Assembly (NCBI GenBank): GCA_004431415.1 | Contig: QPMI01000109.1 | Location: 83,606-147,605, forward strand | Origin: Cyanophora paradoxa CCMP329 | Lineage: Eukaryota > Plantae > Glaucophyta | Direction: 5' to 3' | Length of the DNA stretch: 64,000 nt | Part shown: in pieces, positions 1-64,000 of the stretch | Position numbering within the stretch: the stretch's first letter is position 1 | How the letters are laid out: every line of letters starts with the position of its first letter | Translations under genes and position numbers: made by a program | The notes under the pieces: generated by a model | Databases searched by the model: none | Told to the model about the DNA's origin: nothing | What the model saw: the letters and a program-made list of their open reading frames with translations, nothing else

Positions 1-3000
1 TCGGGTGCGCGGTGGGCGGGGGGCGGCGGCACCCTGTTGTAGGAGTCGATGGTGACGTTGACGGGCTGGGAGGCGGGGAGGGGCGCCGCGGGCAGGCTGA
101 TGGCGAGCGAGAACATCTCGAGGGCGCCCTCCGTCGCCGCGTTCCCCCGCGCGTCGCCCCCGATCTGCACGCCGCGCGTGAACGCGATCAGAATCTACGA
201 CGCCGCTCGATAAGATGCCGGGCCCGCCTTGATCTTGTCGTTCACGATGAAGAAGAGGGCGGAGCAGTCGCCGGCGGTGATCATGCGGTCGTTGTTGTAG
301 CCCCAGTCGACGCGCCCCGTGGCGGGGTAGGCGGCCCGCAGCGCCGGCTCGACGTTGAAGCGCGCCCAGAGCTTGATGGGCGCCGTCGTGTCCGCCGAGT
401 CGTACACGTACTGCGCGGCGCGCGGGCGGTGAGAAGGCGGCGGAAGTTCCGGGTTTCTAGAGTCGCCTGCGCCGGCCGGGGCGCACGAGGTAGAGGTAGT
501 TGGAGTGGTCGCGGGCGTTGCGGGGCCAGGCCCAGACGGCCTCCTGCCCCGTCGTGAGGTAGCACGTCGTCGTGCTGAGGAGCACCTGGGCCCCCATCGG
601 CTGCGAGGCCGCTTGCCACTCGCCCGCGCCCGGCGCGAAGAAGGAGGTGCCCGGGAACTCCGTCCAGTCGCCGATCACGTTGAGCAGCCGCAGGTCCTCT
701 GCCGCGGCCGCTTCAGGAAAGAATACTCGGTGGAAGGACTCAAAGAGAGAGGGCGGACCGTTCCGGAGGGAGAGGGCAGTGATGGTCGCCCCTGCAGGGA
801 TCCCGTGAGCGGCCGAAGTCGAGAGCGGAACCAAAATATAGATCGTGAACTTGGGCCGGGGGCCCACCGGGGGTGACGGCGGCGTCGTACTTGGCCCAGG
901 CCTTGCTCGGCAGGTTCACGTAGAAGCTGGCGGCGGTCAACGTCAAGAGGCGCAGGAGCGATCGCCGGACCGAGCGCGAGCGGCGGCACCGATCGCGGGT
1001 GAAGGAGCGCGTGACCTCCCGCCCGTCGCTCACGAAGCTCGCCGTCCGCACGAACACGTTCCCTGCGCGGCGGGGTGCGGCGGGGCGGGGGCCTCACGGT
1101 CAGGAGAGGCAGCGAGCGGGGCCGGGCCGGGGCCGGGGCGGGGCGGGCGGGCCGTTGAAGTCGACGACGGCGTCGAGGAAGCCGTCGAGGTCGACCTCGA
1201 CCTCCTGCCCGCCCGCCGGCCCGCCGGCCGGGGTCGGGGCAAGCGGGGGTCTGGGGCGAGGAGCGGGCGGCGCGCGCGCACGGCCTCGCCGGTGGGGATG
1301 AAGCGCCGCGTCGGCGGCGACCGCACGCTCTCCTGCGCGGGCGAGGTCAGCCTGGGCCAGGCCTAGGGGCGCGGGCCCGGGTCGGCACCGCGTGGCCGGT
1401 GAAGAGGGAGTCGGCGGTGCGCTTGATGACGGGCTTGGAGAGGCGGTCGTTGGAGACGTCCCACACGTTCGCCGCGATCCGCACCTGCCGCCCGCCTCAT
1501 CGGTCACCCAATGCGGGCGCCGGAGCTCAAAGAGAGAGGGCGCCGCGCGCCATGACGACGTCGTTGTCTAGGTCCGTGGTCTCCCGCCACCTCAGGAGGA
1601 CGACGTTCGCCAGGTAGTTGTTGTTCTCCGAGAAGGCCGCCTGCACGCGCGCGGCCCCGGGCACTCAGTGCTGCTCCGACTTGATTCCCGGCGGCTTGGG
1701 AGCCAGGGATCGAGCGCGGCTCAGCTGCGCAGGGGCACCATGGGGAAGACAAGGGTATACTGCTGGCGCGACGACGAGGCGAGCTCGCGCAGGTTGATCG
1801 ACTCGTCCACCCCCGCCGTCGCCGCCGCCAGCACGTCCCGCCCAAAGCTCAGCGCCCCGCGCCGGGCGCCAGCGCCCCCGCCCTCCCCGCCCCGCAGCCG
1901 CCCCGCCCCCGCCGCCGTCGCCGTCGCCGCGGCCGCTCCCCCGCCGCCCCCGGGCCCGCTCGTGCCGCCGCCGCCGCCGGCGTCGAGGAGAGTGCGGCGG
2001 CGGGCAAGGGAGGCGGTTCCGCTGGGGACGGTGGTGCTGCCCTCGATGTAGGCGCCCTGCGTGTCGAAGACGAAGTCGCGGAGGGCGTTGTACGAGGAGA
2101 CGAGGTTCTGCGCGTTCGCCGTGAACTGCGTCGAGTTCGTCGCCAGCACGCCCAGCAGCACGGCCAGCTGCTTGTCCTCGTCGAAGGCCGCGCGCGCCGA
2201 GCCGACCGCCTGCCGCTGGTTCGACGAGCGCAGCGACTCCTGCAGCTCCTTGTACGCCCGCTCGATCTGCGCCTTCTGGGCGCTGATGAGGATGTTCTGC
2301 GCCTCGAGCTGCGTGTAGGCGATCGTGAGGTTCGTGTACGTCGCGTTCAGCTTCGCGTTCGACACGCTCAGGTCCGCCAGCGCCTGCGCGGGGCCGCCGC
2401 CGCGCCGTCAGGTCGCCCTCGCGCTCGCGCTCGGGCCGCGCCGGCGGAGGGGGCGGGCCTGCTTCGCGATCTTCTCCTGCTTCTGCGCCTCGTTCTTCGA
2501 GTTCGTCGCGTCGATGGCTGCGCGGTCGAGGGTCAGCTCGCTTTCCTCTCCGCACAGAGTCGCTTGGACGAAAGAGCGTTCGAACGGACCGGCAACAATC
2601 GCAGCGATGAGGGCTGAGAGCGAAGTCGCGATCAGCGAGCATCCGATCAGGCTTCCGAAGCTTGGACGCGCGGGGGCGGATGCGGACCGGCGATGATGGC
2701 GACGACGGCGATGGTGGAGACTGTGATCAGCACGGCCTTCGTGAACTGCGGCGGCGCGGGGGCGCAGGCAATCAGGGGCGCCGGGAGGCCCCCCGGGGCG
2801 GGGCGGGGCGGGGCGGGGCGGGGCGGGCCTTGGCGCGCTTGGCGCTGGCGTTGATGAAGCGCTCCTGCTCCTCCGTGATCCGCACCGCCCGCCGGTTCGC
2901 CTCCTTGACCTGCGCGCGCCCCCGGCCCGGCGCTCAGTCGAGAACTAGGCGGCGGCCGCGGGGCGGCGGGGCGGGGGGGGGCGGGCGCACGCGCTCGCGC

Positions 3001-4404
3001 CAGTCGAGGGCCTCGCGCAGGTCCTTCCCCGTCAGCAGCTTCGAGGAGGCCTTGCTCCTGCGCCCCCGTCCCCCCACGGCCGCCCGCGTCAGCCGCCGCC
3101 GCCGCCGCCCGAGGCTCGATGGCGTGCGCCGGCGGCGGTCGCGCGCACGAGCCGGACTCGACCCCTGCGAGCGCGGAGAGTCAAAGCCGGGCCGGCTGCG
3201 CGTGGGGGGCGCAGCTGGAAGGGGGGCACGCACATTCCTTGGAGCGGACGAGGAGGCGCGTGTGGAGGCGGATCAGGTCGAGGTCCATCTGCCCGCGCAG
3301 AGTCAGACGGGGCCGGGTCCGCGGTAGGGCGGCCGGGCTTGCTTTGGCGGCGTTGTCGATCTTCTGGATGCCGTCCTGGAAGCTGTCCGTGAAGCGCATG
3401 TAGATCCTGCCGGCCGCGGGCGCCGGGGGGTGAGGGTGGCGCCCGGGGCCGGCTCGGGCAGCGAGGGCCGCGGGGCGGAGCGGGGCGGGGCGGGGCGGGG
3501 CACCAGTTGATGGAGGAGAGGGCTTCGGGGACGGCGGGGGCGTCCTGGTGGAGCACGGGGATCAGCTTCTTGTTCGCCTTCACCGCCAGCTCCAGCTCCG
3601 CCTGGCACTCCCCCGACGCCACCCAGTCTGCCCCGCCCCGCCCCGCCCCGCGTTAACGTTGAGCGCGGGGGAGCGAGGGCGCGGGTGGGGCTGGGGGGCC
3701 CCGGCCCGTACCCGGGCTGAGGATGAAGAGGACATTGTTCGCGCCCTCGATGCCCGCCGCGATCTCCGACCGCCTTTGGGGGGGGGGGGGGGGGGGGGGT
3801 TAGGGTGCGAGGCGAGGCTCTGGAGGCTCCGCGCGCGGCAGCGCACCAGTCTGCGAGGGAGCTCGGCGGTCAGTAATTATAACGGATCGGGCAAGCCGGG
3901 CCCGGCGCGGGTCATCGATGTACGGTGGCGCACCGGAGCTGGGTGGGATGTTCGACCTGGGTTCGGAGGGGCGCGAGGGGTCAGGGAATGAAGGGGCGGG
4001 GGTGTCTGGAGGGATGGGTCGAGCGGACCAATCAACCTGCGCGGGGCGCCGCAAGGTGAGGCTGGGAGGAGCAACTTAGGGGGCAGGGCGGGAGCCGAAC
4101 CCAGATCTTGGAGCCGAGCCGCTCGAGCTCCTGGACGACGCGGATCGCGAAGTCCTTGTTCCGCCGCGAGTAGGAGACCATGCTGCGCGCCGCCGGCTCG
4201 GATCCGGCCGGGGGAATTCAAGCGGGACCGGCGGGGCCGCGCGCGCATGTCGTAGTGGTCGCGGATGCCGCGGCGGGCCTCGCCCTTGCGGCCGCCCGAG
4301 GCCGAGGGGTGCCCCTGCGGGTGGGGCAGCGGGCCCGGGTGCGGCTGCGGCTGTGGCTTGGAGGAGGTGTGCGCCACGTCGCCGCCCCCGAAGGGCCACA
4401 ACAT
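1..4404 (-). CDS. Multi-exon TIR-domain membrane protein (N-terminal TIR, TM segment, coiled coil, large C-terminal domain); 3' end beyond the left edge
   Basis: Spliced reading gives YDIMVSYSRRNKDFAIRVVQELERLGSKIW-VDWSNIPPSSDWRSEIAAGIEGANNVLFILSPDWVASGECQAELELAVKANKKLIPVL (TIR_2-type), then LLTGKDLREALDW, hydrophobic AVLITVSTIAVVAIIAG, and a coiled coil in ORF 1721-2365. Start codon uncertain. Confidence 0.75.
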
Positions 4405-5413
4405 CGATATCGATGACGGGTGCGGCTGCACGCCGATCCCGAGCCGCGATCAGGTCGCGAGCGAGGCCCCGGCGGAGGTGGGAGGCCTGGGAGAGGTCGG
4501 GCGGGCCGGGGAGGGCACCTCGACCGGCGACAGGACCGCTTCCTGCCGCCCCGCCATCGCGCCGACCGGCCCTGCGCCCGCCGGAGACCTGCGGCGGCCC
4601 ACGGCCCGTTAGAGGCTCGGACCGTCCTTCAGACATTGATCCGCCCGGCGGTTTGTCAAGCGTTCGAATTCGGAAAACGTAAGCTTCGCGCCCGATGTGC
4701 ATGCACAGGCCATGGCCACATGCATACGCAGCTAGCGCTCTGGCGCTGGAGCCGGCGACGGCCCGCAGCCGGCGATGTGCATGTGCCGGCGCTGGAGCCC
4801 GCGACGGCCCGCAGGCCTAGGGAGATGTAGGTGTAGTTGTACATGTTAGACGCAGAGTATGCGCACGTACGCGTATACGTACGCGACGTCTAGTAGAGAT
4901 GCGAACGGCCATGCCTAGTCCTATAGCTAGCATGACATGAAAAGCAGCGTGTCGCGCAATTGCAAGCTTAAAAAGCTTGAGACGGACACAGAGAAGGAAC
5001 GCACTTGCCGAAGGCGATCGGAAGAGCAGACAGCCTCGCTCTCGTTCCTGCGGGCGCCCGAGTCCCGAGCTCGAGTCTCCCGACTCTGCCCGCCGGTGGA
5101 GCGCTGAAGGGCGCGCGGCCGGCACGCCGGCTGCTGCTGATGCCCGTTGGATCGAGCTGCGCCAGCCGCGGCTAACGCGAGATACGCGGTAGAGAGCCTC
5201 GAGGCCCTCGACTCTAACTCCCTCGAGCTCCGCGACATGAGCTATCGATCTGCAACAACAACGTACCCGGCAAACGGGGAATTTCGAAGATTTCCGGAAG
5301 ACTACGGCCGGGTATACGTGATTTCGAAGCAATTCGAAGCAACTCTACGCTGCACGGTGCCTGCACCCCAAGCATCCATAGCTAGACAGCGCGGTGAGGC
5401 AACATCCGTTTCA

Positions 5414-7784
5414 ATGGGGTGAGCTCTCTAGATCCGGAACCTTCCAGCGCGCCCGTATGAACCCACAACGCAGGAACTGCTGCTGCTGCGCCACCGTCGC
5501 GGTGAGTGAGTGACGTGCATTCTAGCACATTCTAGGCGCCCGCGGGCCTCCCCGGGTCCGGAAGGGAAAACTCCGGCCCAGCAGCGCGTGCTGTGGCCGC
5601 CTGCTCTAAGAACTAGCTCCCGCTTGGCGACACCGGAATTCCTCCGCTGATCCGCCATGCACGTCCATTCCTCGGCGCTCGAAGCCCGCTCGGTCCCGCC
5701 CGCAGCCGCTTCGTTCCCGGCCAAGCTAGGCGGTGCTAGCTTTGCAAAAGTCTCAGAGATTTTTCCGGAAGCTAGCCTCAGGACAGCTGCCGTCCCGCTC
5801 AGCGCAGCCGGGCAGCTGCGCGACGCCACACTTTGATGTCGAGGACGGGCCGGTTTTCTCAGCTGTGCTGACGGGCGGGCGGCGCAGACGGCGCAGGAGG
5901 GCGTGATCGAGCGCTTCAGCAAGTATGACCGCCTCGCGCATCCCGGCCTCGTCTGGATCAACTGTTGCTGCTGCGAGACGGTGCGCCCCCGCGCCGGCAG
6001 CGGCCCGGCCGCGGCGCGGGCGCGGCTGACACCTGGGCGGGGGCAGCTGCACGTGCTGGACCTGAAGGTGCGGCAGCTGGAGGTGAAGGTGGAGACGAAG
6101 ACGAAGGACAACGTCTTCGTGAACATGAAGATTGTTGTCCAGTTCAAGGTCTCCGACACCTACAAGGTGCGCGAGACCCCGGGGGGGAGGACGTGGCGGA
6201 GGTGGCGGGCCCTGAGCGGCGCCCCGCGCAGGCCTTCTACACGCTGGCCCAGCCGGACGACCAGGCGCGGCGCCCCCGCGCGCTCCCCCCTAGGCGTCAC
6301 CCTCACGTGATTCTTTGCTCAGATCCGCGCCCACGTCTGCGACGTCGTCCGCGGGCAGGTCCCCAAGACCACGCTGGACGGTGAGGCACTCCTCCGCACC
6401 TCTCCCCCGCGGGCGCCCGACGCCGGCCGGCGCAGGCGTCTTCGAGGTCAAGGACGAGATCGCGCGGGAGGTCAAGGAGGCACTCGCGAAGGTGCCGTAC
6501 CCCCCTCCCCGCGCTATCGCGGCCCGCCCTGACAGATGGGTGCTCCGGCAGGTCATGTCCGAGGCGGGGTACATGATCCTGACCGTGCTCGTGATCGACA
6601 TCGGTGGGCGGGGCCCCGGGGGCGTGCCTGCCGCCGGCCCCCCGCGCTGCTCACGCCGGGCCCGCCCCGGCCGACCCCAGACCCCGACCCCGAGGTCAAG
6701 CGCTCCATGAACGCGATCAGTGCGCTCCCTTATCTGGCGTTCGGGCTCGGAAGGCCTGATCCGCCGGGGGGGTGCGCAGACGCGAACCAGCGGCTCCGCA
6801 TCGCGGCGGTGGAGAAGGGGGAGGCGGACAAGGCCCGCTCCCGCCGCCGCCGTTCCCCGCCGCACCCCCGGCCCGGGCGTGACGCCGCGCCGCAGATCCT
6901 GCAGGTCAAGTCCGCGGAGGCGGAGGCGGAGCGCAAGTACCTCGAGGGCGCCGGCGTCGCCCGCCAGCGCAAGGCCATCATGGACGGCCTCCGCGAGTCC
7001 GTCGCCGTGCGCCCCGCACCCCCCGGCGCCCCGCTCCCCGCGCGCCGGCGCCTGAACTGCAGGCAGGCCTTCACGGACTCGATCCCGGGGGCGGACGCCA
7101 AGGCGGTCCTCGATATGATGGTTATTTTCCAGCACTTCGTGCGCGGCCCGTGCCCCCGCCCCGCCTGCACGCCTGTACCCGGCTTCCGCTGACCGCCCGC
7201 CGCACGCAGGACATGATGCGGGAGATGTGAGCGCCGGCCCGGCGCCCCTGGGCCGCCGCGCCGCTTCCCCCGCAGCTGACCGCCCCGCCCTCGCGCAGCG
7301 GCATCCACGGCAAGAGCTCCGCCGTCTTCGGTACCCCCCCCCCCCCCCCCCCCCCCAACTCTCCCCCTGCGGCCGGGGGCGGCTCTGAGGAGGCGGGCAG
7401 TGCCGTACGGGCCGGGGGCGGTGCACAGCATGGCGGACCAGATCCGCCAGGTTGGCAGCGGCCGCCGCCCCGCGCGGCAGAGCGCCTCGGTCCCTGCTGA
7501 GGCGCGGGGCGCAGGGGATCCTGGAGGGCAACTTCGGCAACGCGGCCGTCATGCGCGGCCCCGGCGGCCAGGCGAGAGCCGCCCCCGCCCCGCCCCGGCG
7601 AGGCGCGGCGGGGCGCGCTGACGGGCGGGGCGGGGCGGACAGGCGATGGGGGGCGGCTCGGCGCACGCAGGGCACGGGGGCCAAGGGGGGAACCCCTTCC
7701 ACGGGACGGCGAGCATGTCCGGCGCCATCCTCCCCGGCCAGGCCATGTGAGCGCCGAGCGCCAGCCTGCCCACCGGATCTCTAG
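5414..7784 (+). CDS. HIR: SPFH/band-7 protein, hypersensitive-induced reaction (HIR) type
   Basis: Spliced MGNCCCCATVA-TAQEGVIERFSKY...VETKTKDNVFV...[68 protein letters not shown]. N-terminal Gly and Cys cluster fit lipidation. 3' end approximate. Confidence 0.9.
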
Positions 7785-8431
7785 TCGCGTAGGACGCCGG
7801 CGCCCGGCGTGCAGTATACAGCCAGCTAGCCGTAGGCGCGGCCGCGATAGGGCACGGCCGACGAGACAGTTTAACATTCGTATTCGTATACTAGTACTAT
7901 GACTATCGATATCGAATTCGCGCGATCGAACGTACTACGCTGTTTAAAGCCGCCCGGCAAAGAAGGCCCGGAGCAGCTGCAGGGCCAGATCGAATATAGA
8001 TCTAGATATCGATTAATGCAGGTTTAATGCAGATAGACATGCGCACATGTATACGTACGTATATACATTTGATCGGCCAGCGCTGGCATGCATATGCACG
8101 TGGAATAGCGGCAGATATCATGATCATAGTATCGATAAATGCGAACATCGTTCTCGAGTTCACGGTTCGTTCAACGAAAGATAGACCGTCGGACTGAATA
8201 TCAATGAGAAAGCGATGCCACAATGTGATAGAAGAAAATATAGTACGCTGCGGCCTACACACTATCTCTGGATCTGTACTGGATCGAACCTACAGCTAAC
8301 ATAATCTAAAATAGACCTACGCTGCCGTCAATAGATCTTTTCATCCACTTCCGTCCAGGCGGATGGGACTAGGAAAGAAGAAAGGGGCGGGATGGAAAGG
8401 CGACGGGGGCGCCGGCCATCGGGGCGCCCCC

Positions 8432-10289
8432 TCAGCGCCCCCCGGAGGCGGCGGGGGCGGAGCCGCCTTCTCCCGCCTCGCTCGCTCTCCTCCACATCCG
8501 CTCCAGCTGCGGGGAGTTAGGCCGGCGCGGCCAAGTCGCCGGCTCGCGCCAAAGGCGCACCTGATCGATGAGCGACACCGTCACCGCCGCCTGCGGGGGG
8601 CACGCGTCAGCGGGGCGGCGGCACGAGCACACGCGGGGGCCGCGTGCGCCTGGATCATGTACTGGCACATGCGGACGCGCCAGCCGGTGTAGAGCACGCC
8701 GACGCCGTTGGTGCGCGCCGCCTGAGGGGGCCCCGGGCTCGGCGAGGCGAGGGGCGGGGCGCGGGAGGCGGTGCGGCCCGGAGGGACCTCGCGGATGGCG
8801 CCGAAGACGGAGCGGACTTCGAGGGGCGCGTCGCAGCGCTGCGCCGCCGTCTTCACGAAGTCGAACGGCATCGTCGCCGCCGTGTTCACCAGCCTGCCCC
8901 GCCCCGCTCGAGGGGAGGGGGAGGGGAGACGCGGGGCGAAGCGGGCGGACCCGACGACGGCCCCGCAGGCGAGCAGGGAGGGCGGCGAAAGCTCCCCGTC
9001 CGGCCCCGAGGGCCTGCGGGGGTCCCGGCGGTCAGGAAAGGCCCCGCGCGGGACGGGCACCCCCGGCTGGGGGGCGCACAGGACGGCTCGGGACCACTTC
9101 TTGACGCGGTCCTCGGCGACCAGGTACGAGATCCACGAGGCCTGCGGGGGGTACGCGGTTCAGCGAGGCGCCGCGGGGGGTACGTGGGTTGGGGGGGGGG
9201 GAGCGGGCGGGCCAGCTGGCGGGCGTGCACGACGTTGACCCCGCGGAAGAGCTCCTGCGGAGGCCGGGCGTCAGGCGGGGTTGAAGAGGGGCGCGGGGGC
9301 GGGCGGGGGCACCGTGACGGCGTGGCCGCGCTTGCTGTGGAACTCGAAGAAGCGCAGGACGGGGTGCGAGCCGCCGTTCCCCGTCATCACGAACACCTGG
9401 GGAGGGGGGGGGGGAATGAGGTCTCGGGGGGTAGCGGGCTCGGGGTGGAGGGGGCGGGGCGCGACGAACCTTGAGGCGCTCGAGGGGGGTGATGAAGAAG
9501 GCCTCGAAGCTCGCCAGCGCGATCCCCGTCGCGATCTGGCGGGGGGTACACCAGTCAGGACCGGGGGGAGGCGGAGGAGGGGGGTACGCGTGCCTTCTCG
9601 AAGGAGAAGGCGCGGAGGCTCTCGGGCATGAACTGCGGGGGAAGCGGCGGGATTACGGGACGGGGAGCGGCGAGGCGGGGGGAAGGACCTTCGAGACGAG
9701 CGTGGGGAGGGCGATCATGACGGGGTACCGGTACGCCTGCTTGCTGATCACGCGCGTCGCGTTCGGGACGAAGCCTGCGGGGCGGGTTCGGGCCCGCGCC
9801 GGGCGGACTGGGCTCGGGGGCGCGGGACGGGGCGGGCCCTTGTAGAAGCCCATGATGCCCTCGTCGCGGACGATCTTGCGGGCGATGGCGACCGCCGTGG
9901 GCGCAGTCGCCACGCCCCGCGCGTACTCGGCCAGGTGCCCCGACACGAACGCCTGGTGCTGCGCGCCGCGTGAGCGCCCCGGCGCATGCGCGGCCGAGCG
10001 CTTGGCGCCGGCTGGCGGGTGCACCTTGGTCTTTATGCAGTCCCACGGATGCTGCGCGGCGGGTGAGCGCCCCCTCGCCCGCGCGCGCGCTCGGGCGCCG
10101 GGGGCGCACCTCTATGATGAGGCCAAGCACCCCCCGCATGCTGCCCAGCATCGCCGCCTGCATCAGCACGCTCTTCTGCGCACGCGGTCCCGCCCTGCGT
10201 GAGTCGCCGCCGGCGCCGCCGCCGCGCTCCGGCGGCGAGCTCCCCGGGCGCCGCACCTTCTCCGCCCCAGGATCCACCGCCGCGCTCAT
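8432..10289 (-). CDS. Mitochondrial carrier family (SLC25) protein
   Basis: Three Px[DE]xx[KR] signatures across exons (PWDCIK, PLERLK, PFDFVK) plus EGIMGFYKG and GVLYTGW motifs. Confidence 0.9.
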
Positions 10290-11182
10290 GCTGCCGCCGC
10301 CTGGAAACGACAGCTGTCCGTATGCTCGGGCAAGTCCCGTCCGAAGGAACGCGATGCCTGCCCTAGGCTGCTGCCGCCGCGACCGCTTCGGGCCGTCTCG
10401 CCGCCGCGCGGACGAGGCGGCCGCTCTTTGTTGTGAGCGGCCAGGCGCGACAAAAGCTAGTCGCCTGCTCGAGGCGAAGCCGGCGAGGGGTTTTCGCGAC
10501 TGCTCCTCGCCCTGCGCGCCGCCGGTCACAATGGCGGCCTGGGCGCCCGGCGTGGAGGCCAGCTCGGCATACTTGCCCTCACCTCGAAAATGCGCATTAG
10601 TCGGCGCGGGCGCGGCGCCTCCAACCCCGCCGATCTGTCCGTAATTGCGTACCCAGGCGAGTGTGAGCGCCGAGCGGCGCGGCGCACTGAGCGCCGCACT
10701 AGTACTGCAGCTCAGCGGTTGTATGAGCGGCTGAGCGGGACCAGATCTAGATTATGCCTGCGCATGCCGCACTGAGCGGGCGACGAGTCCCTTCGGCGGC
10801 TTGCAGTCCCTTCTCTAACCTGCGATCGCTGTACATGTGGGCGCATGCGCAGCGCGCACGTGCACGTGCACGCGTACGTGGCCATGGCGGCGCGCTCGCT
10901 TCGGCCGCGTATACGTACGACGTAGTGATCGTATAAATTAAATTATTTATATAATTTTTCCTCTCCCCCGCGAGCTTTTCATTGCCCTTCTGCTCTAAGA
11001 ATTCGATTGATCTATAGCTAACATCTCTGTGATAGCTTCCTTCAGCTTGTACTTTCCACGAGCCACTACAGCTTCTTGAGCTTACAGCTAAGCTTGAGCC
11101 TACAGCTATCGTTTCGAGGGGTGAAGGGCGGTCTTCGACTTGACTAGACCCTCGCCGAGGGGCGGCGGCTGGAGCTCGGGGG

Positions 11183-13025
11183 CTAGCCGACGACGATCCT
11201 GCGGTACATGCGGGCGATGCACTTCTGGACGGCCCCGAAGAGGCGCTCCCCCGCCGGAGCCAGGCGCCGCAGCGCCTCCGTCTCCCCCATCACCTGCTCC
11301 GCCCTCCCTAGTCGGACGAAGCCGGGGCGGGGCGGGGGCGGGGCGGGGCGGACGCGGGCGACGGCGGCGAGGAAGGCGGCGACGTCCTCCTCGGAGAGGT
11401 CCAGCCGCTTGCACGGCTCCCCCACCTGCCCCCCCTCAGCCGCCGCCGCGCGGGGGCCAGGGGCGAGGCGGCGGGCGGGCGGGCGGCGCCTTGTCGGCGA
11501 GGTCGACGAAAAAGTTGCGGTGGGCCTTGGCCCGCGAGACGTCCGCCCCCAGCGCCAGCACCCCCTTCACCAGCGCCCCGAACTGCACGCCGGGGCGCGA
11601 GCCGGCCCCGCGTCGGGCCGCCGCCGGCGTGGCCGCTGGGCTCGAGCCGCGCACCTTCTTGTCGATCTTGGCGAGGCGGTCGGGGGCCACGGTGCCTGCG
11701 CGGGGCTCGACGGGGCGGGGCGCGGGGGCGGGGCGGGGGCGGGGTGCGGGGCCGGGGCGCGCCCAGAGCCTGCAGGGTGCCGACGGTGGCGGGCCGGAGG
11801 ACGCCCTCCAGGAGCCGCGCGTCGCCCCCGAGCACGCCCTTCAGGTCGATCACCCCCGCCAAGAACGCCGGGTCGAACCCCAGCCCCCCCGCCGTCCACT
11901 GCCCCCCCCCGTGAGCCGGCGAGCGAGTTAGGCGGGAGCTGGGGGTACGGGGCTCGCCTGCGCCATCAGGGTACCCGCCATGCTGTCCAGGTCGCTGTAC
12001 GACAGGAACGAGACCTGCAGGGGTACCGCGCGTTCGCAGGGGGGCGCGATCTGTGGAGGGGTACGTAGCACGCGCCCTGTACGCCTTCTTTTTCGTCGTG
12101 TGGTAGCGGTGGTGGCTGAGGAAGATCGCATGCGCGTACTTGCTGCGCGGTACTCCGTCGGAATTAGCTCGTGGGGGAAAGTGGGGAGGGGGGGGGGGGG
12201 GGGGGGGGGTCGCAGGGCGTGATCATGGGTATGGGCACCTGGCGAGGTCCCGGGAGAGGCAGAAGTCGCGCTCTATGACGTCCAGGGGCGTGCTCTGCGG
12301 ACGGCTCGGGGGGTACTCCACGAAGCGGGAGGGGTACGCCGCACGCTGGCGTCTTTGATGTCCTTCACGTGCTTCATGACGCGCTTCATGTTCTCGAACT
12401 GCGGCGGTGTGAGGCGCCGGCATGCAGGCGAGGGGCGCGGCGGGAAGGCGTGCGCGCCTGCCGCTTGCACGAGTCGATGTGTATGCGCGCCTTGGTGGAG
12501 ATGTTGTCCAGCTCCTTCCGCAGCTTGCTGCAGGGCGCGGGCGGGTTGGAACCGGGGGAGGCGGAGCGGGCGCCCGGCGGCGGCGCGCCTGCCGAGCTTC
12601 TTGCCGAGGAACTCGCGGACGACGCTCTCGTCGAACTCGTAGTAGCGCTCGATGATCGTCTGCTGCACGGGCTCGGCGAGCGTGATGACGCGCTGGTCCG
12701 CGAGCAGCTGCGGGTGCGTGAGGAACTCCTCCAGGATGCGGAAGACGTGGAATTGGTCCCGCGTCTCTTGCGCGAACATCCGATCGAGCGCCGCGCTGTC
12801 CCCGAACTGAGTAATCGACGGGTCCTCCACCAGCGCCGCGCGGAGGCGACTGACAGCTGCCTCCTCCACTGCACGTACGCGGCACGCGTGTCATAGGCGC
12901 GCCCAGGCGATCTCGCCTGGCAGAACAGCGCACGCACCGCTGCGTCCCTCAAGCCAGAGCCGGAAGGCGACGGGGTCGAGGAGCGGCGGGTCGCACGCGA
13001 TGAGGCTGAAGGACTCTTCCATCAT
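11183..13025 (-). CDS. FIBP: Acidic FGF intracellular-binding protein homologue
   Basis: Exons AFRLWLEG, IIERYYEFDESVVREFLGKKL, RKELDNIS...SCKRQFENMKRV and FFVDLADKVGEPC match the FIBP family pattern. Confidence 0.85.
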
Positions 13026-13479
13026 TCTTCCTGTCGTCGACGCAGATTGCAGGCGGCCTGCAGAGCTGCGCGTGATGCGCAAGCTAGCCTGGTCCCAAAC
13101 AGCGCGCTGGCTCCTCAGCTACACGCTGGCTGTATCCTGAGCAGCATCACGCCGCTGTCGCGCTGGTTCTGCTGGGCCTGCTGCCTCCGGCCTGCCGCCG
13201 GCTGCGAAGAAGGGTACAAGGGTAGGGAGTCAACCCGCTCGAGCTCGTTCGAGGTGCGAACCCGCTGAGTCGAGCGCTAGCGGAGGAAGAAACATTCGAG
13301 CGCGTGGCGGCTCGCTGCAGCTCAACCGCGGCGAGGAGACAAGCGGGTCACGCAGCGCCTACCGGGCGCTTCTGCCCGAAGCGGGCGCGGCTGCACGCTC
13401 GCAGCGCGTGAAGGTGGAGCCGTTCGAGCCAAGGAGCCCACGTGCTTCGCCGCCGAGCGCTGCGCGAAGCGCGAGAGCC

Positions 13480-15369
13480 ATGGAGCATGAAGACAACTTC
13501 GACCACATAGCAGAGCTCTCGGACCCATGCTGGGCTGCGCTGCGCGCCGCTACCGGCGGCGCGGCGGACAGGGCGCGGGAGGCGGCGGAGAAGGTCTTCA
13601 GCATGGACCTCGCATTCCAGACGGGTCGCGAGATGCGGACGGCGAAGGCGCACGAGCTGGACAGGCGCTTCCTGAAGAAGCTGTTCGACCTCGGGCTCTT
13701 CGTGCTGCGGTGCGCACGCGCCGCCTCCCCCGCGTGGAGGCCGGGCCGGCGCCGAGCCGCCGCCCTCGCCCCAGGTACCTCTCGTCTTTTTACCTCGTCG
13801 CGGTCGCCTGGTTCGGCTTCGCCTACGACGCGGACCACTACGCGCACACGCTGCGAGTGGCCGCGTGCCTCGCGGCCGCCTCCGTCTGCATCTCCCTCCA
13901 CGCCGTCTTCGCCCCGGCGGTCCGCGCGCGCCTCTGCTTCGTCCCGCCGCACGGCGGCCTCGGCATGGCCGTGCGGGCCCTCCTGCACGTCCGGAGCGCG
14001 CCCAGCTTCCTCGAGCTCGCCCGCGGCGAGCCCCGGTGCGAGCGCGCGCCCGCCGCCGCCGCCGCCGCAGGGGCGCGCGCGGGGCGCGGGGCTGACGGGA
14101 GGCGGCGGCAGGCTCGCGGTCTTCGTGCTGGCGCTGGCGGGAGAGCTCCTCTTCGGCTCCCTCTTCGCCCTCGTGCGCCGCTCGCCCGAGACCGCCAGCC
14201 AGAACGACTGGGTCCGCGCCCCGGCCCCCGCCCCGCCCGCCCCGCCCTCCCCGACGGGGCGCGCCTCGCCGGCGCAGGTCGCGGCCGGCGGCGTCTTCCT
14301 CCTCGTGCCCCTCCTCGACTACGGCCGCGCCTTCCTCACCCCCGAGGCCGCCGAGGTGCCCCCGCCCCCGCCCGCCGCCGGCCCCGGCGCGAGAGGCGCG
14401 CGCAGGCGATGCAGAAGACGGCGACGTACACGGGCACGCACTTCGCGCTCACGCCGCGCGCCACGAGCCTCGACGTCACCAGCGCCACGTTCGTCCAGGC
14501 GCGGCGTACCCCCGTTGAACCGCCCCGCCCCGCGCCTCTCAGCCCCGCGCAGGACCTCGTTCCGGACGCTGTACCCATCCGTCGCGTGTCGGGGGCCCGC
14601 CTGGGGTACTCCCTCGTCCGCATGCGCGAGCTGCTGGGGGGGAAGCAGGCCATCAAGTTCATCGGTCCGAGTACCCCCCCCCCCTGGGCGCCTCTGACGG
14701 GGCGCGCGCAGACTTCCTCTTCTACGTGATCTTCCCCCTGGCGGACGAGGGCGCCCCGCCGCCGCCGCCGGCGGGCGCCTCCGAGGGGCGGGGCACGCCG
14801 GGGCCCCCCGCGGACCCCGAGTCGCCGCTGCTGGGGGAGCACTACGTGTCGCCCCGCGCGTACAACGCCGCCCTCGCCGTCGTCGCGGGGCCCGCGCGGC
14901 CCTCTACCTCCCTGGCGCCCCCGCGCGCCCCGCCGCGCCCCGCGGCGCGCCTCTTCTTCAGCTGCGCCGAGGCGGCCGCCGCCGAGGCCGTCCTCTCCGC
15001 CGTCGAGCGCGCCTCCTCGCGCCCCGAGGTGGCCCCCGCCCGGCAAGGCGCCGGCGGCGGCGGCGTCGCCGGCCCCCCTCACTCTGGGGCGGGCAGGTGC
15101 GGGAGCAGTGCGGGGCCGTGCGGGCCTTCCTCCGCGCGGTCGGCGAGCTCGACCGCGCCGTCGCCGCCGCCACCGAGGGCGACGGTGCCTCCCCCCGCCC
15201 CCCCGCCCTCGCCGGGGCCCGAGCGGGGCGGGCGGGGCGGGGCGCAGTGGAGCGGCGGCGGGACCTGCGGGACGTGCGCGTGTCGGCGCTGACCCTCACC
15301 CTCGACCGCGACCGCATCGCCCGGCGCAGCGTGCCCCCGCTCCCCTCCCCCCACGCCGTCGTCATCTAG
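13480..15369 (+). CDS. Hypothetical multi-pass membrane protein (spliced)
   Basis: Coherent exons with host-type introns and several hydrophobic segments (YLVAVAWFGFAY, LAVFVLALAGELLFGSLFALV); no family recognised. Confidence 0.55.
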
Positions 15370-15499
15370 GCGCCCCGGCGCCACCGCCCCCCGCGACTCT
15401 CTCCATCGCACCTGAACCCAAGTACTCTTCTCCCCCACGCCGCCTCAAGATGTCCAGTGACGGAAATTAAAGCGCCGGCGCACAGCGTTCTGCGCATGC

Positions 15500-15929
15500 A
15501 CGTGCACGTGGTGCAAGCTTGGTTACGTTATAGGCTTCCACAGCCGCAGCAGAGCCAGAAGGGTCCGGAAGAGCCCTCGCCGAGTCTAAGATGCAGGCAG
15601 CGCGGCGGCCGAACGCGCTCCAAAAGGCCCAGGCCGTCGAGCTTGCGGGGCGGGCGGGGCCCGTTGCGGGGGGTCGAGGCGGGGCAAAAAGTGCAGAAAG
15701 TGACCCCTGAGGGATTTGAACCCCCAGCCTTCTGATCTGGAGTCAGACGCGCTACCGTTGCGCCAAGGAGTCGTGCGAATTTCCGCTCACCCGCCTCTGG
15801 TCGCTCGGTGGCCCGAAGGCCCGCCACCGAAGCGTCCTCGACGCGTACCCGCTGGCCCGGCTCAGGTCGCTCAGCCCGGCTGCAGCGGGCCACTATCGCG
15901 CGAGCCGACGGGTAGCGCGAAGCTTCGCC
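15500..15929. repeat. Copy 1 of a ~430-bp inverted duplication carrying tRNA-Trp
   Basis: Aligns as reverse complement to 23598-24032; tRNA identical, flanks show substitutions and indels. Confidence 0.9.
15701..15772 (-). tRNA. trnW: tRNA-Trp (CCA)
   Basis: Reverse complement GACTCCTTGGCGCAACGGTAGCGCGTCTGACTCCAGATCAGAAGGCTGGGGGTTCAAATCCCTCAGGGGTCA: cloverleaf, CCA anticodon, TTC T-loop, downstream T5 Pol III terminator. Confidence 0.95.
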
Positions 15930-16583
15930 GGACCGCCGGTGGTCCCCCCGGTGGCCAACCGCCCCCGAACGTCGTCCGAGCGCCCTCCGAGCCCAAAGCG
16001 AGCATCTAGTTTGCCATCTAACACGGAACCGCCTGTGGTTTGAACTTCGTCCGAACGCCCTCTGAGCAGTCGGCTCGGGCCCGAAGAGAACATCTACAGC
16101 TGAGACTACCGGTCGACTTCGCGGCGCCGGCCGGCGGCCAACCCGCAACTTAATCTTCAGATCTAGATGCCCACGAGCCGCGGTGCCGGCCGCGGTGCTG
16201 GCGCGGCCGCCAAGATGAGACAGCGTGGCGTCCAATGTTAGCGGCAGCCGCCGCCGCGCGCGTGGACGTTCTACGCTTGCGCAGAGGCCCTGCCGCGGAG
16301 AGCTGGCGCGGAGAGACCCCTGCAGGTCCACCTGGCCATGGCCAGCTGCAGGTCCGCGGCCGGGGCGGTGCCGCGACCAGAGCTCGACGCGTATGAGTCC
16401 AACTAATCGAGCGAGGGCACGCCCGACAGAGCGCGGTCTTCGAGAAGCTGGAAGCGAGGCAGGCCGTGCAAGGACTTGCGCCGGATCCGACGGCGCTCGT
16501 CTTCGACACAACCGTCCATCAGCTGCACTGGTGCGGAACGCGCTGCGTCCATCAGGGGGCCGTGCTGCGCTTAAGGCGCGGCG

Positions 16584-19500
16584 ATGCGGAACTCGGAAGA
16601 TGACGTCTGTTTCTGTTTCTGCCGCGGCAGGCTCCGCTTCCCGGATGCGGCTGTGCTCGCCGGGACGGGCGTCCTGCTCACGGCGAACAAGCTGGGCCCG
16701 CCCAGCATCGCTGTTCAGGTGCGGCGCGCCGTGCCGGGTGCCGCCGCCGCGTCCGCGGAGCGCTCAGCGCTAGCGCCACGGCGCAGTCGTGTGAGTGGAC
16801 CGTGTTTTTGGTGGTCGGAGCGGACGGCACCGTCGGCCCTTTCAGGTGCCGTGCGCACCCGCCTCGCCCCCGGATTCCGCTGACAGGGCCGCGCTCCGGC
16901 AGCTTCTCCGAGGCGGCCCAGGCGCGTCTTTTGCCCGTCTCGTGCGCGGCGTCTCCCGACGGCGCCGGGGCGCGCGCGCAGGGCTCGGAGCAGGCGGTGG
17001 AGCTGCTCGCGAGGCGGGCGGACACCGGCGCGCCGCTCACGAGCGCCCGCATCGTCTTCCTCGCGCGACGCGAGCCCGACGATGCGAGAGCAGAGCCGCC
17101 GCCGGCAGAGTCGCAGGCTTCTCCCGCCGGCCCCTCTCCGCCCGGCGCCCTCCCTTCGGGCGCCCCGCCGCCGTCGCTCCCGTGCCCTCCCAGCGTCGCC
17201 GAGACCGCCTCTACCTCCCACCCGCCGCCTCCGCTGCAACCGGCGGTCGCTGCGCCCGCCCGGGCCGTGGCGGCGTGGCCCCAGCCGGGGCCCAGCAGCG
17301 GGGCGCAGGGGGAGGAAGACCCCGCGGCGCCGCTGGAGCACGCCGCGCGGCTGGCTGAGCGTCGCACGCGCGCCACAGCGCACGAGCAGTCCGGCTTCCG
17401 TGCGCCCCCCCTTCGCGCCCCGCCGGCTGGCACGCCCCGCTGACGGCCCCCGCGCCCCCGCGCAGCCTTCCTCGACCCCGCAGTCGTCTCGGGCCTCGAG
17501 TCGCTCGTGATCAGCGCGCGCGAGGGCGAGGCCGCGGGGTCGGCGGCGGCGGGCGAAGGGAGCGGCCGGCGCGGCGGGTGCGGCGGGTGGCGCCGGGCCT
17601 GGAGGCGAGCGAGAGCCTCCTCCGCCGCATCGACGCCGCCGCCGTCGACGGCGGCGACGGTGCCTCCAGCGACGCCGATGACGCCCCAGCGCCGCCGCCG
17701 CCGCCGCCACCCGCGGGCCCGGCCGGCGGAAGCCGGCCCGGACGCGGCTCTGGCGGGCGGAGCGAGCGAGACTTCGTCTTCGAGAGCGACGCGGCGCGGG
17801 CGGCGTTCGAGGAGCGCGCCGGCGCCGCGTTGCGGGCGCTCGCCGCGGCGCCCTCGCCCGACACCGCCGCCGCCTTCCTCCGCGCCTTCGGTGCGCCCCG
17901 CCACGCCGCCGACACCGGGACGGGGGCCCGACTGCCGCCGCTGAACGGCGCGCGCAGCGTCGGGGCCGGCGCTGGACTCGCGGTTCGTGTGGACGCCGTC
18001 GGGACAGCGCGACCTGCGGCGAGCAGCGCTGCTGCTACGGGCCGCGGCGCGCTCGGTCGCCCCGGAGCAGAGCGCGCTCGGCGGTCTCGTGAGCTCCGCC
18101 GTCAACGGGTGCGGCGGCCCTTTCGCTGGCCCCGCTCTCCGGCCGACCCGCACCCGCGTCCCTCCGCAGGATTATGTTCTTCTCGCGCTTCGCGCCGTAC
18201 GGGACCCGCCGCCGCTCCCGCCCCTCGCGGGCGGGCCCGACGCGGGCGGGGGCAGGGAGAAGCTGGTGGCGGCGTGCGAGCGGAGCTGGGAGCTGGCGGA
18301 CGCGGTGACGCCGCCGACGACGGGCCTGGCGCTGGACCTGGCGCTCGTGCCCGTGCCGCAGCTCGTGCAGCTCGCCCGCCTCGCCGCCGCCTTCCTCGAG
18401 CCCCTCAGCGAGGAGAGCCCGGGGCCCTACGCCGAGGCCCGCCCCGCCCCGCCCCGCCCCGCCCCGCCCGGCGCCCCTCACGCCGAGGCAGGCCCTCTCC
18501 TTCCTCGGCCTCCGCCTGCTCCAGAACCTCGAGGCGCCCCCCGCCCCCCCGCGCCCCCCGCCGGCCCCCGCGCTCACGGCGCGCCGCAGGACGAGGAGGC
18601 GTGCAGGGTGCTCTACTCGGCGTGGGGGCTCGTCAAGAGGCGCGGCCTCTCGCCGTGCAGGGCCGAGTGCCGGGCGATCCGCTGCATCGCCATGAGCCTC
18701 GCGCGCCGCAACCAGAACGAGAAGGCGGCCGAGGTGGCCGCCTGCTGCTACTGGTACCTCCCGCCCGCTTCAGACACGGACGCGGATCGCCCGGCGGCGG
18801 GGGCGCGCTTACGGGCCGCCGCGCAGGTTCGAGCACGAGGGGAGGCTCTCCGGGGCCGACTGGCGGATCAAGTTCGGCTCCATAGACTCGCTGGGTGCGC
18901 GATGGCGGGCCTCTGCCGCCGCGCCGGGGCCTCGCGGGCGCGAGCGAGCGGGCGGCGGGGGCGGGGGCGGGGCAGCGCGGGTGGCGCTGGGGCGGCGGGA
19001 CTGGGAGGTCGTGCTCGCCCTGCACCGCACCCAGGGCGAACTCGCCGAGCGGCAGATGGACCCCGTCCGCCCCGCCCCCGCCCCCGCCCCCGCCGGCCCC
19101 TCGCCCTCCAGCGCGCCCCGCGAGCGAGCGGGCCCCGCCCCCGCAGGAGGACCCCGATGTCGCCAACTTAGCCTTCATGCAGACGGCGAGCCGCCCCCTT
19201 CCCCTCCTCCCCCGCCCCGCCGCCCTCACCCGTGCCGCCTGGGCGCAGGCCTACTCCGGCGCCCTCGCCCTGCACAGGGGTCCGTCCCCCGCGTGCGGGG
19301 CCGGGGCCGGCCTCGGAGTGACGGGGGCGCCCCCTTCCTGGCGCGCAGGGCGCTACCTCGAGTTCATCGGGAACTACCGGCGCACGCTGCGCGTCATCCG
19401 GGAGCGCGCCGAGCTGCTCCTCGCGAGCCCCCTCCTCGACGTCCGCAACGCCTTCAGGGCGACCCCGGGGGCGGAGAAGGCGATGGCCTCCGGCCTCCGC

Positions 19501-20079
19501 CTCGCCGTCCTCCTCCAGCGCACCCTCGACTGGAGGCGCCCGCCCGCCCCGCCCGCCCCGGCCGCCTCGCCGCGCGCCGCTGACGGGGCCGGGGGCAGCG
19601 GGGCGACGCCGGTGCTGGCGCACATGCTGTACGGCCTGGCGGGGGGCTACGCGAGCCTCGGGGACGCGCGGCGCGCCGCCTCCACCCTCCGCGAGGCCCT
19701 CAAGGTCCCGCCCGCCCCGCCCCGCCCCGCCCCGCCCCGCCCTGCCCCCGCCCGGCCCCGGCCCGAGCGGAGGCTCCCGCCCGCAGGAGTACGGGCGCTT
19801 CCCGGGGACCTTCCCGGGGGACCACCCGCGCGTCCTCGCCGCCCGCGCCGCCCTCGCCGCCTGCTCGGCCGCCTGCTCGCGCTCCCCTCCACCACCTCCG
19901 CCTCCCCTCCGCCTCCCCGCCTCCTCCCTCTCCCCGCCCCGATCCCTCCCCATCGCCCCGGGCTCCAGCTCCGGCGCCAGCCCCGCCTCCCTCCCCGCCC
20001 CGAGCCCCGCCCGCCTGCCCCCGAGCCCGCCCCGGCCCCCGCCCCTCTCTTCAACTTTCGCTTCTTTAGATCTAGTTAA
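16584..20079 (+). CDS. Hypothetical spliced protein with C-terminal TPR-like helices
   Basis: Helical exons such as LAHMLYGLAGGYASLGDARRAASTLREALK followed by a DHP motif; start, end and exon structure uncertain. Confidence 0.45.
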
Positions 20080-21216
20080 GTACTATAGTTAGTTAAAAAT
20101 ATCGGTTCGAGCTCGCCCGCGCTTCAATTTTAAGCTCGCTCCGGATCCTTAAGCGCTAGCTTCAAAATGTGCAATTGATCATGACTCATAATTAGCCTAG
20201 TAGCTGAAATCATGATTTCAAGTTTAGCCTAGTATACGTAGCATGAATTAGTAAGTCATGATCATGATATCGATATTAATGGGTGTCTACGTTGATATTA
20301 ATATTGATCATGATCATGAATATTTGGATACGCATGCGCATCGCTTGCTGTCGCCGCGGCGCTGCAATCCGATGATCGTCAAATTGCAATGCCTTCTATA
20401 CATATGCATCCTAATCGATATCTATCCTACTTTAACTATCCTGCAATGCCGATTGGGCACGCTCTACTAGGCTACTCAGTGCGTGCCTACTACTATATAG
20501 CTAGGCTACATCTTAGTTGGCAAAAATTTTGGCTAACTCCTGAAGATCGAAGGTCGAACAATCGCAAGCTTAAGATGCTTCCTATAGCTATAGGAACTCG
20601 AGCTCCTAACCAACTAGCTACTTTCCCTACTGGGCCACATTGCACTGCATGGGCTACGTACTACGGTATACGTCACTCAGTATGCGCACACAATATACTT
20701 TGATACTATAGCTATACGTGATAATAATTCGGTTTGGATAAATGTATATATATAGTATTCTATCTATCACTCAGTGACTCTCAAGGTATAGATTGAAAGA
20801 AATGGAACTGTTCTCAGGGCTCGCAGGCGACCTATCTTTCTAGATCTGTATACTGGGTAGCTAGCGCTGTGCTGGCATCACTCTGGTCGTGCGTCATCCA
20901 CATGCGTGGATCCGACGGTCAAAAACAACAGAAAACACCCGCAGACGTCTACATCGAGCGAAACAAAATTGGCGAACTGCGCATGCGAAAATGGCATCGC
21001 ACGGCAAGTTCAGATGCCCTTCGACAGCGGCGAAAAAAAGAATCGAAAAGAAGCTGCTGTATATGAATGTGTGGCACGAGGAGTAGATATAGTAGTAGCT
21101 ACTCATCATCACGAGCTCGAGTTTGCGTAGTTGCCATATATGCGTTGAGCAGATGGATCAGTCCGCCTTGATACCCGCGTCGGCGAAAATCTAATCGCGG
21201 TCGCGATCGCGCCGGG

Positions 21217-22782
21217 TCAGCGGAACACATTTTGGAATTGTTCTTCTATTCGCGGGAGCTGGGGCTCGCTGGGGCGGGGGCTGGCGGGGGCGGACCTTGG
21301 CGATGCGGCGCTGGCTCTCGCGGCCGGCGGCCTTGGAGGCGGACGAGGGCGCGTCGGAGCCGGCGGCGCCGAGCGCGCGCCTGAAGAGCTCCTTGCGGAG
21401 CTGGCACACCAGGTCCTCGACTGCCCGCCGCGAGCCGCGTGAGCGCACCGACGGGACGGAGGAGCAGCGGCGGGGCGGGGCGGGGAGGGGCGCGGGCGCG
21501 GGGCGGGGCGCACTGGAGGTGTTCGGGTCCTCCATGATCTGCTGGGAGCGGCCCTCGATGAGGCTCAGGTAGTGCTCCTCGCTGAAGCCGGCGATCGGCG
21601 CGCACTGCTCCGTCTGCTGCAGGTGCGCCAGCCCCCGAACCCTGCCCCGTCCCGCCCTACTCAGGAAGAGAGAGGGGGGGGGGGGGGGGGGGAGCCGCGG
21701 AGGGCGGGGCGCTCGCACGCACACGGCGGCCCAGCGGCGCAGGGAGTCGAACTTGCGGAAGGGCCAGCGCTTGATCCCGCACTTCCGGCAGACGCGCTTC
21801 ATCGTCGTCCCGCTCAGGCCCTGCCATATGCACGATCTCGATCATCGGAATTCGAATGGGGGAGGGGCCGCGGCCGCGGGCCGGCGGGGCGCACCAGGGC
21901 CCTGACGGCCTCCTCGGAGGGGACCTTGAAGTGGCGGCGCATGCGGGCGAGGAGCTTGCGCGGCTCCTCCCCCGTCCACCCCGCGCTCGGCCGCCCCTCC
22001 CCGGCCCCCAGCGCCCCCTCCTCCGCCCCGGCCCTCCCCGCCTCCTCCCCCGTCGCCCTTCTGCCGGCGCCCGGCGGGGCCTCGGCGGCGTGCCGGGCCG
22101 GCTCCGGGGCGGGGCCGGCGTGGGTGGAGGCGAAGGTGCCGGGGGGGCCCGGGCGGGGCGCCCAGGAGAGGCCCAGGTCGCCGATCATCTGGGCGAAGGA
22201 GGGCGCGCCGGCCATCGCCATCGAGGGGCACACGGGGAGGTCGAACACGAGCGGGCCTGCGCTCGGACAGGGCAGCGCCGCCGCCGCCGGCTGGGAGGGG
22301 GCGGGGCGCGAGGAGGAGTGGGGCGGGGCGTGGCCGCGCGGGTGCGCCCCCGCCTGCTGGGCGTGCGCGCGCTGGAGCTCCTGCTGCTGCAGCTGCAGCT
22401 GCTGCTGGTGGAAGTGCAGCTGCGCGGCGAGCTCTTGCCGGAAATCAAGCGGCAGGCCCTGCTGCCCCAGGAGCTGCCCCTGCGCATGCCCGGGCGCCGG
22501 GGGCCGCGCGGGCGGCGAGCTCGCGGCCTCAACACCCGCCGGCGCCTGCTCCTTCGGCCCGTTGACGGGCGGCTGCTGCTGCTTCAGTTGAGTGATCAGC
22601 GAAGCCGAGGGCAGCTGAGTGATGATCTGCGACGCCGGGGCCGGGGCCGCCGGCTGCTTGCTGGGTCCAGATCTGCCCCCCCCGGCGGGCGAGGCCAGAT
22701 CGCGGCCATGGGGCTCCCCGTTGCCGGCCGCGGGGTTCAGCTGGAAGTGCGGGACGAATGCCCAGCCGCCGGGACCCATCAT
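21217..22782 (-). CDS. RWP-RK transcription factor
   Basis: MRRHFKVPSEEAVRAL...TTMKRVCRKCGIKRWPFRK, preceded by a Gln/Pro-rich low-complexity region. Confidence 0.88.
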
Positions 22783-23597
22783 GGCATCGGGAAGGAGGCG
22801 GCACCGGCGGGGTAGATTTCCGACGGGTCTGCCGGTCCGTGACCGGAGGAGAGGCCGAAGGCGCCAGCCGAACTCGAGGAGGGGTCGCTGTTGAGGGCGA
22901 GAATTCAGAGGCCGGGCCAGCTGATGGCCGGGCCGCGCTGGGACTGCTGCGAATCGAGCGGCTGGCTGCAGGCACCGCAGCTGAAGAACGATCGGAGATT
23001 GGGGCTCGCGCCGTTTAAGAAAGCTTGCGAGGTCGGAGGCGCGAAAGATCGGCTGGGGGAGGAGGCGGAGGCGTAACGTCGCGACAAGCGCGGATAACGA
23101 ACTTCGGGATCTCACGCCTTCGCTGCGGCTGGAGAAAAGATGCACGTAGGTTCTTTTGGATCCTGATCGACGCAGCTCGTGCCAACGCTGAGCATATCGT
23201 CCGCACTGCCGCTTTCAAGCTAGAACCGCCGAGGCGCGGCGATGCGGTCTTTAAATTTGCAGCGGCAGCCGCGCGCAGCCGTCGTCATCGCCGCCGTGTG
23301 ATGAAATGCAAGAAGGGCCCCAAGGAAGCCTTGAAGCTCGCAAGTTACGCTCTGTGGCGGAATATGCCAGGTAAGCAACGTCTCATGAAAATCTCTCATG
23401 TGAATTGCGACATCGGGAACATACGCACGTGCAAGCCTGGCCGCTGCGCGAACGCTCCTCCCCAAGGCCGGAAACTGCCAGAAGCTGAGAAGTTCTTCGT
23501 GCTGTCTGGCGCAGAGACACTCGGGCGACCCGGCCGCGATGCAGGCCAGCACGGCTAGCAGCTCGCCCCGACCCGGCTGCACATTGTAGCTGCCGAT

Positions 23598-24032
23598 GCG
23601 AAGCTTCGCGCTACCCGTCGGCTCGCGCGATATTGGCCCGCTGCAGCCGGGCTGAGCGACCTGAGCCGGGCTAGCGGGTACGCGTCGAGGACGCTTCGGT
23701 GGCGGGCCTCCGGGCCACCAAGCGACCACAGGCGGATGAGCGGAAATTCGCACGACTCCTTGGCGCAACGGTAGCGCGTCTGACTCCAGATCAGAAGGCT
23801 GGGGGTTCAAATCCCTCAGGGGTCACTTTTGCCCCGCCGAGCCCCCCCCGCAACGGGCCCCGCCCGCCCCGCAAGCTCGACGGGCCTGTTGGACTCACAG
23901 TTGGAGCGCGTTTGCCAGCGCTGCCTGCATCTCAGAGTCGGCGAGGGCTCTTCCTTCTGGCTCTGCTGCGGCTGTGGAAGCCTATCGTAACCGAGCTTGC
24001 ACCAACGTAACCAAGCTTGCACCACGCGCACG
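23598..24032. repeat. Copy 2 of the inverted duplication carrying tRNA-Trp
   Basis: Reverse complement of 15500-15929. Confidence 0.9.
23754..23825 (+). tRNA. trnW: tRNA-Trp (CCA)
   Basis: Identical to 15701-15772; followed by TTTT. Confidence 0.95.
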
Positions 24033-24096
24033 GACGTCGACCATTCCGCCCCGCGGCCGGCAGCTTAGCAACGGTCAGCCAGCGGCCGCTATAGCT

Positions 24097-26617
24097 ATGG
24101 GTCACCGCAGCTCGAAGCACCATGCATATGGGCACCGATGGGGCCACCGCCGCGGCGAGAGCGGCGCCGCCGGCGACACCGAGGCGCCTCCTGTGCAGCT
24201 GCTGCCGATCGAGCCCGAGGAGGACGAAGACGACGGTGCGGGCGCACGGCGCCGCGCGTCGCGCAGGCGCGCCCTAATCGTCGAACGCCTCGACCGGGCA
24301 GCTGCGGCGGCGGCGGCGGCGGCGGAGGCGGGGCGCGGGTGGGAGGGGACGCTGGAGCTGCTGCCGGACGCGATCCTCGCCCGCATCCTCCTCCTCGCCG
24401 CCACCGGCCCCCGCGCCCCCTCCGCGAACTGCAGCGGCCCGCTCGAGGCGGCGTGGGCGGCGGCGGCGGCCCCGCGGTGCTCCCCGAGCGGGTGGAGCTG
24501 CTGCGGGCGGTGTGCCGGCGCTTCCGCGGGGCGCTGGACGCCGCGGGGACGCGGCGCTGCTGGAGCGCCTCGAGCTCGACCTCACCCTCGTCTGGGAGCT
24601 CGGCGCCGTCAGCGCCCCGAGGAGGACCCCGCCCGCTTCGAAGGCCAGCTCGTCCGCCAGTTCTTCCCCGAGCCGGCCTCGCGGGGCGCCCCGCCGAGCC
24701 CCGCCCTCTCCTGGCTCGCCCGCCTCCGCCCGGGCAGCTCGGGCGGCGCGGGCGCTGCGGGGCGGCTGGACCGGCTGCGGGCCTCGACGGAGCGGGAGCT
24801 GGGGCGGCTGGGGGCGGCGCGGGCCTGGCGGGCCTGCGGGGCGCCCTGCAGGAGCTCGACCTCTTCTTCGAGGCCTTCTACGCCACCGACGCGCGCCCCG
24901 CCCCGCCCCGCCCCCGCACCCGTGGCCTCACCCCGCGCTCCGCCCCGCCGGCCCCGCAGCTGCCGCTGCCGGCGGTGGCGAGCTCGTGGAGCGCCTGCCG
25001 GCCCTCCGCTCCGTCCGCCTCGCCACCGGCCTCCCCGACACGTCCGCCCCGCCCCGGCCCCGGAGCCGCCCGGGGCCGCTGAGGGGGCGGGGCGGGGCCA
25101 GGAACGCGGGGATCTTCCTGGTGCGGGAGGAGGCGGAGTACGGGGGGGCCCCAACCACGAGCTCGCCGCCCTCCTCGCCCCCCTCCCCCGCCTCCCCGCC
25201 TCCAGGTCCCGCGCCCCGCCCCCGTCCCCGCCCGCCCCGGCCCCGCCGCTCGAAGCGAAGCGGGCGCCGGGGCAGGCCCTGGACCTCGGCCCGGAGTTCC
25301 CGGCGCCCGTCCGCCTCCTCCGCGCCCTCGCCGCCCGCCCCGGCGGCCAGGCCCCGCTGCGCGCCCTCGCCGCCGCCGCGCCCCTCCAGCGCCCCGAGGA
25401 GCTGGCGCCGTGCCTCGCCGCCGCCGCCGCCATCGACGGCCTCGAGCGCCTCCGCCTCGACCCGCACCGCCCCGAGGCCCTGTACCCCCCTGACACCCTC
25501 CCCGCCTCCGCCTCCGCCGAGTGCCTCCGGCCCCTCTCCTCCCTCTCCGCCCTCCAGTGTGCGCACGTACCCCCCAAGGCCCGCGCCCCTCCACCCCCGC
25601 CCCGCCCACGCTCCCGCCGCGCGCAGCGCTGGGCCTGGGGGTGCCCCTCGACTCGCTCGAGTTCCTCGTACCCCTGACCCGCCTCGAGCACCTCCGCCTC
25701 GCCCTCCGCTCCAGCGCCGACTGCTCCCCCCTCGCCGGCCTCCCCTGCCTCCGTACCCTCTCCCTCTACATCCCCCTCCCCTCTGACGAGGCCTCTGGCG
25801 TGCGTTACCCCCGGGACCTCCCCTGCATCCCCTTTCGAGGCGGGGGTGCGCAGGGGAGGGTGCTTGGGGGCGCGCAGGGGCGGCCTGCGCCGGGTAGCGA
25901 CGCCTCCACGCGCTTCTCCGCGACGCTCGCCCGCCTCGGCTCGCTCGAGGTGCCCCCGCCCCCGCCGCCTCGCCCCTCGCAGCTCCCGACCCGCCCGCCT
26001 GCCGCGCCGCGCCGCGCAGGCGGTGGAGCTGAGCGTGCCGGAGAGCCACCTGAGCGCGCTCGCCGGGCTGCCGGCCTCGCCCGTCCTCTGGCCCCGCCTC
26101 CGCCTCGCCTGCCTCCACTCCAAGACGGGCGACCCCGCGCGCCCCTCCCGCCTCCCCGCGCCCCTCCTCCCGGTGCCCCGGGCTTCCCCCCCCCCCCCCC
26201 CCCCCCCCCGCTCCGCCGTCTCCGGCGGCCTGACGCTTCGTTCGCAGCGCGTCGCGGAGCTCGCACCGGGGCTGCGCGAGCTCGTGCTGAAGAGCGTGCC
26301 CCCACTGCCGCCGCCCGCCGGCCTCCGTCTCCGCCGCCTCGCCGCCACCGACGAGGCCCTCGGGTGCCGCCCCCCCCCCCCCCCCCCTCTTCTGAGGGAG
26401 GAAGAAAACGGCCCCCGCCGGAGCCGATCCCGAGCCCGAAACGGCGGCGGGGCGGCGCAGGTACGTGGGGTTCGAGCACCGGTACGAGGACCTGCGGGAC
26501 GCGCGGAAGGTGCTGCGCGCCGCCTTCGGGGTGAAGGCGGAGCCCTTCGATCCCACCCGCACCGACCTCTGCCGCTGGCGCCTCGGGCCCCTCTTCACCG
26601 GGAGGGACGCCCGCTGA
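24097..26617 (+). CDS. F-box-like / leucine-rich repeat protein (spliced)
   Basis: LELLPDAILARILLLAA then LRAVCRRFR; LRR-like LEFLVPLTRLEHLRL and LAGLPCLRTLSL. Confidence 0.65.
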
Positions 26618-26839
26618 GGCTTGGAGGATCGGCCACTGAGTAGATTGGAATGTAACGAAACCAGAAGATAGCAGCAGGAATGAAATCGTGAGAGCTGGTA
26701 TGTATTGCGGTTTACACATATGTACATTCATGCTGTCGATCGCGCTGGGATCGGTCTTTCCAGTGAGCCCCTTACGCTAGACGGGCCTCCTTCAGGCGTG
26801 GACCCCAGCCCTGCCGGGGCGGGGCGGGGCGCCTTGGGC

Positions 26840-29800
26840 TCAGAAGCGGAGCGCCGCGAGGGCGTTCTTCAGGTCCTCCTCCACCGCCGCCTGCCGCCGG
26901 CGCCCCGTTAGAAAGGAGCGCGCGCTGAAGAGGGCGGGGGCCGGCGCCTTGGTGGCGGGGTCGACGGGGGCGCTCTGGAGGGCCCCCGACGCGCCCTCGA
27001 GGAGCGAGGAGACGGGGGCGCCCTTCCAGGGCGTGCCCCCGGCGCCCGCCCCGCCCTTGCCCCGCCGCTTCCCGCTCGCCGCCGGCTTCTCGCGGCGGGG
27101 GACGGGGGCGGGGCTGGCGAAGCCGTGGGCTTCGGCGGCGGCGGGGTCACGGCGCTCCGGGGGGCGGCGGGCGTGGGCGCGGGCGGCTTCGTCGTCGACG
27201 GCCTCGGCCTCCTTGGAGAAGAGCAGGTCGTGCTCCGACGTCCCGAAGATCCCCAGCGTGGCGAGGAAGGCGAGGTGCGCCTCGAGCTCGGGGCCCGGCG
27301 CGCGCTGGCCGCCGTGCGTGGCGGCGAGCTGCAGCTGCGTCGGGCTCGTCGACGTGTCCTCCAGCTCGAACAGGTTCCTGAGGTTCGCGAACGAGAAGTA
27401 GCGGAACTGGTTCTCCTTCTCCAGCGCCGTCCGGTTCAGCCCCTCCTTGAAGACCTGCCCGCCCGCCGCCCCGCCGCCCCGTCAGCCGCCGCCTCCGCGC
27501 CAGCAGCGGGCGGGGCGGGGCGGGGCGGGCCTGGCGGCGGTAGATCTTCTCCTCGATGGTGTTGCAGGTGAGGAGCCTGCGCCCCGGAGCCGTCAGCGGG
27601 CGAGCACCCCAAAGCAGGCCGGGGAGAGGCGGGCCGGTAGACGACGACGTCGCGGGTCTGGCCGATGCGGTAGGCCCGGTCCACCGCCTGGTTGTCGCAG
27701 CTCGGGTTCCAGCTCGGGTCGACTGCCGCCCCCGCCCCTCGGCGCCCCGGCGGGGGTGGGGGGGCGAGGCGAGGGGGCGGACAGATGATGACGCGGTCGG
27801 CGCCGGTGAGGGTGAAGCCGAGGCCGCCGACCTGCGTGCTCAGCAGGAACGCCGTGATCGACTTGCGCCCGTTGAACCTGCCCCGACCCCGCCTCGGCCC
27901 CGCGCCGGCCAGGGCGGGCGGGGCGGGCGGGCGGGGCACTTGTCGATGAGGCGCTGGCGCTCGGCCGGCTCCTTCACCGAGCCGTCCACCCGCAGCAGCC
28001 GCACCCCCTGGCCCGCCCCCTCAGCGCCCCCGCGAGAGGCGCGGCGCGGGGCGGGGCGGGCGGACGGCGTCGGCGAGGGCGCGGTGGAGGATGTCGAGCA
28101 TGCGCACGTAGCGCGCGAAGACCAGCACCTGCCCCCCGCCCGCCCCGTCAGGGGCGCCTGCTGGCGCGGGGCGGGGCGGGGCGGGGCGGGCCTTGTGGCC
28201 CTCGTCGGCGAGGCGGCGGACGAGCTGCACCGTGAACCGCAGCTTGGCCGACTGCTCCAGGATCACCTGCGCGCGCGCGTCGGCCCCCGTGAGGGGGAAC
28301 GGGGCGAGGAGGGGCCGGCGGGGCGGGCCTCGGCGTCGGCGCTGGTGTCGATCTCGAGGGCCTCCACGAGGTCCGCCGGCGCCTCGCCCCCCTCCTCGTC
28401 CTCGTCCAGGTACCCCTCCGCCGCGTCCGCCCCCTCCTCGGCGGCCGCCTCCGCGCGGCGGCAGGCCTCGTGCAGGGCGGCCTGGCGGCGGCGGCGGGCG
28501 GCGGCGGTCTCCGGGGCGCGCAGGAGCAGGCGCGGGTGGTCGCAGATCTTCTTCATCACCGTCAGCTGCCCCCCGCCGCCCGGCCCGACGGTGAGCTCGA
28601 ACGGAGGAGGCGGGGCGGGCCCTGCGGGACCTTGGGGAGGGCGGAGCGGGTGTCCCCCTCGCCGAGGCGGAGAAGCAGCTGCTCCACCTCCGGCAGCGAG
28701 AGGAACGAGCGGTAGATGCGCTCCTGGTCGGGGGAGAGGGGCAGCCAGATGATCAGGTCGTTCTTCTTCGGGAGCGACGAGCTGCGGCCCCGGCTCGAGG
28801 CGGAGCGAGGGCGGCGAAGATAGGCGGCGCACGGGGCGTTGACGTTCGTCGACGTCGGCGCGCCGGCCTCGGCGGGGGCCCCCTCGCCGTCCGGCCCGCG
28901 GAGGATCTTGACCTGCGTGTGCGGGCGGGCGGGTCAGCGGTGCGGGAGGAGGGCGCGGGGACGGGGCGCGGGCCTTCTCGCGGCGGAGGAAGTGGGGCCG
29001 GATGCGCTCGCGCAGCATGATCGAGCGCTCGTTCCCCAGCGCCTTCTCCCAGCTGCCAAGCCGGCGCCGTGAGGCGCGGCGCGGCGGGGGCGCCCCGCGG
29101 GGCGGCCCCGGCGCACTTGGAGGAGTCGGAGACGCAGGCCCTCTCGATGGGGTTGTTGAACTCGGCGGCGAAGGAGCGGCCGCCGCCGAGCAGCTCCGGC
29201 TGCACCACGCTGAACAGCGCCCTGCGCACGCCCGGTGCGCGTTAGCCGGGGCGGAGGGGCGGTGCGCACGGGGGCGGACCAGAGCTCGCGGAGGTTGTTC
29301 TGGATGGGGGTGCCGGTGAGGAGGACGCGGTGGCGGGCGCGGACGGCCCTGACGCCCTGCGAGCGCGCCGTCGCCGGGTTCTTCAGCAGGTGCGCCTCGT
29401 CGCACGCCACCACGTCCCACTGCCGCCGCGGGCTCAGCGGCGGGGGGAGGCCAGGCGGGGCGGGGCCCGGGGCGGGGGGCGCCTTGATCTTGTGGAGGAG
29501 GGAGGGGTCGCGGGCCTCGGCGAGCTCGTCCTCGTCGGCGTACTCCTCCGAGTCGTTCGTCCAGCGCCCGCCCTTGCCGGCCACGGGCGGCATCGCGAAG
29601 ACGTCGGGGCGCGAGGCGAGCGTCTCGAAGGTCGTGAGGGCGATGCAGGGCTTGCCCGCCCCCGCCGCCACGAGGAGCTCCCGCACGGCCTTCTGGCGCC
29701 CGGGGATGCTGCCCCCGTGGATCTGGAAGACGCGGGCGAGGCGGCACCACTTGCCCGCCTTCTGGCGCCAGTGCTCGAGGAGGGACTTGGGGCAGACGAG

Positions 29801-32204
29801 GAGGACGCAGCGGGCGAGCTGGCGGAAGAAGAGGCCGTGGAGGAAGGAGAGGAGGGTCACCGTCTTGCCCAGGCCCATGTCGTCCCCGAGGAGGGCCCCC
29901 TTGCGCTCCTTGTGCAGCCTGCCGCGCCCCGCGCTCAGCCGGGCTGCGGCAGACCTCGTGCCGGGGCCGGGGCCGGACCCGAAGAGCCAGGCGACGCCCT
30001 CGCGCTGGTAGGGGAAGAGGCGCTCGTGGATCTTGCGCGGGAGGCTGTAGTCCGCCTCCCCCTCCAGCCCCCAGTCCCCGTCCTCGTCCTCCACCCACGT
30101 CCTGCCCCCGCCCCCGCTCGCAGGCGGGAGGGCGAGGCAGGCGGGGGGCGCACTGGTCGATCTTCTCGGTGGCGAAGCCGCCGCCGCCGAACATGACCTC
30201 CTCCGCCTTCGCCGCCTCCTGTCCCTTCTTCTTCCGCGCCTTCTCGCGGCCGCGGCTGGCGTCGGAGTCGGCGCCCGACGACTCGTACTCCTCCTCCTCG
30301 TCCGCCTCGTCCGCCACGAAGCCGCCGTCGCCTGCCGCGGCGTCAGGCCGGCGGGGGGCGAAGGGACCGGCGAGGGGCGGCGGCGCACCCGAGCCGGCGT
30401 CGCTGCCGCTCTCAGCGACATAATCCTCGTCCTCGTCCTCGGCGCTGGCGCCGCGGCGCACGCGGGCGGCGGCGGCCTCCACCGCGCGTTCCTCGTCGCT
30501 GTCCTCCGCGTCGCACTGCCGTGCAGCGATCGACGAGAGCGCGGGCGGGAAAGATGGGAGCCGGGGCCGGCGGGGCGGGCGCACGTTGGCGGCAATCTGG
30601 TCCGCGAGGCACGGGGCGGGGCGGCTGCGGGGGGCGGGTTCGGGGGCACGCCGGACGCCGCCGGCGCGCTGCTGGGCGCGGTGCTGCGCGATGGCCTCCA
30701 GGCCGCCGCGCGGCGCCGGCCCCCGCCGCTCCTGCCTCACCGGGCCCGCCTCCTCCTCCTCCTCGGCGCTCTCGCTCGCGTACGCGGCCGCCGGCGCGGG
30801 CGCGGGGCGGCCGCCCTCCGCCTCCGCCTCGGGCTCGGACTCGTCGTCCTGGTCGGAGGCGGCGCCGGGGTCGACCGCCGGCTCCCGCATCTCCCGCGCC
30901 GCCCGCGCCTCCCGCTCCGCCAGCGCCGCCGCCCGCCGGTCGTGCACCTGCCCGCCCCCGCCGCCCCCGTCGGCCCCGCCCCGCGCCGTGCCGCGCCGGA
31001 AAGAGGACGGCCGCACCATCTCGAAGTCGCCGAGGCAGACGGGGCCTGGAAAAGGAAGGGCGTGAGCGGGCTCGCGGGGAGAAGGAAGGGCGTCGCTCAC
31101 AGGACCACTCCTCGCAGTCGGGGACGGCCTCCAAGTCGATGCACTCGAGGTGGTACGAGCGCGGGCAGCTGTCGCACATCAGGATCTCCCCTGCGCGCGC
31201 GTCGGAACCGGGTCCAGCGCGAAGGAGACAAAGAGGGAGAGCCGCGGCAGCGCGCACCGCCCCGGTCGCACACGGAGCACTCCTCGTCGTTCTGCATCTG
31301 CTTCTCCGGCGAGGATTCGGAATCGTCGTCGTCTGAATCGACGACGATGACGCCCTGAACAGCCCCCGGCCCCGAGGCCGGCTCCCTCTTCACGGCAGCG
31401 GGCTTTACGGGGTTGGGCGCCGGCGAGGCGCGGGCCGCCATAGCGGGCCGGCCGCCCCCGATCGGCTCACCATCGCTCTCTTCATCGAGCTGGATGGACA
31501 GTCAGCGCGAGAGATCGCACGTGCGCAGTAGGCGCGCACGGTGGCTGCGAGCTGGTCGGCAAGGCTACGAGGGGCGGAGTCGGACGCAGCCGTTGCGGCC
31601 GGCACGGCGTCGCCGGCCGTGTTGAGCTCCGGAGGAGTGCCATACTCTTCCTCGTCGCTGGCGGCCAGGCCAAGCTGCACGAGGTGGTCAGGATGGCGGA
31701 AATGACCGTTCGCGCGGGTCGTTGCCTCGGCAGCAAAGTCGTCCGCGAGGGATTTCCATGCCGAAGCGGGCTCTTCGATATCTTCCGGGCCTACGAGAGG
31801 CACGGGACGTGCAGGTGTCTGCGTGGGTGCTGCCGGTTGGCTGACCGCGGGGAGCGCCGCCTGATCGAAAGTAAGGCGGGAGGACGAGGCAGAGAAGAGA
31901 ACTTGCACACAGCCAAGCTCGCGAAGCTGAAGACGGTGGGCGTGTCATCGGCCGCTGAAGAAGCGATCTGGGGCGCAGGAAGCTGCGGAGTGGGTGCGTC
32001 GTCTTCGTCGTCGCTAACGACCACACGGCGGGCCCTGACGCGCGCATCGGACTTCGAGGTTCACTTAAGGCGCTGTGCGCGACTCGGCGGCTCTGCAGGC
32101 GCGCCGGGGAAGTCGCACCTGCGGTTCTTGCGCACGCCGACCTCCTCCTCGTCGCTGTCGTCGACGCGGTTGAGCCCGACCGCTAAGTTTTCCTTACCAG
32201 CCAT
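26840..32204 (-). CDS. ERCC6L: SNF2-family ATPase, ERCC6L/PICH-like, with an N-terminal PHD finger
   Basis: [96 protein letters not shown]; PHD CSVC...[15 protein letters not shown]...WSCPVC. Confidence 0.88.
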
Positions 32205-32544
32205 CTGCTGGTCTAGATTCGCTTCCCGGCGGACCAGGCCGTTCACTTAAGTTTGGCTGTACCCGGGAAGCCAGCTTTGACCTTCGCGGTCCTCCTTCGC
32301 GCACCGCGCACGATTCGGTGTGCGGAGACGACCTCCTACAGCTCGAAAAACCCGCGGCACAGCGCCGGGTGCGAGGATGCGCCGGGAGAAAGCGCGGCGC
32401 GCCGCGTACGCGTCGCTGACATCCTTCGCATCGCTCAGCGTCGCCTGGTTTGCGGGTTGCTTTGGGTGCAAGGGAGCGCGAGGTGCGCCTCAAGCCGCAA
32501 GCCCTAACAGTGCTCCTCTTGATCGTCCGCCATTCGCAGCAACC

Positions 32545-34449
32545 ATGGAGCCAGATCGAGAGGCGCCGGCGAAGCGTGCCAGGACGGACGGGTCCGATGT
32601 CGCCGAGAGCCCGATCGACACGCTTCCGAACGCGCTGTTGGAGCGCATCTTCGCGGAGCACTTCAGCGCGGCGGAGGCGTGGCTGACGGCGCGGGGGGCG
32701 TGCCGCAAGTTGCGGCAGCTTGTGGAGGCGATCGAATGGCGCGAGCTGAAGGCGCGGGGGACGCGGGCGGCAGCGTTCGAGACGCTCTCGGCGGTCGTTC
32801 GTGGCGGGCGGCTGCGGCTGAGCGGCGGAGGGTCTGCATCGGTGGAGCTGGAGATCGAATATCGGGATTTAGTTGATTTCGACGACGCCAGCGGCAGCGC
32901 CAGCAGTGCACAGGATCCGGATCTGGAGAGAGGGCTGCATGCGCAGCTGCTATCCGAGGTCGAGATCAACGCACTAGGACGGGCGGCGTGCGAAGCGCTT
33001 CGGGCGTGCACGCAGGCGGCTGGAGCGCTGCACCACGTCGGCGTGAACTACCGCATGTCCGCCTTGGACAGCATCCTGTTGCGCTTTGAACGCCAGCGCC
33101 GGAAGGCGATCGGCCGCGAGATCATTTCTTCTCAGATTATCGGCACTCTGTTTGCGCTGCGGCCCCCACTCTCGGCATCAAGCAGCCTGCTCAGCCTCAG
33201 CATCCGGCAAGAGCCAGCCCATCCCGAGGATGATGATCATCATGAAGAGGAGGAGCGGCGGGACGTCGGATCCGATTCAGGGCTGAAAGCCCTCCCGAAC
33301 AAGTTCGACGTCAGTGCGGAAGCCTTCTTGTATGCGCTGGCCCCCTTTTCTGGTCTTCGGTCGCTCGTCCTCCCGAGCTGGGTGTGCTTCGACCGCGAGC
33401 AGCTCGGAGCGGTTGCGGGCTCGTGCCCCGACCTGCGGCGCCTCCACGTCCGTCTCCAGTACGACAGCGCTCTTCTCGGCTTGGCGCCGCTGTCGAAGGT
33501 GCCCTCGAGCTCGCCCTAAACATAGCTACATCTACACCGCACGACTCGACCACGTGCACGCTTCCGAGGCTCGCATTCATTTTCGTCGCAGCTCGAGGAG
33601 CTTCGCTGGTGGGAGAGCCAGCTCGTTCTTGGGGGTTCCTTCGTCGAATTCGCCACCACACCTGCAGGCCGGCATCTGCGAGACGTGGGGCATGCACACA
33701 TGTTCGAGTGCGTACTTTCATTATAGCTATAGCTAGCTATTCTCACCGATGTCGTTAAAGAGTTACCTGTATAGCTAACTCTTGCGATCGATCAGCGACT
33801 TCCTTTGCAAAGTATCACAGCCGATCGAGCTGCCGGCGTTGCTGGGGCTGGCGGCCATGGAGAGCCTGGAGCGCATGGTGTTCGGCGCGGGTCTCAACGC
33901 CCAATTCTTGCGCCTGCATCCGCCGCAAGAGACGCGAGAGGCCGTGGCGGCCATCGGCGCCTGCAGGAAGCTGGTGGAGCTCTCGTTTGCCTGCTGTCCA
34001 GGCTACGATGGCGCCGGGGCTGGGATCGTGCACGGCCTCGCGGACGCCATCGAGCGCTCGAAGAGCCTTCGCCACCTTGACCTCTGGATCCGTGCGCCCC
34101 GAGAATGGTTACGGAGAACTAAACATAGAGTGTGCCAATTCGCTTGTTGCTGTTTTGAGCCGCTCCCGCAGTCCTGCTGGAGGACGAAGCCTCAGCGGCT
34201 GAGGGCTGGGCCCCTTCTGAGGAGGCTCTGCTGCGACTCGTGGCTGCCGCCGCCCCCGTCCTCCGTTCGGCGACCGTCATCTATTGGCAGAACAGCCCTG
34301 AGCAGCAGACGCGCCTGTGGAGCTGCCTGCGGGCAGCGGGGCCCCTCGGGGAAGAGCTCGCGGGGCCAGCCGACCACGGCCTTAAAGTGGAGTGGCGCCG
34401 CGCGGAGAGCACCGTCCTTGCCGCCGCCTCACAGGTGCAGCTGCAATGA
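32545..34449 (+). CDS. F-box protein with LRR-like C-terminus
   Basis: IDTLPNALLERIF...ARGACRKLRQLV; LRSLVLP, CPDLRRLHV, SLRHLDL. Confidence 0.75.
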
Positions 34450-34984
34450 GGGCCGCGGCGCGGGGTCGTACGTATACGTATACGTTGGTGCGCCATGTAT
34501 CATAGTATCAAGGGTACCTCGAGCGCGGGCCCTGTAAATGTACTTGTTCGAATTCGTACAATTTAAATATCCGATGATCGATATCCGGCCGCGATGCGCG
34601 GCGGCCGGCACGTACGCATAGGCGTGCCTTGGTTCCAAGGATTCTTTTTCCCCGTCGACGTCCCCGGCCCGCGCCCCGATGCAGGATGCATATGCAACCG
34701 CATGCGCAAGCCGGTTGTAAAACTGTATTTTCATCTCTCACATCTGCGTCCCAGAATGCACAACTGCGAGGCACCAAAACCCGTAATTTCTACCTGCCAA
34801 TATCGATCGAAAGACTGACTGAACTGTAAGGAATGGAGAATCGAACGGACTGCACTACGCAACAAGAAGCCGCCCCACGAACGGAGCCTACACACTGAAG
34901 GGGCCGAGCGAACTAAGGGAGAAGAGGGAGGAGGCGGGGTCGGGAGGGGGGGCCGCGGGAAGCGGCGCGGGGCCGCGCGCGGGC

Positions 34985-37661
34985 TTAGTCGAAGGTCATC
35001 TTCGAGCCCTTGAACTCCTGGACGGTGCCGTCGCGCTTGCCCTTGGACATCGGCGCGCCACCCCGGCCGCCGCCGCGGCCGCGGCCGCCACGCCCGCCGC
35101 GGTCGCCGAAACCGCCGCGCCCGCGCCCGCCGCGCCCGCCGCGGTCACCGAAGCCGCCGCGGCCGCGGCCGCCGAAGCCGCCGCGCCCGCCGCGGTCGCC
35201 GCCGGAGAAGCGGCCGCCGCCGCGGCCGAAGCGGACGCCGCCGCGGCCGCCGCGGTCGCCGCCGGAGCTGCGGCCGCCGCCGGCGTAGTCGACGCGGACG
35301 GGCCGGCCGTCGAAGTCCTGCTCCGCGAGGGCCACGGCCTTGTCCGCCGCGTCCTCCTCCTCGAAGTCAACGAATCCCATACTGCGCGCCGGACGGTCGG
35401 CGGCCGCGCCGCGCGGTCGGGACGGGGCGGGGCGCGCGAACCCCTTCGGCTTGCCCATGTCGTTGAGGAGGAGGCGGACGTTGGAGACGGTGCCGCACTC
35501 GGAGAAGAACTCGCCGACGCTCTCCTCGGTCGCCGACCACGGCAGGTTCCCCACGTACACCGACTTGCACCCGGGCGGCTTCTCCGACGGGCCCCGCGCT
35601 GCACGCAGAGGAGCGCGTCAGCCACCGCGGGCGACGAGAGCGGCCCGGGGCGGGGTGGGGCGAGAGATTGGAGAGGCGGCAGGCGGGGGAATCAGCGTAG
35701 AAGTTTGAATCATATAGATCATGCCAAATTTCTGCATAATTATAACGGCATCATTTTGCCCGCGCGGCGGCGCCCCGCTAGCCCCGGGCCCGAGAGGCGA
35801 CGCGGAGGACGCACAGGGGCGGCCTTCGCTGCCAGCGCCGGACTGCCGGGGCGGGCGCGCCATCTCGATCTTGAGCGAGCGGCCCATGTGCTCCGCCCCG
35901 TTCATCTCGAGCGCCTGCCCGCCGTCCGCGTAAGAAGCCGACAGAAATGAAAAGGATCGCGAAGGGAGCGGAGCCGCGGCGGACCTTCTGCGCCTGCTCC
36001 GCAGTCTCGAATTGGACGTGGCACGCGCCGCGGGGCTTGCCGGTGTCCTGGAACCGCGCAATGCGCACCTCCCTGCGCACGGCCATCAGCAAAAGCGGCC
36101 GGCCGCAATCGGGCAGGGCGGGGGCGAGGCAGGGGCGCACTGGATGCCCTCGCACTCGTTCTCCTCGAAGAAGGACTTAACGGCGTCCTCGTCGGCGTCG
36201 TAGCTCAGGCCGGTGACGTACACGGTGCTCTCCGCCCCGCCCTCGCCGTCGCCGCGCTGCTTCTTCGCCGCCGGGCCGCTCGCGTCGTCCGCCTTGCGCT
36301 TCTGACCGCCCTTGGGCGCCTCGTCGTCCTCCTCCTCGTCCTCGTCCTCGTCCTCCTCCTCGTCATCGTCCGCCTTCTTGGCGGGCGCGGCCGCGGGCTT
36401 CGCCTTCTTCGCCGCCGGCTGCAGGCGGGGATTAAAACCGGAAAAAAGAAAGGGGCGAGCAGGTTGAAGCTCACCTCCTCGTCGCTGTCCTCCTCATCGT
36501 CCGACTCGTCCTTCTTGGCGGCGGGCTTGGCGGCCGGCTTAGCGGCCGGAGGGGCGGGCTTCTTGATCACGGGCTTCTGCACAGTGGGCCGTCATGGCGC
36601 TGGGCTGCGAAAAGAAAGAAAGCGGGACAGCCGAACCTCATCCTCGTCGCTCTCCTCATCCGACTCGTCCTTCTTCGCGGCAGGCTTAGCCGCGGGCTTG
36701 GCCGCCGGCTTGGCTGCGGCCGCGGCCGCGGGCTTCTTGGGTGCGGGCTTCTCGTCTTCCGAAGACTCCTCGTCGGACGACTCCTTCTTGGCAGCGGGCT
36801 TGGCGGCGGGCTTGGCCGGAGCAGCCTTGGCCGCGGGCTTCTTAGGCGCGGGCTTCTCGTCCTCCGACTCCTCGTCTGACGACTCCTTCTTGGCGGCGGG
36901 CTTGGCAGCGGGCTTGGCCGGGGCAGCCTTGGCGGCGGGAGCCGCGGGCTTCTTCGGGGCCGGCTTCTCCTGCGAAGATGACGTACGTTAGCTAGAAGAA
37001 TGACTCGCGCGTGCATAATGCGCGTACGCGCTAGGCGATCTAGCCTGCGTTCTTTGATCGCTGAATCGAAGTCACAGGGACAACTTGCTAGCAAGCGCGC
37101 GTCACTAAGGACGTATACGCGCGAATCGCACCTCCTCGGAATCCTCGTCCGACGACTCCGCCTTCTTAGCCGCGGGCTTGGCAGCGGGCTTGGCCGGAGC
37201 AGCCTTGGCAGCCGCAGCCGCGGGCTTCTTGGGGGCGGGCTTCTCGTCCTCCGAAGACTCCTCGGAAGACTCCTCCTTCTTGGCCGGCGCAGCCTTGCCC
37301 TGCTCACAGTTCGTGAGTGATCCGCGTGATCGCGATCCGCATCACGCGAAGATGGTCGCGCAGAGGCTAGGGCGGGCGTACGTTATGCATACGCGCACGC
37401 GGGAGCTAGGAGAGACTCGAGAAATATAGCGGGGACACGGGGATCGCGAGGGGGGACTGACCTTCGCGGGCGCGGCCTTCGCGGCGCCCTTGGCGGGGGC
37501 GATCACCTTGGGCTCCTCCTCAGACGAATCGTCATCGGAAGACTCCTGCTTCTTCTTCGGGGCCGGCTTAGCGGCGGGCTTGGCTGCGGGCTGCGCTCAC
37601 GCCGTCATCGCCCGCTCGCGAGCGCACAGGCGGTACGTCATGTTCAAATCACCTTCGCCAT
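34985..37661 (-). CDS. NCL: Nucleolin-like protein (Nsr1/Gar2 type)
   Basis: MAK start, alternating Lys/Ala/Pro and acidic-Ser repeats, two RRMs (TVYVTGLSY...GACHVQF; SVYVGNLPW...GFVDF), C-terminal RGG/GAR tail ending KMTFD. Confidence 0.92.
35688..35758 (-). ncRNA. Candidate intronic box C/D snoRNA
   Basis: AT-rich island in an unusually long nucleolin intron, on the host-gene strand: box C-like ATGATGC (35748-35754), box D CTGA (35692-35695), internal CAGA and ATGAT as possible D'/C'. Confidence 0.55.
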
Positions 37662-37886
37662 GGGTGCGGATGGGACGATCGCGGGCTGAAGTCGACAGGC
37701 GACGAGAGAGACGAACTTGTTTTGGTCGAACCGGCGACTGGGTACGCTGGCGAACGATCGGCGGGGTACGTGGCTCAGTCCGGCTGGGGTCAGCGGGGGT
37801 CAGCTGCAGCCCGCCGTTCGCGCCGCATCCTCTCGTCACCTGGCGCTCGCCTGCGGCGACCCCGCGCAACTGCGGCGACTCCGCAC

Positions 37887-38072
37887 ATGGAAGACGACGA
37901 CTCGCACCTGGCACACCTCTGCGTGGCCGGCCTGTGCGTCTTCGCTTCCCTGCTCGTCGGCATTGGCGTGGCCTGGCGGCGCTACGCGCCCTTCATCCGG
38001 CTTATCCACGCGCACTCGCCGGAATCTGCGGGTGAAGCAGCGCCTTCGCTGCCCTGCCGTAGCGCGAGCTGA
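37887..38072 (+). CDS. Small hypothetical single-TM protein (possibly the first exon of a longer gene)
   Basis: MEDDDSHLAHLCVAGLCVFASLLVGIGVAWRRY: TM followed by basic residues; divergent from nucleolin. Confidence 0.35.
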   Translation: MEDDDSHLAHLCVAGLCVFASLLVGIGVAWRRYAPFIRLIHAHSPESAGEAAPSLPCRSAS

Positions 38073-39624
38073 ACATTCCGTGCAGGACTTTTCATGCTCT
38101 CGCCGGACAGTCTGAAAACGCAGAGCGCATTGGACGCCAAGTCGAAATGATCGGCTCGCATCGGGCGGGTTCCTGATCATGAGCCGTGCGCGAATTCGAG
38201 GCAAGCCGCTCCGATCAATTGCTGTGCGTGCCTGCACTGTCATTCGCTTACGATAGTTGACGAAGATCGCAGGATCATGATCAAAATGCGATGCCTGCTT
38301 GCGCGCGCAACGGCCGCGGGCCGGCCGAATGCGCTTAAAGCCGCAACGTCAATGGAGCTCATCCCGAAGCGCCTGCAGCTTAGCAGTGCCACCTGAAGGT
38401 GGCAAGCCACTCCATCGTAAAGCCGCAGCAGCTGCGTCGCAGCTAGCAGCGCCGCTCCAGCATTTTGCAGTGCGGCTCACTGCAAGTCTTCTCGACTTTA
38501 GCTGCGACTAATATTAATGCGTGTCTACTCCGATCGTCGAAGACCGCGACTAATTCAGTGTGCGCTGTACACTACTTGCAGGGAGTGCGCTTGTTGACGC
38601 AATTGCAATCAATGATATCGATGCTTTCAGTTGTACATGAAAACCTTCTCTTAATTCTCGGGCCTTCTGCGACTTGGGCTGACCGCCTGGGAGCTCTCCA
38701 CGGCGGGGTCGTGTAGGCTAGAGGAGATTCTTAAATACAGGAGGAGCGAGTGCCGCGCCGCACTTCTAGCTCTTCTGCATCCCCGGAGCGAGGACCTCCT
38801 CGTCTGGCGCCAGGATCAGCTATCGAGAGAACGGCGACCGCATGCGCAGGAGGCGCGCGCACTTCGCAGGATGACCCACACGTGCGAGTCGTCCTTTAAC
38901 CTCGCGTTGACAACTTCGTTCATGTCCAGCAGCGTCCTGCACTGTGCGTTCAGCGGGTCCACGCAGAACTACGAAGGCAGGCACCCGTCCTCAAGAGCGA
39001 TGGCCTTTGGCACGCCTGAGACGCGCGGATCAGACGACAGCTAGCGGAGAGGGAGAGCCTCAGGGCCCAAGCGCACCAAGCTCAACGCCGCTGTGCTGAT
39101 CGTACCTCGCAATGCCCACGTTTCCAAGCCATCGGATGCGCTGCTGTCCCTCCGCGCACTGAACCTGCGAGCACATGTTCGAGCGCAAGAGGGTCGTCGA
39201 CGTCAGCAGTGCGCGAGGTCGGGACTTCCGAGATCCTCGACGAGTTTAGCTAGCCGGCCAAGTTGGACAGTGAGCTGGCGCACCGGGATAGTCTTTTCTC
39301 TAACGTGCACGAAGATCCGCATAGCTAACAATGCAGTGCTTTGACGGAGGGGCGGTGGAGAGGGTCCTGGTGGCAAGCTCGCCTGGCTGGCAACGGAAGT
39401 TACAAATGCACCAGTTCACTTTTGCGAGGCGTATATACGCTCGTTGGTGGCGTGCGCTGCTTCCAGAGGAAGAAGTCTCCCTCTTCCAAAATTCGATGGC
39501 TGTACCCGCCAACGCCAGCAGCCGCTGAGCAGCGGCTGAGCAGCCGCTGAGCAGCGAACGCGAGCAGCCGCAGCGGCACGCGCTGCAGGCACTTCTTTGA
39601 ACTCTTTAGGTAGCCGGCCTCTCC

Positions 39625-40903
39625 ATGACGCAGCGCGCGCGCCTGAAGCCGGACATGCTCGCCGGCGGGCGGGACAACCTGAGGGCGTTCGAGTACGTCG
39701 AGCCGGCGGACGGTATCGCGTCGAACCTGCTCATCATGTTTCACGGTGCGCCTTGCGCCTCTCGCGCGGACTCGGTCGCGCTCCGCGCCGCCCGCAGCGG
39801 CGCTCACCGCGAGCGCAGGGCTGGGAGACACACAGGAGAACTTCGCAAAGCTCGCAAAGCGCATGCGTCTCCCGCAGACGGCGGCGCTCGCCGTGCGGGC
39901 GCCGTTCCCGCTGCCGCTCGACATGGGCTGGTGCTGGCACGAGAGCTTCGAACAGGACGGGAGCTGTGCGTGCGGCGACGCCGCGTCTGAACCGCGCGTC
40001 TGAGTCTGGCGCAGTGATCGAGTACGTGCCCGGCGAGAAACGGCGGCTCGCGTCGCTCGCAAGGACGCGCGAGATGGTACTCGACCTGCTGGACGTCCTG
40101 CAGAACAAGTGCGGCTGGAAGCCCGGCGAGATATTCCTCTTCGGCTTCTCTCAGGCGCGCTGATGCCCACCCCGCCGCTCCGCGCCGCGCCGCGCCGCTG
40201 ACCCGCCGCACGCGCAGGGGGCGATGGCGGCTTTGGACGCGGCGCTCGCCTCCCCGCGGCCGCTTGGGGGCGTCGTCTGCATATCGCTGAACATTCTGCA
40301 GGCGAGTTCCCTGCCGGCGCCGCCCGCCGCGCCCTCCCGCCGACCTCGCCGGCACAGGAGTGGATGGACGAGCGGAAGCACAGGAAAACGCCGGCACCCG
40401 AGGCGCGCGGGGGGGCGCCGCGGGGCGGGGCGGGCGGGGGCGGAGGCTGAGGCGGAGGGGGCGGGCAGGTGGCGGCGAGCCGGGAGACGCCGGTGCTGCT
40501 CACGCACGGCGCCCTCGACGACGTCGTCGACATCGACACCGTCCGCGAGGCCGTCCGCCCGCCCCCGCCCCGCCCGCCCCGCCTCGGCCGGCCCCCACGC
40601 GGCGGCAGGTGGCGCAGCTGAAGGCGGAGGGAAGCGTGCGGAGCGCCGACCTGAACGAGTTCAGCAAGGAGCACGGCATGATTTCCAGCGAGGTGCGGGC
40701 CGAGCCGGGGTGGGCCGCGGCCCCCCGCGGCTGCTGCCGCCCTCTCATGCGGGGCGGGGGGCGGCGGCGCAGGCGGAGATGCGGGTGGTGATGGCGTTCT
40801 TCTCGAAGAACCTGAAGCTGCGGAGCGCGGCGCTGGACAAGATGGAGGGCCTCGTCGAGGTCGCCCCCGGCAAGGCCTCCGTCACCCGCGAGCCCCGGCG
40901 ATA
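39625..40903 (+). CDS. Phospholipase/carboxylesterase (alpha/beta hydrolase, acyl-protein thioesterase-like)
   Basis: Spliced MFHGLGD, LFGFSQGA (GxSxG), LLTHGALDDVV, EHG catalytic triad motifs. Confidence 0.9.
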
Positions 40904-41068
40904 GCGCCCCGCCCCGCCCCCTCGCAACACCGCTTGCACTGGGCTCGACTTCGAATTCGATTTCAAATGCAAGCGGAGGAAATAATCGGAACGAAAGGAT
41001 GCGGGGCAAGGGCGGATCGATAGCAAATCCTTGAAACGCCTGTGTAGTCTACCTGCGTAGAATAGCTA

Positions 41069-44171
<3,103 letters not shown>

Positions 44172-44533
44172 CGTTCGCAGAGTCTGGAATCGGTCGCGAG
44201 GCTGGAGACCCGGCGCCAGAAACCGGAAAGGCTGTCGAGATGAAGAGTGCGGGCTCGGCTGCGCGGCGCGCTCTGGACGGCGCCGGCGGTACCGAGCTAT
44301 CGCCCTGCTCGCCCTTCCACTGCGGGCGCTGCGCCGGGCTGCGCAGATCAACCAGCGCCGGGTTTTTTTCGAATCGGGGTACACTGTTCTCACACAAAAG
44401 GCCAGGTTCACTGCCCGAATCGCTGATGCAGGCCGCACAGTGCGTTTTCCCGACTCACTCATGCATCTCTGCCCCCTGTGGGCGGACCCGCGCGCAAGCT
44501 GAACTCTGCTCGTGCCACGCGCGCAGCACTCGT

Positions 44534-46518
44534 ATGCAGCGGGCGAGCCCGGCGTTTGTGCCGGCGCAGCTTCCGCAGATCCGGCTGCGCGCCCCGCCCT
44601 CCGTCTGGTCCTGCCATGCCGCGTGCGTCCGCCACATGATTGCGCGTTTCGCGGCCGACGGCCCCCTCGGCGCGCAGTGCTTCCCTGTGTGCGTCGGCTA
44701 GGCAATTACAGATGCACGCGCTGCCGGCGCACCGGCGGGCTGCACCGCGGTTCGAGGCCGGCACCTCGCGGCGTTTCTTCGTGTCGTGCTCCGGCGCTTC
44801 GAACGGGAGCAACGGGAGCAACGGGAGCAACGGGAAAAGCGTGAACGGCAACGGCGCGGACCTGCAGACGCTGACGCCGGCGCCGACTCGGGAGGCCGTC
44901 GCGAGCCGGCTGGAGGCGAGCATGCAGGGCGGCGGCGGCGGGGCGGGGCAGTCGGGGGCGGGCGAGGAGGGGGCGAGCGTGGTGCCGGCGAGCGGTGACA
45001 TGCTCTCGAAGAAGAGCCTCGTGTACCTCGTCCTGTGCGGCATCTTCTTCACGAACGCCGTGCGCCCGCGCCCCGCGGCCCTCCCCGCCCGCCCGCCCCT
45101 CGCCGGCCGACCCGCCCCCGCTCAGATCCTCGGGGAGCTCACGGGCGGCAAGTTCTTCGAGCTCGGGCCCCTCACGCTGAGGTCCGCCCTCCCGGGCCCC
45201 GCGCGGGGCCGCCCACGCGCCGGGCCCGGCGGGCTGACGTCGCCCGCCCGGCCGGCAGCATCGGCACGATCCAGTGGCCCGTGGTGTTCATCACGACCGA
45301 CCTCCTCAACGAGTACTACGGCTCCTCCGGTGCGCCCCGATCCCCCCCCGCGGCGCGCAGCGGAGCCCGACGTGCGCTGCGGGGCGGCGTGCGCGTGCGC
45401 AGGGGTGCGGGCGGCGACGTACGTGGCGGTGGGCCTCCTCATCTACGTCTTCGGCATCATCTTCGCCGCCATGAACGTCCCCGGTCCGCCCCCCGCGCCG
45501 CCTAGCTTGCGCGCCGGCCGCCTGCTCACCCCGTCGGGCCCCGCTCCGCTCCGGCTCGGCAGCGGCCGCGGTGAGCCCCATCACCGACGAGATGTTCACC
45601 TCGGTGTTCGGCCAGGTGCCCCCCCCCTCCCCCCCCTCCCCCCCCCCCCCCCCCCCCCCCCCCGGCCCTCGCGCTGCGCGGCGCCCCTCACCGCCTCCCC
45701 CTCTGTAGTCCCTCTGGATCATCTTCGGCTCCGTCACGGCGTTCTTCACGAGCCAGGTTCGACTCCCGCCGGCGTCGCTTTCCCGTTTCGCCCTCGAGCG
45801 CATCCTCTTCCCGCAGATCGTCGACATGCTCATCTTCCAGTTCCTGAAGGTGCATTGTACACCCCTCGAGATCGCGTACCCCGGCCGAGCGCCCCCCAGG
45901 CCGCAACGGGGGAGAAGTACCTCTGGCTCCGGGCCACCGGCTCCACCATCTTCTCCCAGGTGCGCGTACCCCGGCGGGAACGCGGGTAGAGTTTTCCCAC
46001 CCGCCTTGCAGATGATCGACAGCTTCATCGTCGGATTCCTCGCCTTCTATCTCCCCGGTACCCCAGCCTCCTCCCGCCTTCCAACCTTCTCTCACGGGTT
46101 CGGTTCCCTCCAGGCAAGTTCACCTTCCCCGAGTTCCTCTCCACGGCCGCCCAGGGGTACACCACCAAGGTCCGGCCCGCAAACGCACCCTCCACCATCT
46201 CGACGCTCGCTGATCCCTTTACTCCTTCCCGCAGCTGGCCATCGCCGTCCTGCTGACGCCCCTGATCTACGGGGCCCACGCCGTGCGGCTCCTGAATCTA
46301 TCGCTCCTTTTATTCGTAATCCCTTGAACGCCGCACCCGGCAGGTCATCGACGGGTACCTCGGGGAGGAGGCGGAGGAGATGGTCCTCAACTCGGTGCGG
46401 CCGCGTGTGCCGGCGGCGGCGGCGGCGCGGCGCGGCGGCCCTGCTCACGCCGCCCCGGCAGGTGGACCGGCCCCGGCACCTCGAGGAGCCCAAGGCCGAG
46501 CTCAAGCTCGACGACTGA
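44534..46518 (+). CDS. yhhQ: Queuosine-precursor transporter, YhhQ/DUF165 family, with an N-terminal organellar transit peptide
   Basis: Spliced WPVVFITTDLLNEYYG, GSVTAFFTSQIVDMLIF, LWLRATGSTIFSQMIDSFIV; long Ser/Arg/Ala-rich extension starting MQRASPAFVPA. Confidence 0.85.
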
Positions 46519-46564
46519 TCACGATGCCGCCGCGCCGGCCGCGGCTCGGCGGCCGGGCCGCCCC

Positions 46565-47087
46565 GCTTTTCAACGTCGGCATCGACGCCTTATGCTGTAG
46601 ATCTTTAGTCTAGATCTAGATCTTAGATGATGAAAGTTTGCATTTTATTAATATTATTTTGATGGGTGTACTACGTACTGCCAGTGGGCACTGGCCAGTG
46701 GGTGTACTGCGCATGCCAGCTGCAGGGGCTGGGCTCCTTTGTTTTGAGATCACGATCATGATGACCATCATGGCATATGTATTCAAAACATGTACAAAAC
46801 ATGATCAAAGCAATTTGAGATCTAGATGGCCCCGGCGCCGCGGCGGCCGGCACACATAAAGAAATCTCTTCATGTGTGCCGGCGGCCGGCGCCGTGCCAC
46901 GTGCACGGACGGTCACGGCGGTGCGCCCGAGCCGATCGCGAGCTTTTCAACGTCGGCATCGACGCCTTATATGCTGTAGATCTTCAGTCTAAATCTAGAT
47001 GATGTGAGTTTGTATTTCATTATTTTCATGGGTCACACACCGGGTGTACTAAGCTTTCGTTTTGTCGTTTTGTGATCACGATTATGA
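46565..47087. repeat. Diverged direct duplication in a 3' intergenic region (46565-46761 / 46942-47087)
   Basis: Both copies start GCTTTTCAACGTCGGCATCGACGCCTTAT..GCTGTAGATCTT.AGTCTA and end near TTTTG.GATCACGAT.ATGA. Confidence 0.8.
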
Positions 47088-47346
47088 GGGCGCCAACGCC
47101 GTCCGTGCCCCCATTCGGGACCTGGTCAACCCTTCCTGAGCTAGCCGGGATAATAGGCGCCCTTCTGATACCAGAGCAATATTTCAGATTCCACTCGAAT
47201 CAGCGCAGGCTTTACCTACCAGTTGTACATATCTACTAGCGTTTGCGGGGGCTTTCCATTCTACTGCTACGGCCGGGGGAGTCGCGATCGACCCCAGCTG
47301 CAGGCCACGCCCTTGACCTACGGGGGCGGCCCACGGCCCGTCGCGC

Positions 47347-48662
47347 TCAGAAGAGGCCGTTCATGTAGTCCTGCGGGGCGGTCAGGGCCTCTCGGCCAGG
47401 GGCGGGGCGGAGCGGGGCGCACGCGGATGGCCTCCTGGATCTGTTCGCGGGTGTTCATCACGAAGGGGCCGTGCTGCACCACCGGCTGCCGGGCGGGACG
47501 GCGTCAGCGAGAAGGGAGGGGCGAGAGGGGGCGAGGGGGGGCGGGGCGGACCTCGCCGATGGGCCGCCCTGCGACGATGACGAAGCGGACGCCCTTGTCG
47601 CCGGCGACGACGGGGAGCTCGTCCCCGGGGCCCAGCACCAGGCAGTGGTGCGGCAGCCCCTCGTGCCCCTCCCCCCCGAACTTGCCCGCCCCGCTCAGCA
47701 CGTACGCGAAGCCTGCGCGCGGCGCTCGGCCCCGCCCCGCCCGACGACGGGGAGGCGAGCGGGGCCGCACCCTCGAAGTCGGGCTGGACGGGCTGCACGA
47801 AGCGGGCGCCGGGCTCGAGCTTCACGTCCAGGTACATCGTCGGCGTCCGCGTGTACACTGCGCGGCCCCCGCCCCCCGTCAGGCCTCGCGGGCCCCGGCG
47901 GCGCCCTCCCCCCTCTCTCCCCGGGGCCCCGCACCCTTGGCCTCGGTGCCGAGGGACTTGCCGGCGATGACGCGCACGGTGACCCCCTCGCCCTTGGCGA
48001 CCGGCACGTCCTTCGCCAGCAGCTCCTGGTACCCGGCTGCGCGAGGAGGTGAGGGGGGGAGGGGCGGGGGGGAGGGCCGCTCGGTCTCCGCGCACCCTCG
48101 CACATCTTATCAGAGGACTTGAGGTTGACCCAGAGCTGCGCGCCGGTCAGTGCTCGGACGGGGCTGGCGGGCCGGGGGGGCGGGCGGGCCTGGAGGCCGT
48201 GGTTGACGCCGTTGGTGGCCGGCATCTCGGAGTGGATGATGCCCCGCCCCGCCGTCATCCACTGCAGGTCAAGCGGCCCGATCGTCCCGCTGTGGCCCTG
48301 CCCCGCCCCGCCCTCAGCGGCGGCGGCGCGCCGGGCGGCGGGGACGGGGACCTTGTTGTCGCGGTGCGTGAAGGCGCCGTCGAGCATGTAGGTGACGGTC
48401 TCGAAGCCGCGGTGCGGGTGGTCGGGGAAGCCGGCCGGCGGCTCCACGAAGAACTCGTCCAGCATGAGGAAGGGGTCCAGCTGCCGCAGCTGCCGCGTCC
48501 CGATCGTCCGCCGCACCCGCGCCCCGTCCCCGTCCATCTGCTCGACCGCTGCCGGCGAGTGGGCGCAACTCAGCTTAGTGAACGCGCGGCGCCGCGCCCG
48601 CGCGCCGCACGGAGGCGCGCACCTTCGAAGCTCTGCTTGATGCTGCGGGCTGTGGGCGCCAT
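47347..48662 (-). CDS. PIR: Pirin
   Basis: LDPFLMLDEF, GFPDHPHRGFETVTY, LQWMTAGRGIIHSEMP, GLQLWVNL, EPVVQHGPFVMNT. Confidence 0.97.
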
Positions 48663-49160
48663 GGATGAGAACTTGGCGAGCTCGGGAGTAGTGAATGCCG
48701 CGGAGTGATCGTCGGGGCTTGCCGCGGAGGCGAAGGTGCGTGCGATGAGGAGACCGAACGCGAAGGTGGCGGCCGACGCCGGTGCACGTGCGGAGCGAGG
48801 ACGGCGGCTCGCGGAGATCGGTCGGGCGGATGCTGAGAGAGCGCTGCGGCTGAGGGACGCGGCGGAAGTCAGGCGGTGCGCTAGCAGTCCGGCTGGGTGG
48901 CAAGCGAATGCTGGCATACGCTGGAGAGTGAGCGCTCGAGTGCGGCCGCCGCTACCTCGTCCCGCGACCAAAAATGTCGTCGGCAACGCAACTGCGCAGC
49001 TGTGGCCGGTACGTCTGGCGCGTTGGTTGGTGAACTTGCCGATTTACGTCGTTTGCGTCTTCCGGGGGGAACAACCGGCTGAGGGGGGGGCAAACGGGGG
49101 ATACCCTCACCAAGCGCATTCAGCTAGCGAACCCACGGCCGGAGCCAGTTGCGGCTCCCG

Positions 49161-49786
49161 CGGCCCGCCGGCCGACTGGGAGCGCCGAGCAGCGATGGCT
49201 GAGCAAGAGGCAGCTTTAATCCTTGACCTGCCGGGTGCGCGTTCGAAAATTCGTTCGATCAGTTCCACGGCCCGCCGGCCGACTGGAAGCGTCGGGCAGC
49301 GATGGAGGAGCACGAAGCTGCTTCGATTCGCGACCTGCCGGGTGCGCGCTCGAAAATTCGTTCAGCTCCACATGTGTACAGCGCCTGCCCGGCCCGCCGC
49401 GCCGGCCGACTGGAAGCGTCGGGCAGCGATGGACGAGCGCGAAGCTGCGCATACTTCGATTCTCGACCTGCCGGGTGCGCGTTCTAACTCCGCTACGAAC
49501 TCCGCTAGCGCTCGGCATTTCCGCCGCCCCTTCGCTTCGAATTCCGGCTCATGATCATGATCACATTCGAATTCTTACGTATGTGTACTTTTTCTTTCGA
49601 TTCTGCGTCACAGATGATGTGATCTTGCTGGTGATGGAGAAAGTGGCGGCGGTCAGCGGGACGAAAGCCGCTCTGCTGGGCCTGGCCTCGGCGTGGGGCC
49701 GCTTTCGAGTGCTCGCGTACGGGGAGAGCTCCAAGCTGTTCGATGAGCCTGTTTTCGTCGGCGAAAGTTCTCCGGAGGAGCTCGAG
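49161..49786 (+). pseudogene. Truncated F-box gene with a triplicated first exon
   Basis: Three tandem units (ATG at 49195, 49302, 49429) each end GAC CTG CCG G|GTGCGC in the same phase. One acceptor (CAG 49611-49613) gives ...DLP-DDVILLVMEKV...LASAWGRFR. No further exon found before the AT-rich junction at ~49960. Confidence 0.7.
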
Positions 49787-50242
49787 GTGAGCCTGCAGAT
49801 GTTCGTGGGATATCGATCATTTTCGTCGCGATCGGCGATCTTTCCTCGTGCCACGGTGGCCCGCGGCCGTGCGTGGCCGCGGCCGGCGCCGCTTCACGAC
49901 GCTCCCAGCCCTAGACTCTTCTTTAGGATTCGAAGATTCCTGCCTCCGCCCACGAGCTAGCTGCTTTAATTTATTTTAATTTTATAAGAATTTGTTTTGG
50001 TGAATTACCGGCACACGTGGGCGATATATTCCTATATAGGTGGGCCTTTGTGAAGCGTTGAGCTCTCGAGCTTGCCCCTTCGCTGTCAATGCATTGTTAA
50101 CCCTCGGAGGTTGCATGAGTCACGCGTCGCGGAGGTTTGGGTGTTATATTGCGATCAGGTACACGCTGCACTAACAGGGGGGCTAGCACTAACCGACGCG
50201 GGGAGTAACAGCCGGTGTACCCCTCGGGGGGCCTCCCGGCCT

Positions 50243-51022
50243 CTAACGATGCTCAGGCTCTAACTGAATGCTGTACCCCCCGCTGTTACTGCCCGAACCT
50301 TCCGAACTTGCGTAATTCGGCCTCGCCCTGTACCCAGTGGCTGGTGTCGTCCATCCATTCGCGTACCTCCCTCTGACGCTTGAGTGACTCACGCTGCTCG
50401 GGGTAGGGGAGGGGGGCCTTCGAGGCGGGGTGGGGAAGGGGTACGGTGGCAAAATTCAGCCACTCGGGGGTATGCCGAATTCGCCGTGAACGATCCTCTG
50501 CGGTGTGAAATACCGGTCGCTGCTCACGGCCAAGTGGAAGAACGCGCTCCTGAGCCCGGAGAGGAAGCGTGGTTGCATGAATGGCTGCTGGAGGGACTCG
50601 TCGCGCCAGGGGGCTACGAAATCAATGATACGCTGCTGTACCTGCGCGGGCAGGGCAAGGATCTGGCTCTTGCGGTTCGCAAAGGCCGTCCACAGCGCTT
50701 GCAGGTCGGCCCAATCGCCGTTCAGATCCCTGCGTTCGCGCCTCAGGTACGATCTCGGGTTCTCTGTCATACCCATCAAGCCCGCGGCCCTGATCATCTC
50801 CCTGTCCGGGAGCTCTCGCTCGTCGTGGAATTCGTCTCTAATCCAGCGCACAAGGTAGAGCACGCGCTCCATGAAGTTCTCCGCCGGCGAGCCGCCCCCT
50901 GAGGACGTGCGCCTCCCCTCCAGCACTGCGTTCGCATCCTCCAAGTCCACGTTCCGCTGTCGAATCTCCCCGTCCAGGTCGCCGTTGTTGTACAGCACGT
51001 CGGACTCGCGTGTTCGCGCCAT
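50243..51022 (-). CDS. Element ORFan A with an in-frame TGA at 50456-50458
   Basis: MARTRESDVLYNNG...LQALWTAFANRKSQILALPAQVQQRIIDF...GIPPSG*ILPPYPFPTPP; the frame stays open to 50243. Confidence 0.6.
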
Positions 51023-51056
51023 GCTCGCGGCTCGGTGAGAATTTATACCTGTACCC

Positions 51057-51787
51057 CTACTCGCGGTCGGGGTATCGAGGGCCTGGCAGCCTCGCGCGCT
51101 TCCGCAGCTCGGCCTCGTCTGGCGACCAGCTCGTCGGATCATTGCTGTACTCCATCCACCTGCGAATCTGACCCTCCCGCAGTATCTCTTGGCGCTGCTC
51201 CGCCGTGGGCGCCGGTGGGCCGTACGGTGGGCCGGCAGGCGTCAGTTTTCTATACTTGTATCTCTTGAACCGTTCTTCCATATTGTCTTGTTCTTCGTCC
51301 CATCCTTCAGGGATCAAATCCGATGGGGGACATAGGGTACCACCCATTCATCTTCCTTGTTTTTGGCGTGGTGAACGAAGCCTTGGAAGTAGTGCTTCAA
51401 AATATTGAGCGGGCGATTGATGATCTCCGTGCGAGTGCCCGCATTCAGGAAGAGATCCAGTATAACTCTCTGAACGTCTTGGGGCAGGTAGGTCATGGGG
51501 CTCTTGCGCGAGCCGAACGCCCACCAGAGCTTGCGAAGTTCATCGCGAACCCTGCCCATGTCGTCCCTGTGTTCGATTTCGTACACCGGCGGCTCATACG
51601 TTCGGATGTCTACCCTGGACCCGAGGCCTCTGCGTGCCACATCGCGCAAATACGTCGCAGCCATGCCCCCGTCTCGCATTGTATTGGGGATCTCTTCTTT
51701 CACCCAGCCGATCAGCCCGTTTACCTGCTTAGTGTAATCTCGGATGTACCCCGATAGCGGTGGGAGGGTAGTCTGATTATCAGACAT
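51057..51787 (-). CDS. Element ORFan B, paralogue of A; probable frameshift in a C5 run at 51325-51329
   Basis: MSDNQTTLPPLSG...LRKLWWAFGSRKSPMTYLPQDVQRVILDL; one extra C joins ORF 51314-51799 to ORF 51057-51347. Confidence 0.6.
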
Positions 51788-51837
51788 ATGCATTCGCACA
51801 CATCAAGAAATTCTAAACGCTACTGCGAGGCTAAGCT

Positions 51838-52503
51838 ATGCATACCGATACAGATTGCGAGACTTGCGAGAACTTACAACAGGGGAGCGCGGCGTGGCAC
51901 GCGGCGCGCCGTGAAAAACTAACTGCATCTAATTTTGCGGCTGCGTGCGGTATAAACCCCTGGAAATCCAGGGCCCGCCTGTGGGCGGAGCTAAGCGGGA
52001 TAGCGGAGGAAAACAACTTTGACAACCCTGCCCTAACCTACGGGCATGACTATGAGCCCTTCGCGGTCTCTCTCTACAAAACGTTGAACAATAACGTGGA
52101 CGTGCAACATACTGGATTGCACGAACATAAGGAACTGCCCTTCCTGGCGGGGAGCCCGGACGGGCTAATCGGAAACGATCGCATACTCGAAATAAAATGT
52201 CCGTACAAACAAGAACTCTACGACAAGGTTCCTACCTATTACATGACGCAGCTGCAAGGACTTTTAGACATAACGGGCCGCGAGTGGGCCGAACTTTTTT
52301 GCTTCACGCCTCTGCGCGTGCAACCGTGGTACGTCAGACGGGACGAGAGGTACATCGAGCTCATGCGGCGGTGCTTACATCTATTTTGGATGCACGTGAA
52401 GGCTGGAACTCCGCCCGAGCCCTACAGCGATCGAATGAAGTCAGAGAACCTCAGCGAGGAGCAGGCGGCGCTGCGCGAGTTTAAGTCGTACGCCCTCCTC
52501 TAG
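51838..52503 (+). CDS. YqaJ-like viral recombinase / lambda-type alkaline exonuclease
   Basis: QGSAAWHAARREKLTASNF, YGHDYEP, LAGSPDGLI, LEIKCPY, YYMTQLQ; intact and intronless. Confidence 0.93.
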   Translation: MHTDTDCETCENLQQGSAAWHAARREKLTASNFAAACGINPWKSRARLWAELSGIAEENNFDNPALTYGHDYEPFAVSLYKTLNNNVDVQHTGLHEHKELPFLAGSPDGLIGNDRILEIKCPYKQELYDKVPTYYMTQLQGLLDITGREWAELFCFTPLRVQPWYVRRDERYIELMRRCLHLFWMHVKAGTPPEPYSDRMKSENLSEEQAALREFKSYALL

Positions 52504-52751
52504 TGTCCGACCCTCTCAGATATTAATTTAAAGATCTGGGAGGGTCGGGACACGTCTCTTGGTCAGACTACTTATGTACGCCCTCCTCTAGTGTCTCGAC
52601 CCTCTCAGATATTAATTTAAAGATCTGGGAGGGTCGGGACACGTCTCTTGGTCAGACTACTTATGTACGCCCTCCCTCCTCTAGTGTCCGGACCTTTCCA
52701 ATAATCTATAAAGAAAGTAGGGAGGGTCCGGACACGTCTCTTGGTCGGACT
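52488..52751. repeat. Three tandem ~88-bp units, each with a ~50-bp AT-centred imperfect palindrome
   Basis: TGTC(C/TC)GACCCTCTCAGA-TATTAATTTAAAGA-TCTGGGAGGGTCGGGACA at 52504-52552 and 52592-52641; diverged third copy at 52685-52734. Confidence 0.93.
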
Positions 52752-53028
52752 CACCGTAGCTTGGTGTAGCTCAGGCCCAGGCGGGAAGGCGAGTCTGCAA
52801 TGAATCAGACCCCACAGGATTTGGTTGAGCTGCTCTTTGCAGGGGGCAGGAAGGCGGCCGCAGAGGGCTAGGGAGACTAGATCTAATTAGTAATCCCACA
52901 CCGCGCATGTGCAAGCGACAGAGAACGAAGTGAGTAAATGCAGATCGATGATACGGCAATCATGAGTTGTTCAGAAAAGGTCGGGACACATAGAGAGTGC
53001 ATGCCCTCACTCTCGTCCGCCCTCGCAA

Positions 53029-53077
53029 TGTCCCGACCCTCCCAGATCTTTAAATTAATATCTCAAAAGTCGAGACA
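53029..53077. repeat. Same palindrome family, opposite orientation
   Basis: TGTCCCGACCCTCCCAGATCTTTAAATTAATATCTCAAAAGTCGAGACA; an extra half-site lies at 52971-52988. Confidence 0.9.
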
Positions 53078-53178
53078 TTCATTGATCATATGCATGACGT
53101 CACTTGAATTCGCACGTTCGTATTTACACACTGGCACGCGCATCCCGTTCGCGAAGTCCACACTGTGACATCCGACAA

Positions 53179-56100
53179 TCACACGCGCCTGTGAATGAGA
53201 GCATAGCAGTCGGAGAAAACGTTGTAAACCTCTGGGAAGCTTGGCGCCATGCCTGCCCTTGCCTGCTTAGCCTGGCGCTCTACTGCGTCGTCGAGCATGT
53301 CTTCCTCCCACGTGATGTAGCGTCGCTTTCGGCTGCCCATTTGCCCTCCGTCCGCGTCGGAGAAAGCGCGTCTCACTCCGAGGTACTTCTCCAGCAGGTA
53401 CTTGATGACTTGCCAAGACTGCTGCGAGAGCCGCTTCTTCTCACCGTCCGCTGCATCGAAGCGGGGCGCGCGCTCGTCCAGACTCTGCAGAGCCGCGTAC
53501 GCCTCCCGACCCTCCGGCGACGCCAGGGCCGCGTAGGCTTCGTCCGACCACAGAGCACGCCCCGCGAGCTTTCCATACCCCCGCCAGCCGAAGAGTTTCT
53601 TGAACAGCGCGACGACCTTCGATACCTTGAGGCGCTCAGCAGTAGGCACGATCTCGGCAACGTCCGCGCCATGCTTCAGCACCAGCGTGACCACGGCAGT
53701 GAGCGGGATGGAGTAGAACGAATCCCACATCCAGGCGACGTCTCCTTCGGTCAGCTCGCTCGGATCCTTGGCCAGGAACGCGGCGATCGACGTGCGAGCA
53801 AGCGAAGCAACCTTCTCGATGTCCAGCTTAGCGAGAGACTCGCGGGACTGCCTCCAGGCCAGCACCGTGCTCCACAGATCGACGGGCTCCAGCGCGCCCG
53901 CCTCCAGCACGCTCCTGATCTCGCGCAGCCGCTGCTCCTTCTCCTGCTTCGGTCCGCTCGGGTTTTGATCCTCCGTGACTTGCACGTTCATCAGCGCGCA
54001 GGTCGACATCAGCCGCAGGCGCGCTGCCACTGCGAGGCGCCGAGTGGGCATGCCGGCGCGGCGGCTCCCGCGGTGGCTAGCCTTCAGGTCCAGGTAGCGC
54101 TGCATGTCGTCCGAGCTCTCGTCGTCGTCGCTCTCACGCCAGTGCGCAGCCGCCGCGCCGACCGCAACCGAGGGCGTCCGGTTCTTGCGCACGGCGACGA
54201 GCAGGTGCTCCCGTCGGGCGTGCTGCGTTTGCGCAGCCTTCTGACTCGAAACAGCAGCTGCACGATGTCGTCCGCCTCCAGCTGCGCGGGCTCTGCCTGG
54301 AACACGCCGTAGACCTTGTCAAAGTGCGCGTCCGAAAAGTCCACGCCTGCCCCGAGCGCGGAAGTTGCGATGAGCACGTCGCAGGCCTTGTACGCGCCCT
54401 CCTCAGACACATCGATCGACACGATGCGCACTGGGCCCTCGTTCGTGAAGCGCACGCTCTTCTCCTTGGCCTGCCCAACGATGAGCCCGATCGTGAACGG
54501 TGCGCCGCTGCCGTCCTCGGCCCTGCCTCGAGCTGAGTCACGTACTGAGCGCCGCCCAGGCTGAGCTGCTCCAGCGCCTGCTTCGCAATCTTCTCCTGCA
54601 GCTCGATCGCCTTGGCCGGCGTCTCCGCGATGATCATGGCCCGCGAGCGCCCAGGTCGGCACTGCACCATGATGTCCGCCTCGACGTGCGCCGGGCTGTC
54701 TGACACGCGCATCTTCCAGTCGCAGGTGCGATGCGAGTTGTACAGGAGCCCCAGGCGCGCCCCGACCTCCTGCGCCGACTCTGCCAGGTACGCGAGATCG
54801 ACCGACCGAACGAAGCCGTCCATCGCCACGATGCGCGATGCCTTCATCACGCCGCGCCATAGGCCCACGCAGCGCGCGTTTCGAGGCACTGACCGCATAC
54901 CTAGGTGCAGGCCGGTGGGCTCGAGGGTGCCGCTCGAGGTGAGGTGCTTCGTGAGGGAGGAGAGCTCGTCCAGCACGACCAGTAGCGGCGCCGTCGACCA
55001 GCCCTCCCAGTCCTCGAGCACCTTGTGCAGCGAGTCCCATGTGATGACGACGCACCTGCACTCCTCATGGCGGAAGCCCCACTTGCCATGCGATCCCTTT
55101 GAGCTCTCCGGTGGCTTCTTGATGTCCATGTAAAGCACGGCGTCCTTTGACAACTCCGCAGCATCAATGCGACGCTTGAGGTCGCGGGAGAAGGCCCGGC
55201 GGCAAGTCACGAGGATCACTCGCCAGCCGCCTGCGAGGGCCGGGTCCAGGTACGCATCGATCAGCGCCTGCGTCTTCCCCGTGTTGAGTCCCGAGCAGAT
55301 GACGTCGACCTGCGGCTGAGCGGATCTCGGGTTCTGCTCCAGCGCCCCGAATGCGGAGGTAAGGATCTTGCACGAGAGGTGGCGTTCATCCACTGCATTG
55401 ACGCAAGCCTCCAGGCCCGTCGACTCGAGCGCGATCAGGAGGGAGGGGAGGGCAATGTCGAAGGCGACAGGCTGCGAGGGATCGGTCACATAGCGGGTCT
55501 GTGCCACGCTGCCCGACTCCCCTCCGGTCCCCTCCCCCTCGAGCTCGACTTCAATACCGTGCGCCTGGATGGAGATTCGAGCCGCCGGCGCCCCCGGCTG
55601 ACTCCCGCCCAGGACGAGGGTGATGGACCCGTCGGGCTCGACTCCAAGGTGCTGAACGCGGCGGGCGTCGTGCAGGCCAAGGTCCGCGCGCAGCTCTGCC
55701 CCCGCCTTCCAGATCTCGTCCCTCACCGCCTTGTTCTTGCGCAGGCGGTCCAGGAGCCGCTCCAAGGCCGGCAGGCTTGGGCTCGAATCCAGGAGAGCGC
55801 CCGGCTCCGGGATGGGCTTAGCGCGGGGCGCCGAGCTTCTGGATGGAGTGGGGAGGAGCTCCGCTCGCGGCCCGGGCGCCGGCCCCCGCAGAACGTAGCC
55901 CCCCGTGCCATCCACACCGAGCTCCAGGCCGCTCGAGCTCCCAAAGAACCATGCCATGAGATCGCAAGCCTCCGGGCTCTGTAGGACGTAGGCAGCCTTG
56001 AATCCATTATCCAAGGGCGAGAGAAAGTGAAGCCTCCGAACTTGGTTGCAAAGGCGCAGGCTGCCGCGGTGCTCGTCTCATCCTCGGCACCCGAGAAGTG

Positions 56101-56298
56101 GCTGGGGGTGATGCAGGGCGGGTGGAAGACGCAGAAAGCCGTCCCCAGGGTCGGGCTGCAGGCCTTCTGGACTTCGACGAGAGGGAATCGAACGAAAAAG
56201 CTGCACTCCTGCTCGCTCAGATCTATCTGCTGTACCCCGGGCCCGGGCATACGGGCCAGGAAGGCGTCGACGTCGAGAGACACGCGTCCGGTTGCCAT
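53179..56298 (-). CDS. UL9-like (Herpes_ori_bp family) SF2 origin-binding helicase; about three frameshifts (~56015, ~54520, ~54190)
   Basis: ICSGLNTGKT (motif I), ILVTCRRAFS, VVITWDSLHKV, VVLDELSS, IVAMDG; next frame LIATSALGAGVDFSDAHF and QLLFRVR. Motif order matches UL9-type helicases. Confidence 0.82.
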
Positions 56299-56388
56299 GG
56301 TCGTCTCTCTATAGCTAGGCTTGGAAAATTCTAGATCTACTAGGCTAGTCAACGTCTGTTGGCTAGCTATAGTCGACGTCTGGACTGC

Positions 56389-56524
56389 TGTCTCGACCTT
56401 CTGAGATATTAATTTAAAGATCTGGGAGGGTCGGGACAGGCTCTGGTCCGTCTGGATCCGGACTGCTCAGCGGCTGTCTCGACCTTCTGAGATATTAATT
56501 TAAAGATCTGGGAGGGTCGGGACA
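56389..56524. repeat. Two more palindrome copies (56389-56438, 56475-56524; period 86)
   Basis: TGTCTCGACCTTCTGAGATATTAATTTAAAGATCTGGGAGGGTCGGGACA occurs twice. Confidence 0.93.
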
Positions 56525-57580
56525 GGCTTTGGTCCGACCTTAAGCGCTCAACTAGACCCGGTTGACACCGTCTTGATCTCTCCTTCTTGGCGCAGCGGAC
56601 GATGTGACGCGCAGACCGTCGGCCCGGCGGACGGGGAGGCGCGCGCGTAGAACTTCGGAAGCGCTAGCCCCTTGCTTGACCGAAGCTTAGAAAGTTTTGA
56701 GCGCACGTGAATGCGACACGTGTAGAGAGAAGGCAGAGCGCGCCGGAGCTAGCTTGCGCGGCCGAGCGCTCGACCGCCTTTGCTCCTAAGCTCAGAAAGT
56801 TTTGGGCTCACGCGGTTGCTCCACGTGTTTCGACTCAAAACACAGTACCCCAACCCGAAAAAAAGCGCCCGGGCAGCGCATCTCGCAGCGCCCGGGCCCA
56901 GCGCTCCTTGCAGCACTTGCCAGAGGCACTAGCTTGCATTCCGCTCAGCCCGGAGAGCCGCCGCCTCGCTCCTTTCGATTCGGAGGTGCGCCTCACTTCG
57001 CAACCTCTTTCTCCGCACCACGGCTAGCTCCGGACCTCAGATTTTGGGCGCTGGAAAGCTCTCTCGACGCCGCACTCACGCCGCCACGCGCAGGGTCGCT
57101 CGCGCCGGCCGCGGACCTTCGAAAGCTCGATGGCGCCCGAGCCGGAGCACTCCGCCGCATCCCGCAGGTGCCAGCTCGCTCTCTTGCCGCTCTATCCCTT
57201 GCATTTAGCACCTAGAACATGCCCCGCAACCTCGCGCTCGATTCGCCCGCGTCCGCTGACATTTGGTCTCTGAGCAGGTGCCGAGATTGGCCGCCGCGCC
57301 TTCCGCAACTCGAGCCGACGTTCGCGGCGACTTGCGCACGCTTCTAGATCTCGTTCTCAAGCCCGCGCATCGATTCGGCGGCTCCGGCTCGCCTCCCCGC
57401 GCCTCCAGCCCCGCGCCCCACACCCGTTCTTGTCCTAGCTAAGCCCTCCCTTGTCCGCGGCCAGTCGCGGGCTACGCGCATCGCGGATAGCATCAGTGGA
57501 GCTACGTTTCAGCGCTGGACGCAGGCCCGCCCGCCCAATCCCTCCCACCTCCCGCTCGCAGCACGCTCACTGGGCCGCAG

Positions 57581-58823
57581 GCAGCTTCGCGGGGAGCCGC
57601 TGGATTCGAAGCCGCGCACCTTCCCCGCCCGTCCCGACGTCGTACGCGCTAACGTCGCCCGCGCCGCAGGTGGCCGCCAGGCCTCCTGCATCCAGGCCTT
57701 CGAGCCGGCGTGGCTGCGGGCGCAGCGCCTCGGCTTCTGGCAGGAGACGGCCTCCTGTCCCCTCACCCGCTTCATCATCGCCCACTGCGCCGTCGACCCC
57801 ACCACCTACGTCGCCGCCCCGAACACGGAGGGCTACATGACGAGCGTCGCGGGCATCGTCGAGTACATCGCGCGCACGGAGGGCCCCGACACCTCCGCCG
57901 CCGTCGGCGCCGACATCGAGAACGGCCGGCTGGACGAGACCCTCGCCGGCTTCGGCTCCTGGTGCCGCCCCTACTCCTACAAGCTCGGCGGCGTCTGGCA
58001 GACCTACATCCGCGGCATCGTCCCCAAGGCCCCGCTCTCCCTCGGCGAGAGCCAGCCGGCGCTGGAGGCGATCGCGATCCCCGTCGCCCAGTTCAAGGAC
58101 CCGGCGCCCGACGTCGGGCCCTTCCTCGTCAAGCCCCACACCAAGGGCAAGGGCAAGCGCACCCGCAACTCGGCGCCGGCCTTCCTCCCGCCCCAGCCCC
58201 CCGCCACGGCCCCCAGCAGCGCCCCGGCCAGCAGCGCATCGACGAGATGCTGCCGCGCCAGGTCCGGCCCCGCGTACCCCCGCCTTCCCTCCCGTACCCC
58301 CCTCCCCCCGCCCCCTCCTGATCCAAGGGCAGGGTACCCCGACGAACGGCGGCGCGGGCCCGAGCGGCTACGGGAGCTCGGCCTCCTCCGCGAGCGCCGA
58401 CGGCCCCAGCCCCCTCCCCGGCCCCGGCGCCGTCCTCACGCGATCCAGGGCTTCGGGGCCCAGCAGGAGGCCGAGCGGCGGGCGCTGGCGGCGCGCCAGG
58501 CGCGCGAGGCGGAGGAGCGGCGCCAGGCCCTCTGGGCCCAGCGCCTGCAGGCCACCATCGCCTTCCGCGCCGAGCTGGACTCCGGCTTCCGCGCCGGCCA
58601 GATCGCCGGGGCGGAGGCCTCGGAGCGCTGGCGGGCGTTCGAGGCGGAGTCGGCGGGGCTGGCGAAGGGCCTCGGCTACAGCTACCGGCGCGTGCCCGTG
58701 CTCAAGGACTACGCGTCGGCCGCGGCGCGGGAGGCCTCGCGGGCGGAGATCGACGCGGCGGAGGAGCAGGCGGCGCGCGAGGAGGCCGAGGACAACGCGC
58801 GCTTCCGGCACCTGCACCACTGA
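57581..58823 (+). CDS. Element gene with host-type spliceosomal introns; C-terminal coiled coil; start not resolved
   Basis: Exon ...CPLTRFIIAHCAVDPTTYV...GVWQTYIRGIVPK; branch GCTAAC plus acceptor CAG at 57667-57669; GT-AG intron 58262-58332. Confidence 0.55.
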
Positions 58824-58872
58824 GGCCCCGAGGCGGTATTTTTTCTCAACCCTCCCTCAATTCGGTCCCGCG

Positions 58873-59124
58873 ATGGCCTTCGAAGCTTATCCTGCCCACT
58901 ACTCGCTAGGAGCGCTGGCCGCGACCCTCACCTGGCTCCTCGGCGGCACCCCCACGGCCTCGGCGGTCATAGGCGTGGGCTTCGGCTACGCCGCCAAGTC
59001 CCTCTACGCCCCGGCGGCGCCTCGCAGGCGGCGGCCGGCATGCGCCCCGCCGGGCGCTAACTTTTCAAAGTTCATTCTCCCCTCCCCTTTTCCGAGTTCC
59101 GAGTCCGTTGGCGTTCCCTTTTAA
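58873..59124 (+). CDS. Small hydrophobic ORFan
   Basis: YSLGALAATLTWLLGG...AVIGVGFGYAAK; upstream TTTTTCTCA motif. Confidence 0.55.
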   Translation: MAFEAYPAHYSLGALAATLTWLLGGTPTASAVIGVGFGYAAKSLYAPAAPRRRRPACAPPGANFSKFILPSPFPSSESVGVPF

Positions 59125-59154
59125 ATTTTCTTCATTCTCGTTACACGTTCGAAG

Positions 59155-59634
59155 ATGTCGAGCGCGGTAGAGAAGCTGCTGTGCACCGTGTTCAAATCGG
59201 ATTCGCGATGCAGCAAGATCGGCGAGGCGGCGAGGGCTAAGGGCGGGGCGGCGGCGGAGGGGCCCAGGGTGAAGGCGGCGGATCCCGCGCCGCCGTCGCT
59301 GAAAACGATCAAGGGGGCGGGCAAGGGCAGGAGCGTGGGGGCGCTGCCCCTCGTGGCGATCGCGCCGGGGCAGAGGGAGGCGGCGCACGCGGCGACGGCG
59401 GCGCTGGCCGCGCGGCGCCAGGCGGAGGCCTACCCGTGCCTGGGCCGGGGGCTGCACCCGCCGGCCGACCGCCCCTACGCCGTGAGCGCCTACTTCGACG
59501 AGGCCAACCGGCTGAGCTGCCAGGAGCTGTGCGACAACCGCATGCGGCGCGCCGTGGACGGGCACCTGCCGCTGCTGGTGGCGCTGGGCGGCTCGCTCCT
59601 GATGGTCTGGTACCTGCGCGGCCTGGTCATTTAG
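59155..59634 (+). CDS. ORFan with Cys residues and a C-terminal TM anchor
   Basis: Ends LPLLVALGGSLLMVWYLRGLVI; tightly packed between its neighbours. Confidence 0.7.
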   Translation: MSSAVEKLLCTVFKSDSRCSKIGEAARAKGGAAAEGPRVKAADPAPPSLKTIKGAGKGRSVGALPLVAIAPGQREAAHAATAALAARRQAEAYPCLGRGLHPPADRPYAVSAYFDEANRLSCQELCDNRMRRAVDGHLPLLVALGGSLLMVWYLRGLVI

Positions 59635-59660
59635 ATAGTTTTTCGAAGTCTAGGTCAAAG

Positions 59661-60062
59661 ATGGGCTGGGTGGACGCCGTGCTGACCAAGGTCTTCGGAC
59701 CGAAGAGCGCGCAGCCGCCGCCGAGCTTCAACCTGGCCGCGGCGATCAGCACGACGATCGAGCGCAAGAACAACGAGCTCATCCTAAAGAACGACGGCAA
59801 GCTTCCCTGGGCCGACGTGGCCGCGGGCGCACTCGGCAGCACGCTGACGGGAATCGATCGGACGGGCGCCGCGGGCGTGAAGGTCGGGCAGGCGGTTGCG
59901 GCCGTGCCGGAGCTTGCGATGAAGGGCTGGCACTACGCCAAGATCGCCGCCGGCGTCGCCGCGGTGCTCCTTGCGATCTGGCTCGCGTGGCAGCTGCGCG
60001 GCGCCTACCAGGGCGCGCGCCTGCAGAGCGCCCAGCTCGACTATTTTCTAAAGGCTAGGTAA
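59661..60062 (+). CDS. ORFan with an MG N-terminus and a TM helix
   Basis: MGWVDAVLTKVFG...IAAGVAAVLLAIWLAWQLR. Confidence 0.7.
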   Translation: MGWVDAVLTKVFGPKSAQPPPSFNLAAAISTTIERKNNELILKNDGKLPWADVAAGALGSTLTGIDRTGAAGVKVGQAVAAVPELAMKGWHYAKIAAGVAAVLLAIWLAWQLRGAYQGARLQSAQLDYFLKAR

Positions 60063-60074
60063 AGCGAGCGAACC

Positions 60075-60447
60075 ATGCGCGGCGGCTCTTCCCCCGTGTT
60101 TCCTTCGCTGAGAACCCGGTGGCGAACGCAGTCGCCCCTACCCCCTGGAGCCCGGAGTGAAGCTGGAGCGTGCGAACGCAGTCTCCGTCAAGAAGGCCAA
60201 GCGCACGCTGGCGCTGGAAGTCCCGGTCGCGGAGGATACGGAGAAGGTTGCATTCAACAAGCGCAAGACGTACAAGGCGATACGCGAGGGACAGCTGCTG
60301 CCCACGGACTCGGTTCCCGGGCTGCCGGGCACCACGGCCGGCGAGCTCCTAGTGCGCAACCTGCGCCTGCAGTACGTCTCCCGCCTCCGCCGCTCCAAGG
60401 CCAAGAAGGCGCGCCTGGACTCGGGCGATAGCAGCTCTAGCTCGTAG
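60075..60447 (+). CDS. Small basic ORFan (probable frameshift near the 5' end)
   Basis: ATG at 60075 follows ATTTTCTAA; main frame VKLERANAVSVKKAKR...RLRRSKAKKARLDSGDSSSSS. Confidence 0.5.
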
Positions 60448-60563
60448 GGCTCTGTACTGTTGTATTCAATGCCTTTACCAGTTCCTGTTCCTATCCCAGA
60501 GCACGACTCGGGTGAAGGGCACGGTCATAGCGAACATGAACTCGGCGAACTTTGCAAAGTTCA

Positions 60564-60757
60564 TCAGGGTTCCCAGGCGGGGATCCTCCAGTAGATCGCC
60601 TCGCGCAGCGCCTCGTAGACGCGCATGAGGGAGCGCTCGTTCTCCGTCGCGAAGGCGTCGCCGGGCTCGTCGGGGTCGGGATCCGTGAGCTCGGAGTACT
60701 CGTCCGAGCTGCCCGCGCTCTCGGCACCTGCGGCGGGTCGGGCGAGGGGTCGGGCAT
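60564..60757 (-). CDS. Small acidic ORFan (probable frameshift)
   Basis: ATG at 60757; acidic frame SSDEYSELTDPDPDEPGDAFATENERSLMRVYEALREAIYWRIPAWEP. Confidence 0.45.
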
Positions 60758-60805
60758 TCTTTGCTGGTAGAAGGGTTAGAAGAGGGACCAGAAAATCACT
60801 AGCAA

Positions 60806-61147
60806 TCACGGGCGCCGGAACTCCATCGAGTCGCCGCGCCAGTACTTGTTGCCGGAGGCGAGCAGCTTCATCGGCTCGCCCGTCGAATCGTGCTTCCAGG
60901 CCTCGCCGTCCCAGAGGGCCGTGCCGCCGTCCTCTAGCTTGAGGCGGTGGCCCGGCTCGAGCCGGTTGCCGTCGAGCATGCGGCCGGCCATGAGCGCCAG
61001 GTCCCACTCGGTGAGGTTGCGCTGCTCTGCGGGGGTGAGGCCGCGCTCGACGCGCTCGGGCTGGCGCGCCTCGCGCTCCATGCGGCTGAGGCCTACCAGG
61101 AAGAAGATGGGCAACGCAAAGGCCATGAGATCTAGCAGGGCCTCCAT
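60806..61147 (-). CDS. ORFan with an N-terminal hydrophobic anchor
   Basis: MEALLDLMAFALPIFFLVGLSRM...ALWDGEAWKH; upstream CTTTTCTAA. Confidence 0.65.
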   Translation of the reverse strand: MEALLDLMAFALPIFFLVGLSRMEREARQPERVERGLTPAEQRNLTEWDLALMAGRMLDGNRLEPGHRLKLEDGGTALWDGEAWKHDSTGEPMKLLASGNKYWRGDSMEFRRP

Positions 61148-61156
61148 TGGGCAGAC

Positions 61157-61444
61157 TTAGAAAAGGTTCCGGACCAGGCCCGAGAGCTGCGGGCCCAGGC
61201 GCCGGGCGGCGTAGTAGAGCGCGGCCGCCGCCGCCGCAAGGATCAGAAGGCGCGGCGGGCCGCGCGCCGGCTCCTCCAGGGTCAGGTCCACGGTCTCCGG
61301 CCCGCGCGCCGGAGCCGCCAGGATCTCGGGCTCGGAGCAGAGGGACTTGGGCCCGCGGCGGCGGCGCTGCTTGGGCGCCGAGGCGGCGGCGGTGAGAAGG
61401 TCCTCAGGCTCCTGCTTGATACCTGCGCAATCGGTGAAGTCCAT
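61157..61444 (-). CDS. ORFan with a C-terminal TM
   Basis: MDFTDCAGIKQEPEDL...PKQRRRR...TVDLT...LLILAAAAAALYYAARR. Confidence 0.65.
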   Translation of the reverse strand: MDFTDCAGIKQEPEDLLTAAASAPKQRRRRGPKSLCSEPEILAAPARGPETVDLTLEEPARGPPRLLILAAAAAALYYAARRLGPQLSGLVRNLF

Positions 61445-61512
61445 GCTTGCTGGGTACCTTGGAAAATTGTGGGAGGCGTCCGGAGTGTGCGAACGTAGCT
61501 CCAATGGGATTT

Positions 61513-62174
61513 GCGTCATTTACGTCCGCGTCATTTACGTCACGGAGTTTGCCGGCGACTCGGGACTCGGGCCCAACTTCTCCCGGTAAGTTCGAGACTT
61601 GAACTCGGCGGGGTACCCCCGGTGTCCTAGTGTCCTAGTGTCCTAGTGCTACTAGCTAGGTGGTATCGATATCTAGCTAGCTAGCGCTAGCGCTTGCTTA
61701 ATTAATTAACCTGAAGGGTCGCGTCATTTACGTCAGCGTCATTTACGTCACGGAGTTTGCCGGCGACTCGGGACTCGGGCCCAACTTCTCCCGGTAAGTT
61801 CGTCACGACCAGTAGCTACTAGTACCGCTAGTACTACGTAGTACTACTTAGTACTACTTGGTACTACTTAGTACTACTAGCTTAGTACTAGTAGCCACCG
61901 ATACTGGTACAGCTTTTATAGATTTAAGCATTCATTCAATGTGAATAACGATAATAGTAATAATAATAACGATAAGTAATAGGGATACCCTATTTTTCCA
62001 AGTCTCGAACTTACCGGGAGAAGTTGGGCCCGAGTCCCGAGTCGCCGGCAAACTCCGTGACGTAAATGACGCTGACGTAAATGACGCGACCTTCGGTAAC
62101 CTCCGCAACCCTTCAGGTAAATGTCAGGTAACTTCAGTTGAGTTAATTAAGCAAGCGCTAGCTAGCTAGATATC
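61513..62174. repeat. Inverted-repeat control region
   Basis: An ~85-bp unit occurs at 61513-61601 and 61721-61802 and inverted at 61999-62091. Extended arms 61668-61802 / 62007-62174. The spacer holds AGTACTACTT repeats and an AT-rich tract; (GTGTCCTA)3 at 61622-61645. Confidence 0.92.
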
Positions 62175-62594
62175 ACAGCTCTACCTTGCCCAAGTTGATG
62201 GTATCTAGCAGGGCCTGCTCCTCCAAGTCTGCACCGCCGCCGCCGCCCAGCGCTAGCGCTAGCTCGATACCGCCTCCGGCCTTGATCTCCCTTGGCTCCA
62301 GCCACCTGAGGGGCTCAGGCCACCTCCTCCTGGTGAAGCCGGTATCGTTGCTCTTGTCCAGCTTGAGGTAGCGGTAGGGCGCCGGCGCCGGCCAGTCCGG
62401 CCTGTGGCCGCTTGCCTCCTTGGCTATGTCCTTGGCCTACGCGGTCGCAGGTCCGCCTTGGCCTTCGCCCTCTGCAAGGGCCCAGCGCCTTGAACTTCGG
62501 TGCCTTGGTCGCCGGCAGGGCCTTCGGCTGGGGCTTCACCGCCTTCGGCTGCTGAGGCCTTAGCTGCTTCGATTTCGGCATACTTCTTGCTCAT
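62173..62594 (-). CDS. ORFan (frameshift near 62430); start overlaps the upstream stop as ATGA
   Basis: MSKKYAEIEAAKASAAEGG... and ...APYRYLKLDKSNDTGFTRRRWPEPLRWLEP...INLGKVEL*. Confidence 0.5.
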
Positions 62595-62818
62595 AATGAG
62601 AAAAGCGCCTCGAAGTCGGCCTTTATCTCCTCCTTGGTCCAGGATGTCACCTGATCCGGGTCACCTGAGAACGGCGCATCGAACGCCACGTGGAGCGATT
62701 TGCAGGCCTGAGCTATCATTGGCTCGGGCCAGGCCAGCTCGATCAGCTGAAGGTAGATGTTCAGGGCCTTGTCGAGCTTGGCGCCCTGAGAGACTAGCTG
62801 GGAGATAGCGGGCTCCAT
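62591..62818 (-). CDS. Small helical ORFan
   Basis: MEPAISQLVSQGAKLDKALNIYLQLIELAWPEP...FEALFSL; upstream ATTTTCTAA. Confidence 0.6.
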   Translation of the reverse strand: MEPAISQLVSQGAKLDKALNIYLQLIELAWPEPMIAQACKSLHVAFDAPFSGDPDQVTSWTKEEIKADFEALFSL

Positions 62819-62901
62819 GTACAGCAGAGCTTTAGAAAATGGCGCCAAGTCCAAGTCCTTTTTTACGGGCGAGGCCTGGCCGGGGCCAGGGCCGAGTCCC
62901 A

Positions 62902-63013
62902 ACTCCGTGACGTAAATGACGCTGACGTAAATGACGCGGACGTAAATGACGCCGAATTTTCAAGTTGCCCTCACCTGAAACTCAGCTGAGCGCTCACCTG
63001 ACCCTCACCTGAA
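62902..63013. promoter_or_regulatory. Putative divergent promoter: three GACGTAAATGACG repeats then CTCACCTGA repeats
   Basis: Lies between divergent ORFs; shares AACTCCGTGACGTAAATGACGCTGACGTAAATGACGCG with the 61.5-62.1 kb unit. Confidence 0.6.
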
Positions 63014-63077
63014 CGGCCTCAAAACCGCAGCCCCGCCGCGCCCTCTCCTCACACTTCAAAGCCAAGAGAAATCAAGA

Positions 63078-63304
63078 ATGTGCATCCCACGTACTTCACC
63101 TGCTGTCTCACCTTCGGCATCTTCGCATACGTCATATACGACGATGAGTTCGACCGAAACACGTTCTACTTCTGCAAGCTCCTTCGCGACATTTCGTCGG
63201 AGCACCGCAAGGGCGATGAGTATGATTGGATTCAACTGCTCCCCCTCAAGAACGAGATCGTACTGTGGAGAGAGAAGTGCAATTGTAGGCAGGTTCAAGA
63301 TTAG
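63078..63304 (+). CDS. Small ORFan with a hydrophobic N-terminus (start or frame uncertain)
   Basis: PTYFTCCLTFGIFAYVIYDDEFDRNTFYFCKLL... Confidence 0.4.
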
Positions 63305-63462
63305 CTCGATTCGTGTAGCCGTCGTAGAGGATCTGATGGTGAATTGAACACGTGTTTTTACCTGAATCACCTGAGCGCTCACCCGAGGTCAGCTGAAGTC
63401 GGGTGGGGCGCCTTAAATATTTTCTAGCGCTAGGCTGAAGCACACTCTAAGCTAACGCAAAC

Positions 63463-64000
63463 ATGGCCACCGTCCGCAACGCCAACGAGATCGACCCCGC
63501 CAAGCTCGCCTTCGAGATCGACGCCAACGGCCGCATCAGGCCAAGTACGACGGCCTGCAGGGCCTCATGATGTACGCGCCGCCCATGGTCACGATCAACC
63601 CGTGCATCAACACAGAGCAAGGCAAGGCGTGGAGCGACGAGAAGAAGGCCTTCGTCATGGAAGAAAACGGCGGATTTTACACGCTGGACCTCACCGATCT
63701 CAGCGCCGTCGACGGCCAGACGAACCCAGCCGCGGACGAGTTCCTCAAGCTGCTGGAGGCCCTGGACGCGAAATTCTGCGAGTTCGGGCAGCAGAACCAG
63801 GCCAAGCTCAAGGTCTCGCCGGCGCTCCCTCTCCAAGGATCAGATCTTCGGTGCTGCAGACGCCCAGCGTGCGCATCAAGGTCGACAAGGAGTCGGCCAG
63901 GCCTTCTACAAGTACCTCAACATGCGCATCCGCACCCAGACGATGGCGGGCAAGCGCAAGAACCGTGCCCGTCGTCGACATGTCCAACTACCTCATCACC
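63463..64000 (+). CDS. Probable viral single-stranded DNA-binding protein (OB-fold, DUF2738-like); frameshifted and partial
   Basis: MATVRNANEIDPAKLAF.../GFYTLDLTDL...DEFLKLLEALDAKFCEFGQQNQ...FYKYLNMRI; the FxxxLxxLDxx...N helix pattern resembles large-DNA-virus SSBs (recognised by eye). Confidence 0.5.

What the first reader, a model, noticed from the sequence alone, without database searches (positions are those of the whole stretch)
49960..64000. Endogenous DNA virus with a herpes-like initiation kit: UL9-type helicase, alkaline exonuclease, SSB and palindromic origin candidates
Seen: at least 14 kb of compact ORFs with their own cis-motifs, sharply unlike the intron-dense host. Known: UL9-like helicases, YqaJ exonucleases and OB-fold SSBs occur in large and medium dsDNA viruses, and exonuclease plus SSB/annealase form two-component recombinases (lambda Red, HSV UL12/ICP8). 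Inference: an integrated, probably nucleus-replicating virus of a poorly described lineage; most of its ORFs match nothing I recognise. No capsid, polymerase or integrase is visible here, so it cannot be classified from this window.
Basis: partly seen in the sequence, partly recalled or inferred. Interest (0 to 1): 0.88.

Follow-up and report, generated by a model that had tools for sequence, protein, structure and literature searches.

The report
Algal virus with swappable herpes-type initiator
A virus-like DNA element inserted in dozens of copies in the genome of the alga Cyanophora paradoxa carries a herpesvirus-type helicase flanked by origin-like palindromes; this cassette likely replaced an older helicase gene whose stump still lies beside it, which would make the element a direct test of how small DNA viruses exchange their replication machinery.

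Summary
Real, and richer than reported. The element begins at 50,032, not 49,960; other contigs join different flanks there, and read depth jumps about 40-fold. Its genes recur in order on 67 named Cyanophora paradoxa contigs. Confirmed: YqaJ exonuclease, a primase-less UL9-like helicase, a giant-virus-type T7-like SSB, and AT-centred palindromes on both sides of the helicase. Most frameshifts look like assembly errors. New: in 6 of 32 gene models of the 57.7-58.8 kb ORF from other copies, that ORF is the tail of a P-loop NTPase with SF3-like motifs (motif-level only). Here the NTPase body is gone and the palindrome-bracketed UL9 cassette stands in its place; three UL9 alleles have different junctions. 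A six-intron non-coding RNA runs antisense through the helicase. No capsid, HUH, VLTF or integrase lies in these 14 kb and the rest could not be fetched, so family membership stays open; it works most like a mriyavirus-grade nuclear virus. Endogenous small viruses in this alga and replicase swapping are in print. The scan noted sibling elements on other contigs; sequence look-ups found no note on this one.

The parts
50032..50061 (.). Left terminus of the element; begins with an 8-bp palindrome
   Evidence: loose ends with other flanks join at 50032 in 3 DNA runs and 1 RNA-type run; depth rises from 73 to about 3000 (X1)
50456..51022 (-). Orphan ORF (~188 aa), paralogue of 51314-51793; variable between copies
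   Evidence: 31% identity over 98 aa, E 5e-8; no Pfam/PHROG hit; DNA joint 50743-50981 in some copies
51057..51347 (-). Orphan ORF, 96 aa
   Evidence: no family
51314..51793 (-). Orphan ORF, 159 aa, paralogue of 50456-51022
   Evidence: an F-box-like look was not supported by Pfam
51838..52503 (+). YqaJ / lambda-type alkaline exonuclease, 221 aa, catalytic motifs intact by eye
   Evidence: PF09588 E 1e-29; phrog_434 E 2e-39; TIGR03033 above cut-off
52488..52751 (.). Three tandem ~89-bp units, each an imperfect palindrome with an AT-rich centre (origin candidates), left of the helicase
53029..53069 (-). Inverted copy of the palindromic unit, just past the helicase stop codon
   Evidence: weakest fold, z -2.9
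53179..56298 (-). UL9-like SF2 helicase (~1040 aa) without AEP primase motif or zinc finger; three frame breaks in this assembly (near 56020, 54500, 54230)
53036..56431 (+). Spliced antisense RNA with six GT-AG introns (53952-54001, 54788-54904, 55250-55298, 55359-55414, 55559-55612, 55682-55744); no ORF over 147 aa; ends not determined
   Evidence: joints in X15, five also in X16, none in DNA runs X1 and X4
56378..56541 (.). Two more palindromic units, upstream of the helicase start
57678..58823 (+). C-terminal remnant of a P-loop NTPase (SF3/D5-like by motifs) that is fused to its NTPase body in other copies; has its own ATG at 57837
58873..60447 (+). Four small conserved ORFs (83, 159, 133, ~120 aa); two have a strongly hydrophobic segment, the last is basic
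60478..61147 (-). Spliced ORF (~190 aa in other copies) with an N-terminal hydrophobic segment; intron 60728-60799
61157..61519 (-). 120-aa ORF with a moderately hydrophobic C-terminal segment
61513..62174 (.). Large inverted repeat (86-89-nt arms, 99-100%) around an AT-rich loop, with tandem CRE-like 15-mers; second origin or promoter block
62176..62831 (-). One or two small orphan ORFs, broken by assembly indels
63078..63391 (+). Small ORF upstream of the SSB; two allelic types among copies
63463..64000 (+). T7-type OB-fold SSB of the Nucleocytoviricota kind (260 aa in other copies); runs off the window

Best explanation
This is the left 14 kb of a DNA element inserted in dozens of copies in Cyanophora paradoxa, likely a small nucleus-replicating virus of mriyavirus grade, whose palindrome-bracketed UL9-like helicase cassette likely replaced the front of an older helicase gene. 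Shown: a sharp terminus with different flanks, the high depth, conserved gene order, the three proteins, the palindromes, an alternative NTPase-fused form in other copies, three UL9 alleles, and the spliced antisense RNA. Inferred mechanism: the UL9-like protein binds the palindrome arms and, with the SSB, opens the AT-rich centre, as herpes simplex UL9 does at oriS (recalled). Because it has no primase motif, host primase and polymerases would copy the DNA. The exonuclease would resect ends and the SSB would help anneal them, so the many copies recombine, which would explain the allele mosaic and the cassette exchange. The antisense RNA, with CpG methylation, would hold the initiator down in the integrated state. 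Capsid and insertion genes would lie to the right of the window.
For: Terminus and integration: (depth ratios 40.8, 38.4 and 38.9 in X1, X2, X4). Genes on 67 distinct contig names, in conserved order by gene number. SSB of Nucleocytoviricota type. Helicase core matches UL9-like proteins while its N-terminus matches nothing in them. A primase-type hhDhD motif is in 8 of 10 relatives and a zinc-finger motif in 9 of 10, against 0 of 3 Cyanophora models. Alleles A and C are about 60% identical in the core against 35% and 43% at the ends. Swap: 6 of 32 models of the 57.7-kb ORF continue upstream into the NTPase form; 0 of those 6 lie on a contig with a listed UL9 model, against 15 of the other 26 (Fisher p 0.019); all 5 late-junction models lie on allele-B contigs. 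Mutually exclusive SF2/SF3 helicases, a T7-like SSB and a PD-(D/E)XK nuclease are mriyavirus traits (PMC11253617). The assembly holds 366 capsid hits (PMC10120064 supplement), and Mriyaviricetes regions are reported in a glaucophyte.
Against: No capsid, packaging ATPase, VLTF, HUH or integrase was found in these 14 kb, and the genome was not available. Only 1 of 6 published capsid contigs coincides with an element contig, which chance gives about 45% of the time if the assembly has about 700 contigs, an assumed figure. The SF3 label rests on motif order in broken gene models: Pfam, PHROG, NCBIfam, PDB, hhalign and shuffle tests were all non-significant, the fold failed (pLDDT 34.5), and only 4 of the 6 models show NTPase motifs. 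The UL9 contig lists are capped, so the exclusivity count is soft. Mriyavirus SF2 helicases keep an intact primase; this one does not. Origin function, DNA binding and repression by the antisense RNA are untested. Contig depth is no true copy number (range 28-116 across contigs).
Confidence: 0.58

Rival explanations
1. A capsid-less, self-copying mobile element or nuclear plasmid that integrates: the same replication kit and helicase swap, but no virion of its own.
For: No morphogenetic gene in 14 kb. No environmental relatives in IMG/VR or JGI metagenomes by protein or motif. Earlier unreviewed notes describe other capsid-less primase-helicase units in this genome.
Against: Several small conserved ORFs have hydrophobic segments, as virion membrane proteins do (recalled pattern). 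The element continues past the window. The host assembly is rich in capsid genes.
Confidence: 0.22
2. The UL9 cassette is itself a parasite: an origin-plus-initiator module that inserts into the resident helicase gene of a virus, cripples it and takes over its replication, or can loop out between its direct repeats.
For: The palindromic units are direct repeats on both sides of the gene. Three alleles have different junctions in the resident gene. One contig has two helicase models two gene numbers apart. Repeat-bracketed replicases are proposed to be mobile in polisuviruses (bioRxiv 10.64898/2026.10.13.758929).
Against: No NTPase N-terminal remnant is found left of the cassette, so this is replacement rather than clean insertion. 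No joint removing the cassette was among the rows shown (119 rows hidden). All UL9 contigs for which a neighbour could be checked also carry backbone genes.
Confidence: 0.12
3. A dead fragment of a giant virus, multiplied passively by segmental duplication.
For: SSB and helicase families are typical of Nucleocytoviricota. Methylated giant-virus regions are reported in C. paradoxa (PMC12344493). The window copy has frame breaks.
Against: One precise terminus joined to unrelated flanks. Most displayed indels are absent from short-read contigs. Near-identical proteins occur across many contigs, and the core is conserved between alleles.
Confidence: 0.05
4. Contaminant or chimeric join of a free episome to a host contig.
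For: DNA contigs reach only 29-30 letters past the junction, just under the tool's 31-letter bar.
Against: An RNA-type contig crosses the junction by 38 letters, and host-depth contigs run into the terminus in 3 of 3 DNA runs. 14 DNA runs hold 91-92% of the words of a host-plus-element stretch.
Confidence: 0.03

Closest known systems
Mriyaviricetes (Yaraviridae and 'Gamadviridae'; PMC11253617)
   Same: No polymerase seen, SF2 (UL9-like) and SF3 helicases as mutually exclusive alternatives, T7-like SSB, PD-(D/E)XK nuclease, mostly orphan genes; endogenous members reported in a glaucophyte (bioRxiv 10.1101/2025.04.19.649669).
   Different: Their SF2 helicase has an intact AEP primase, while this one has none. 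There SF2 occurs in Yaraviridae and the SSB in Gamadviridae; here they occur together. The swap is seen inside one backbone in one genome. HUH, VLTF2/3, RuvC and capsid are not seen in these 14 kb.
Polinton-like viruses / Polisuviricotina with mosaic replicases (bioRxiv 10.64898/2026.10.13.758929; PMC10120064)
   Same: Multi-copy integration in a protist, replicase turnover, and repeats bracketing a replication module.
   Different: The module here is a primase-less initiator helicase, not PolB, PolA or AEP. There is no depth sign of long terminal inverted repeats and no integrase in view. YqaJ plus a giant-virus SSB is not a typical PLV set (recalled).
Alphaherpesvirus UL9/oriS, UL12-ICP8 and LAT (recalled, except PDB/Pfam matches)
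   Same: Primase-less UL9-type helicase (PDB UL9 hits E 0.002), palindromes with an AT-rich centre, exonuclease plus SSB, and a spliced antisense RNA over a key gene.
   Different: The SSB is T7/NCLDV-type, the nuclease is YqaJ-type, and no herpes structural or polymerase gene is present. The helicase does not group with herpes UL9. Likeness of design, not membership.
ASFV F1055L / mimivirus R8-type AEP-UL9 helicases of Nucleocytoviricota
   Same: Nearest non-Cyanophora proteins among 1.84 billion representatives are mostly ~1000-1190-aa proteins with Herpes_ori_bp.
   Different: Best E only 1.6e-6; primase and zinc-finger motifs lost.

Membership tests
Mriyaviricetes | Double-jelly-roll major capsid protein and packaging ATPase | not testable with these tools
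   None in 50,032-64,000; no genome held; reference genomes not held
Mriyaviricetes | HUH endonuclease | tested here: inconclusive
   Not found in the 14 kb seen; the rest of the element was not seen
Mriyaviricetes | VLTF2/VLTF3, RuvC, Mriya_48/50/51 | tested here: inconclusive
   No Pfam hit in 27 element frames plus 1 flank ORF; Mriya profiles not available
Mriyaviricetes | SF2 and SF3 helicases mutually exclusive | tested here: inconclusive
   Pattern fits (0 of 6 against 15 of 26, p 0.019), but SF3 identity is motif-level only
Yaraviridae SF2_hel | Intact N-terminal AEP primase | tested here: not met
   No primase or zinc-finger motif in 3 of 3 models; hhalign matches only the helicase core
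Gamadviridae / Nucleocytoviricota SSB | T7-like OB-fold SSB | tested here: met
   through the 88%-identical homologue P0062
UL9-like (Herpes_ori_bp) helicases | Profile match and SF2 motifs I, II, VI | tested here: met
   27.4 bits against cut-off 20; hhalign 99.5%
YqaJ / lambda exonuclease | Profile match above cut-off | tested here: met
Polinton-like viruses | Terminal inverted repeats | tested here: inconclusive
   Depth of contig 50109-50280 is not double the interior, which argues against long TIRs; the other end was not seen
Polinton-like viruses | rve integrase or tyrosine recombinase; PLV capsid | not testable with these tools
   None in the window; remainder not available
Herpesvirales / Mirusviricota | HK97 capsid, terminase, family B polymerase | tested here: inconclusive
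   None in 14 kb; helicase on a 3.5-long branch outside all 73 other rows, quick tree only
Giant endogenous viral element (fossil NCLDV) | One or few large insertions without a shared precise end | tested here: not met
   Shared terminus at 50,032 with different flanks and about 40x depth

The most novel reading that the evidence does not exclude
The cassette is a self-contained herpes-style origin-plus-initiator module that has repeatedly taken over a small algal DNA virus by overwriting its primase-helicase. Each initiator allele would carry its own palindrome variant, and a spliced antisense RNA would act as a latency switch: a UL9/oriS/LAT-like control circuit evolved outside herpesviruses, with before and after states side by side in one culturable genome.
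Probability: 0.25. Interest if true: 0.82.

Novelty: new variant of a known kind. Interest (0 to 1): 0.62.

Why it matters
UL9-like proteins outside herpesviruses are known almost only as sequences, with no binding site. Here one sits between six copies of an obvious candidate site in a culturable alga, so origin binding can be tested directly. Replicase exchange among small eukaryotic DNA viruses has been inferred mostly from trees. This family appears to keep both states and the junctions, which would show how a swap happens. It also bears on how mriyavirus-grade elements enter, spread in and are silenced by a host genome without a known integrase.

Tried and rejected
No genome held. No RNA holder is listed on record; runs X15 and X16 are RNA by guess only. 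No close relatives in IMG/VR for YqaJ (one search gave one unrelated phage), SSB (62), NTPase form (123) or the 15-mer repeat, nor in JGI metagenomes for the palindrome (36) or SSB (64). Yaravirus and PEV2 records are not held. Both folds were unusable (pLDDT 44 and 34.5), so no fold search was run. The exonuclease-SSB complex gave no verdict. The F-box idea for the left-end paralogues was not supported. SF3 assignment by alignment was not significant. The helicase tree is a quick tree with the query on a very long branch; P0074, P0075 and P0085 were dropped for lack of the anchor motif and duplicates removed, leaving 75 rows. The link between a published capsid on tig00020936 and an SSB copy on that contig was rejected as chance-level. 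No Rfam hit; bacterial promoter scan empty and not pertinent. Short perfect palindromes are no denser in the element than in the host (16 in 14 kb against 69 in 50 kb), so only the long repeated units count. Look-ups of earlier findings by sequence found nothing. Notebook entry 4 misnames the contig of P0112; it is tig00000850.
Full report
Host and observation. Proteins of the element match EukProt entries labelled Cyanophora paradoxa. The flank holds intron-dense host genes (pirin, a glutamine amidotransferase, a weak Vut_1 hit). The three named proteins are real. YqaJ scores E 1e-29. The helicase passes the Herpes_ori_bp cut-off, hits solved UL9 chains at E 0.002 and aligns to 12 UL9-like proteins at 99.5% probability over the helicase core only. 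The SSB has no Pfam hit, but its 88%-identical metagenomic homologue falls among Nucleocytoviricota DUF5871/DUF2738 and T7-type SSB clusters by features and by structure (one source of evidence).

Integration and copy number. Short-read contigs hold 49,500-50,009 at single-copy depth and end 29-30 letters inside the element. Other contigs join unrelated, often AT-rich flanks at exactly 50,032, and an RNA-type contig crosses the junction by 38 letters. The first interior contig is 40.8, 38.4 and 38.9 times deeper than the adjacent host contig in three runs. Against all host contigs the range is 28-116, and the tool warns that depth is not copy number. Independently, gene models of the element occur on 67 distinct contig names, in the same order where gene numbers allow a check. 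Terminal depth is not double the interior, which argues against long terminal inverted repeats. Of the indels displayed (12 of 76 rows), most are carried at or near full depth, so the window's frame breaks there are assembly errors. Two of the three helicase breaks are read through in models from other copies (P0007, P0016); a one-gap contig covers the third.

The helicase cassette. The helicase lacks the primase motif found in 8 of 10 relatives and the zinc finger found in 9 of 10. It has no close relative among 1.84 billion representatives (best outside Cyanophora E 1.6e-6) and joins no group in a quick tree of 75 rows. Three alleles exist: this one, one about 87% identical, and one 40-50% identical. 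Conservation peaks in the motor core. Six palindromic units with an AT-rich centre flank the gene, four on the left and two on the right. That layout recalls herpes simplex oriS (from memory; not tested).

The swap. The 57.7-58.8 kb ORF has 31 homologous clusters, all with Cyanophora-style names, plus one more model. In 6 of these 32 it continues upstream into a different sequence. Four of the six show P-loop NTPase motifs in the order Walker A, Walker B, B', C, arginine finger, each model only in part; two show only the linker. The window's match to them stops at about 57,678. None of the six lies on a contig with a listed UL9 model, against 15 of the other 26 (p 0.019), and all 5 models with a later junction lie on allele-B contigs. 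One allele-C contig keeps more of the linker. I read this as replacement of the front of a resident primase-helicase gene by the UL9 cassette, more than once or with allele-specific trimming. Against this: the SF3 label did not reach significance in any profile, pairwise or fold test, the models are automatic and frameshifted, and the UL9 lists are capped.

Antisense RNA. Contigs of runs X15 and X16 skip six segments inside the helicase; five are seen in both runs and none in DNA runs X1 and X4. All six read GT..AG on the plus strand and none can be read CT..AC, so the RNA is antisense to the helicase. Its spliced form has no ORF over 147 aa. Contigs cannot give ends, level or the sense transcript. 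Whether it represses the gene or is cryptically spliced read-through is open.

Mechanism. Shown: integration, multiplicity, the proteins, the palindromes, the two forms and the antisense splicing. Inferred: initiator binding and melting at the palindromes with SSB help, synthesis by host enzymes in the nucleus, exonuclease-SSB recombination that shuffles modules among copies, and silencing in the integrated state. CpG methylation of repeats and viral genes in this alga is reported (PMC12344493; passages and section 9 read). How it inserts is unknown; the terminus is an 8-bp palindrome and no integrase is in view.

Comparison. It works most like a mriyavirus (PMC11253617; parts 1-4 of 7 read). 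Membership is not shown: capsid, ATPase, HUH and VLTF could not be examined, and the intact-primase feature of Yaraviridae SF2 helicases is not met. Already in print: 366 capsid hits in this species' assembly (PMC10120064; passages and supplement rows; the per-contig Table S5 is cut in the held copy and showed no rows for it); Mriyaviricetes regions in a glaucophyte (bioRxiv 10.1101/2025.04.19.649669; passages); a PLV-to-mriyavirus continuum (bioRxiv 10.64898/2026.06.19.733378; passages); and repeat-bracketed, exchangeable replicases, including another element of this assembly (bioRxiv 10.64898/2026.10.13.758929; passages and section 13). Nine paper searches showed no description of this element, its UL9 cassette or the antisense RNA. 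Preprint supplements and figures were not seen and may include it.

Verdict. A real, integrated, high-copy virus-like element; a new variant of a known kind. Interest 0.62. Confidence in the best explanation 0.58, limited by the unseen right part and the motif-only SF3 call.

Noticed in passing
window 49634-50069: A host ORF (108 aa) is covered by an RNA-type contig that runs 38 letters into the element terminus: the insertion lies in or just behind a transcribed 3' end.
   Followed up: partly
window 49161-49487: Host tandem repeat of 107 bp, about three copies, 550 bp left of the insertion.
   Followed up: no
window 52152-52248: RNA-type contigs over YqaJ differ from the window and from the DNA contigs shown at many third positions: the expressed allele seems to come from a different copy type.
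   Followed up: no
window 52509, 52740, 52846: Loose ends show other versions of the palindromic unit in other copies; they may pair with other helicase alleles.
   Followed up: no
window 61513-62953: A CRE-like 15-mer lies in sense orientation upstream of the 61519(-) and 63078(+) ORFs and inside the large inverted repeat: likely a promoter element that a host bZIP factor could read.
   Followed up: partly
P0062 (ENA, 3.4-kb contig): The only non-EukProt close homologue found for any element protein: SSB at 88% identity. It may come from a related element in another host or from the same alga.
   Followed up: partly
EukProt models on tig00000140, tig00000194, tig00020608: Two helicase models, two 57.7-kb-ORF models or two SSB models lie two gene numbers apart: local duplications or nested copies.
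   Followed up: no
window 20050-21200: AT-rich (45% GC) island dense in short palindromes inside the 70% GC host; looks like host intergenic DNA.
   Followed up: no
L005 (IMG/VR contig, 40,288 bp): A mriyavirus-sized contig with a long UL9-like gene; no hit to this element's other proteins in the 23.5 kb held.
   Followed up: partly

Follow-up and report, generated by a model that had tools for sequence, protein, structure and literature searches.

Six palindromes surround a gene for a UL9-like helicase in the glaucophyte alga Cyanophora paradoxa, inside a multicopy, endogenous virus-like element that is probably related to mriyaviruses, and we put the chances at about even that they are the cognate binding and opening sites of this helicase, acting as strand-specific origin hairpins. 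They lie in a 64,000-base stretch of DNA (here called the window), for which an earlier note, made from the sequence alone, had proposed six AT-centered palindromes around an origin-binding helicase gene as candidate replication origins. We recovered all six where that note had placed them (Table 1). A 29-nt core, searched with up to 3 mismatches permitted, has 5 matches in the 64,000 bases, all of them exact, and none of 100 shuffled sequences contained any match. On the strand listed in Table 1, the five distinct units fold with z values of -4.6 to -8.0, as good a fold arising in none of 200 shuffles, and this strand folds 3.5 to 12 kcal/mol better than the opposite strand in all five.

Table 1. 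Coordinates of the palindromes and neighboring features in the window
Feature	Position	Strand	Remarks
Left 14 kb of multicopy virus-like element	50032..64000	.	Left boundary ~50032-50062
YqaJ-like PD-(D/E)XK nuclease	51838..52503	+	Nearest viral relatives in mriyavirus-like contigs
Palindrome c1	52503-52553	+	Closing base is the final base of the YqaJ stop codon
Palindrome c2	52591-52642	+	20/20 pairs, 2 of them G.T
Palindrome c3	52684-52735	+	Diverged, second sequence type
Orphan half-site	52979..52988	+	Equals outer right arm (GGTCGGGACA); without partner arm or loop
Palindrome c4	53028-53078	-	Single, inverted relative to the other five, ~100 nt beyond helicase stop
Spliced antisense RNA over helicase gene	53036..56433	+	12 GT-AG introns, 49-117 nt
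UL9-like SF2 helicase gene	53179..56298	-	~1040 codons
Palindrome c5	56388-56439	+	90 nt upstream of helicase ATG
Palindrome c6	56474-56525	+	Tandem copy of c5, 86-bp unit
Origin- or enhancer-like region	61513..62952	.	Nine 15-bp motif copies, inverted arms
SSB-like gene	63460..64000	+	Frameshifted in window, truncated by window end

Each palindrome has arms of 19 bp (20 with the closing pair) rather than the 17 to 18 bp first given, around an AT loop of 12 nt, and its core is 85% AT in an element that is 37% AT. Five units lie on the plus strand and c4 alone on the minus strand; the downstream arrangement of three plus one that the earlier note described stands for c1 to c3 and c4, with an inversion of c4 that it had not mentioned. 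The spacing is 89 and 93 bp within c1 to c3 and 86 bp between c5 and c6, against the 86 to 89 bp first given. In contigs from other runs, c1 and c4 each show a single-letter difference, and at c3 variant letters and loose contig ends were seen. Beyond five of the six units, an ungapped scan of positions 50032 to 64000 found only three GC-rich hairpins within open reading frames (ORFs) and a single AT-rich repeat in tandem; it missed c4, so bulged hairpins may escape it. None of about a dozen other ORFs checked had a palindrome at its end. The composition of the unit array varies between copies of the element, and three or more types of palindrome occur in the genome. No exact match to the core was found in metagenomes, a loose arm pattern matched 35 viral loci in none of which tblastn found a UL9-like gene, and Rfam over 15 kb gave three weak matches to miRNA hairpins, all far under the gathering score.

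Pairing in the units is conserved via compensatory changes. Across the unit alignment 113 of 118 cells are paired (at most 60% in slid controls), and 4 of the 20 pairs have changed on both sides, a result obtained in 3 of 500 shuffles; three of these four two-sided changes come from c3 alone. In c3, the diverged copy from which the earlier note suggested selection on structure, the inner pairs have decayed in the window and pair better in other copies of the element. Of the transition-type mismatches, all five columns read T.G on the named strand and none A.C. Although one report describes methylation of viral DNA by the host at CpG (PMC12344493), deamination was rejected as the origin of this bias because no wobble column lies at a CpG; the element has a CpG observed/expected ratio of 1.08, without depletion. 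Five copies with unrelated flanks share the same loop and right arm, and all four variable columns fall in the left arm (P = 0.017), indicating that sequence is constrained as well as shape. Both inner arms and loops differ between unit types, the former even inside one array, and since the inner arms vary with compensation the arms are not one fixed box.

That the flanked gene encodes a UL9-like helicase was confirmed by a match to Pfam PF02399 (Herpes_ori_bp; E = 1.1e-6, 27.5 bits against a curated cut-off of 20), yet the window's copy carries three frameshifts, near 54210, 54518, and 56014, which are absent in most element copies. The predicted protein comprises an N-terminal region of unproven fold, a RecA-type motor, and a helical C-terminal domain. 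Motifs I, Ia, V, and VI of the motor in paralogue P0100 align with PDB chains of HSV-1 UL9 (E = 0.011), and by sequence this is an SF2 motor with UL9-type motifs. The C-terminal domain appears UL9-like to a modest degree, more weakly than the motor: the top match of its model (pLDDT 64) among 48,161 chains was HSV-1 OBP residues 547-825 (9hgi_A, VIA), at a Z of 5.9 (rmsd 4.7, 172 aligned) that is under the tool's reliable level and tied with unrelated helical proteins. With this domain, Foldseek did not find UL9 in the PDB, an Atlas search gave no match, giant-virus origin-binding proteins matched weakly (E = 0.27 to 0.41), and a single-sequence fold reached pLDDT 40. The RVKNL recognition motif of herpes UL9 occurs in none of the four subfamily C-terminal domains, and one look-alike lies in motor motif VI. 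The N-terminal region has no Pfam or PHROG match; by eye, P0083/P0101 show a stretch resembling motif II of an AEP primase, but acidic motif I was not seen.

Four helicase subfamilies are present in this genome, with 38 to 67% C-terminal identity between types. Searches with the helicase returned 5 matches among 1.84 billion representatives and 9 among 7,990 candidates, the named ones all from the same organism; in a crowded match list, no relative at E = 0.001 among longer proteins came from outside this genome. No relatives were found in viral contigs or metagenomes, nor did a helicase profile match any of 80 YqaJ loci; the candidates L001 and L002 were rejected as a phage SNF2-like helicase with only motif II in common. 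Atlas look-alikes of the helicase include the plasmid initiators CyRepA1/RepA (0.93). CyRepA1 (Slr7037, pSYSA) is a related primase-helicase initiator that shares 25 to 46% identity with the Cyanophora protein over short motor stretches only; its replication is described as requiring a neighboring locus, with antisense RNA control nearby (PMC9978351). In contrast to the Cyanophora case, it belongs to a bacterial plasmid, and in that account its antisense RNA overlaps a small upstream gene.

In this culturable alga the element is represented by dozens of copies that are nearly identical and, it appears, intact and transcribed; its right end falls beyond the 64-kb window. With Mriyaviricetes (Yaraviridae, 'Gamadviridae') it shares the pair of PD-(D/E)XK nuclease and helicase, and its nuclease and SSB-like genes have their closest counterparts in mriyaviruses, nearest in gamadvirus-like contigs. 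YqaJ copies of the element mostly have 92 to 94% identity among those found, and one of the five best viral YqaJ loci examined (L038) carries an NCLDV capsid, A22, A32, and VLTF3 (Pfam). The SSB-like gene has 41% identity over 44 amino acids to its positional counterpart in locus L041 (profile E = 9e-7); its label follows gene order and the published description of mriyaviruses, in which the SSB is T7-like (gamadvirus PEV_26), not a family match. Mriyavirus-related regions have been reported in a glaucophyte assembly (10.1101/2025.04.19.649669). The SF2_hel group of mriyaviruses likewise has a UL9-related SF2 helicase with an N-terminal extension, but in Yaraviridae, where it is reported, it carries an intact primase, whereas the Cyanophora primase motifs look degenerate by eye, and the description of the group that we consulted includes no origin. 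No capsid (MCP), packaging ATPase, VLTF2/3, RuvC, or HUH endonuclease gene was found within the 14 kb in view of the element, which runs past the window; nor was a recombinase gene found in these 14 kb.

We examined cover over the locus in five RNA-like runs (X15, X16, X17, X18, and X20), none of them recorded as RNA, whose contigs fix neither transcript ends nor strand. The spliced antisense RNA over the helicase gene extends between two of the palindromes and is non-coding, with no long ORF near its 5' end; an overprinted protein was rejected because the longest ATG-initiated ORF, of 235 amino acids, sits behind at least nine earlier ATGs. Repair of the helicase frame by the RNA joints was also rejected, since their GT-AG borders are on the opposite strand and one joint excises the Walker A codons. 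RNA cover drops at palindromes in most runs, RNA boundaries coincide with units, and in every unit the better fold is that of the strand on which transcription enters. Contigs run to 56431-56433, at c5, in all five runs. Past c6, depth is lower in three of the five (23 versus 267 in X15, 28 versus 255 in X16, and 0 versus 825 in X20) and higher in X18 (246 versus 92). To the left of the gene, a YqaJ contig of X18 ends within the loop of the first unit, and X20 falls from 6359 at 52715 to 0 by 52781; contigs continue from c1 into c2 (278 in X18, 316 in X20), and X16 is almost flat over c1 to c3 (52 versus 35). Depth rises just right of c4 (35 to 280 in X16, 381 to 6136 in X18), where contigs of two studies end at 53115 and 53120, 50 to 60 nt from the AT core. 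No poly(A) was seen among the 24 of 68 loose contig ends listed.

Under the origin reading, the helicase C-terminal domain would bind the arms as inverted boxes, the AT loop would melt, and one strand would refold as a G.T-tolerant hairpin kept open by the helicase and the element's SSB-like protein, much as HSV-1 UL9 acts at oriS/oriS*. UL9 is described as binding inverted boxes that flank an AT spacer and also a one-strand hairpin (PMC12543377). With this system the Cyanophora locus shares GC-rich inverted arms about an AT-rich spacer, an SF2 helicase with UL9-type motifs whose C-terminal domain has the UL9 DNA-binding domain as its best structural match, an SSB-like gene in the same element, and a putative one-strand hairpin. 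It differs in having six arrayed units directly beside the helicase gene, in pairing 19- to 20-bp arms across the AT loop whereas Box 3 pairs with Box 1 in oriS*, in lacking the RVKNL motif and the GTTCGCAC box, in its extra N-terminal region, and in being an endogenous algal element with candidate origins named from sequence. The helicase gene and the units on its flanks would together make up a replication cassette, which has diverged into several sequence types in this genome, and RNA ends at the units would arise incidentally from protein-bound, AT-rich stretches within GC-rich DNA.

The cognate initiator-origin pair proposed in the earlier note is supported by the UL9-like motor, by the weaker C-terminal likeness, and by the confinement of the units, in the part of the element seen, to the flanks of the helicase gene; the orphan half-site kept at 52979 likely adds to this support. 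Counting against it are the low Z of 5.9, the absence of RVKNL, the variable inner arms, the drop of RNA at the units, and the finding of no helicase homologue outside this genome that would show gene and palindromes conserved together. The region at 61.5-63 kb, with inverted arms of 86 to 89 bp around a 203-bp AT-rich spacer, also counts against it as a second origin-like structure, as does the proposal of initiation by an HUH nickase in mriyaviruses, in which SF2 and SF3 helicases are said to be interchangeable (PMC11253617). This second structure lies 5 kb from the palindromes; its DNA depth is higher and its RNA cover nil, and its 15-mer tandem was not found in viral contigs. Baculovirus hrs are imperfect palindromes in short tandem units dispersed round the genome, and the comparison drawn with them applies to the tandem arrays but not to the distribution, the Cyanophora units in the part seen all flanking a single gene.

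The units could instead be RNA 3'-end or termination hairpins, c1 to c3 ending the YqaJ mRNA, c4 the convergent helicase mRNA, and c5-c6 the antisense RNA before the helicase promoter, which we think rather unlikely. Every unit is in sense orientation behind a transcript (c1 abutting the YqaJ stop, c4 past the helicase stop, c5 where plus-strand RNA enters), wobbles are G.U only, the named strand folds better in all five units, and the losses of depth past c6 and after c3, like the X18 contig end in a loop, would follow. Mimiviridae, as giant-virus relatives, have been reported to polyadenylate at palindromic hairpins at transcript ends (PMC4402537), but the Cyanophora hairpins occur at one locus, with no such hairpin at the end of any other element ORF, and the element is GC-rich and transcribed and spliced by the host nucleus. 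Seven related viral loci, 99 kb in all, likewise contain no family of such hairpins. Palindromes c5 and c6 precede the helicase start, where no sense gene terminates; depth rises past c6 in X18 and is ambiguous in X17, and the read-through from c1 into c2, the nearly flat X16 profile, and the lack of poly(A) among the listed ends also argue against termination. RNA holds both arms, so not all of it is cleaved in the loop, and a terminator would have no need of an identical loop and right arm. More doubtful still is a role as promoters or other transcription-control sites (c5-c6 for the helicase mRNA, c4 for the antisense RNA), with the true origin in the inverted repeat at 61.5-63 kb. The distance of c5 from the helicase ATG, the depth step and contig ends right of c4, and the iterated 15-mers, AT-rich spacer, and missing RNA cover of the second region fit such a role, which leaves compensatory pairing and one-strand wobbles unexplained and would have c1 to c3 drive RNA against YqaJ, of which there is no sign.

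HUH substrates are usually one-strand hairpins with wobbles, and the units might be nicking or recombination sites, used by an HUH nickase or in YqaJ-promoted exchange, that border a swappable helicase cassette; we judge this improbable. The far greater variability of the four helicase types compared with most YqaJ copies, the changing make-up of the array, and the inversion of c4 and c5 about the gene all favor exchange, and an account of mriyaviruses has all of them encoding an HUH protein (PMC11253617). However, neither an HUH nor a recombinase gene is in view, the loops differ from one unit type to another and so offer no constant motif for nicking, DNA depth over the helicase stays level to ~57700, past c6, without the rise expected of an excised circle, and no inversion joint is listed, though the shared core is a place where contigs break. 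That the unit is a tiny transposon (MITE) or a neutral repeat landed by chance is highly improbable: the unit does have TGT...ACA ends, and tandem duplication alone could have multiplied it, but it is 50 bp long, compensatory variants exist, and the flanking bases are complementary (G-C, C-G, A-T) without a target-site duplication. The scatter through host DNA that the earlier note had named as the sign of a MITE was not seen in 50 kb of host flank, which held no copy.

UL9-related helicases are present in giant viruses, African swine fever virus, and some mriyaviruses, yet we know of no cognate origin for one outside herpesviruses, and to our knowledge mriyavirus replication has been inferred from gene lists only. 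A bolder extension of the origin reading, which we hold to be unlikely, is that a UL9-type initiator-origin pair exists outside herpesviruses and that, in the manner of plasmid incompatibility groups, it has separated within this one algal genome into four or more helicase types, each paired with a palindrome type of its own. The origins would also delimit a spliced antisense RNA restraining the initiator when the element is integrated. If the units were 3'-end signals, they would represent a local hairpin terminator under host nuclear transcription. In one culturable alga, a putative initiator and its putative sites occur together, each with natural variants, and four helicase subfamilies with at least three palindrome types in a single genome make the idea of cognate pairs readily testable.

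Each of the six palindromes on the flanks of the UL9-like helicase gene consists of 19-bp arms plus a closing pair around a 12-nt loop. The earlier note had described GC-rich inverted arms around an AT core, and this holds for all six units (85% AT in the central 20 nt compared to 37% in the surrounding element), although its arm length of 17 to 18 bp was too short. A 29-nt core occurs five times in the window and in none of 100 shuffles; all 5 distinct units fold far more stably than shuffled sequence (z of -4.6 to -8.0), and in each of them the named strand is more stable than its opposite by 3.5 to 12 kcal/mol. An Rfam search recovered no family for the palindromes. Scanning the element within the window showed that the units are confined to the flanks of the helicase gene, where an orphan half-site is also present at 52979.

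Locations of the palindromic units, the helicase gene, and a second inverted-repeat region
Feature	Position	Strand	Remark
Palindrome c1	52503-52553	+	
Palindrome c2	52591-52642	+	
Palindrome c3	52684-52735	+	
Palindrome c4	53028-53078	-	
Palindrome c5	56388-56439	+	
Palindrome c6	56474-56525	+	
UL9-like helicase gene	56298 to 53179	-	three frameshifts in the window
Second inverted-repeat region	61513-62952		nine copies of TGACGTAAATGACGC (0.03 expected)

An alignment of the six copies has 113 of 118 cells paired, while slid controls reach at most 60%. Two-sided changes occur in 4 of 20 pairs, a level reached by 3 of 500 shuffles; c3 alone supplies three of these, and the closing pair, found as G-C, C-G, or A-T across three unrelated flanking contexts, supplies the fourth. 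All five transition-type mismatch columns are T.G on the named strand (none is A.C), and three further columns hold other mismatch types. Methyl-C decay, which Cyanophora paradoxa is described as able to cause (PMC12344493), does not account for the T.G columns, since all of them lie outside CpG sites and the element is not depleted in CpG. Variation among the five copies of the same type is limited to the left arm, which holds all 4 variable columns (P = 0.017); here the loop and right arm are constrained in sequence, whereas the left arm mainly keeps its pairing. Further copies of the element appear to carry a better-paired c3-type form (CCAATA before the loop, TATTGG after) and a third type with the inner arms exchanged, both assembled from partial loose ends and variant letters of contigs. 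From the variation across copies, a unit is predicted to act either as a one-strand hairpin or as an inverted site pair opened asymmetrically.

The helicase matches Herpes_ori_bp in Pfam, one of its paralogues can be aligned to HSV-1 UL9 chains at the two ends of the motor, and its Atlas neighbors include CyRepA1/RepA initiators. Four helicase types coexist in this genome (38 to 67% C-terminal identity), and no significant relatives outside it were recovered from the proteins, viral contigs, and metagenomes searched. The top structural match of the C-terminal model was the HSV-1 origin-binding domain, with a modest Z of 5.9, tied with unrelated helical proteins; this alignment was the longest listed, for a domain expected beforehand. 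Foldseek returned weak matches of the C-terminal domain to giant-virus origin-binding proteins and no match in the PDB, and the RVKNL recognition motif of herpes UL9 is absent from the Cyanophora paradoxa helicase C-terminal domains. Most helicase copies are probably intact, since one DNA run differs by a single letter at all three frameshifts (46 to 100% of summed depth) and two of the three are read through in other gene models.

Depth steps up from host to element at ~50032 to 50062. Long contig pieces from two DNA runs had depths of 45 to 73 and 9 to 18 over the host flank and 2370 to 2400 and 670 to 840 over the helicase, values that do not equate to exact copy number; the mapping covers 8 of 24 listed runs. 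Exact look-ups placed three neighboring ORFs in clusters of Cyanophora paradoxa gene models, two of which hold at least 18 and at least 21 accessions on many contigs. On the basis of the depth step and these gene models, the element is present in dozens of copies, starting near 50.0 kb and continuing beyond the window. Besides the YqaJ-like nuclease and the helicase, its part within the window encodes about a dozen small ORFs with no family match and, at the window end, an SSB-like gene. At 60090-63961, contigs of other runs differ at high depth by at least 12 one- or two-letter changes, and the breaks in several small ORFs there are probably specific to this assembly. The ORF at 57348-58823 (+), divergent from the helicase, has no Pfam match; by eye, its first part has what we take to be a D5-type winged helix look. 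Between c6 and the gene that follows it, 56680-56828 holds two direct repeats of 44 bp, 105 bp apart and 80% alike. Three repeats of about 107 to 130 bp (49158-49487) lie in host DNA immediately to the left of the boundary, and a hairpin unrelated in sequence to the six units (46841-46888; 22-bp stem, 4-nt loop) lies behind the host pirin gene (47350-48620, -).

The five best viral relatives of the element nuclease are contigs resembling gamadvirus-type mriyaviruses, and of 22 gene clusters from gamadvirus-like loci, the two with a match in the element are those of the nuclease and the putative SSB (profile E of 9e-7; 41% identity over 44 aa to a gene of one locus). By Pfam, the viral contig L038 encodes an NCLDV capsid, A22 resolvase, A32 ATPase, and VLTF3; it and the other gamadvirus-like contigs L039 to L042 and L062 conserve the order of capsid, nuclease, SSB-like, ATPase, and VLTF3 genes, which makes them suitable as references for the remainder of the element. 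No capsid or HUH gene was found in the part of the element within the window. Mriyavirus-related regions embedded in a glaucophyte assembly have been described (10.1101/2025.04.19.649669), and the element is probably a mriyavirus-related provirus.

RNA evidence came from five runs guessed to be RNA, from 4 studies, compared with three DNA runs. Joints are present in the five and absent from the three; twelve are + strand GT-AG introns of 49 to 117 nt that run antisense to the helicase (53036-56433), and no sense-strand joint in the gene is among those listed. Near its start, the spliced antisense RNA lacks a long ORF. A pattern fitted ad hoc to the same introns picks out 9 antisense candidates and 1 sense candidate over the helicase, hinting that its sense strand may avoid host splice signals. 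In all five runs the antisense contigs extend to 56431-56433, inside c5; this stop reflects an assembly-graph merge with the shared core, and thus shows entry into c5 and not an RNA end. Past c6, depth falls to roughly one tenth or to zero in X15, X16, and X20, is higher in X18, and shows no clear trend in X17; to the left of c4 it is reduced at least 8-fold in X16, X18, and X20. In X18 and X20, YqaJ RNA stops within the first unit or shortly past it, not clearly so in X16, and some contigs continue from c1 into c2. These steps are hints only, because contigs give neither ends nor strand. Three RNA-like runs of 2024 show very high contig depth at 53090-53515 (reaching 53,000 in X20), greatly exceeding that elsewhere in the gene; candidate sources are a short RNA or a 3'-biased end next to c4, with a contribution from a diverged paralogue.

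We give about an even chance that the six units are replication origins bound by the helicase. Its C-terminal domain would bind the unit arms, the AT-rich loop would melt, one strand would fold back on itself, and the helicase and SSB-like protein would keep that strand open. HSV-1 UL9 is reported to bind inverted boxes around an AT spacer and subsequently a one-strand hairpin (PMC12543377), and the related CyRepA1 to require its neighboring locus for plasmid replication (PMC9978351). An origin role best explains why the units are confined to the helicase flanks and also occur ahead of the gene start, why loop and right arm are fixed, and why the half-site is present. Unit orientation, the G.U bias, and the depth steps are best accounted for if the units are RNA 3'-end hairpins, for which the Mimiviridae hairpin rule offers a precedent (PMC4402537); no such hairpin family occurs, however, at other element ORFs or in seven related loci (99 kb), and we consider this possible yet unlikely. 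The two functions are compatible, and both can hold.

It is doubtful that the units serve for nicking or recombination at the borders of a swappable cassette, an idea favored by the HUH nickase described for all mriyaviruses (PMC11253617). That they are promoter-type sites, with the origin elsewhere, is improbable; in its favor, the second inverted-repeat region combines its nine 15-bp repeats with near-perfect inverted arms of 86 to 89 bp around a 203-bp AT-rich spacer with AGTACT repeats, and it has high DNA depth and no RNA cover. This region is a candidate origin or bZIP-type enhancer, the latter label presumably fitting its two TGACG half-sites. A MITE identity for the units is not supported and very improbable.

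A 46-bp site whose TGTCCCGAC/GTCGGGACA ends resemble the outer arms of the units is common to a family of viral contigs including L003, L005, L006, L008, and L010; its core differs, and no UL9-like gene lies near it in these contigs. The literature covered on the host, its viral elements, YqaJ together with origin binding, and mriyaviruses, with subscription journals mostly outside the search, does not describe the six palindromes. Endogenous viruses of Cyanophora paradoxa and oriS-like origins as a kind are already known; what is new is a candidate origin of the UL9 type, located in a provirus that is probably mriyavirus-related, where helicase and palindromes both occur as natural variants.
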